Part shown: in pieces, positions 1 to 47,069 of the stretch
Layout of the letters: each line of letters opens with the position of its first letter
Position numbering within the stretch: the first letter of the stretch is position 1
NCBI GenBank assembly: GCA_020536535.1
Contig: JAHLWZ010000110.1
Span: 1 to 47,069 of the forward strand
From: Pelomyxa schiedti
Lineage: Eukaryota; Protista; Evosea
DNA: 47,069 bases
Direction: 5' to 3'
Notes under the pieces: model-generated
Databases searched by the model: none
What the model saw: only the letters and a program-made list of their open reading frames with translations
Told to the model about the DNA's origin: nothing
Made by a program: the position numbers and the translations under genes

Positions 1-1
1 C

Positions 2-604
2 CACGTGAGCAGACTCAAGGAGTATTACCCAAGAACGCCAGAGGCAGCACCAGAAATTGCAGCAGGAGATACATTTGATCCATCACTGGAACCCAAGGGC
101 ACCCTGGACACAAAAGAAGAATGACACCAAAGGTGGGAAGAAAAGCAGGGAAGGAAGAGAGAAAACAGGAAGAGAGAGATTGAAAAGTACGAAGAAGTAC
201 CTTCCCTTACACGCGACGCCAATGGCAGCATTGACCCACGAGACGGGGAGTGGCAACCACCAACAACGCCAGAGCCCACAGAACCACCCGAGACAACAAG
301 AACAACAACACAAGTTGCACAATCAACACGAGCCGCACAATCGACCCACAAGGAGGCCGATAGCGATGCAGACCTGCCCACCACGGGTGCCGACTCAGCA
401 CCGACAAAAGCGGTGACCGCACCAACAACGAATACCAGTAGACCAACCCGAAAACGCCACCCTCCAGCCCGCCTCAGCTACTACAAGCTGTACGCAGTTA
501 CTCCACCGGCACCAAAGCGGTTAGGAGTGGCCGAGGACGACAAATTCAAAAAGGGGAGGATAATCTGTCGGAGAGCAAGTTCCAAGAATCATCAGGAAGC
601 GTAG
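2..604 (+). pseudogene. pol (integrase C-terminal tail) with one in-frame stop
   Basis: Frame 2 reads HVSRLKEYYPRTPEAAPE...TKEE*HQRWEEK...RPTRKRHPPARLSYY...QEA*. The premature TGA is at 122-124; the frame stays open after it and runs into the LTR (TAG 602-604). Confidence 0.7.
548..560 (+). other. Polypurine tract (plus-strand primer) of the retrotransposon
   Basis: AAAAAGGGGAGGA, ending 5 bp before the TG that starts the LTR at 566. Confidence 0.75.
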
Positions 605-780
605 TTCGGTACAGAGCCAGCCATTCACAGGAACGGCCGGAGCGTTCATTCTAATGGCCTTTCCTTGAATCACCCGCCGTTGTACCACAGAAAGATTGTA
701 AATAGGAATAATAACAACAATGATTCTTCCTGATAGACACTATCACACACACAACTCAAATGGGAACGAGAGTCTTATCA
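566..780 (+). repeat. 3' LTR (215 bp)
   Basis: Starts TGTCGG and ends TTATCA. Similarity to the reverse complement of 25663-25857 begins and ends exactly at these boundaries. Confidence 0.85.
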
Positions 781-1385
781 GTGGTGGCGTATTGGGCCAA
801 ATCATCACACAATTTCCTGAGAATCCTCAGGATATAGTCTACGACGTTGACACAAAGCTGGGAAAAAATGAATTGCCAAAAATTTTGGTTTTCCCAAGAT
901 ACGATTTTGCCCTTGTTATGTTTGATCTTATGACACACAAAAATAAGTAAAAAAAAAAGCACACAAGACAACAATAACATAAGCAGGCGGTGTGGTGAAG
1001 ACAGAGACAGACAGCAAGCAGCGCAACAACAAGTGGTGGCTGATGGCTGATGGTGGTTGGAAATCACATAAGTGGGCAAGCACAGCAGCAAGAGCAGCAC
1101 CAGCCGCAAGTTCAGATCAGAGCAGTTCAGAGCAGAGCAGAGCAGATCAGATCAGGGGTGGTTGTTGTTTTCTGTTTAATGTCGCGTAATCAAGGATAAT
1201 ACTACAGGATACAGGAAATATATACCTAAATTGCAGATTGTGGATATGACTATGAATAAAATGCGAATAATATTTTATAAAGGATACTACTAAAGTGGCT
1301 GATACAGTACTTATGGAAGTGTTATAATCTACTAAATGTTATAAACCAGGATAGTAATAAATGTGTAATGGATACAAGATAGTTA

Positions 1386-1518
1386 AACCAGGATAGAATA
1401 TACTCTGTAATCGATACAGTCAAGATAAAGGATAGATTCTAAAATAAACGTAATGGATAAAGATAAATTTATTATCAACCAGGATAGAATATACTCTGTA
1501 ATCGATACAGTCAAGATA
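1386..1518. repeat. 42-bp exact direct repeat in an AT-rich degenerate minisatellite
   Basis: AACCAGGATAGAATATACTCTGTAATCGATACAGTCAAGATA occurs at 1386-1427 and 1477-1518, with a partial AACCAGGATAG near 1345. Confidence 0.85.
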
Positions 1519-2118
1519 CTATGTAAAATTGGATGATCTAACTGCCAAGTTAATAAAAATGATTGAAGAAAAACTAAGCATGTCAAAAAAGATAATAAAA
1601 AAACGAATTGGAAAAACATCTTCTAGCCATGTTTTTTTCGCAGCCGTCGGTATGAATGAATGCATGCAAGATGTGGTTGCGAGGTGAGACACCGATGGAG
1701 AGAGCCACCAGACTGACCCACAATTATCACACAGCCCCGGTACAACCACACGTGAATGTCATCTTAATTCTTCAATGTGCACTCCCCGACCACCACCCCC
1801 ACACAAACAACACCTTCTCTTTTATGCAATACCCCACGACGCCAAACTACCACCCTCAAGGAATACGAACCCCTCAATATAAAAGATGCCCAACTTCTTC
1901 TGCTTCCTTTGCACACTCATTACCTCGAAGCTGCACACCTTCCACTGGGCAGAGACCCCTGGTGCCACCCACAGCAGGTCCGACGGCGTCGGTTGGTGGC
2001 CAGTTGTCATCGATGAAACCCCTTTTTCGGGGAATGATGATGACTTACCGGTAATGATGATGTGGTCACGGACACGTGTGGGTTCCACAGAAGAGGAAGG
2101 ATACTGTTGGGGTTTTTT

Positions 2119-3444
2119 TTACATCAACAAACACTTCTCCTTTGGTGGTGGACGACTTGGCCTTCTGCAAGCACTGCTACGTGGGTTTCTGTCGATATTT
2201 TCTAGCACAAGAGTGCCAATGGCATGAGAAAGTTGTGGGATGTTTTTCCCTGTCAGTGCTGACACCTCAATGAATGCGTCAAACCCGTTTGTTTTTGCCA
2301 AATCCAGTCCTTGTGCCCGTGTCACTCCTTTTGGTCCGCGGTCTTTCACGTCTGATTTATTTCCACACAGAATCAACTGAAGTTCAGTGAGTTGGCAATT
2401 GTTTGGTTTTTTGTTATTGTTGTTGATACTGCAATGCTGAATGTTGGAGATCAAGTGAATCGTTAACCTTGACATCCATGGGAGCACCGCTGCGAATAGC
2501 CTCACGAATTTTGAACAAATAGACCAATCCCTCACTATCTGTGACATCGTATACAAGTACAACACACGCTGCTCCACGGTAATACATCGGTAACTATTTA
2601 TTAAGTGAATATAAAGAGACTCAAGAACAAACACCAACCAAGCTAAGGTATCTTTCCTGTCCGCAACAGTCTGTGGGTGTGTAGTTAATGTATCATTACT
2701 GACAACAGTCCCCGAGAACAAGTGGCGAATACCCCAAAGCTCCAACTTGACCTGCAGCGTTCCAGCAGGGGCATCCAAAACCATAAATCGGGCACCTATC
2801 GTGGGTGCGTATTCCATAGAGAAGCTACCTGATCTCATCCTCTCGACGATGCATGTCTTTCCTGCTTTTTCGGGGCCCAGTAGGCTAACTTTGGTTCCAT
2901 GCGATGCTATGTATTGGGTCACGTCATCGACATTGGTACGTGTTGTTATCCAATGAATTCCGGCTTTTTCCTTGAGTTCCTTGAGTCGCCTATAGTTTCT
3001 TGAAATTAGTTTACAATTGCAAGCAGCATATACCCAAAAAAAAAAAAAAAAAAAAAGGTTGTGTAAGTTGTAACTCTCCGATCCAAGGAACAAGGAAACC
3101 AAACCCAACATATAACTCACGATATTACGAAACACACACACAGCAGCGAAAACGTGGAACAGCCGGCACACACGATCGAGAGTACACAGCGTCGCCACGT
3201 CATCGTCGCCAACGTTTCCCACAATGCACTCTGCGATGCACTCGTCAACCCAGTAACCACAGCACCAGCAGCCGCGGGACTCGGTTGCGATTGTGGGAGC
3301 CCTTGTCTTTGGCGCAGGTGGGGTAGTTGTAGCAGTAGTGGTCGTGGTTGTGGCCGCTGGGTGAGGAGGAGGGTACACTGCGCGCACCCATAATCCTGGG
3401 GGTCCTGTGCCGTCGTGCTCCGCCGCCCCACAACCGTCGGCCAT
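2119..3444 (-). CDS. Atypical Rab/Ras-superfamily small GTPase with N-terminal extension
   Basis: Removing introns 2732-2671, 2638-2594 and 2467-2377 (all GT-AG) gives G1 GPEKAGKT, G2 YAPTIG, G3 WDCCGQERY, LPMYYRGAACVVLVYDVT, G4 NKSD, G5 EVSALTG and a C-terminal CaaX CLLM. ATG at 3444. Splicing around the 3035-3056 homopolymer is unresolved. Confidence 0.88.
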   Translation of the reverse strand: MADGCGAAEHDGTGPPGLWVRAVYPPPHPAATTTTTTATTTPPAPKTRAPTIATESRGCWCCGYWVDECIAECIVGNVGDDDVATLCTLDRVCRLFHVFAAVCVFRNIVSYMLGLVSLFLGSESYNLHNLFFFFFFWVYAACNCKLISRNYRRLKELKEKAGIHWITTRTNVDDVTQYIASHGTKVSLLGPEKAGKTCIVERMRSGSFSMEYAPTIGARFMVLDAPAGTLQVKLELWGIRHLFSGTVVSNDTLTTHPQTVADRKDTLAWLVFVLESLYIHLINSYRCITVEQRVLYLYTMSQIVRDWSICSKFVRLFAAVLPWMSRLTIHLISNIQHCSINNNNKKPNNCQLTELQLILCGNKSDVKDRGPKGVTRAQGLDLAKTNGFDAFIEVSALTGKNIPQLSHAIGTLVLENIDRNPRSSACRRPSRPPPKEKCLLM

Positions 3445-3621
3445 TTTTCTAAACGAAGAAAGTCGACGCACTTCGTTGATTCGACCAAAAGGCACCTTAT
3501 CTGGATGTGTTCTTTTTTGCACATTCAAAAAACCCGGAACACAGAACACAAACCCATCGAAAAAAAAAAAACAAAAGAATCACCCAACGTCAACGTACGT
3601 GGGTGTCAGTAACGCTAGACG

Positions 3622-6600
3622 ATGAAGTCTTCGTTACTTTTACGAGCTTTGCTGGTTACGTCCTCGTTGTGTATCTTAGTTTTTGGTTTTTCGTTGCGGA
3701 AGCCTGAGGACGACACTTTTGTATACGGCACCACAGATTCGCCGTTGTTACTCCCCGGCTCACCTGCCAAGATCTCAGACGCAAGAACGTCAACAAACAC
3801 ACGCGGATCTGTCGTATCGTCACCTACGTACATTCCACTGGGAAAACAGCAACAAAATGCAACCGGCGGGAACTTGTTTGCTGCATATTCGTACGTTTTC
3901 AACAGCGTGCACACGAGCAGAACTGATCTCATTTTGTATCCGTATACTTTTTCTGCACGTACGATTACAAATGCTACAATGGCGTTTAAGGAGGGAGCTG
4001 TCATTTCCGACGACGGTGCCGGGGGCGGTTTCTCTTTTGTTACTTCGGCGACCAATATTGAACTCGCACGGGCAAAGGCTCTTTACGATTCAAGTATAGC
4101 TATTCTGTCTGTCACGGGATTTTATGATGGAGCAACGAGAGATTTGACATATGAGTCTTCAAGGTACTGTTCTGCACTCCACGATTACCTTGTTGGAAAA
4201 TACCTGAATTGCTGGACATCCGCGGTTCCTTTTCCCTTTCCCTACAATCAATGCTGTCTGACATCTACCTTAGGAGTACCTTGCAGCCATTGCCCAAAAT
4301 CCAAATTTAGAAGCCACAAGTGTCGTTTATGTAACAGCTGCTGAGTGAGCTTCCATTCCCAATTTCCATTTCTTTACTGATCACGCTGTTAGTATTGCTA
4401 GTGGTTTCCTCTTTAACAATGGGCTACGTCGCTTTGGAGTTCTTATTATAAGCGATATATATTCTGGAAGTCAGTCTGTTATTGTTGAATCCTTAGGTTC
4501 AACTGGACTAGCCCAATTGACTTCGTTTACAACATCTGGTGGTATGATCTATGCAAGTGGCAAAGGAGCACTTGTTCTTTCAACTGCCGGATTGGTTGAT
4601 ACAACATTCGACCCCACGTTTGTACTTGGTGTAAGAGGAAGCCGGGCTCCTGTTTCAGGTTGCGACGACGCTGCCGTTACAGGCTCTGTAAGTGAAGCAG
4701 AGTGGATGTATCGTACCTTGTGTTTTGCTCCCCCAAGAGATGATGGTTCTCGTGCATTTACTACATTGTACACTGCTCCTATTGTTACCTCCCCAAATTG
4801 TATGGAGCCATTGCCAAAATTTTGTTATTACTCACAAATCTTATACTACCATAGCCATGAGCGTCATAGCTTCTTTTGCCCCTCGTTCTGATGTTGTATA
4901 TGTTCAATCTGACATAGTTTCTGGCACGTCAACCACAATTGATATTTCTCAGAAATCGTATCCTTGCGTTCTCGGGCGTACATTAGGAAGCGGTTACATC
5001 GTTGTAGAGCTGTCAAATCCTACGGCCGATTCTGCTTCATATCCTTGGTTTTATAATGCACTATTTCTGGCAAATTCTCGACCAATGATCATTGATCACG
5101 CAATTGTGGGAGACTATGATGTACTTCCTGCACTTGAGCAACTTGCTCTAAAAATAAATTTGGTGCTAACCAATTTGTACGACTTCTCCTTGAATAACTT
5201 CAGGGGAATTATTTGGCTTGCCAGTGGAACAACCCTTCTTGACATGCCCGATGTGTGCACGCTAAAAAACCAAACAACCCTACCCCAAGCACAACGACTA
5301 TCGGCGCCAAACACACTATTGGATCCTACATATTACGTGGATTGCTCCGGTTCTGGTAGTTTGGCGCCGTTTGGGGTGATCAATGTGACCCTCACAATAT
5401 TCATTGAGGATGTGAGCATCACACAAGTTCAGTATGGTGTGGTTATTGCTTACCCTCAGGTGAATTACACCGATTCAGCAAGGGCAAATCTACTAATTCA
5501 AGTTGACTTTGGTGCTATAAGCATCAACACCTTTATGGCTGCCCTCATTCGCACAGAAATGAATGTTGATCCTGCTGGCTTGTATCCCCTTCCAGGGTAA
5601 TTTTTTTTTTAAAAAAAGCTCTCCACTAACCTTCAATCAAAACAGATCAGGTGCATATATTGATGATGTTCTTACAGCTCAGAATACTGAAAACACCCCA
5701 GCACTGAATACAAAATACATATCCATTGTACCACTAATAAGCCCAATGGTTGATGGAAACAACGAGCAAATAGTAATTCGCACACTGGAGTTTGACTATT
5801 TGTACTACCAAAAGTTGACCAACCTGTTTTCTGAGTATAAGTACCCTTTTGATACCCCGGCACCTCCTTATGGTCCAGGCCAGGGCCGTGATGTGGACTA
5901 TCTTGATTGGCAGATTCTTGGATTACGCAACTCCCATCTTGTAGGAGACTGGGACACACCCGTAAAGAATTTCCGTGTTCCACGTAATACCTCTTTTCCA
6001 AGTGGGCTGGATGTGGTTGAACCCTCTGATGTAACCAACTCTCAATTAACAACTACTGTTACTACCGATCAAGATGTGTTATCCGAGACATTCTTCCCAG
6101 ATTCTGATAATTTCTATGAGCTGGCGACAAATAGGCTTCTGGCCTTCCTGGACACAACTGATCCTAAAGCTTTTTCTTCTTTTAATGAGGCAACATCATG
6201 GAAAGGAGGAGTAATGGAGCCCTGGAAACTTGCTGCCAGCGGTGACAGAATGCGTTCTAATCTTCTCCTTGTTCATCTTGATATCTACTTCTACAATGTC
6301 ACCCAGCAGTATCCACTACCAGAGGGTATCGACTCTGAGGCTGTGGTCTTTACAGCTGATAACTATAATGCTCGTGGCATTCCTGGTCCTTGTGTGTCTA
6401 AACTTGGAGAGCAGTATTCGAAAATTGTGAAGCAAGGATACTTTGGAAATTCTTATGTTGATGGATCACACTTTCCACCCGGGTTGCGTGCATCCGAATA
6501 CAACAACGGCATCCTCACATTGTGTGACCGTCGCGCCAATCTTATTACATGGGATGAGGCCGAGAATGCAACCAAGGGTCAAGTCACAAAGACACACTAC

Positions 6601-9600
6601 ATAGTGCCTCTGACGGATAATCCTGAAATAACCACCGGTGATGATGTGATGTATTTCGTTGCTGATCCGAAAGCTCCTAACGAGTGGTACTATGACCCTG
6701 GCACCTTGGAAGGCGACAGTACATATGGTACATACCACAATGTTCGCCTTGTGTGGGTGTACCATTCTCTTTTCGACATAACTCCTGAGAGTACTCGCAG
6801 AGGAGGAAGGGTAACCATCACCTTTGATGGGGCCATTTCTTGGGATACTCTTTTTGACGCTGTGGCCAATGGTGCCATAACAATACAACCAGACCAAGTT
6901 GCAATCACTGGCACTCAACAGATTAGCCAGAATTCCTTTTCGTTTACCTTCAAGAGGGGTTCAATGCCCAATGAGGGGTGGGGAAAACCAAGCCACATGG
7001 GACTCAACATCGAACATCTAGATTGCAGTGACTCTTCTATAACAGCAACAGTTATGGTTGAAGGTCTCATTTATGACCTATCAATACCTGAACCTCATGA
7101 AGCATATGAAACCACAGCCGGTCCATTTGGAATAACATTAACACGAACACTTGGACTGAGCCTCCCTGCTTTGAAAATGATCTACTCACTTGAGCGTGGT
7201 GAGTTCAAAAACGAGAGTACTCTTCTTCCCTATGAGAGCTTGGAACCATTTGTTCGCTTTGGTACCTATGTCCAAGAGCTTAAGCAGCATTCCACGGTAT
7301 GGGCCGATCTCGAGGTGCACCTCAACAACCCTGCAGGCGGGCAGGGCCTTGTTGCTGCCAGTGGAGATCCCCTATGGCTGTCTAATATGGGAATCAGTCC
7401 AATTCCATTTGCGGAATACATGACGACTGGTCAAAAACAACTCATTCCCAGTTCCTCTGAAAACTCTCGTGTGGAGTGGAGTGATATATGGGGAAGAAGG
7501 TTCTCACAGCCAGTGCGATCAGTTTATCCTGATGTTGCACCTCTACCGGGACCTTTGAGGAACTTTATGATGAGTACAACATTCCAGCTTGTTCATGACA
7601 CCTCTAAAGATCGGGAGTTACTTTGGCAAAGTGACGAGTCAATGGTTGTGCATGCCCAAGTGAAGCTGTTAAACAACTATGTAAAGTGGTTTGATTTGAC
7701 TACATGCAAGGATAATGAAGTTTTGGGCTCCTCAGCTGGTACTATTTATGATACCTCTGTTGTATCTCTGGAGCCAAATGATACAAATTGGTTTGTTAAC
7801 GTTGGCCATAGGGCACAGTACGGTGTTTGTATGCAAGAGGCGCCTTGCATCCTCGAAGGCCAGGAGCTCACCGCTGACCAAAGTGCACAAATAGCTTCTG
7901 CTTCTCTTTGCATTGACGGTTCTGATTGGTACCTAAATTGCCCTGATCTGCCTGACTTGCCTCATCTTGTCCATTGGGATTCATCCTCTGGAGTAGATGG
8001 AGGGCAAGCGTGGAATAGTATTCCTCAAGTCGAAAGCCATTACCCAGAAGGTTATATCATTCCCTCTATGTGGGATATAACCCAGCGGGACCATGAAGAC
8101 ACACCTTTCTATAAGAGTCACCCTTGGCACATGGACAATAACCTTCCTGGAGTAGACTGCGGAATTGACAAGCCCCAAAATATCATCGCCTTTGCTCTTT
8201 ACAAAGGACTAGGTTATAACATGGAGTACAGTAAAAAGTTATCGCATCCCAGATTTCCAGGAAAGCTTGGATGGTGGAGTGACAATTTGCAAAACAGGGA
8301 TAGAACTCTTCTTGCTGGACAAAGTACAGTAAATGAAATTTCTGTTGGACAGGACGATCTGACAGAGAAAGTTGGGTGGGTGTCGGCAGAAGACCTGTTC
8401 CCAGATCAAAGCTCCAAATTGCGGAATATCTATACATGCAATTTCAATAGATTCCGCGTTAGTGTCGATCCAGATAATGCTGTCCAATCTTTTCCAAAGA
8501 ACGTTTATATTAACAATATTGTACCCATTGATCCCACCCTGGAGAAAAATGATCCCCGCCTTTCCTCATATGACTGTGACGTTTCCTCACATATGTATTT
8601 CCCGGAAAACATTTCACAGTTTGACAACTATCTGGCCACTGAAGCCTCAAGTGATTGGCTCTACTTTGCTGCCAATTTACGAGGGGAAGCAACAGAAACA
8701 ATTAACGTTCTAATGACGCTCGATCCTAGCCCCAGAAGTGATGTCCATCAAGAGGGTATGACAAAGGTTACGGATCCCGCTCGATTTGTATACTGGAATC
8801 CAGCATTGGGTCCAAACACATTTTTGGTTGTTGACAACCTTGCCACTGTGATCATGGCCCGTAGAACGGATATTCGTGTAGAACATGACGCTTTGCCATC
8901 AGAAACTTCCACTTTCAATTCTTCTGTAATACACATCCTACGGCTGATTGATGTTGATGAAGTAAAAAGGACCTGGGACAGCCCCATATATTCTAATTAT
9001 TACGGATTTGGGGACTCTTCTATTAGTATTTACGTTGGTGGTTACAATAATTCAAAAGCTATTCTTCAGCCAGGTGATTTGACATATATTGAAATTGTTT
9101 TCAACAACAATGCTGGGTTCGACTGGAATCTCAAGGCTACAGCAATTAACTCTACTGAACTTGAAAGCAAACCTATTAGTGCGAATGATCTTATGTACAA
9201 CCTCAAGCATGCCATAATGGTACCAACCTCGTACAACTTTATGGAGGCAGAATTCGAGGACCCTGAGCTGGAGGATTGGGTTACACTTTGGCCTTCAGAC
9301 CAGAATGTCGATACTGCACCTATTTTCTTCGATTTCGAGAATATAAATGTGGCCACTGTCCGCGATGGGTTCAAGGGAAGATACTTCTACAAGCTACAAA
9401 TTAACCCCCTCATCCCCGACAAATTTAAGGGGCAACTTCATCATATCAAACTCAACCTAATTTCCGACTACTTTGATGCTCTGCCTGGCTTGGCTACCGA
9501 TCCAACGCCAGCTGATTATGCTAAGGCTCACCATGATTACACACTGTCAATCCCAGACATTGTATTTGGAATTCCTTATGGAACAGGTTCCTCTTATGCC

Positions 9601-10896
9601 GGGGTTGTTCACTGGACATCTGGACATGGCTACAACTTAACTTTTGCCCACCGAGTGCGTAATACACACAAACCCATGGATGCCTGTATAACAAATAGAG
9701 AAGCTGTTGTTGCACTTGCACAGATTACAGGACAGCCAGAAGATCTTATATACAACATCCAACAATTCTGGAAAAACCTTACCTCGACCTGCCAACATAT
9801 TCCGTTTACTGTCAAACCTGCAGATGCCGACTACAATCTTGTCACATTTAATTTTACTCAACTGGGTTCACAATTCCCTTTCCCAGTCACCCCTGGAAGT
9901 GGACCAGAAATTGCTGACTTGACAATGATGCTTCTTACATACGCTGATTACCTTCCATCAGGAAGAATAACTGTCAGCCCCCTGACGCTCGTAGAGTTTG
10001 AGGACGATGTTTCCAAACATAAGTTCGATTATAACACCACTCTCGACTCTGTTACTGTTGTTGGGCCTTTCCTCAATCTGGAGTTAGATGGCCAGCTCTT
10101 CGACAAAAATATGAAACCGTTACCCAATCAAACAGCCTTAGATCCGGATGCTTCTGGTTATGTCCAGCTCAATCTTACAGCAACCAATACTGGGAATGGT
10201 GTTGCCTACCATGTTAATCTATGGTTCTTTGTTCCTGTTACACTAAAAGTACAAGATACCAATGGGTATGATACAAAAGTGGAGTCCATAACACCTGCCA
10301 TTGTGCGCTTTGTTCTCCTTACTGACTTCTTATTGGTGCCGGGACAGCCGATACAAGCCAGTTTACTTTTTAAATTTTCCAAGGCCAAACAAGAGGACAA
10401 AGTACCAAACGATGACGGAACGAGAGTTTTCCTGAATGCTTCCGCTGGTCAGTTCGATTTAACACCAGACCCAGGTGTGGTTACTGTAACACAAAACCTC
10501 AACCAGCAATTCACAATTCCACTGGTTGGAACTTCCGATGGATTCTCGGCGGGCATTCTGTTTTGTATCATCGGCATACCCATACTCGCCGTTACTGCCC
10601 TCATTGGAGCCGGTGTCACAATGGCTGTCGTCTACAAGAGGAAGCACAAAGGAACCAAGACCCCCAGTAGAGCCGCAGCAGCATCGAAGCCGGCCGCGGC
10701 TCCAAAGACTCCGGAAGACGCCCCCAAGGTGCGCCGAGGCGTAGCCGACATGCACTACCTCATGGCTGGAGCCAAGGGAGTCAACATCAAGAACGGCAAT
10801 CCCACGGCTTTGTCTGTCGAGCCTCCGCCAGAGGAGACCAAGAACCTGGGATTCCTTGCCAAAGTCAAGAGGTTCCTTCTTTGCCAATGGTGGTAA
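3622..10896 (+). CDS. Very large (2346 aa) type I single-pass membrane protein of unknown family
   Basis: Exons 3622-4191, 4274-4344, 4393-4799, 4855-5596 and 5646-10896 join in frame (7041 nt). It has a signal peptide (MKSSLLLRALLVTSSLCILVFG), many N-x-S/T sequons, one hydrophobic helix (GILFCIIGIPILAVTALIGAGVTMAVV) followed by YKRKHK, and a cytoplasmic tail of about 85 aa. Confidence 0.88.
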
Positions 10897-11072
10897 CGCT
10901 GTATTTTTTTTTCCCCCAACAACAAAGAATATTTTTATTTTCTTTTTTTTCACCTTTGTTCTCCCCTTGTCCCGCAAACACTGTGCCCAAAGAAAGAATT
11001 GCAGCAAAAAAGCGAGTGTATTAGAAAATTCTCTCATATTTAGCGAAAGGAAAATTTAGTACTACGGGATGT

Positions 11073-12828
11073 CTACGAACTGCTGGTGGTTGGTGTGGGT
11101 TCTGTGGCTGGGGTGGCTTCTGTTGTTGTAGTAGTGGTGTTGGTTTCTGAAGCCACCTTGGCTTTTTCTTCAGCCTGTTGTGGAGTAAGTTGTTGGTTTA
11201 GTGTTAGCGGGGAGAGGTAACGAACCTCCTTTTTGGCCAATTGAGCCGCGGCTTCCTTCTCCTTCTCTAGTCGGATGTTCTCTTCTTCCTCGAGCCGTGA
11301 CATTTTCGAGAAAAGACCTGCAAAGGCCTTTCTATCTCTCTGGTTTTGTCTGGCTATCTTGTCTTTCAGAAGTTTCAGCTCTTTCAGAGCATCAGCATTT
11401 TTCGGCTCTATTAGGAGCACCTCGTTGAAGTCACGCTCAGCCGAGTCCCAGTCATCCAGAGCAGAGAAAGCCTTCCCTCTCCGTAAGAGGCCTCGTACAT
11501 TTCTGGATTCAATGTCAAGTGCCTTCTTGCAGTTTTCAAGAACCTCGTTCCATTCCTTTGTTGCGAGCTTGCATGCGGCAATGTTGAGGTAGCACGGCAC
11601 TTTCAGTTTCTTTGCCTTCCCCTTTTCTTCTTCGCTCAGCTTATAGTCAGAATCAACGCATTCGAGTGCTTTCTTGTACTTCTTCAAGGCACGTGCTAGT
11701 TTACCCTGTGTGTACAAGGCATTGCCCTCTAAGCGCTTCTTTTCTGCCATTTCCAGCTGCTCGGGTCCAGCGAGCTGGTACGGGGCTTTGGGCTTGTCAA
11801 AGGACACAAGGGTCACTTCATACTCAAGTACGTCGGTTCCAGCAACAGACAATGCAGAATTCCCTAAAATACCAAAGGCGTGCTGAGGCATGATAGTGAC
11901 AATTGCGACCTCTCCTCTCTTCATTGACTCTACAGCTTTCTCGAGACCAGGAAGAACAGTTTCTGAGACGCTCATGAGAAGAAAGTGATGAAATAGATAG
12001 CCTCAACCTTCGCCAATCGTGAAAGTGAAATTTTCCTTCGTCTCGAAAATGCGACCTGTCTCCTTAATTTTCGCAGAGTAGTTGATGGTGCAAACGGTTT
12101 CATCACTTGGAGTTTCCCATCCCTCTCCTTCTTTGAGAACCTACATCTCAAACATAAGAGGCTAACCCTGAAATCTAGAGTTGGATACCTTCATTAAAAT
12201 GGACTTGTCCTTCTTTTCGCTGACATCTTTTTCCTCACACCAATTCAAGAGTTCGACCTCAAAGACCAAGGTAGAGTTGGGTGGAATCTTCCCTTGTCCA
12301 CTGCTGCCGTAGGCGTACTCGGGCTTGATAGTGAAAATAGCAATTTCGTCCTTCAACATGGTTGCAACACCTTCGTCCCACCCCTTGATCACATTTCCAC
12401 ACCCCAACTGAAAAATACTTCAGAATTTTCCAGAAATGAACGAGCATTGTAGAAACCTTGAAGTTGAAGGGCTTATCTCTATCTCGGCTAGAATCGAAAA
12501 TTGTGTTGTCCAATAATTTGCCAACGTAGTGAACGTCCACATCAGCGCCCTTTGCTGAGAAGAAAAGGTGAGCAGTTGCACAAACCAATGTCGGGAAATA
12601 ATAAACATGATAAAAAAAAAGAACAAACAAATTTGAAGTTGGCACACCTGGCTTTTTGTACCCCGTTCCTTTTTTGACGATTTTCTTAAGAACACCACCG
12701 TCGTTTGTCACCTTGATCTCCTCGTCAACGGCTGGCTCGCGAATTGCGTCCATCTCCGGGTCGTGCTCAGCGTGGTCGTGGTGATCGTGGTCGCAGCAAT
12801 GTCCGTCGTGGTGATGTGTGTCAGCCAT
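11073..12828 (-). CDS. FKBP4: FKBP-type peptidyl-prolyl isomerase, FKBP52/ROF1-like (2 FKBP domains + TPR)
   Basis: FK1: [23 protein letters not shown]...[12 protein letters not shown]...[25 protein letters not shown]2: EGEGWETP...[19 protein letters not shown]: [10 protein letters not shown]...YKKAL...YLNIAAC...KGL-like RGLLRRGKA. Includes an in-frame 51-bp intron at 11175-11225 with a CTAAC branch site. Confidence 0.92.
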
Positions 12829-13223
12829 GGAGGTATTGTTTCGTGTGTTTGTTGTTTCTTAAGAATAACAAAAAAAAAATACAAAAAGTTGTTGGCTTTT
12901 TGTTTGTTGTGATTTCGCTTTGTTTTTTCGAAGTTGTGAGGTTTTTGGGCTCTGAAGGCCACCAACTTTATAAGTTCGAGAGAGATTCAGCACGTTCCAT
13001 GAAACTTCGGGTACTTTCCATCGGAAAGACATGTGAATGCCTTCGAGATTGTTTGTCTCTATTTCTATCCTATCTTTCTTGGTGCCTTGACAAGTTTTCT
13101 CGATGTGTCTGAGGGTGAGCTGGTCTCTGTAGGCCTACAGACACTCCTCCACGAGAAGTAGAGACTTGCTTTTTTCTTTCAGACACCAGAGACCGGGGGA
13201 ACAGTGGAGAATAGTTTTGACTG

Positions 13224-14389
13224 ATGAGCGGGCTTTCGGTTGGTGCCGCTGTTTTTGATTTTGGTACAGAGACTACCAAAGCAGGACTGGTGAGTGACAA
13301 GTGGCCGTCCCTCGTGATCCCCACTTCCATTGGCCCTGATTCTGGCGTGTCTTGCAGTTGGTTCCCCGCCCCTTTTGTGTAATTATGCTGTTTTTTCCTC
13401 CCCTTCTTTGCTTGCAGTTGTAGTAGTACGGAGTGCTTGTTGTAGTGGTTTAGTTTGGGGTTGTAGATGACACCAGTGCGACCAAGTACCCCGTATCACA
13501 TGGAGCCATCACTGACATGGACGCCATGGAGAAAATATGGAAGCACTCGTTCGCCGTCCTTGGAATCGACCCCATGGAGCACCCTATCATGGTCGTCGAC
13601 CACGGACTCTGCCGCAAGTCCGACCGCGAAAAGACCCTCCAGCTGCTCTTTGAAACCTTCAAAGTCCCGGCCGTGTACTTCGCCATCGCGACGGCCATGG
13701 TGGCCACCTCGCAAGCAAGTGCCACGGCAATAGCGCTGGAAACCGGGGAGGGTGTCACTGAATGCGTTCCAATGTATGACAACTACACCCTGCCCCACGC
13801 ACTATACCGGCGGGACTTTGGCGGCGACTCTGTGTCGGCTCAGATAAGAAAATTGCTTGCTGATTCCGGGACACCTGTGAGCCTCCAGACCGCTCGTGAC
13901 ATCAAGGAGAAGCATTCATTCCTCCCCGTTGATGCTGCTTCTGCTGCTTCTTCTTCTGTTGATAAAGTGGCTTACGAGATGCCTGATGGGAGGACTATTA
14001 CTCTTGGCAAGAAAGAGCGATTAGCGCCGGAGTTATTATTCAATGACGCGGAAGGGATCGAGCAGCCACTCTTGCAAAACATTATCAAGGAAGTCATCAT
14101 GAAGGTCGATGTGGATATTCGTGACGACCTTTCCAAGAACATCATAATATCTGGGGGCAACACTTTGTTCCCAGGGTTCCCAGAGCGATTACAATCCGAG
14201 CTAAGTCAATGCCTTCCTCCTGTTTTCAGGCGACTTACTGTCAGGGCACCCCCACAGAGGAAATTCCTTGCTTGGAAAGGCGCTGCCATATTGGCCTCTT
14301 TGTCACACAGCCAACGATTATGGATAAGGTACAGTGAATACATAGAAGAGGGCAACGATACAAATCTTGCGTGGAGGAAGTGCTGGTAA
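13224..14389 (+). CDS. Divergent actin-related protein
   Basis: Motifs VFDFGTETTKAG (phosphate 1), KYPVSHGAITDMDAMEKIWKH, LFETFKVPA, ETGEGVT (phosphate 2), RDIKEK, YEMPDG, SGGNTLFPGF, RKFLAWKGAAILASL and C-terminal RKCW. One intron at about 13347-13466. Confidence 0.9.
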
Positions 14390-14443
14390 GAAAAGAAGAA
14401 CAATTTTTTTCTTGTTTTATCATTGATATGGTGGCAAGGTTAC

Positions 14444-15310
14444 CTACGAACCCTGAGGGGGGGCAGATGGTTGGAGGTCTGTGGGGGGTGGTTGTTGCTG
14501 TGGATCCACTTGAACACCATAGGGAACTGGGGCAGAATAAGGCTGTGGAGCCTGCAGTCCAAAAGAGGTAGTTGCTGTTGGGTACGGCTCTGTTGGATAC
14601 GGCATGTGAGAAGGGTACTCAGTGTAGCAGGATTGATTGGCGGCAGAGTAATCAGACGGCTGGGGAGCATACGCAGGTTGCATGGGAGAATATACAGATT
14701 GCTGAGAGGGTTGCCTAGTCTGCGTAGGAGGTTGTGGTGGGGGGTATGGAGTGCTTGGAGGAGGGAATGTGTAAGTCTGTGGCACAGGGACCGCGGTGAC
14801 AGGCGGAGGCCCGGAGGGTGGGAGAACTTGTTGCTGGAGCAATGGGGTGGTCACTGTTGGTTGTGTCATTACATAAACTGTGGGTTGGGGCTTTCCGTGG
14901 TAGTGGTGATGGTGCTATTTTGTTTTGTGATTATTTGGTTTTGGTTAGTTAGTCGTTTTGATCAAAAAAAAAAAAAAAAAAAAAGCAAAAAAGCAATAAC
15001 CAAAAAGGTGAAAGAACGTACGTGAACAGCGAGTTTCGCATTCTCAGCGGCTACCATCGTAGACATATTGCACATATCCACGCACTGGCCAATGCAACAT
15101 AGTCCCCCTGTCAAATACCACAGCACCCCTAAACACGGAAAACCAATGAATCCCAAAACAATAAAAAAAAAAGGGTAGGGTGTGTGGTGTGAGTCACATC
15201 AACCAAAACACACCCGTGCCGACGCGATCTAGGTAGCAACGATGTATGCCGCAACACCCACAAAATCCCAGCGCCCACAGCGCCCATGCTGTGGTCTCGC
15301 TCTTCTCCAT
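14444..15310 (-). CDS. TM2-domain membrane protein with Pro/Gln/Tyr-rich C-terminal tail
   Basis: Exon 1 MEKSETTAWALWALGFCGCCGIHRCYLDRVGT is spliced (intron 15213-15129) to GVLWYLTGGLCCIGQCVD, matching the TM2 consensus G.HRFYL...G.L...T.G. A second intron leads to HHHHYHGKPQP and the Pro/Gln-rich ORF ending at 14444. Confidence 0.8.
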
Positions 15311-15482
15311 TATGATGGCCCCGGTATTTTTTTTTTCTTTGCTTTTTTGTCCAGACGTTGATGGAGAAACTTTGGGTGGAAGGTGCCGTGCTCGTTGAAC
15401 GGTCACAAGAAAGAAGTGGTAGTTTTAGTTCAGTTGTTTTCTATTGTGTGAAACTCGACTCACTGCTTCTCCCCGAGGAACT

Positions 15483-16683
15483 TTACCATCCGTCCTCAAA
15501 GTTAGCCAGCATTTCCTCACACTTGGCGCACTTTACAACCTCTTCCAGCAGGGCAGTCCTCTGCTTCACTGTAACTGCGGGATTACCAGACAGTCGACAG
15601 AACTCCTCGATCCTGCCACTCTGTGCCAGGGCCTCCGCGCCCCTTGAGTGTTTGCCGTCATAGACCCTCCAACTATTGTCTTCGATATCCCTCGCAGCCA
15701 GTTGCATCCACGGCCCGATATCCATGCGATCGTTGCCCAGCTCTGCACTGGAAATGGACGTTTCAGGAAATGAGGTGGAGCTCCAGCCTGGTGGTTTTGG
15801 TGGACACGCCTCGCAACGTTGTGTGCAGTACCACACCTTGCCCTCTCCCGTCCTTCTGCGTTCACCTTGCCCCCCATAGTCATAACACTCTCCAGGACGC
15901 TCCTCATCCATCTCGTTACAGCAGTAAACAAAGGTCCTCTCAGTGCGGTCACTTCCGGCAGAATAGAACCACACCGCCCCACATTCCCTGGTTTTGACTA
16001 CCTCTTCCTCCTCTCCTTTCCTTATAATCGTGCCAGATCAAATTATCCTCTTGGAAGTCTGGAAGCGGAACCCCCGTGCTTTTGTCAACAGCCCCCATCT
16101 TTCCCCCCTTGCCCCTGACCAGTCTCTTGCTTTCGTTCGCCAACTTGAGGGATTTCAGTGAATTCCGAACAGAAGTATGGACGAGGAGTCTCCAGTGATT
16201 CTCATCAACAGCCCTGCTGATGAACTTCTGAGCCGCATGCAGCTCCTTCAGGTCCCTGCCCTTTCCTCTCACAGAATCCTTGGACACTGAGTCACAGCCT
16301 GAATCCCGGAGCCTGTTGCCGTCTCTCACAGCGGCCCTCGTCCTCATCAGAAGGCTTGCGCGCTCACACGCTCCCAGGCACGTCTTGGAGCACAAAGCGA
16401 ACCTGAAGAACGACGCCATTTTGTGACTTCCTGCCTTTTTGTCGGCTTCTGTCCTCCTCCCCCTTCGTGTCGGCGTGGTAGTTGCATCGCTATCACTACT
16501 TGAGCCAGACGACGACGACGAGGACGATGAGGAGGACGAGGCAGAGGAGCGGTAGGGAGGGAGCAAGAGAAATCCCACAATTGTGTCCATTACTGCTGGT
16601 GGCATCGTTTGGTCCAGCCCTTCCCGCCCTGGCCGATGGTGCGGAGTCGCCGGGGTTCCGTTGGACAAGCGATGCCGCTTCAT
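15483..16683 (-). pseudogene. Tandem paralogue C of an unknown family, with a +1 frameshift
   Basis: Homologous to 16706-17968 and 18118-19371 (MKRHR...GLDQTMPPAVMDTIVG, MASFFRFALCSKTCL, WFYSAG..TERTFVYCC, CPPKPPGW). There is an extra C in the run at 15986-15988 relative to copy A (ACATTCCCTG vs ACATTCCTG), which splits the ORF. Confidence 0.75.
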
Positions 16684-16705
16684 CAGATTTTCCAATCTAC
16701 AAGTT

Positions 16706-17968
16706 TTACGGGAAAAGTGGACCCGACCACTGGGTTGCCAGTAGCACGGCACACTTGGCACACCTGAAAACTTGTTCCAGCAGAGCCCTTCTCTTAGCGG
16801 CCGACGCAGCAGAAGAATGAGCCAGTCGGCAGAACTCGTCCACTCGGCCGCTGTCCACCAGGCCGTCTGTGCCCCCGCGGCAGGGGGAGTCGCACACACT
16901 CCACGTGCCAGCTGAAATGTCCCTCGCAGCCAGCAAAAGCCACGGCAAGCAGTCGCAGTCCAGTTCCTTGTCACTTAGAATGGCAGGGAATGGCCCGGAG
17001 CTCCACCCTGGGGGCTTTGGCGGGCATATTCCGCTGCCTTGTGTGCAGAACCACACCATTGCGTTTCCTTCCCGGTGTCGTGCATCCTCTTCCTGGGGGA
17101 GGAGTTCATCAGAGTCGCCCAAGTCATCTGGAGGATAATACTCTGGTGAATCATACTCTTCGGGAGGGCACTCCTCACGCATCTCACCACAGCAATAAAC
17201 AAAGGTCCTCTCGGTGTGGTCTCTTCCGGCGGAGTAGAACCACAGTGCACCCCATTCCTGGTATGTAGCTTTCCTGTCCCCTATTGTTACCTTGGTATCA
17301 TTCTCTATCAACTGCCATTCAGGGAATCCTCCACGTGACCCCGCGGTTCCAGTAGTCATTGCCTTCCCGTGAACAACTCCTGTCTTTCCCTTGCCCCCGC
17401 TCCTACTCATGCTTGTATTCGCACTCGTCTGTGGTGCACCCGCCTTCAAAATCGATCCGTGGACGAGGAGTCTCCAGTGCTTCTCGTCGATGGCCTTGAC
17501 AATGAATTCCCGGGCCGCGTGCAGCCTCTGCAGGTCGCGGACGTCTCCCGTCACCGTACTCCTCGAAACCGGGTGGCTGCCGCACTCCGCGAGGTTGTTG
17601 CTGTCTCTCACAGCGGCTCTCGTTCTCATCAGAATGCTTGCACGCTCACACGCCTTCAAGCAGGTCTTGGAGCACAGGGCGAAGCTGAAAAACGACGCCA
17701 TCTTGTGCGCTTTGTTGTTTGTCTTCTTCCCATGCCTCGTAGTGGTGGTGGTCATAACGCACTCGAGGCCACTGCTTGGCTCGTCGCCGCTGCAATCGTG
17801 GCCAGAGGGGAGTGGCTCTGGAAGTGGGGCACCACGGCGGTAGGGAGGGAGCACAAGCAATCCCACAATTGTGTCCATGACAGCTGGTGGCATCACTTGG
17901 TCCAGCCCTTGACGCCGCTGACGTGGTGGATTGGCTGGTGCTCCGTTGGCCAGCCGGTACCGCTTCAT
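16706..17968 (-). CDS. Tandem paralogue B, intronless hypothetical protein with split F-box-like motif
   Basis: Single open frame MKRYRLANG...PLFP sharing conserved blocks with its neighbours. An upstream in-frame ATG at 18040 is an alternative start. Confidence 0.8.
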   Translation of the reverse strand: MKRYRLANGAPANPPRQRRQGLDQVMPPAVMDTIVGLLVLPPYRRGAPLPEPLPSGHDCSGDEPSSGLECVMTTTTTRHGKKTNNKAHKMASFFSFALCSKTCLKACERASILMRTRAAVRDSNNLAECGSHPVSRSTVTGDVRDLQRLHAAREFIVKAIDEKHWRLLVHGSILKAGAPQTSANTSMSRSGGKGKTGVVHGKAMTTGTAGSRGGFPEWQLIENDTKVTIGDRKATYQEWGALWFYSAGRDHTERTFVYCCGEMREECPPEEYDSPEYYPPDDLGDSDELLPQEEDARHREGNAMVWFCTQGSGICPPKPPGWSSGPFPAILSDKELDCDCLPWLLLAARDISAGTWSVCDSPCRGGTDGLVDSGRVDEFCRLAHSSAASAAKRRALLEQVFRCAKCAVLLATQWSGPLFP

Positions 17969-18117
17969 CGACTCGTCAAAAAGGAAATTAAATTTGGAGC
18001 GCAACGGGTGACTCAGGTCGTGTCCTTCTAAAGCTGGCATAACACCATTGTAGAATAAACTATGGAATTTGGCTTCTTACAACTGATGCCGTGGGGAGTA
18101 AATTTTGGGAGAATAAA

Positions 18118-19371
18118 TTATTCCATAACTAGGTAGCCACAGTAGGTACACTGGACAACTTTGTTCAGCATGGCACTCCTCTGTTCCAAGGTTGCAGCAG
18201 GAGAATTAGCCAGTCGACAGAACTCGTCAATCCTCTCATTGTCCGCCAGTGCCTTTGTGGCACTCCCTTTGGCTCGGTCGAATGCCAGCCACTCCATGGG
18301 TTCATCTTCAGGACCCTCCAGTTCTGCCAGCAGCACCCACGGCAAGAAATAATCGCGGCCCCTGCGGGGAAGATCAGTAACAGGGAATGGGGTGGCGATG
18401 GTCCAGCCTGGTGGTTTGGGAGGACATATCTCGCAACGTTCGTGGCAGTACCACAGCTTGGCGCTGACGGATTTGACGTGGATGTCTCTGCATCTGTCCT
18501 CTCTACTCGCCACCTCGCCGCAGCAGTAAACAAAGGTCCTCTCAGTGCGGTTACTTCCAGCAGAATAGAACCACGCCGCTCCACATTCCTGGTTTATTTC
18601 TGTAAAGTCCTCCCCTGGCACAGACTCTTCTCTCCGCACTATCAGATGTCCTGCTATAACGAAATCACTAGGGCCTTCACCCGACGTCGGGCTTTCAGCT
18701 TTTGTGGGTTCATGAGGAGGCGTTTCTATCTTGCTCTTTTTCGCCCCCATCTCATCTTTCATCGCCTTCACAATAGAACTGTGGACGCTCATCCTCCAGT
18801 TCTTCTCATCAACGGCTCTGGTGATGAACCTCTGTGCCGTTTCCAAATCCATCAGGTCCCTGGCGTGTCCCCTCTTGGAGACTTTGGACACAGATTCGCA
18901 GCCAAGCCCCACGAGCCTGTTGCCGTCTCTCACAGCGGCCCTCGTCCTCATCATAAGGCTTGCACGCTCACAAGCTCCCAGGCACGTCTTGGAGCACAAA
19001 GCGAACCTGAGGAACGATGCCATTTTGTGCCCTTCACCCATTTTTTTAGGGTCGCTTGTCGTGGCGGTGCCCTCGTCTTCAGAGCTGGAGCTCGAGCTCG
19101 AACTGGAACTGGAACTGGAACTGGAACTGGAGCTGGAGCTCGAGCTCGAGCTCGAGTCGCCGTGTTTGGTGGGTTTTTTTTTTCCCCCTTTGTTTTTTGC
19201 CGCGGGTTGAATGCCCTCGATGAAGGGAGGGCACCTGAGCCATCCCACAATGGCGTCCATGACGTGTGGTGGCATCACTTGATCCAGCCCGTACATTGGG
19301 TCGCTGTCTCTCGGCGCTTCTTGTGATGGTGGCGCTGTTGGTTTGCCGTCTCGCTGCCGATACCGTTTCAT
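18118..19371 (-). CDS. Tandem paralogue A, intronless hypothetical protein with split F-box-like motif and poly-Ser
   Basis: Single open frame MKRYRQRDG...CTYCGYLVME with the same conserved blocks. The poly-Ser run is encoded by hexamer repeats at about 19081-19157. Confidence 0.8.
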   Translation of the reverse strand: MKRYRQRDGKPTAPPSQEAPRDSDPMYGLDQVMPPHVMDAIVGWLRCPPFIEGIQPAAKNKGGKKKPTKHGDSSSSSSSSSSSSSSSSSSSSSSSSSEDEGTATTSDPKKMGEGHKMASFLRFALCSKTCLGACERASLMMRTRAAVRDGNRLVGLGCESVSKVSKRGHARDLMDLETAQRFITRAVDEKNWRMSVHSSIVKAMKDEMGAKKSKIETPPHEPTKAESPTSGEGPSDFVIAGHLIVRREESVPGEDFTEINQECGAAWFYSAGSNRTERTFVYCCGEVASREDRCRDIHVKSVSAKLWYCHERCEICPPKPPGWTIATPFPVTDLPRRGRDYFLPWVLLAELEGPEDEPMEWLAFDRAKGSATKALADNERIDEFCRLANSPAATLEQRSAMLNKVVQCTYCGYLVME

Positions 19372-19443
19372 CCTGGACGAACCTCTTCTCTTAATTTTTT
19401 CCTTCCCTCCATCAGATCTGCTTTCTGTTAATTGTCTGATCAG

Positions 19444-22400
19444 ATGACGGACCAATGTACGGCATCGTATTGGCACCGCTTTCTTGCACTCTAACCCACA
19501 ACACAGACTTGGCGGAATTTGCCGAGTTTGGTGGAAATGACATGGACAAGCGGGGTTGGGCGGCCAAATCTATAGCACGAGGCACCGCGCGCCGCGACGT
19601 GGCAAGGCTGTCCGACGCAATAGCTGCAATTGACGGCACCGTGCAACAACAGGTGGGGGCTTTTGCTTTTCTGCCATTCCGTGCGTTGGTGGAATTGACA
19701 CCCAACTTTGGGGAATCTCAGGTGTGTGACAATTACGAGCAACTTCTGGATGTGGCAGTGATGCTCAATGACCAAAGGGGAGCAATTTTGCATGTGGATG
19801 CTGGTGTCGGGCAACTTGTGTCCTCTGTTGAAAGGTGCGCATATTTTATGCGAATATATATATGTGCCCGGTATCTTGGCATGTTATTGCCAATCGCAGT
19901 ACTTTTATTTACAGTTGCGTGTCAAGAATGTAAATGTCACTGTAGAGTCAAGGCTGAGCTCGAGGCCCCTTATACCAAAATCAAAATGAGATACACTCAA
20001 GTATGCCGAATGCATGACGCAGCGGAACTGTTACAGAGGTACCTAGTTCTAAAGGCTTCATATTCTTTTTTTTCTCTCGTTTCTATTTAAAAAACCAATA
20101 GGGTATCTCGTTTTGTGCATCTTGCCAGGAAGTTGAATGAAGCTCTGCAGTCTGCATCCCCTGATCTAGCCAAGGCAGCACATTGTTGGGCGGAAATCAG
20201 TGCGCAGGCAAACTTCTTTGTTGTTTTGAGTCCTCACAGCAGTACAGATTCCCTGCTAAAAGACTCTGATTTGAGTGGAATAACCGTCGTTGATCGGGAA
20301 TTAATGTGGTTTTCCAAAGTTGGAGACATGCTAACAGGAACGGCCTCTAAACTTCTGAGCACAGGTCTTGAAAACCAGGTGTGTAATCTTTTCTTCACAA
20401 CTACAATCACAGCAAACAAAACCAACAGAATCACACAGAGATTATTTGTGCACTACATGTATTTTACCATATGAGCACTCTCGCGGACAAAGTATAGTCA
20501 CAGGGGAAATATCATTGGGAATTCACAAACTTAGGTCAATAGTGCCATAAGCTCAATACTAGAAAAGGTCTCCCTTTCTCTGTCAAATACTATTGCACTT
20601 GATAAAACCTTTTCTTCTGATCTTCGAGGTGCCATTATCTAGTATTTTAGGTTGAGTAACCTTTTTTGAAAGCCAGTATGAGTGACATGATGACCCGCGG
20701 ATCTCTCTGGACAAGATTTGGGCAATCTGTGGAAGTGATGTATACGTCATGCTGCCAAGCTTGGTGCTTATATTCTCTTCTTGGGCGCACATTGGATCCT
20801 TCTTCACGTAGCACTCTGTTGGACAATATCCAGGTTCCTATTCCATTCTACTTGGACTACAAAAAAGTAAGATCAAGTGAAGGGTGCCAAAATTGAAGTT
20901 CTACTCAAAACATTCTGGAAGAATTTCTGCAAAATTCTGAGTGATAAGTTTATAGATGTGACATATAGTAAACTACCCAGCATGATACCAGTTATTTAAT
21001 ACAATACAAAGACCGTGGATTCATTGAGGCTACTTTCATTGCAGACTATCCAAAATTAGTCAAACTTTTTTATGATTTTCTCTCCAGATTGAAGAGAGAG
21101 CCATCCATGTAATGAACCATCCTAATTGATTTTTTTAATTTCCAAAAGAATTTTTGATTCAGAACAAGATAAAGCTCTATATGCATGCTTTTCCACATTG
21201 GAAACTGCTTATCTCAAAGTCACAACTTTTTCCCATAACGTAGTACTCACACCGTTTAGAATATAAACGCTCGACTTACGGAACACATGAATACGTACTT
21301 CCAAAGTCTGGCTACAAACAAGGGTTCGTATGGGGCTTCAGCTGTAACCCAGCAGTCATCTTCCAATACCCCCATACATAACCCCACCACCACTGTACTC
21401 CAGACTTTTGTGCGGACAATGGTTTCTGAGCTGGAAGCTGTACAAGGTGTTGGGGATTGTACAATTGGGATATCTGTTGTACAAGCTGTTATCGTTGTTC
21501 TTAAATTGTACATGGTCAAGACAAAAGATCTTGTGCGGTTCCATTCACCTTTTCCTACTGGTACTTATCCTGGTTAGATCAATACTGATCCTGAAGCTTA
21601 TCAAATACGCAGTCCAATGAACCCAACTCAAGTGTTGAATGCATCACAATTTCAATCGTTAGTTCATGTATTACATAAATAGAATTTCTTCCCTCCTTAG
21701 GCACTCACCAGGTTCACTCTTCCTTGCTCCCTTTAGTTGACTCTTCATCATTTTTACTTCCAGCAGCCAAGCAAATTTTGTCAATGTGCGCAACAGTATT
21801 ACTGAAAAATCTTTACTCCCGGTATTTTAATGCAAAACACCCCCACAGAGCCTTACAAAGTATCGACACACTTGCTGATCAATGTGTGGCAAGACTATTT
21901 GCAAATCAGAGCAGACAACTAGAAACCTTTTTCCTGCAAATGCACAACGAAGATTTCTCAGGGTAATACAAATACCGGCAAGCTACCAACCCTCACACAC
22001 AGTTAGAGCGGCACGCACAGAGGATTGCTCTGAGTATGTGGGTGCTGTTGAAAGGCAAATGAGCCACTTTAAAGTTCACTACCTCAACCGGTACATGCCA
22101 AGTGCTACAATATCCAGCAGTAGCTCCTCGGGGAATATGTGCCCCCAGATGGCATCTCACCTCAAAAGCTTGGCCTCACGCACCATAACTTCTTTTATAA
22201 GGTAGAGAGTACATTCCCATATCACAAAATCGTGGACTCCTTTCACTACAGGAGTGTATCTTTGATAAGACCTTTTGGATCCCGGGGAAGAGTTCGTCTA
22301 CCTTTGGACATGGCACAGCTTGAGTTATGTTTTGGATCGATCACTCCACTCAAAACTGCCGGTGATGTGTACAAACAACTCGTTGCTCTCAGGCAATTAG

Positions 22401-22577
22401 TGCAGAGGGACATAACAGAGGTTGTCCATTGACTTTTCTTCAGCTTTTTTTCCCTAATTATCGGTTTACTANNNNNNNNNNNNNNNNNNNNNNNNNNNNN
22501 NNNNNNNNNNNNNNNNNNNNNNNNNNNNNNNNNNNNNNNNNNNNNNNNNNNNNNNNNNNNNNNNNNNNNNNCCCCCC

Positions 22578-22608
<31 letters not shown>

Positions 22609-22992
22609 AAAAGTTTGAAAGCAGCAAAGAGTGCAACAGTTTGCCACCAAGCATTGTTCTGCATCACCTACTTTTCCGAACCTCTCAAGATGTCATACCA
22701 TCACCGCATGTTTTTCACAGAATGACACTACAGCAGTACTTTGATTGGTTGGAGAAGCACAGTGAGGAGGAAATTTGGACGGCAATGCTGAAGCCTTGCC
22801 TGGACTCCTACGCAGTTGCTTTCCCCCCTCCTGCATTGTGATGTTACTCATTTATTTTGCTCCACAAACCAGGAATCTGTGAACCAGAAAGGTGAAAAGG
22901 CATTTGCCGGGGTGTATCCCATCATCATGCAATTAGCTCCGAGGCTCATCGCCCAGTGGAAGGCTCAAAGCCAAGATACCAGATTTCCGTGA
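19444..22992 (+). CDS. COG5: Conserved oligomeric Golgi complex subunit 5 (multi-exon, spans the assembly gap)
   Basis: N-terminal RLSDAIAAIDGTVQQQV...YEQLL...APYTKIK...HDAAELLQR...DLAKAA...LSGITVVDRE. C-terminal PFGSRGRVRLPLDMAQLE...GDVYKQLVALRQL, then after the gap IVLHHLL...PSPH...YFDWLEKH...VYPII, stop TGA 22990-22992. The start at 19444 is inferred from a short first exon. Confidence 0.85.
22472..22571. other. Scaffold gap (100 N) next to poly-C and poly-A runs
   Basis: 100 consecutive N followed by 27 C and then a run of A. It lies inside the COG5 locus, probably within an intron. Confidence 0.97.
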
Positions 22993-23125
22993 TTAGACAC
23001 TAGTCCCCGGACACAGTGTCACTCACAAAACTGCCGAAAAGAAAAAAGTGACAGATTTCTTTGCCCACCTCTAGAGCATTTCTTTTATTTTAAAACAGAC
23101 CCGACACCACAATCTCGCCCAAACA

Positions 23126-25642
23126 ATGCAACCACGCACAAAGCAAAACAACGAAAATACCCCCCGAGATGAACGCCGCGGCACGGCCGCTTCAACAACT
23201 ACAACCACCACCGTATCTTCGTCGCATACAAGATCTGGCTACTACTCAACGACCACGCCATCATCTTCGTCGTCAGGGCGCTCTCTTAGCGCAGCATGCC
23301 AGTCCCAACCGCCATCCTCGGCGGCGCGCAACGTCTCGCCTGCGTGCTCGGCAGCCGCGAGAGCGCCGTCGTACACGATGGTTCATGCGTGGGTGCCGAT
23401 TAAGCGGAGTCGCGCCGAAAAGGTGAACCTGGAGACACAGAGTGCGCCAGAGTGGCAGCAAGGCGATGGCCCAGCTAGGGGCAACGGCTCCGTCAAGGTT
23501 GAGGGCAGCGAATGTGGTGCCCTGTGCCAGCTAAACGTGGATTCGCGCAAGCCTGTGATTGAACTAAAGCGCATGTTGGTGGCCGCAGTTGGTAAAGGGG
23601 ACATTAATTCGTGGGCTCTGGTATCTGACAGGCGGGAAGTGTGAGTTCCTGTATACATCATACCTGTGATTCATTTGAAAAAGTCCTTATTCAATGAAGT
23701 TTGGTGTCTTCTCACTCGTAACAAATTTGTATAGGTTACCAGAAGAGAGCGGAAAGTGGCACAAAGTGAGTGTTAGGTGTGGTGCATGTTGCTTTACATC
23801 ATCAATTTTATCTCTGGCTATTGGTCTGCAGTGCCCATTTAATCGCTTCTTACGAGAAATGGCGCAGTCAAACTATGAGTACCACTTTTCTTCTTATGCT
23901 CCCTGTTCATGTTAATAGGACTAATGTACTAGAGCCCGATCAATGGGATGATTTAAGCATTGTCAACTATCTAGGGATACCTCTCCACATCTCTAAGTGT
24001 CTTTACATCGATCTTTCTCAAACACCCCAACAAGTACTCGAAAAAAGTTTTCTCTCAGTACCGACACTATTCAGAGAAATATGATGGTTAGTGAGGTGTT
24101 TTACCTGCGTAGCCCAAAATACCTTCCCAAGCGGCCTATTATTTTGAAAGATATGTGTCTTGTTGGTGCCAGAGTGGTACTTGACCCAACTATCAGGTAA
24201 ATTGAGGCTTTTTGCTTTCTTTCCTTTGATAGACGTATGTATTTACTTGATTTACAGAGTGTTTGTCAAACGAAAAGGTGTCAAAGAACCCATGTTCTTG
24301 CCCAAGGGAGCGACTTCTTGCACATATTTTTCCATCATCTGCGAAAAAGTTTGTACTATTGACCCATTTATTGATCACTTAATAACACTGCAGTACGGAA
24401 TAATGCCAGGGGCCAGAGGTCGAACAACTTTGATAAAAGTTAAAGGACCAAACAAGGGAAAATGGATACTTACTAGAGTTTCAATGGCGATATTAAATAT
24501 CCCCCCGGGGAGTACTCTAAGTGTTAAGGCGTCAGGTAGATTCTAAGTCAAATTATTACCTTTCATAAGACATAATGTAGAGGAGAATTGTCTTGACTCG
24601 ATTGTAAGCCGTGCTGAATGCAAGTACAGAGGGGAAGAAGGTTGGCACTTGTCTTAGTAGTTGCTCTAACCTTGCTCTAGGATCAATTTCTGAAGATTCT
24701 AACTCGCACTCTGACTCTTGTCCTGACAGGGACGCAGACTCCGACATGGAACTTGTGCTTGGCGAAGAGATGGCTACGAAAGAGAGTGAGAGCGAGATCG
24801 AGAGCGATAGCGGAACCAAGAAAAGTGAAAGTGAGAGTCAGAGCCAGACTGGGAGTGAGAGCCATAGCCATAGCCATAGCCATCGCCATAGCAAGAGTAA
24901 GAGTAAGAGCAAGAGGAACAGAAGCAGAAGCGAAAGCGAAAGCGAAAGCAAAAGCAAAAGCGAAAGCGACAGTGACAGCGAAAGTCAGAGTGAGAGCCAT
25001 AACCATAACCATAGCCATCGCCATAGCAAGAGCAAGAGCAAGAGCAAGAGGAGCATAAGCGAAAGCGAAAGCAAAAGGAAAAGTGACAGTGACAGTGAAA
25101 GCCAGAGTGAGAGCCATAACCATCGCCATAGCAAGAGCAAGAGGAGCAGAAGCGAAAGCGAAAGCGAAAGCGATAGCGATAGCGATAGCGAAAGCCAGAG
25201 TGAAAGCCGTAGCAAGAGCCATAGCAAGAGCAAGAGGAGCAGAAGCGAAAGCGAAAGCGATAGCGAAAGCCAGAGTGAGAGCCGTAGCGAGAGCCATAGC
25301 AAGAGCAGAAGCGAAAGCGAAAGCCAGAGTGAGAGCCATAGCAAGAGCACGAGTCTCGAAAGAAAAAACGCCAGAGATAGCGATATCAAGAGCAATGGCA
25401 CAAGTGAAAGCGAAAGTGAGAGCATAAGAGAGAGTGAAAGCAAAAGCAAAAGTGAGAGCGAAAGCCGAAGTGAAGGGTCATCATCTGAGAGAAACGATAT
25501 GATCAGCAGTGAACCCAACACCGAACATGAAAGTACTTCCACAGAACACCTGTCAGAAGAGGAGACATCACCACACCCTGTCAATGACTCAACAGCCTCC
25601 CCCACAGGAAACGAGGCCACACAAGGAAACAGTAAATTCTGA
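23126..25642 (+). CDS. Multi-exon hypothetical protein with Ser/Thr-rich N-terminus, possible ubiquitin-like fold and Ser/Glu/His/Lys-rich C-terminus
   Basis: ATG at 23126 after an A-rich leader. LNVDSRKPVIELKRML resembles a beta-grasp motif. Several GT-AG introns (for example 23640, about 24033, 24197, 24535) link exons into the terminal 24611-25642 frame. Confidence 0.6.
24780..25470 (+). repeat. Coding low-complexity hexamer repeats (AGCGAA/AGCAAG/AGCCAT), giving Ser-X dipeptides
   Basis: Reads SESESQSESHSHSKSKRSR reiterated several times, with Ser almost always encoded by AGY. Confidence 0.9.
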
Positions 25643-25662
25643 ACAAAAAATTGTAAGGCTAG

Positions 25663-25857
25663 TGATAAGACTCTCGTTCCCATTTGAGTTGTGTGATAGT
25701 GTCTATCAGGAAGAATTATTTTTGTTATTATTCCTATTTTGGTACTACGGGGATCCAAGGAAAGGCCATTAGAATGAACGCTCCGGCCGTTCCTGTGAAT
25801 GGCCGGCTCTGTCCCGAACTAAGTTTCCCGATGATTCTTGGAACTTGCTCTCTGACA
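25663..25857 (-). mobile_element. Solo LTR (195 bp) of the same Gypsy family, with 4-bp TSD CTAG
   Basis: The reverse complement aligns end to end with 566-780 and is bounded by TG...CA. CTAG lies at 25659-25662 and at 25858-25861. No internal retroelement sequence is present. Confidence 0.9.
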
Positions 25858-25879
25858 CTAGCTGTCTAAAACTTGGCTT

Positions 25880-27736
25880 TTTTTTCCTCAAGGTTGGTGT
25901 GTGATGGGAGGAGAGTACATTGTGATGTGTGTGAGAAGGTTGCGACACAGCGGAAGGGCTGCATATTGGGGAATACGGTTCGAAAGGAGAACGTAGACCT
26001 GAACATCTGTATCTGAACTCTGTACAGCACATAAGGAAAATCCCTGGTTTGTAATTAGTTTGCGTGATACAGTTTGATTCTAACTGTGAAAAAAAAAACA
26101 AAAAAAATACTTGAGTGATCATATAGGCGCTGGTTATAATCCCTTGAGAAATGAGGTAGCAGTTTTCCCTATAGAATTGCAACAGGACTGTCCTCCTTCT
26201 CTCCAATGTGGAGTTCTCGGTATCCTGAGATTATCAAACAAATAAGTGATTGTAAATGTGATACCTTCGGCGAAAGAGTCAGTGACAAAGTGGTGCTCAG
26301 AGTTGAGGACAAAGAAATTGTTGGTACGGGTTTGAGGGTATCGTGTTTCACAGTCCTAGGGCATATTGACAAACCAACTCGCCTTTGTTTCCGAAAAGAA
26401 ACAAGAAACCTAGAATATGTTGTAAAATGGTAGAAGAAACTTAACACATACGCGGAAACATATGGATCCAATACAAAATCAGCACACACGTCACATGGAA
26501 TTGCACTGACACATTCCAGAAGTGAAGAATATGCGACTGGTGCAAGTGCGGTTGAGTTGAGGGATGTTGTCAGAAGGTCACTTGTAATTTCAGACAGAGA
26601 TGGAGTTAGACCACAAACCATGCAAAGCTCGATGGACGGTGAAAGCAAGAACGTTAGCAGCCTATAGGGTGTCTTTGATTGGTGTGGGTGATTGGTACAG
26701 CTTGAATTTACCAGCTTGCAATGCTCGGCTGTGACGGAGAAATTTACTTACTTTGCCTTTGGTTTCTGGAGTTCCAAAATAAGGTAGAAACAGAGGAATT
26801 TCACGGGCTTTGGAAGGAGGGAGGCACGCCAACATAATGGATATAAGATTAACTTCCTTGTAGTTCAACTTGGCTCTCCTGGAGGAGTAAGCCGGGGAAA
26901 AGATAGACATGCAAACCAGGGAGAATTCGTTGCAACAAGCTGGAAATTAAAAAATAAACCCATCAGGGGAGGTGAACCCGCAATACTCGAAGCCAGACTC
27001 TCCAAAAAGGAGTTGAAGACACTTGCAATGTGTTGAGGAGCCACAAGCATGCCCTTTTTCCCAGTGCTAGCTTTCACATCAGGACAAATACGCAGCCAAC
27101 AGGCCAGCGGTTCTTCAATGGCATCTGCTGTAACGCATAGTGGGAGTCTGGAGCTGCGCCAACATGTGCACGAAGTGGTACCACAGCTAGAGCAACCAAG
27201 AACCCAATCCAGAATAGGGAATGCGGCCTTATATACAAAAATTGGTATTGAACGAATTGTGAAAGGTGTGGAGTACTCTAATTAGAGACTCAATGTCATA
27301 GGCTGTAAGGATTGTAACCAATCCCAAAGTGATAACCAACGCATCCCAGATAACATCCAACAGATTGTTAGCTTCCTCCCCAGGAACCTGTTTATGTTTG
27401 CCAACCAATCAAACAAAGAAATCAAAGAAAAGATACCTACCTCGGAGGGAGCTATCAGTACCAGCAAAAAATTATCCGCATAGAGTTTGAATGTAGTTCT
27501 ACAGTCTGAGCACACAATTCCTTCCAGCGTTGCCAAGGACTCCGTCCTGTTAAAAATCCCATTATTCGAGAATAATAATAATAAAAACCACAAGCAAAGG
27601 CAAAAAGCAGGCCGTACTGACAATGAGTGGCAAACAACACAGAACAGACAGGTTCCGGTGGGACCGGATAATTCCCATAAGCGCGGCACAACACCCGCGC
27701 CCCGCTCTTGGTGAACCCGCAGACCAGGCACCGCAT
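25880..27736 (-). CDS. Cys-rich multi-exon hypothetical protein with an N-terminal zinc-finger-like region (3' end uncertain)
   Basis: ATG at 27736 gives MRCLVC...LCRAY...VCSVLFATHC, spliced to ...IVCSDC, and later GCSSCGTTSCTC, CMVC and CDVC. GT-AG introns are present. The stop codon was not resolved. Confidence 0.55.
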
Positions 27737-27909
27737 CCAATTTTTTTTTCCTCTGTTAATGATCACCTCCTGGGACTTGTGGGCCAAAGGCGAAGGCATC
27801 CCTATTGTGATACTCCAAAGGGCACAACCGGGTAAACATGTCACGTTTGGAAGTGCCGACTTCCTGAAGGATCTGTCTGAAGAGAAATCAAACAAACGAA
27901 AAAAAAAAA

Positions 27910-30900
27910 ATGAGCGTAGAAGGGAAAGGGAGTGTGACGGGTAAGGAAGATGCGACACAGATGCAACCCCACGCAGATCCAAAAGAAATCTCGGTTGTGG
28001 CTCCTAGTGATGCTGCAGTCAGCACTGCCGTGAAAAAGGAAGTACAGCCAGAACATACCCTGATCGCGGTAGAAACAGCAAAGGAGGTGCCAGTGAAATT
28101 GGAATCTGTCAAGGCGGAGACTCCCCCTGCCGAGATTAAAACTGAGCCTGAAGCAAACGCTCCGGCAGAAGTAAAGCCTGAAGTCGCACCGCAGGTCGAA
28201 AAACAACCAGAGGAATGTCAGCTCAAGCAAGAAACTGCAGAAAATTCCGTGCTTACAAACGATGAAGCTGCTGCTTTCTTTTCAGTTTCATTCCTTTCTC
28301 TTCCTTTTTCTTTTTAATCTGTACACCAGAAGTATTTCTCGGAGTCACAAGGGCAGGACACTGAATACCTTCAACAACCTTCCTTTATGCAACCTGGGGA
28401 TGCTTCATCCTCGGCAGTACCTATTCCCTTTGGGTATCCCTTTTCTCCCTTTTCTCCAGTGGGTTATACTCCAGGAATGCCAGCTATGACCCCATATCCA
28501 CCAATGTCAATGCGACCAATGCCCGGCTCAACTCCCCCTACTCCTCAACCTAGTAGATCACTTTGGGTTGGTAGTTTGCATCCAGAAACGACAGACGACG
28601 AACTACGTTCAACTTTTTCTTCTTTTGGTCTCATTGACAGTGTAAAAGTATTGTACTCCTGGTGCAGAATAAAAACTTACATTTTATAGTTATTACCTCA
28701 GAAAAATTGTTGCTTCATAAAGTTCGAAGACATTCCCTCTTGTATTCGTGCCTACCATGCTATGCAAGGACACTCTATTCATGGTCAGCCGGTCAAACTT
28801 GGCTGGGGAAAGGTAACCCTTCTTTTCTTACAAACTTGACCCCGTAATCTTTTTATAGGCAGACCCCAGTGATGACAAAGTACCACCTCCTCCATGCAAA
28901 AATTTGTGGGTGGGAAATGTTCATCCTGATGCCACAGAAGAAGAATTGCAACAAATTTTCCACCCTTTTGGACAAATAGAGAGGATCCGTGTTCTACCAA
29001 CAAAAAACTGTGCTTTTGTTAACTTCGCATCAGTTGAGATGGCAATAGTGGCAAAAAGTAAGATGCAAGGCAAGATGTGCCATGGGTTACCACTCAAGAT
29101 TAATTTCGGAAAGGTATAGATTTGTTCAAATAGAGTATGCTAAATTTTGTGTAGGACCTAACCACTTCTCAATATTCAACTATGCCATCGAAATTTCTCA
29201 AGGCTGAGGAGCTTCCACCTCCAAGGGTTCCCCCGCCTCAGGGTGGGTTCTTTCTTTTCCCTCGTTAACACTAAGACAATTTAGATAAAGATGTAAGGAA
29301 TGTGTTAGAAAAGATGGCCGAGTTCGTTGTTCGCGATGGGATTTCTTTTGAAGAAATGATTATTACTAAAGAGAAAGATAATCCAAAAATGAGCTTTCTT
29401 TCTCCAACAGACCCAAATCACGCCTATTACCGGTGGCGTGTCTTTGAACTAACTGGTGTGGCTCTTCCCAATTTCTCAAAATGCATAATTCCAATCCCTC
29501 TTGCAGAAAAACCCAATGACTTGCAGAGTGGTACCACCCTAACCCTTCCAGGCACTGGCGTTAACACAACAGCTACTTCAAAGTTAACCTCTAGTGATAC
29601 TCCTGCTGTTGTCCATGCACCTCCAGCGATCCAGACTGTGGTATCAACTCCCCACAACTACAAACCCAAAAAAGTCACTGTACAAAGCAAGTACCGCTTT
29701 CAGATGAAGATACAACAGAACTTAAATCCCGCTTAGCAAGTTTGGGTCCCACAAAAGCCTCCATTAAGGTACACTCTGTTGGCTTCGTTTCCATATCTCT
29801 AATTATGTTAAGAATACCAAACACTGGATCATCGACCGACCAAAAAATATTGTTGCAATAGCAAATATTCTCAAAAGCTCAATTGACTCTTCTACAGCCG
29901 TTTTCGATCACAGACTAAATGTTATTTATGTTATAAATGACATTCTTCAGCATGGGTATGGGATTGTATCTCTTTACTCCACTCTGACTATTTCTGTTGA
30001 AGACTTCAAAAGAGGAATGAAAAAGATCTAGACGATTTTAGTGCTGCATTTCACCCTTCACTTGCGCGTATATTCCGTGTATCGTTCAAAGGTGAATCCC
30101 AATCAAACCAGGAAAAGATCCTCAGGGTGCTTCAGATATGGAGTGACAAGGGTATCTATGAAAAAGCATTTGTGGATAGTCTGAGAAGTGGCGCTATTGC
30201 TGCTGATCGGGTGAGATCTCTAAATACTCATGTCATTACGTCACTAATATTCTTTAAGTTGTTACATAAACTTTCACCTTCTTCTCTGCATCTCCAACCG
30301 GGAGAACCATCACCAAAACGCTCCAAAGCACAATTGATGTCAAAGTTTGAAAATTTTATGAGTGAGCTATCAAATCCAAGTAGCATGGAAGTTGACACCC
30401 CAAGTAACCAAAGCCATTCCCATCAACTAACACACCCGCAACAAACCTCTGACGATCAAGAGCCACACACGGGAGAAGGGGGGTTTGGCTTCCGAGGAAG
30501 AGGCAATTTCCGCGGGAGAGGAAGAGGATACAGAGGCAGAGGCATGTTTCCGTCATGGGGCCCCTCATCTGAACCAAGCAGAAATGGTCTGGATGGCCAT
30601 CACTCTCATCACCGCAGTGCTTATCCAACCAGAGAGGACGATCATGATCATGAACGCAGGAGGGAGCATTCTCGTGATGACTACGAGCATGGAACTGACC
30701 ACCGGTCACATTCCAGGTTCACAGTGAATGAGTGTTTTGATATCTCTATTTTTTCCATATTTAACAGTTTCAGGGACCAATCACCGTCACATCATCGTAG
30801 CCACCGGGATACAACCACTTCTGATTCTTTCAGAGATTCCGTGGACAGAGACGATTACAGAAACAAAAGCGAGCACAAGGACAGAGATAGAGACAAAAAC

Positions 30901-31494
30901 AGAGAAAAAGGCCAAATCAGAGAGGACCGTGAAAAGGAGCGAGCCAGTGAACGGGCAAGGGATACAGAGAGAATCGAGAAACACCTTGAAAAGGAAGCAC
31001 AAAGAACCAGAACTGTGGATAGCGAGGAGAGAAGCAAAGTAGTTCTCAAAGCTCAAAGGAGTCTAGATATCCCCAAAGACGAGCCATCTACCACACCCAA
31101 AAAAGAACCCATAGGAACCAAGTCCCACAAGGACCCAACGGAAAAGGAACCACCAAACGTTCCTGCAAAGGCTCCACACCAGCACTCCCCGGACACTGAC
31201 AAAAACCACAGTGACAGTGTACCGGCAGTTCCAACAGCAGAGAAGGAACCCCCCAAAGAAGTTCCACAGCCTGCAGAACCTGACCAACAGCAACCAAAGC
31301 CTAGGGAGCACAAACACCACCATCACCACAAGAAGAACAAAGAGGCCCCACAACCTGGAGACACTGACACACCACAGCCTAAACACAAGGAGCACAAACA
31401 CCACCATCACCACAAGAAGAGCAAAGAAGCTCCAGCCGAAGAAAACGCTCCACAACAAACCACTACAACCACAACACCTAACACTAAAAACTAA
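27910..31494 (+). CDS. RRM-RRM-SURP-CID RNA-processing protein (U2SURP/SR140- or CHERP-like)
   Basis: RRM1 SRSLWVGSLHPETTDDELR; RRM2 NLWVGNVHPD...CAFVNF...LKINFGK; SURP LEKMAEFVVRDGISFEEMI...HAYYRWRV; CID RLNVIYVINDILQH...VLQIWSDKGIY; RGG and RD/RE-rich low-complexity tail. Confidence 0.82.
31305..31420 (+). repeat. 32-bp coding direct repeat (EHKHHHHHKK twice)
   Basis: GGAGCACAAACACCACCATCACCACAAGAAGA occurs at 31305-31336 and 31389-31420. Confidence 0.9.
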
Positions 31495-31578
31495 AGGTAA
31501 AGGGAAAAAACTAATTTTCTGCCGTTGGTTATTTTACTGTTACTTTTTTTACTTATTGAAAACATACAAAGCCGTGTG

Positions 31579-34500
31579 TTAGTGTTTGCTGGGCTTCTTG
31601 ATAAGAAGTGCAACCTCCTCAAGTTTCACAACTTCACACACAGACTAAAAGAGAGGCCACTTTGTTAGAAGGATGCAAACAAGGAAAGAAATTACCTTGG
31701 CAATTCCCTTGGCACATTTGATGAGGTTGGACTTGGCTGTTGGGTCGTCATTGACACTGGCTGCTTTGACTGCACACAAGATTTTCAGTTGCACCGAGAA
31801 GTTCTGTGCAGCACTGCACCAGCTTAGTATCTGTTCTTGTGTGCGGGGGTCTTGGCTGCAAGGGAAGTAAGGCAAATGGGGATGGTGAAGCGAGAAAGAT
31901 TTTTTACCAGCTGGCTGCACGTTGTTTGGCCTGCTCAATGAAGGTCTTAACCAATTCACCGATTTTCTTGCTGGCATCCAGTATTCCCTGTCTATCCTTG
32001 CTCTTGGCAGACAGTGCCAGCAAGGCAATAAACTCGGCAAGGGTGGAAGCAGTGCCCATTACAGCTGTCTGGAACCGGTTGATTTCTTTCTTATGGAACC
32101 AGATTACGTTACCTTGGGGGTATTTGCTGAAGACTGTGAGACCTGTAGCTCGATAGAATTTGCCGCTTGCATAATCTCATCCTGGGCCATTGCAGGTGTC
32201 TAAGGTGCTCAGTTCTCAGGAAGAGGGAAAAAAGTGGAAAAACCATGAGAGATTTCTTTTTGCGCTCCTCCTCTTCCTCTAATCTTCTTCTTTCTTCTTC
32301 CGCTCGCTGGGCCATACTATCTAGCTCTGAGACTATGGAGTTGGCAGCACTCTTAATTTTGTTAATACACGTGTCACATTGAGTCCTATCCGCACTAGAA
32401 GGTGTGTGCATGTATTCTACTATAGCCTTGGGGATAATTAATAACCTGTTGTATGGAGGGAAAAGGGAAAACCTGGGTAAGTTGAGGAATGCCTCTTTCC
32501 AGTGTGGCTGCATGCATAGTTACGTTCGTCTGCGCTGTAGTATCTGGAAGAGAAGCGTTTTTCACTACCGCCGAGTGTAGTAAGGCTTGGGAAATTGTCT
32601 CCTCCAACGAGTTCAAGCATGTTTCCGCCGCCTGGTGGTCGATAGGGTGATTCGTTGTTGTTGCTACTTCGGCAAGAGCACTAGAGAGCTTAGACACGGC
32701 AGTACCAAGTTGCTCGCCAGTTGTACGGATGATGTCTTCTGTTGTGCCAGACATCCCAGCCATTAATTTGCTTGCTATATCGGCTGCAGCCCCCGCAACT
32801 TCGGAAGGATTGTGTTCTGAAAATAGAGGTCAAAAGGGGGAAGAACGAATGTAAAAATACCGGAGGGCTCCTGGGTTTGCTTCTTTAATTTTGACAGTGC
32901 AGGCAGCAGATCTACAACAGGCTGTGGGGGGGCAGGCATTTTGGCGGTCTGTTGCTCAACTACGGCTACTATGGCTTGCAATTTCTTGTGGTTTAATGCA
33001 AGGTCCTTTGGTGTGCCAGTGGTATTTGCTTCCTTCAACTTCGAAGACTGTAAAAAAACGCATTCAGTTCAGTGAACTCTCAAAAAGTAGAGAGGAGAGA
33101 TACGGCATCAATCATCATCGGGAGAAGTTTTTTAAGGGAATCTTGAGGAGCAAAACATTCCAGAAGTTGCTCATTGGAGGTTTCTAGGGCCTTTGCCATG
33201 GCTGGGGGGAGGGTTGTGCCAGATACAAGACAGGTTTGCAGGGGCTCAACCATCTTAGGAGATTTCAAAAAAAAACTAGGGGAATATGTGAATACCTGGC
33301 TCACATCGAGTGCAATCTGTGCGGAAATAGGTGCAAAAGTAAGGGCATCTGTTTTGGCCATTTGATTTACACAGTCAATGTACTGAGGTCCGAGTGCCTG
33401 GTGAAACATTGGTGATTTTTTGGAGACGAACGGGGAGAAGTACATACAAGGAGAGTTTGAGTGGCATCCCGCTTTGTTGTGAGAGAGGGATGTGATAAAT
33501 CTGCAACGGCCTGTTGCACAACACAAGCACATTGCAAAACTTGGGTACCCGTGGCATTAGAAGGATGTTGGAGTTTGGCGCACATTTTATTCAGATCATC
33601 CATAATTGCAGAATTCTTAACAGGTGGAAGTTAAATACTGAAAAGCGGCCACAAAGAGAAGTACCAGTTTCTTGACTGCAGGAACCTTACTATCATCAAC
33701 AGAAGGAGCCGACATCATTCCAGAGAACTCTTGTACGTGTCCTGCAAGCTTAGCTGTCAAGCTCTTCATTTCTTCAGCTTGTACTGGACTGGCAAAGGTC
33801 ACGGCTCGAGCACCCAAGTCCTCAGCATGTGCAAAAGCAATTTTCAGTGCCTACTAGAGATCAGTCGTGGTAATGGTGAGGTTTGTCAACCTCGGCGTGA
33901 TTCCTTGCTTGCATTACTTGTTTATGTTGCAGGGCACTAACAAGTTTGTCCATTTGGCTTTTTATTTGACCAACAATAACCAACGGTGTATCTGACAATT
34001 TAATTGTATCAGTTAACATAGGCTTCATTTCTCTGGAAGGTCGTGAGGTTAAAAGAGGGAAAAAAAAGTAAGAACCTAATAATGGCTTGAACTTGTACAG
34101 TGGAAACGGGTGTTATTTTTGCAGAATCAACCATCTTCTTGAATTCTCCAGAAATCTGATGAATGTTACAACTCATTGTAACCAGAAAGCAACCTTTTGC
34201 AAATCTTTGGTTGTTTTTTTCAGGGCCAGGGTTTTGAGAACAGGGGTCGCAGGGCTCTCCACAAGAGAGTGTTCAATTGTAGTTACAGCCGATTGTAGCA
34301 TTTCGAGTTGTTCTTGCTGGTAGACGCCTGCACTACTAGAATATTAAAAAGGGTCCAGGTTTTTTGTGTGCAATACGTAGGAGGTGAACTCAATGCGGTC
34401 GAGAGTGTTGTTAAAGAATCCATGAACGAAGTTAGAGAGGGTTTAGAGCTGCAGCAATCTGTAAGTGAAGAAATGGTAGCAAGGGCCTGGAGTGAAATGA

Positions 34501-37500
34501 GGAATGAAATGAACAGTTGAATAAAGATTGACTTACCTCTGGGAGAGAATTCCCAGATAACGCAGCTTGCACTTGAGATGGGAGTGCCTTGTGACCCTCC
34601 TCCACAAGTTTGCATTCGTGAAGTAGATGGACTTTCCCAACTGGGGTAACCACCGCTAAATCGGCTTCCATTCTATTCACGTGGCTTGGTAAAGTGAATC
34701 AGTGAAGAGAACAGGAACCTTGTCAAAACAAGTTTCTTCGAGAGAGTCTCTCGAATTTCGGGAAGAAGCTTATTGGCGATTTTAGCATCCCGTGCTTTTA
34801 GACTGGCCCCAAGTTCGGTCAGTTGGGTAATCAATGAAGAATTGAATCCCATGAGAGCGGTATAAGGATCGGATATACAATTTAAGCATCTGTCTTTCGT
34901 TAGAGAAAGAAAGGGCAGAAAAACCAGCAACCTTGCAGCGACCAGTGAAAGTGCTCGGTACTCTGCTTGTTGATTGGTGTCCTCAGGGTGGGCCATCACA
35001 CCTTCCGCAATACTAACCAATTCTGCGGCTAGATGGCTGAGTTGATCTGCAGCAACCTTAAGTTTGGACTTTTCTTCAGAATTTTTGCTCTGTTTGGCCA
35101 AAGAGTAGGCCAAGGCTTTCTGTGCAGCAAAATTGGAATGAAGTTGTGTGGCGGCATGAAGAAAATCAGCATTGTTGCGTGAAAGAGCGGCAGTCAGGAG
35201 ATCCGTTATATTGGTAAGGCAAGAATTGGATCTGTTATCAACTGGAACCACATGTGAGGAAATTGTGAGAGCCTCTTCAGCTGTTGCTATCAACATATTC
35301 AGTGCCTGTACTTGGAATGAGGTTTTTTGTTTTTTGTTTTTCTTCAAGATCGGACCTCAGAAGAATGACAGGTGAGGAAGTCTTTTGCAGCAACAGGGAT
35401 TGCTTTAGAGGACTTGTTGAGACTTTCGGCCAGGGTGAATAGTTCTACTGACTTCAAAGGATCAACACATGAAACAGCCATACTAGCAACAAGAGCTGCT
35501 TGTTGCTTTAGCAAATTGCTCGCTTTCTTTTGGCTGCTACTGACAGTGGCGTCATCACTTAAGAGGACGTTTAGTTGGAGAAGGGATAGCGAAGAGTACT
35601 TAGAGCGGGCAGCGTTGATAAGCTCAGCAATTTCCATATCCAGTTCTTTGTTGATTTGACGAGCATTATCTTCAAATGACTCTGTCACGCTCAGAATATC
35701 ATCCACAAGGCGTTTTGCCTTGGATATCTCACCTGAAAGCAGGTTCTAGAGGTTTGAGCATTAAAAAAAAGTATGGCTTGTCATAGATGCGCACTATTGG
35801 TGTGGCCTGTAAGGTTTTGGGTGTGACACTCATTTCAGTTGCAAGAGCTGCAACTAAAGGTGTCTTGGCATTGCGTTTCACTAGAGCGACAAAATCGGTA
35901 ACTTGTGTATTTAGCTCGTTCCATGTGTTTGCAGCGTCAGTTGCTTGATTTGCCATTCGAGCGCGTTCATACTATTGATAATGACTTTGTGATAAGTACA
36001 ATAAAAACACACATTTTCCAAGAGGTTGACAATTGTAGGCACTGCCATCAAAACTTGAGCACTAGAACTTGTACACAACATCATAGAGTGTAATGCATTA
36101 TTTCCTCTGCTGATTACATCTTCTAACTCACTGGTAGATGCCCCAGACCGAGAGAAAGTTGTAAGTTTCTGAGCCACATAACCCAAGTCCGTTATCGCTG
36201 AAGCAAGGAGATCTTTGTGTGCAGGGTCTAAATCTGAGGTGCACAGAGTTTGAGCCAGACCGAGGAGCTCACGGGCTTGTCGAGAAGTTTGTCTGGGAAA
36301 AATTAGATTGCCAACATAACCATAAGAGAAACCGGAAATTTTCTGCAGATGGGTTGGTCTTTAAATTGGCCAAACTATCTTTAAAACTGGTGACAACTTT
36401 GATTACATCGGAGTCTTTTGGGGGAGGCAGGCATATATTAGTAATGTTGTTGCACATTGTCCCTAATGTAGCCAGTGTGGCTGTGGCTGTTGCCTTTGTT
36501 GCGCTAGTTGGGGTATTGCAAACAGAGGCAATTTGTGGAATGAGTGTCGCGGAGACTTTAGTGGGATTCTCTAAAATCACTGGTTCACTCAGAGTCTGAG
36601 GGGGGAATAAGATCAATCTAAAGGAAAGGGAGTACTTCAGCTAGTGATGAAGCCAGTAGGTAGTGCTTTTTAATATCGTGATGTAATTCTTCAGCAAGTT
36701 GGGAGACAAGATGGTGTGGTGTTGCTTTGTCAATTGTTTCAATCATTTGTGTGAGTTTCTGGCAGCTGACTTGAATCTGTAGTTGCTTTAGAAGGCGCAC
36801 TTCCAGTAAGAACTAACATGTTTATCTAAGTCGGCAAGCTGTGCTTCTAGTGGAGAGCGATATGCACTGACAAAATCACTGGAATGAGTTTTAATGTTTT
36901 TTAGTGCCACAGCACACAACTCCTACGAAAAGTTATGTTTTTTACTTTATGTTCTACGAACCTGTGCAGCAGAATCATCTGGATTTACTAGAAGACGAGC
37001 AGAGGCTTCTTTTGCCTCTTTGGCAGAAGCAAGTAACTGCATCTGTATTTCAGATACATACTTCGCTTCATGTGGCCTTAAACTTGATTCTTGCCCATGA
37101 CAAAGAAGAACGATACGCGGGATTTGTTCTTCGACAAGTGTTGCAATCCTGTGTCAATGTAAGAAGTACAAATGAGTATTGGGAGAAACCTGGAATTCAG
37201 AGCATTCAAATCCCCATTTTTCAAACTTTCTGTTGCTCTGCTTACTGTATCATTGATGGCATCTTGGGTAGACGGGATCATCTCTGAAATTGGAAGAATG
37301 GCACTAACTATCTAAAAAAAAACCGGTAATACTAAATGTGTGATTGTGGGGAATTACCTCAGCATTAACAATACTTGCTTTGTGGAGATTGGTATGCAAG
37401 TCTTTCAATGCAGCAGTGTCTCCCTGAAGCGAGGATTGGGTAGCTGAGCAGATAGGCTTTGTCAGGTGGGTAAGTGTTGTCAAATTTGTTGTCACGTCAG

Positions 37501-40500
37501 GCTTTTGTGATAGTGCTTTGGCAGCAGACGATTCACGAACCACCAGTGCGGGGAGTTGGCCAGCAACACCCAGAGCATCAGCATGTCCTATGAGGAGGTC
37601 AAGAGAACATTTCAAGTGTTTTATAATATACTGATTACGGAAAGAGCCTCCAAATCTTCCAAAGAGTGTTCCATAGCCGTGGCTATAAGAAGGAGATTTT
37701 CTTTTGGATCTTCCGACTCAAGTGTACCTGTGTGGCTTTTAATATTTTTTTTTGTCTCGATGTTTTGTTGCCACACCAGCTTTTCCTTGGGCAACACAGG
37801 CCAGCTTCCCCAGAGATTTTTGAGCAGCGGAAATTTCATGAACAAGGTCTTTAATTTTAGCAGAATCGGATGGATCGCCACAAGCAACGAGGAAAGTACT
37901 AGACACTTTACTCACGTCACCTGTAACACATTCCAAAGAGCCAAGAATCTACAAAAACTGTGAAGGATTTTTATGATAGTGGGAGGCTACATGTTTTTTA
38001 TAGCTTGGGTCCACTGAGCACTCTTCAGCAATCTGAACGGTGAGTGCGAGAGATTTGACCATGCTGTCTATATTATTAATAGCCTCGTTTGCTTTATCTG
38101 TATCGGAAGAGACTTGGTCTTTTAATGCTTCTAGTGCTTTTTGGAGGGAATTCACTGCAAAACTATGAGATGAGAATAAATAGATGGAGGAAAATAACAT
38201 TTTAGTAGAAGTTTATTTGCAGCCTCAGGCATTACACAAGCTAAAATGGAAATGGCATCAGATCTGGCAGAATTAAGAGCCTTTGCAAGTTCCCTTTTAC
38301 TCGATTTGCTGCTGGGATGGGATTGATATTTAGCAATTGCTTTTGAAATGGAAGAAGGCCAGTCATTGAGGCGCTTAGTGAGAGTAGTGATTGTGGCTCT
38401 GAAAAGTCAAATATGTAAAGAAGTAACGCAATGGAAACCGTTTCATACTTAGTTTGTTCATCATCTGACACTTCAGCAAGTGCTTTTGCATATTTAGTGT
38501 ACTTGCCAACCAGCCCACTGAATTGCTTTTTAATGTTGGTTATGTTGGAATTACATGATGGAGTTCAAATGCAAACCTCTGTAAGTTTGGCAGTTTTTTC
38601 AGGGGAGGGGAGTTCTGCAAAATTGTGAATAACCAGATCAATTTCTTCCATGAGATTTTCAAGTTCTGTAGTAACAGGAAAGGCTGTTACAATGAGCTTT
38701 TTTGTTGAAAGACGTAAATTAGGACATTCCATTTCGATTACAAGTATACCTTGTTGAGTTTCTTATGAGTGTCATTTAATTCCTTTTCCAAGCTTTGTTT
38801 CTTTTGAGGTGAGAAGGAAGAGGTCGACGAAGCGGAGGTATTAAATATTTTTGCGGATGAGTGCATCTCTTCTGCAGTTGATGCAAATAACTTCTTGTTT
38901 TCTGGTGGCCTGTTTTGAGAAGAAACAACCATGCTTAGCATTGAAAGCATCTCTGTAACGGCTGATGCTTGCTACTTAAAGTTAGGCAGATGAAAAAGCA
39001 CCTAGAATAGAACTTTGAGAGAACTGCAGGCATCAGAGTGGTTGGTTCCCGTAACTGCAACCTTGGTGGCTTCTAGAATAGCTGAGGATTGTTCAAATGT
39101 ATCCAAAAGTTTTGCTGTGGCATCACTTGCTATACTTTGTGCTACAGCCCTGACATCATGAGTGAAATAAGTTTCAAGAATGGCGTTACATTTTAAGGGT
39201 TTTTGTAGCCTCACGGACGGCAGTTTCTGCTTCTTTTTGAGTGGCTGCTCGCCCATAGTTCTCGTCTATCTTCTCAGCACATAACGCTATTACCTCCGAG
39301 GTGCCAGCAAGAGTGGCCCTATGTCCCTCAGATGGAGAAAGGGTTGTTCCAATTCGAACTATGGAAGAAAAGGCTTTGATGTCTCCATCAACAACATCGC
39401 TGGCGTCGTCAATTTTTGGCTGATTGTAGGTATCAAGTACAGCTTCAAACCTAAAAGGTGTAAAGAAGGAAGACTTTAATATAGGAAAAGTTGTACTTTT
39501 CAATTTGTGATCTGGCAAGCGTAGCAGCAGCTAAGAGATCGCTGTCTGATGGAGATGCAACAAGGGACGCAAGTTTATTGGAAACGGCAATAAGTTTAGA
39601 AGATACTGTCTCAACTTTATCGATATCTCCCGTCTCAAGTGCTTCAACAGAAGAGGAATATAGCTCAGATTCCAGTTCAGTCAATTCAGCAAGAATACTC
39701 TCCACTTCAGGGAAGGTACAACCCAACTCGGCTGCTTCTTTTTGCAGTTGCTTCACACACTCGCGTTGCTCTTCCAATGTTTGGGCAACTGTTGCAGAGG
39801 CAGAATCATTAGCACTGCTATCGAGCCGGGAAACGGCAGAGACAATACTCTTCAAGGCATCCTCCAGAAGTTTGGCACAAACAAGGACACGCTCCCGTGG
39901 ATTCATATGGGCAGGCATTGGAGTTGTGGCGGCGTTCAAAAGTGGCCTAAGCTCTTCAATTGCCGTGTTCATTCTACGTTGTAGCTCAGAGTCACTAGGG
40001 GATGCTCTTAGAGTAGAAAAGGATGAAGTAAGATTGCGGTTGGCTGCTTCCAAGGCAGCCAAGAGCTTGTTGCGGAAACGTTTTTCGCGTGGATTTCTAT
40101 TTTGGTTAAGAAATAATAACAAAAAATTCTTAGGTACACGCAAGACTCCACAATGTGCCTTGATACCAACATATGTTTTGGTAGCTGAATGGCGAGCTGA
40201 GAAGCGGCATAGCCTGCTTTGTCACTTCTTGCCTGACCTTGTTTTTTTCCCTAGTCAGTATTTTTCCCCTTTTCTTTGCAGCTGCAAACCTGCACAACAT
40301 TCGTCTTGTAAAACTGATAAATGTCCAAGAATGTCTTTACAACTGTTCTCAATAAATTGCATTGGGTTCCCTAGAGAAGCCATGATCATCTGCAGTTGAT
40401 TTCAGGAAAGTAGACTTCACAAACTTGACGAAAAATAACACTTACCTGCTGATTCCCTGATTGCATCTTTGCCAACAAAGGATTTATTTCATCAAATGAG

Positions 40501-43500
40501 GATGTGTTCATTCTCATGAGTTCTTGAATATGTGCTGTAGCATCACTAAGCCATTGTTGCTTGCTAGGATTAACGATTCCAAGCAACTCAGATAAAGCCA
40601 TTTGCCTTTCTGCAATTTTCTTCATTTGAAGCAGCAACTATAAAATCGTCAACTACAAAAGGGATGGGGTTTATGTGATGACCTGTTTTGCTCGTTCAAG
40701 ATCTCCCCTTTTAAGAGCATCCTGGAGTTCAGCAGATAACTGATCCATGAGAACAAGATTATTCATGAATTCTTCCTATGGAGAATGAAACGGGGTTTGT
40801 TTGGTATCTTATCCAGTACCTCCAGTGGTACAATTTGTGATACTAACAGTTTTATTTCTGTCATTGATGCTTCTAAAGTTCTGTGTACGTTATCGTCTGA
40901 AGGAGACGATAGCAGAGCATTCGTTGCTTGTGACAGGACAGAGAGTAACTGAGGTAGTCGAAGGCTAATTTTATTGAGAAGGACCTTCCGCTCTGGTGGT
41001 GTGCTGGAGAAATGTCAAAGTAATAGGGAGAACAAGAGGAAAAAATACAATTGTGCATTAGATATAGTTATTGCCACCATGGTCTCCAAGTCAATCAAAT
41101 CGCGGGTACAGGCTAGTGCAGCTCCTGCTTGATATTTGGCTGGTGGGAAGAATTCGCAACTTCCAATGCTTGTTTCCAATCGGTGGAGTTGATGGAATAG
41201 AGATACACCAGAAAATATTGCCTTGGAGAAATTAGATTTTGTGTACTTTCTCTCTTATAACAACCTGATCTGTGGTGTTCACAACAGAAGCACACTTCTC
41301 ACGCACTGTTCCAAGCAAGTCTCTTAAACTCTTGAAGTGGGAATAAGAAGTTGCATTCCTTTAATGACTGATACCTGCACATAAGTGGCACTGGACAGAG
41401 CACTTTTTGTAGAGTTTGCAACTATACGCAGAAAGGCTGAAAGGTCTTGACTTGTTTCTTCCAACATAAGAATATATTCAAGGTCTTCTGTGGAATCACA
41501 AGCCCACCTAAAAATGTCAACGACAAATTGTAAGTTGATTTCTATACCCTGCAATAATCATCTGATGTTTAACGAAGGTTGTGAACAACTCTAAAAATGA
41601 ACTAGCTTCCTGGTCATTTTGTGATGAAACAGAAGCTAATAGTTTTTGAGAGAAAATGTCAATTTGCGCCATGTTGAATATAGCAGCAACACCACAGTTC
41701 ACGATCTAGATTCAAGTAAATAGGAAATCACACATTTATGAGATACCGTGGAATTTGCTGCATTTAAATCATGGAGAAGCTGAAGAAATTCAGTTTGTGC
41801 TGAAGTATCATCAGGATAGTCGGTAACAGCTTGCAGTGACGAGGCAATGAGGATTGGAGCATGCTCGATTTTCTTCGCGGCAATGGTAATCTTTTTCCTG
41901 TAAATGGAGGAGATTTTTTTTTCCAATAGACCTGATTCTGGATGTTCGGGTCTTCATGTGTCATGGCCATGATTTCAGCTAACTCACCATGCTTAGGAAA
42001 TGTTTCCCAAAGAGAGCTGACTAAGCTATCCATTTCTTCCTGAAAAATCTTAGAGCAAAATTCACACACCACTCATACTTTGGGTTTCCCTCTCATCTGT
42101 TTCAGTGCTTGGAGTTTATTTGCAATGCCAAAAGTTCTTGTGGTAATATCTGGCAGCTTTACGGAATGGGTTTTGATGAGGAGGTCCATAGCCTTCAGGA
42201 TATTTTCAATTTCGACGTTGTAAGCAATCGAACTTGGTGTTGGAATAAGCTAACTATGTGTCAGAAAGAGAGAGAAATCAACACCAAATACACCTGTTGA
42301 AGGTACAAGCTGACAGTCTCCAGATTCGTTGCAGTGTCTAATAATGTGAGTGCACGGTACTCAGTGGGACAAACAGCAGCCAATAATTTGGCATTCTCAG
42401 CTTGGTTTGGTATCATATCTTCCAACTCCCTGAACGAGTGTTATTTCGATTTCAAAATAGGTGACAAGTTACATCATAAGGTCGACTAAGGTTTCATCTG
42501 CTGTTGAATAAGCTTGAAGCATATTTTTCAGGGTTGAGTTCAATTTTATGGTATCAGCAAGCACCTTTTGCAGGAGTGAATGTTGTTACAGTTTTTCTAA
42601 TTCATGATGCATACCTGTTCTTCACTCCAAACAAACCTTCTCCATGCTGGGAGAGAAGAACAAGAGGCACAAATAGCGTTAGCATTTTCTCTCAAAGAAT
42701 CCATGTGGGAAAGTAAATTTTCAAATTTAGAGCTAGAAGTTTCGTTAGAAACAATATTCTGTTTATTGAACCTACGAATCTCTGACTGCCTCATCAGTAA
42801 CCCCACTAAGTTCGACAATAAGCCTCTCTAGTTTCGCGACAGCAGATTTTACACCCTTTTTTTTTTTTGTTGGTTGGTTGTTGGTAGTTTAAATGGTAGC
42901 TGAAACCTTGATATCCTTAACTCGGCTAAAACGTTTATGGGCAGCTTTGCCAATGAGTAAAATGTGGTTGGCGCGGGCAGATATATTTACTTTGGCTTTT
43001 TCAATTCTCGGAGATTTTTTTGTCCGTGCAGCCCTTCAATAAATTAAAAAAATTAAAGGCTTTAACTTACAAACACACATTGCAATTTCATCAATAACAA
43101 AAGTGAATTTCTTTGTATAATCACTAGCTAGCAACTCTGGAGAGGAAGACCATGCAACAATTTCAGTGAGGTTCATCTGTTAAAGATAAAGGTCATTTTG
43201 TTTCTTAAGCTTAATGCAATTAATGCTTACCACAAGCTGGGTAACAAAATTTTCAAATTGCATAGTATTTCCAGTGGTAAAGAGTTCTTTGGATTCAGCC
43301 TCAAGTGCAGGAAGAGAAATAGTTTCAAGAAGTTGCATCACTTTTGCTTTACACTCTTCATCCTGTTTTGTGTGTCAGTTTAACTAGAGTTCGTAAACAT
43401 GATACTTTGATCTGGTTAATTACGTAGCCAAGATGCGACTTGAAAGCAGAAATTGCTACACCACATTTTCTATTGTGCTTTGACAGGTCTATTGCTGTCA

Positions 43501-45721
43501 AAGCTCCCGTTGGATAGTGTTGAAGCTCATAGAGTAATCTAGGTGATTCAAAATTTAGTGTTACTTGTATTAAAAAAAAGGGAACAACTGTGCAGCAAGT
43601 TCCAGAGTTTGTTGGTCAGAATTAGTTGTAATGATCCGTTTTAATAATTTGGCTTGCATCACAGTGTCTTCAATAAGATTTGTAAGGTTTTGCTGAGAAA
43701 AGTCTTAGAAGAAGAAATTAGTTGGAAACTACAAGACTCAGGTCAGACTGAGATTGCAAGCACTCCTTCAAGGCCAGGACCACAGAGGAAGTTGCCTGAG
43801 TAAGCGAATCGGTGTAAAATTTTAGCTCTTGGGCACATTCGGAACTCCCGTCAGTCAGCAGGCTCTTTGCAAGGGCCAGAAGTCTGAGGAAGGTTAAGAG
43901 GAAAAAAAATCTGGAGTAATGAGTACTTGTTCAAATTCTTCATTCCTAGCCGAACTGATAGGATGGCCTACATCGGTACAAGTGTGAGTCGAAACCAAGA
44001 ACGGACTTGGGATACCTGTTGGTTGTTTCCCGCTTCAATGCTCTGCAAAACTGTGTGCAGTTCTTGGTCGCAATTCAAAAGAGTTCCACTCGTTTGCTGT
44101 TCCCTTGTACCGGAAACGTCAACAAGTTCGCCCACAGATTCATCCTTGTAGATGAAAGAACATTAAGTTAGAAGCTGGGTCTGTAAATAAACAGTTTATA
44201 TACCAAAGTTGCAATGAGTTTGGAAAAATTGTCTGCGTTATATGCAATAAGGCAGTCCACAACTACAGAGAAACCATTTTTTATGACAAGGAACTACCTG
44301 GAATACTTTTACCTTGTTGTATTTCCTCATTCAGAGCATGTTCTTTTTGTCTTGCACCCTCACTTGCAGTTAATAGCATCTTACCTTGAAGGGTATCGTT
44401 ATATGTTGCAGATAGTTTGGTTGAAATTTCGATTTGCTAAAAATTGTAAGCAAAAGTTCATTATTGATGTTTGTAGTGACATTTTCCAATTGATCGTGAA
44501 TTGCTTGCCCACAAGCAATGGCGGCAATGAAGTTGTGTTCGGTCATGGCTTGCTGTAAAGATTCCGTGTGTGCCCGTAGTCCACTGTGCAGGGTCTTCAA
44601 GGAAAAAATTATCTAACAAAAAAAAAGTGGCCATATCCGTACCCTCAAGTCGGATATAAAATCGGCATTTTCCACTTCAGAATCCGTTTCAAGATCCAAC
44701 TGAATCCCAAGGAACATGTTCTTATGTGACAGTCGGGTGGTCTGATTTACAATAAAAAAGGGGGAAAGGGTAGCCTTGGTGGTTACCAATATTATTTCTT
44801 GTGCTTTGCTGGAGAGTTTTCGCGCAATCTCATTTCGAACGTTTTCCAATTCAGTATCATGTGGGGTTTTAATCACACCTATGACACCCCTTAGTAGTTG
44901 CTCAATCTCAGTTTTAAGGGCATTCTGAGCTTCATCAAGCCTGGAGAAGTTTAACCAAAATAGTATTGTAAAGGACACAGACTTGGACTTGACAGAAGTA
45001 TCAACAATAGACCCACTGCGGTCGCTCAAATGGCGTGTCAGCTTCAGAACAGCAGGGCCATAAGAAGTCATCATGTTTTTTAGATCTTCGACATTGCTAG
45101 CAATGCGAGCTTGTTGTATAAGGCGGTTCACTTCATTAGCTTGGTCTACAATCTGGTGAAGGTATCAAGAACGTTTTTGAAAATGATCAACTGACAGCTT
45201 TAACTAATGGCACATCATCCAGAGCAAATGACTTAATATTACTTTGGAGTAAAAGTTGAGAGGCTCTTTGCAGTGTGAGCTTCCCTTCTTTTCCTGTTGG
45301 ATTTGTTTGTATTTGGGCAGCAGCAATTTTCAGCCAATTAATGGAACGCCTGTCAAAAGAATTGTAGGGGTGGGTATTTTCCTCAACAATGGTAAAACTA
45401 CCTTAGTTGTGTGACACATAACAGAAACCTCTCGTTCACGGGATCAGTGAGGTCTCTTGTCTGGAGTTTCTTGGCAGCAATATCACAGAATGTTTGGCTG
45501 GCAGCAGCAATTCTGGAAATTCGATCTGCTGTCAATCCCTCCACCCTCACAGAGTCTCTCTGCAAACGAAAAAAAATAAAAAGAAGTTCAATGAATGCTC
45601 CACTTTTGGTTTGGGTTTGATAGACCCGTCCGGGCATCAGTCAAAAATGCACCTTGCTACGGAGAGAAAACTCCACGAGTTCGCTGACACGGTTGGAAAT
45701 GTCCTCAAGCAGTTGTTCCAT
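31579..45721 (-). CDS. Giant vinculin/alpha-catenin-family helical-bundle protein (dozens of short introns)
   Basis: The start MEQLLEDISNRVSELVEFSLRSK (ATG 45721) resembles the first helix of vinculin/alpha-catenin. The C-terminus EEERRRLEEEEERK...DEIMQAA...AAQNFSVQLKILCAVKAA...LIKCAKGIAK SVCEVVK matches the vinculin tail (QLKILSTVKA). Intervening exons are Ala/Leu/Ser-rich amphipathic helices. Stop TAA at 31579-31581. Continuity was only spot-checked. Confidence 0.75.
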
Positions 45722-45982
45722 TGTGCCGTCGTCTGTTTGTTTGTTTGGCTCTCTATGACACCCCTTTTTTGCGTTCTGCCCTCTCGTTGCCTTCCGCCTC
45801 GAAAAGGTGGGTTTTTTTTTATTTTTTTCGTTTGGTTGCCTTTCTAGATCGCGGGTGCAGGGAAGGGGGGTTTTAATTTATTTGCCGTTCGTGTGAACTA
45901 AAATTGGCTTTTACACTCCTTTGGGTTTTACAGATTTCGTTGGATTCCACGTTGCTGGTGAGTGGGCGTCCGGGCTTAGTTT

Positions 45983-47069
45983 TCATCCAAAGTAGCCAAG
46001 AAGAAGAGCTCCAGCGGCTAGAATCAGAGTTGCAACTGTGAATATGAGAAGATTCCTGATTCCTGTAACCTCTCGGTACCAGAGTATACCCCAAAGGGCT
46101 GATACCACAATGCACAGCTGTGTGAGTGTGAATCCTTGTGACATCTAGGATTTATGGTGAGATTGGGGCAATGGATTGGGTTGGGAAAGGGCTTACTCCG
46201 AGTGGTGATAAGGATGCTAGCATTGCTAGAATGTTACCGGCATTCCAAATAACTCCGGCAAGGGATGCCGGTATAACAGCAACTTTGATATGAAGTGGTG
46301 GAACTTCTACTTTTCTTTTCCAAACACAAACGCCAGTGAAGTAAACTAGAGCGAACAGGAGTGACAGAACAAAGAAGCCGATACCATAGCTTACAGCATA
46401 GGATATCCCTTGCACTGGGCTGTACTCCTGAGCCATTGCTAGAGGTGCCATCGTGGATCCACTGATCACACCAACAGAAAATGCTGCCAGAACGCCATAG
46501 AGCTTCAATCTGGCACTTCTAACCGGAGTGGATTTCGAGGGAGCATTAGGGGAGATGTGTTGTTGGACGGAATTTGCAGCAGGTATTTCTTTAGGGCTTT
46601 CACTTACAGGCGGTGACTCGGCACTCTTTTCCTCCGAGGGAGCTTCCTCAACAGGGTCCTGTTTAGGTAAGGTTTCCGAGTCTGAGGGCTTTGATTCGGA
46701 GTCAGTAGAATGTTTTTCAGCCTCTAATATAGGGGCTGATTCATCCGGCACGGACGCGGGCTTTGGTGGGTTTGGCCTCAGTAGAGCGAGCAAACACACA
46801 CCTGCCTAAAAATAAGCCAAACGTCAACACTTTTCAAATAGTTGTAACTCAACAAAATAATCGAAGCAACGCAGAACAGAAAAGCCATCGATGCAAAAAG
46901 TTAAAATTTAACTTACAACATCACACACTATACAACCAATTTATACTACATTCTTTTCCCTTGGTTTGGTTTTTTTTCCCATCTTCTGGATTCCCTCTAC
47001 CCAGCCTTGAACACCAGAACTGTACACATCCATCGCCAGGTTTAAGGCACTGTGCTCAGTTGTCGTCCC
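45983..47069 (-). CDS. TMEM144: TMEM144-like drug/metabolite-transporter-superfamily membrane protein (5' part outside the window)
   Basis: LYGVLAAFSVGVISGSTMAPL...SYGIGFF...LAGVIWNAGNILAMLA...LCIVVSALWGILWYREVTGIRN, with an acidic/Pro-rich loop between the two halves. Stop TGA at 45983-45985. Confidence 0.75.

Follow-up and report, generated by a model that had tools for sequence, protein, structure and literature searches.

The window analysed here, a 47,069-nt stretch of Pelomyxa schiedti DNA, contains what we consider, with a probability of roughly 0.7, to be one transcribed and spliced gene for a 3,636-residue member of the vinculin/alpha-catenin family, for which we propose the role of a long tether from actin to a binding partner with a rod of helical bundles in between. 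We read this protein, as far as sequence comparison goes, as a new giant variant of the family, whose members described so far are to our knowledge all compact, with 850-1,130 residues. Vinculin ends combined with a rod longer than the whole of talin would show that the architecture of the family extends to a very different size range, and would offer a natural system in which to ask how bundle number sets the range of a molecular force sensor. The protein also bears on the question whether talin rods and vinculin bundles have a common ancestry. The positions of all features are given in Table 1.

Table 1. Features of the gene and its product, with positions in the window
Feature	Residues (aa)	Position	Strand	Basis
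Whole coding region		31579..45721	-	Exact mapping of KAH3766824.1; independent dynamic-program model
Head, vinculin D1 / alpha-catenin N-domain-like (exons 1-6)	2-240	44727..45718	-	Pfam and PDB sequence matches
Rod, ~3,200 all-alpha residues	241-3454	32319..44726	-	AF2 secondary structure, windowed Pfam, self-BLAST, ESM features
Charged E/R/K-rich segment AQRAEEERRRLEEEEERKKKS between rod and tail	3455-3478	32247..32318	-	Sequence and AF2 secondary structure
Tail, vinculin-tail (Vt)-like (exons 67-71)	3458-3627	31609..32309	-	Pfam, PDB, predicted helices
Talin_VBS2 sub-threshold match, including LVSIAEGVMAHPEDTNQQAEYRALSLVAARCL	2725-2772	34955..35098	-	Pfam, E 0.011-0.021
Rod part kept in the only relative found	2660-3222	33161..35293	-	tblastn against Ga0079072_1173607
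Spliced RNA contig cover, longest stretch		41567..43532	-	Single-cell RNA-seq, runs X1 and X2
Further spliced RNA contig stretches		40011-40701 and 44982-45141	-	Single-cell RNA-seq, runs X1 and X2
Turn motifs TPHDTE, YPDDTS, SPSDSE, DPSDSA, NPSAEN, HPEDTN	209, 932, 1387, 1973, 2380, 2761			

Gene model and transcription

The coding region is composed of 71 exons and 70 GT-AG introns with a CDS of 10,911 nt, and extends from an ATG at 45721 (protein start MEQLLEDISNRVSELV) to a stop codon ending at 31579. The introns are 38-93 nt long with a median of 44 nt, and 69 of them fall between 38 and 59 nt. By exact protein-to-genome mapping onto the 71 exons, the product is the public protein KAH3766824.1 (Pelo_1318, Pelomyxa schiedti), which is named 'hypothetical protein Pelo_1318', carries no family annotation and has an empty precomputed Pfam field in the protein collection. 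A splice-aware dynamic program joined about 10.8 kb into a single chain free of stops, the introns being 36-93 nt long. This chain scored 1068, compared with 93 on the opposite strand and at most 6.5 in block-shuffled controls, the chains of which did not exceed 606 nt. This model differs from KAH3766824.1 in nine in-frame splice choices and is otherwise the same. It was joined only for length, frame and comparison with the public protein, and its exons were searched singly; all whole-protein searches used KAH3766824.1.

The preliminary description of this region had assumed continuous exons on the same strand and, if these belonged to a single gene, a product of 3000-3700 residues. The continuity was borne out by one open frame through all 71 exons on the minus strand, and the actual length lies within the predicted range. 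The assumption of one gene is supported by this continuous frame, by the largest gap between exons being 93 nt, and by neighbouring genes that lie close by at either end.

The Pelomyxa schiedti gene is transcribed and spliced on the minus strand. Single-cell RNA-seq contigs were compared over 6 kb (40000-45999), about 40% of which is covered, and all 15 splice joints found in the three covered stretches together coincide with introns of the public model and read CT..AC, as minus-strand GT..AG introns do in forward orientation. In run X2, what looked like a 5' end at 42472 was rejected because its loose letters are those of the library template-switch oligo beside a matching ATGG; the contig of this run keeps the intron at that position.

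An alternative is that the gene predictor and the dynamic program both fused two or more neighbouring same-strand genes, such as a short gene of vinculin type and one or more genes for helical rods. The longest reach of an RNA contig along the transcript is 964 nt, contigs are absent from 40800-41400, 43600-44800 and 45200-45800 within the 6 kb compared, and a dynamic program held to one frame can bridge genes where splice signals are weak. However, the frame is open over all exons, and given that no gap exceeds 93 nt, there is no space for a terminator, an intergenic region and a promoter with a new start. The short chains obtained from shuffled sequence and the agreement of every RNA joint with the single-gene model also argue against a merger, and it would be a strange accident for a tailless vinculin head and a headless vinculin tail to lie 13 kb apart on one strand. 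We consider such a chimera highly improbable.

Head, tail and the annotation gap

Profile and PDB sequence matches indicate homology of the N-terminal ~250 residues with the D1/VH1 head, which in this family consists of two four-helix bundles. When aa 1-260 were scanned alone, PF01044 (Vinculin) was matched over profile positions 8-242 with 54.2 bits (E 1.1e-14; gathering cut-off 38.1). The best-fitting structures by sequence were the N-domain of alphaN-catenin (4ons, E 9.5e-7) and vinculin D1 (E ~1e-3), and in the D1 alignment the junction 'iqtNPtgkeg' pairs with 'faDDPcssvk' of alpha-catenin.

Evidence of the same kind indicates homology of the C-terminal ~170 residues with the vinculin tail and its five helices. 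They align with profile positions 656-828 of PF01044 (E 1.2e-7) at 30.9 bits, which alone lies below the whole-protein cut-off, and with vinculin tail structures in the PDB (E 2.6e-4 with the complete tail, E 0.009 with exon 70 as the only query); past the linker, the AF2 secondary structure predicts five helices. Tails of talin or alpha-catenin were absent at E<=1 when the whole protein was compared with PDB sequences. In Pfam, Talin_IBS2B was matched at aa 3576-3622 with 30.6 bits (cut-off 27), and I_LWEQ reached 16.9 bits (E 0.007; cut-off 27.5), the Vinculin profile being stronger on the same residues. The motif SVQLKILCAVKAA (31759-31797, aa 3582-3594) lies inside the tail. The charged segment AQRAEEERRRLEEEEERKKKS that precedes it contains no proline, includes EEERRRLEEEEE, which begins at aa 3461, and is predicted to fall within one long helix (aa 3432-3477, or 996-1041 of the second AF2 model).

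Both ends had been called vinculin-type in the preliminary description, on account of a vinculin-like first helix and a vinculin tail motif after a charged linker. The head now exceeds the PF01044 threshold by itself, the tail agrees with both the profile and the vinculin tail structures, and the motif and linker were located as described above.

In a scan of the full 3,636 residues against Pfam, no Vinculin match was obtained at E<=0.1, whereas the isolated head passes. The public record is unannotated because a whole-protein Pfam scan misses domains that a windowed scan finds, and surveys of adhesion proteins in Amoebozoa would therefore overlook such genes.

The rod

In AlphaFold2 models made without an alignment, from which only secondary structure was used (mean pLDDT 42 for aa 1-1200 and 46 for aa 2437-3636), 49 and 41 helices were counted, respectively; those of the rod are mostly 15-45 residues long and are joined by short loops. 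PF01044 was matched in 4 of 28 overlapping windows, namely the two most N-terminal and the two most C-terminal ones, and the windowed scan gave no match of the rod to the profile between positions ~270 and ~655 (D2-D4 / M-domains). No Pfam family passed its threshold within the rod in these scans, and single exons or open segments gave sub-threshold matches only, as exons are too short. Sequence searches revealed no significant match of the rod to vinculin D2-D4, talin rod domains or any solved structure, and nothing was found when a two-sequence rod profile was compared with PDB sequences. The only signal of a talin or vinculin family in Pfam within the rod is that of Talin_VBS2 (15.6-16.5 bits against a cut-off of 24.2), and the same region matches talin-1 R3 (2l7a) by sequence at E 0.12. 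Self-BLAST detected no internal repeats, with no off-diagonal match at E<=1, and recent tandem amplification was rejected as the origin of the rod on this ground.

A helix-junction motif recurs along the chain. P-x-D-[ST] occurs nine times in the protein compared with 1.1 +/- 1.0 times in 1000 shuffles, an eight-fold enrichment that none of the shuffles attained. The bundle-turn motif had already been noticed in the preliminary description, and all six of the variants quoted there are present. For its further proposal, a massively expanded helical-bundle vinculin head, there are leads only: the rod is all-helical over ~3,200 residues and shows no significant match to D2-D4. The PF01044 scan suggested there as a check recovered the head and the tail, but not the middle windows.

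Feature-based and structural searches weakly suggest that the rod may be nearest to talin rods and vinculin. With ESM features, all named neighbours of aa 260-2200 and aa 2200-3440 were talin-rod or vinculin clusters, with a best score of 0.90 each and 191-199 of 256 features shared, although these matches have low 'recognition' values (857 and 945) and serve as leads only; the talin families Talin_IBS2B, TLN1-like_RS, Talin_R4 and VBS predominate. Foldseek placed full-length vinculin first for the aa 1-1200 model (E 2e-6) and autoinhibited talin-1 (6r9t) first for the aa 2437-3636 model (E 5.3e-4), ranks that derive from low-confidence models with TM-scores of ~0.1 and are leads rather than fold assignments.

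The prevalence of talin rod families among the named neighbours of both rod halves, the top rank of 6r9t, the Talin_VBS2 and talin-1 R3 signals and the Talin_IBS2B match on part of the tail could all be taken to mean that the rod descends from a talin rod, which either gained a vinculin head and tail or kept both from a common ancestor, making the protein a true talin-vinculin hybrid. We regard this descent as unlikely. No talin rod family reaches its Pfam threshold inside the rod, the whole protein matched no talin chain at E<=1 among PDB sequences, and the N-terminal of the two low-confidence models ranks vinculin first. Moreover, talin and vinculin bundles are alike, and feature-based neighbours therefore cannot separate descent from similarity. 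It is similarly doubtful that the protein combines a talin-homologous, force-unfolding rod of ~25-30 bundles with a vinculin head and tail in a hybrid shared with at least one other anaerobic amoeba lineage. Such a hybrid would either date back to an ancestor common to the talin rod and the vinculin bundles, or have evolved independently in Archamoebae as an 'all-in-one' linker of actin that responds to force.

Relatives

As judged from tblastn, the rod is conserved over aa 2660-3222 in one other, uncultured organism at 35-44% identity. The metagenome contig Ga0079072_1173607 (1.7 kb) encodes this relative and gives two alignments, one of 242 aa with 44% identity (E 2e-52) and one of 338 aa with 35% (E 3e-56), and its frame stays open across the ~560 residues concerned, which we count as evidence of selection. 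Two metagenome scans led to this contig only. A search with exon 53 among 1.84 billion representative proteins returned the gene's own product, a metagenome fragment of 268 aa and a bacterial repeat protein, which was set aside as spurious. Among proteins of 2,000-6,363 aa, both the whole-length and the head-restricted search found only KAH3766824.1 itself, and aa 1-650 found nothing among mid-size proteins; these searches rest on a word index or short patterns, so that a blank is weak evidence.

Proposed function

Vinculin D1 binds talin or alpha-actinin, and the N-domain of alpha-catenin binds beta-catenin. By analogy, the head of the Pelomyxa protein would hold an amphipathic helix of a partner, and the predicted partner of the tail is F-actin, perhaps together with acidic lipids. 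The rod would fold into roughly 25-30 consecutive bundles of four or five helices each, like those of talin and vinculin. With an F-actin-binding tail, a partner-binding head and a long rod, the protein would therefore act as a very long actin-to-partner tether, the bundles of which could unfold stepwise under load, so that the jobs of talin and vinculin might be united in one chain. The charged helix may take the place of vinculin's flexible proline hinge, and with the hinge replaced in this way, head-tail autoinhibition, if present, would have to work differently. The function as a long actin linker is what we infer by this analogy.

It is conceivable, if improbable, that the rod is a helical spacer particular to this lineage, with no part in adhesion mechanics, and that only the vinculin-type ends are used, without any force-dependent unfolding; an example, which we rate no higher, would be a long static tether from actin to an organelle, the cortex or one of the numerous endosymbionts. 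A rod that has neither significant homology in Pfam or PDB nor recent internal repeats, and for which one metagenome contig is the only relative among 1.84 billion representative proteins, would suit a spacer. The same applies to Pelomyxa itself, a large anaerobic amoeba in which movement is by eruptive lobopodia and without hyaline structures (PMC11673790). On the other hand, the helix lengths and short loops suit bundles more than a single extended coiled coil, helix junctions with the vinculin-type motif are found repeatedly in the rod, and its feature-based neighbours are talin and vinculin only.

Comparison with vinculin, alpha-catenin and talin

Members of the vinculin/alpha-catenin family have about 850-1,130 residues, human vinculin having 1,066, and are represented in Dictyostelium by ctnnA/VinA and VinB. 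The Pelomyxa protein resembles them (PF01044) in an N-terminal D1/VH1-type domain above the Pfam threshold, a C-terminal Vt-type tail with a QLKIL..VKA motif, an all-alpha composition throughout and recurring h-x-[DN]-P-x-D helix junctions. In contrast to these relatives, it is 3.2-4.3 times longer, and positions ~270 to ~655 of the family profile find no counterpart in its middle. Where vinculin has a proline-rich hinge, the Pelomyxa protein carries the charged E/R/K helix, and its chain stops ~20 residues short of where the C-terminal extension of vinculin would lie.

The ESM Atlas cluster 'Talin IBS2B domain-containing protein' was the best or second-best neighbour of both rod halves (0.90 and 0.89). 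It comprises 148 members, mostly from Discosea, with PF01044 Vinculin in 38%, Talin_IBS2B in 28% and Talin_R4 in 12%. Its amoebozoan origin and its mixture of vinculin and talin-rod signatures are as in the Pelomyxa protein, but its representative has only 626 aa and the comparison is one of features, not of sequences. Members of this cluster may be ordinary vinculins or pieces of proteins similarly large.

Talin, a long force-unfolding rod at adhesion sites, has ~2,540 aa and consists of a FERM head, 13 helical bundles (R1-R13) and an I/LWEQ/THATCH actin-binding end. By these domain signatures the Pelomyxa protein is not a talin, since no FERM family was detected in any Pfam scan (whole protein and windows) and I/LWEQ stayed sub-threshold; its ends are both vinculin-type and no dimerisation helix was identified. 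What it has in common with talin is a very long rod of short helices, which at ~3,200 residues exceeds the whole of talin, the nearest ESM-feature neighbours of this rod and the top Foldseek match of the C-terminal third of the protein as leads, and, by analogy, the presumed division into a head that binds, a rod that bears force and an end that attaches to actin.

Gene structure and transcription

Reading frames and sequence on the minus strand revealed short coding pieces with GT...AG introns of about 40–90 nt between them. A splice-aware dynamic program, iteratively trained on splice-site weights and codon usage, joined these pieces into a single stop-free chain running from an ATG at 45721 to a stop at 31579, exactly the limits that the preliminary description had claimed for the gene. 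On this strand the chain scored 1068 and comprised 10.8 kb of coding sequence, against 93 for the opposite strand. Three block-shuffled versions run through the same program scored no higher than 6.5 and gave chains no longer than 606 nt. A search with the largest rod exon (window:34721-35305:-) among 1.84 billion representative proteins retrieved P0001, a public protein of 3,636 aa that is encoded on the window (NCBI KAH3766824.1, 'hypothetical protein Pelo_1318 [Pelomyxa schiedti]'). By exact protein-to-genome search, P0001 resolves into 71 exons and 70 GT-AG introns of 38–93 nt, 69 of which measure 38–59 nt. Our own exon chain, built independently of it, differs in nine places only, every one an in-frame splice choice. 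P0001 served as the query in whole-protein analyses, while the exons of our own model were searched singly and joined solely for the count of length and frame and for the comparison with P0001.

Contigs from two single-cell RNA-seq runs (X1 and X2), belonging to the same study as the genome, were placed on positions 40000-45999 of the window, where they cover 40011-40701, 41567-42831, 42907-43532 and 44982-45141. They contain 15 joints, all CT..AC on the plus strand and hence GT..AG on the minus strand. The P0001 gene model agrees with all 15. Thirteen fit our own model exactly, two displace the end of an exon without breaking the frame, and one adds an exon at 42855-42776. This shows minus-strand transcription and splicing of the gene from partial contigs, short of one full-length mRNA. 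Since the RNA contigs stop on either side of intron 42856-42906, at 42907 and 42831, this is the sole unbridged joint in the covered region. The intron holds a run of 13 A on the minus strand, and an unrelated contig of the DNA run X3 matches 42855-42875 only.

The 43-nt intron 42430-42472 is spliced out in X1 and retained in one X2 contig, which then enters the template-switch oligo of the library beside a matching ATGG. We rejected a real 5' end at this site and read the contig as unspliced pre-mRNA combined with a strand-invasion artefact. At 44617, an X3 contig carries one additional A in a homopolymer run within an intron, a difference of assembly or strain that leaves the coding sequence unaffected.

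Neighbouring genes

The giant gene is boxed in by a membrane-protein gene on one side and a convergent gene on the other (see table). The membrane protein has an N-terminal region rich in Ser/Pro/Glu, and an X2 RNA contig lies over the 3' end of its gene (45906-45999), near 45986. The convergent frame is rich in Arg/Asp/Glu/His and contains the repeat HKHHHHHKK twice. Between its end and the giant gene's stop codon there are 85 nt, so that each gene has room for a very short 3' UTR only.

Coordinates of the giant gene and its neighbours in the window
Feature	Position	Strand
Upstream neighbour, multi-pass membrane protein	45986-46805	minus, same strand as the giant gene
Giant gene encoding P0001	31579-45721	minus
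Downstream convergent neighbour, long open frame	30127-31494	plus

Rod and relatives

Self-BLAST of the rod (aa ~241-3454) found no internal repeats at E≤1, and a Pfam scan of 28 overlapping windows along P0001 found no family above threshold in it: the Vinculin matches fell in four windows, two N-terminal and two C-terminal, and a sub-threshold Talin_VBS2 at aa 2725-2772 was the sole talin-type signal within the rod.

AlphaFold2 without alignments gave low-confidence models, with a mean pLDDT of 41.9 for aa 1-1200 and 45.7 for aa 2437-3636. Over 1,200 residues each, the first contains 49 helices and the second 41, mostly 15–45 residues long with short loops. From these models we draw solely that the chain is predicted to be all-alpha, with helix lengths and loops that suit bundles better than long coiled coils. 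The motif P-x-D-[ST] occurs nine times against 1.1 expected, always between two helices and in a similar context; a junction of related type lines up with the 'ADDPCSS' junction of alpha-catenin when the head is aligned. For both non-overlapping rod halves (aa 260-2200 and aa 2200-3440), the best named neighbours by language-model features were all talin-rod or vinculin clusters, with a best score of 0.90 and 191–199 of 256 features in common. Foldseek ranked full-length vinculin top for the low-confidence aa 1-1200 model (E 2e-6), and talin-1, followed by sponge vinculin, talin and human vinculin, for that of aa 2437-3636; with TM-scores of about 0.1, these ranks do not count as fold assignments. 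Junction motif, language-model features and Foldseek together are leads towards talin- or vinculin-type bundles.

The sole relative found was L001, a 1,701-nt metagenome contig (Ga0079072_1173607, JGI sample 3300006589), which is 44% identical to P0001 over aa 2660-2900 and 35% over aa 2891-3222. Its positions 1-1700 code for the counterpart of aa 2660-3222, and do so in two open frames broken by no more than one short interruption, whereas P. schiedti has 12 introns within the aligned span 33161-35293, so that intron density is very unlike between the two lineages. The rod sequence is thus maintained by selection in a second organism, one that is far poorer in introns. A two-sequence profile of aa 2650-2925 had zero matches among PDB sequences. 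No other giants or mid-size kin were found with search tools relying on shared short words, which makes this a weak blank. A survey of the Amoebozoa adhesome lists vinculin widely and reports it absent from Entamoeba (bioRxiv 10.1101/2020.04.29.069435); our literature search found no description of a giant protein with vinculin-type ends.

Head and tail

One transcribed gene encodes the 3,636-residue protein, which combines a head of vinculin/alpha-catenin type with a vinculin tail. The observation in the preliminary description is confirmed and its interpretation largely right; the rod may be a chain of talin- or vinculin-type bundles, and the protein is a candidate force-bearing actin linker. 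The head (aa 1-260) matched PF01044 (Vinculin) with 54.2 bits (cut-off 38.1; E 1.1e-14; profile 8-242) and, among PDB sequences, the alphaN-catenin N-domain (aa 2-205, E 9.5e-7) and vinculin D1 (aa 2-239, E about 1e-3). When P0001 was scanned against Pfam over all its 3,636 aa, no Vinculin match appeared at E≤0.1, which is probably why the protein is labelled 'hypothetical'. Given that the first 260 residues alone exceed the curated cut-off, very long helical proteins may conceal recognisable end domains from routine annotation.

The tail (aa 3440-3636) matched profile positions 656-828 of PF01044 (30.9 bits, E 1.2e-7), and aa 3466-3628 matched the vinculin tail among PDB sequences (E 2.6e-4), where no talin or alpha-catenin tail matched at E≤1. 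Exon 70 by itself matched vinculin tails (E 0.009), with QLKILCAVKAA aligned to QLKILSTVKAT. Talin_IBS2B reached 30.6 bits (cut-off 27) over part of the tail and I_LWEQ just 16.9 bits, and the Vinculin profile spans much more of the tail than either. P0001 is distinct from talin. The tail is preceded by AQRAEEERRRLEEEEERKKKS, predicted by AlphaFold2 at low confidence to lie within a 46-residue helix followed by five helices. Vinculin has a proline-rich hinge just before its tail, whereas P0001 has at this place AQRAEEERRRLEEEEERKKKS, which is predicted to be helical.
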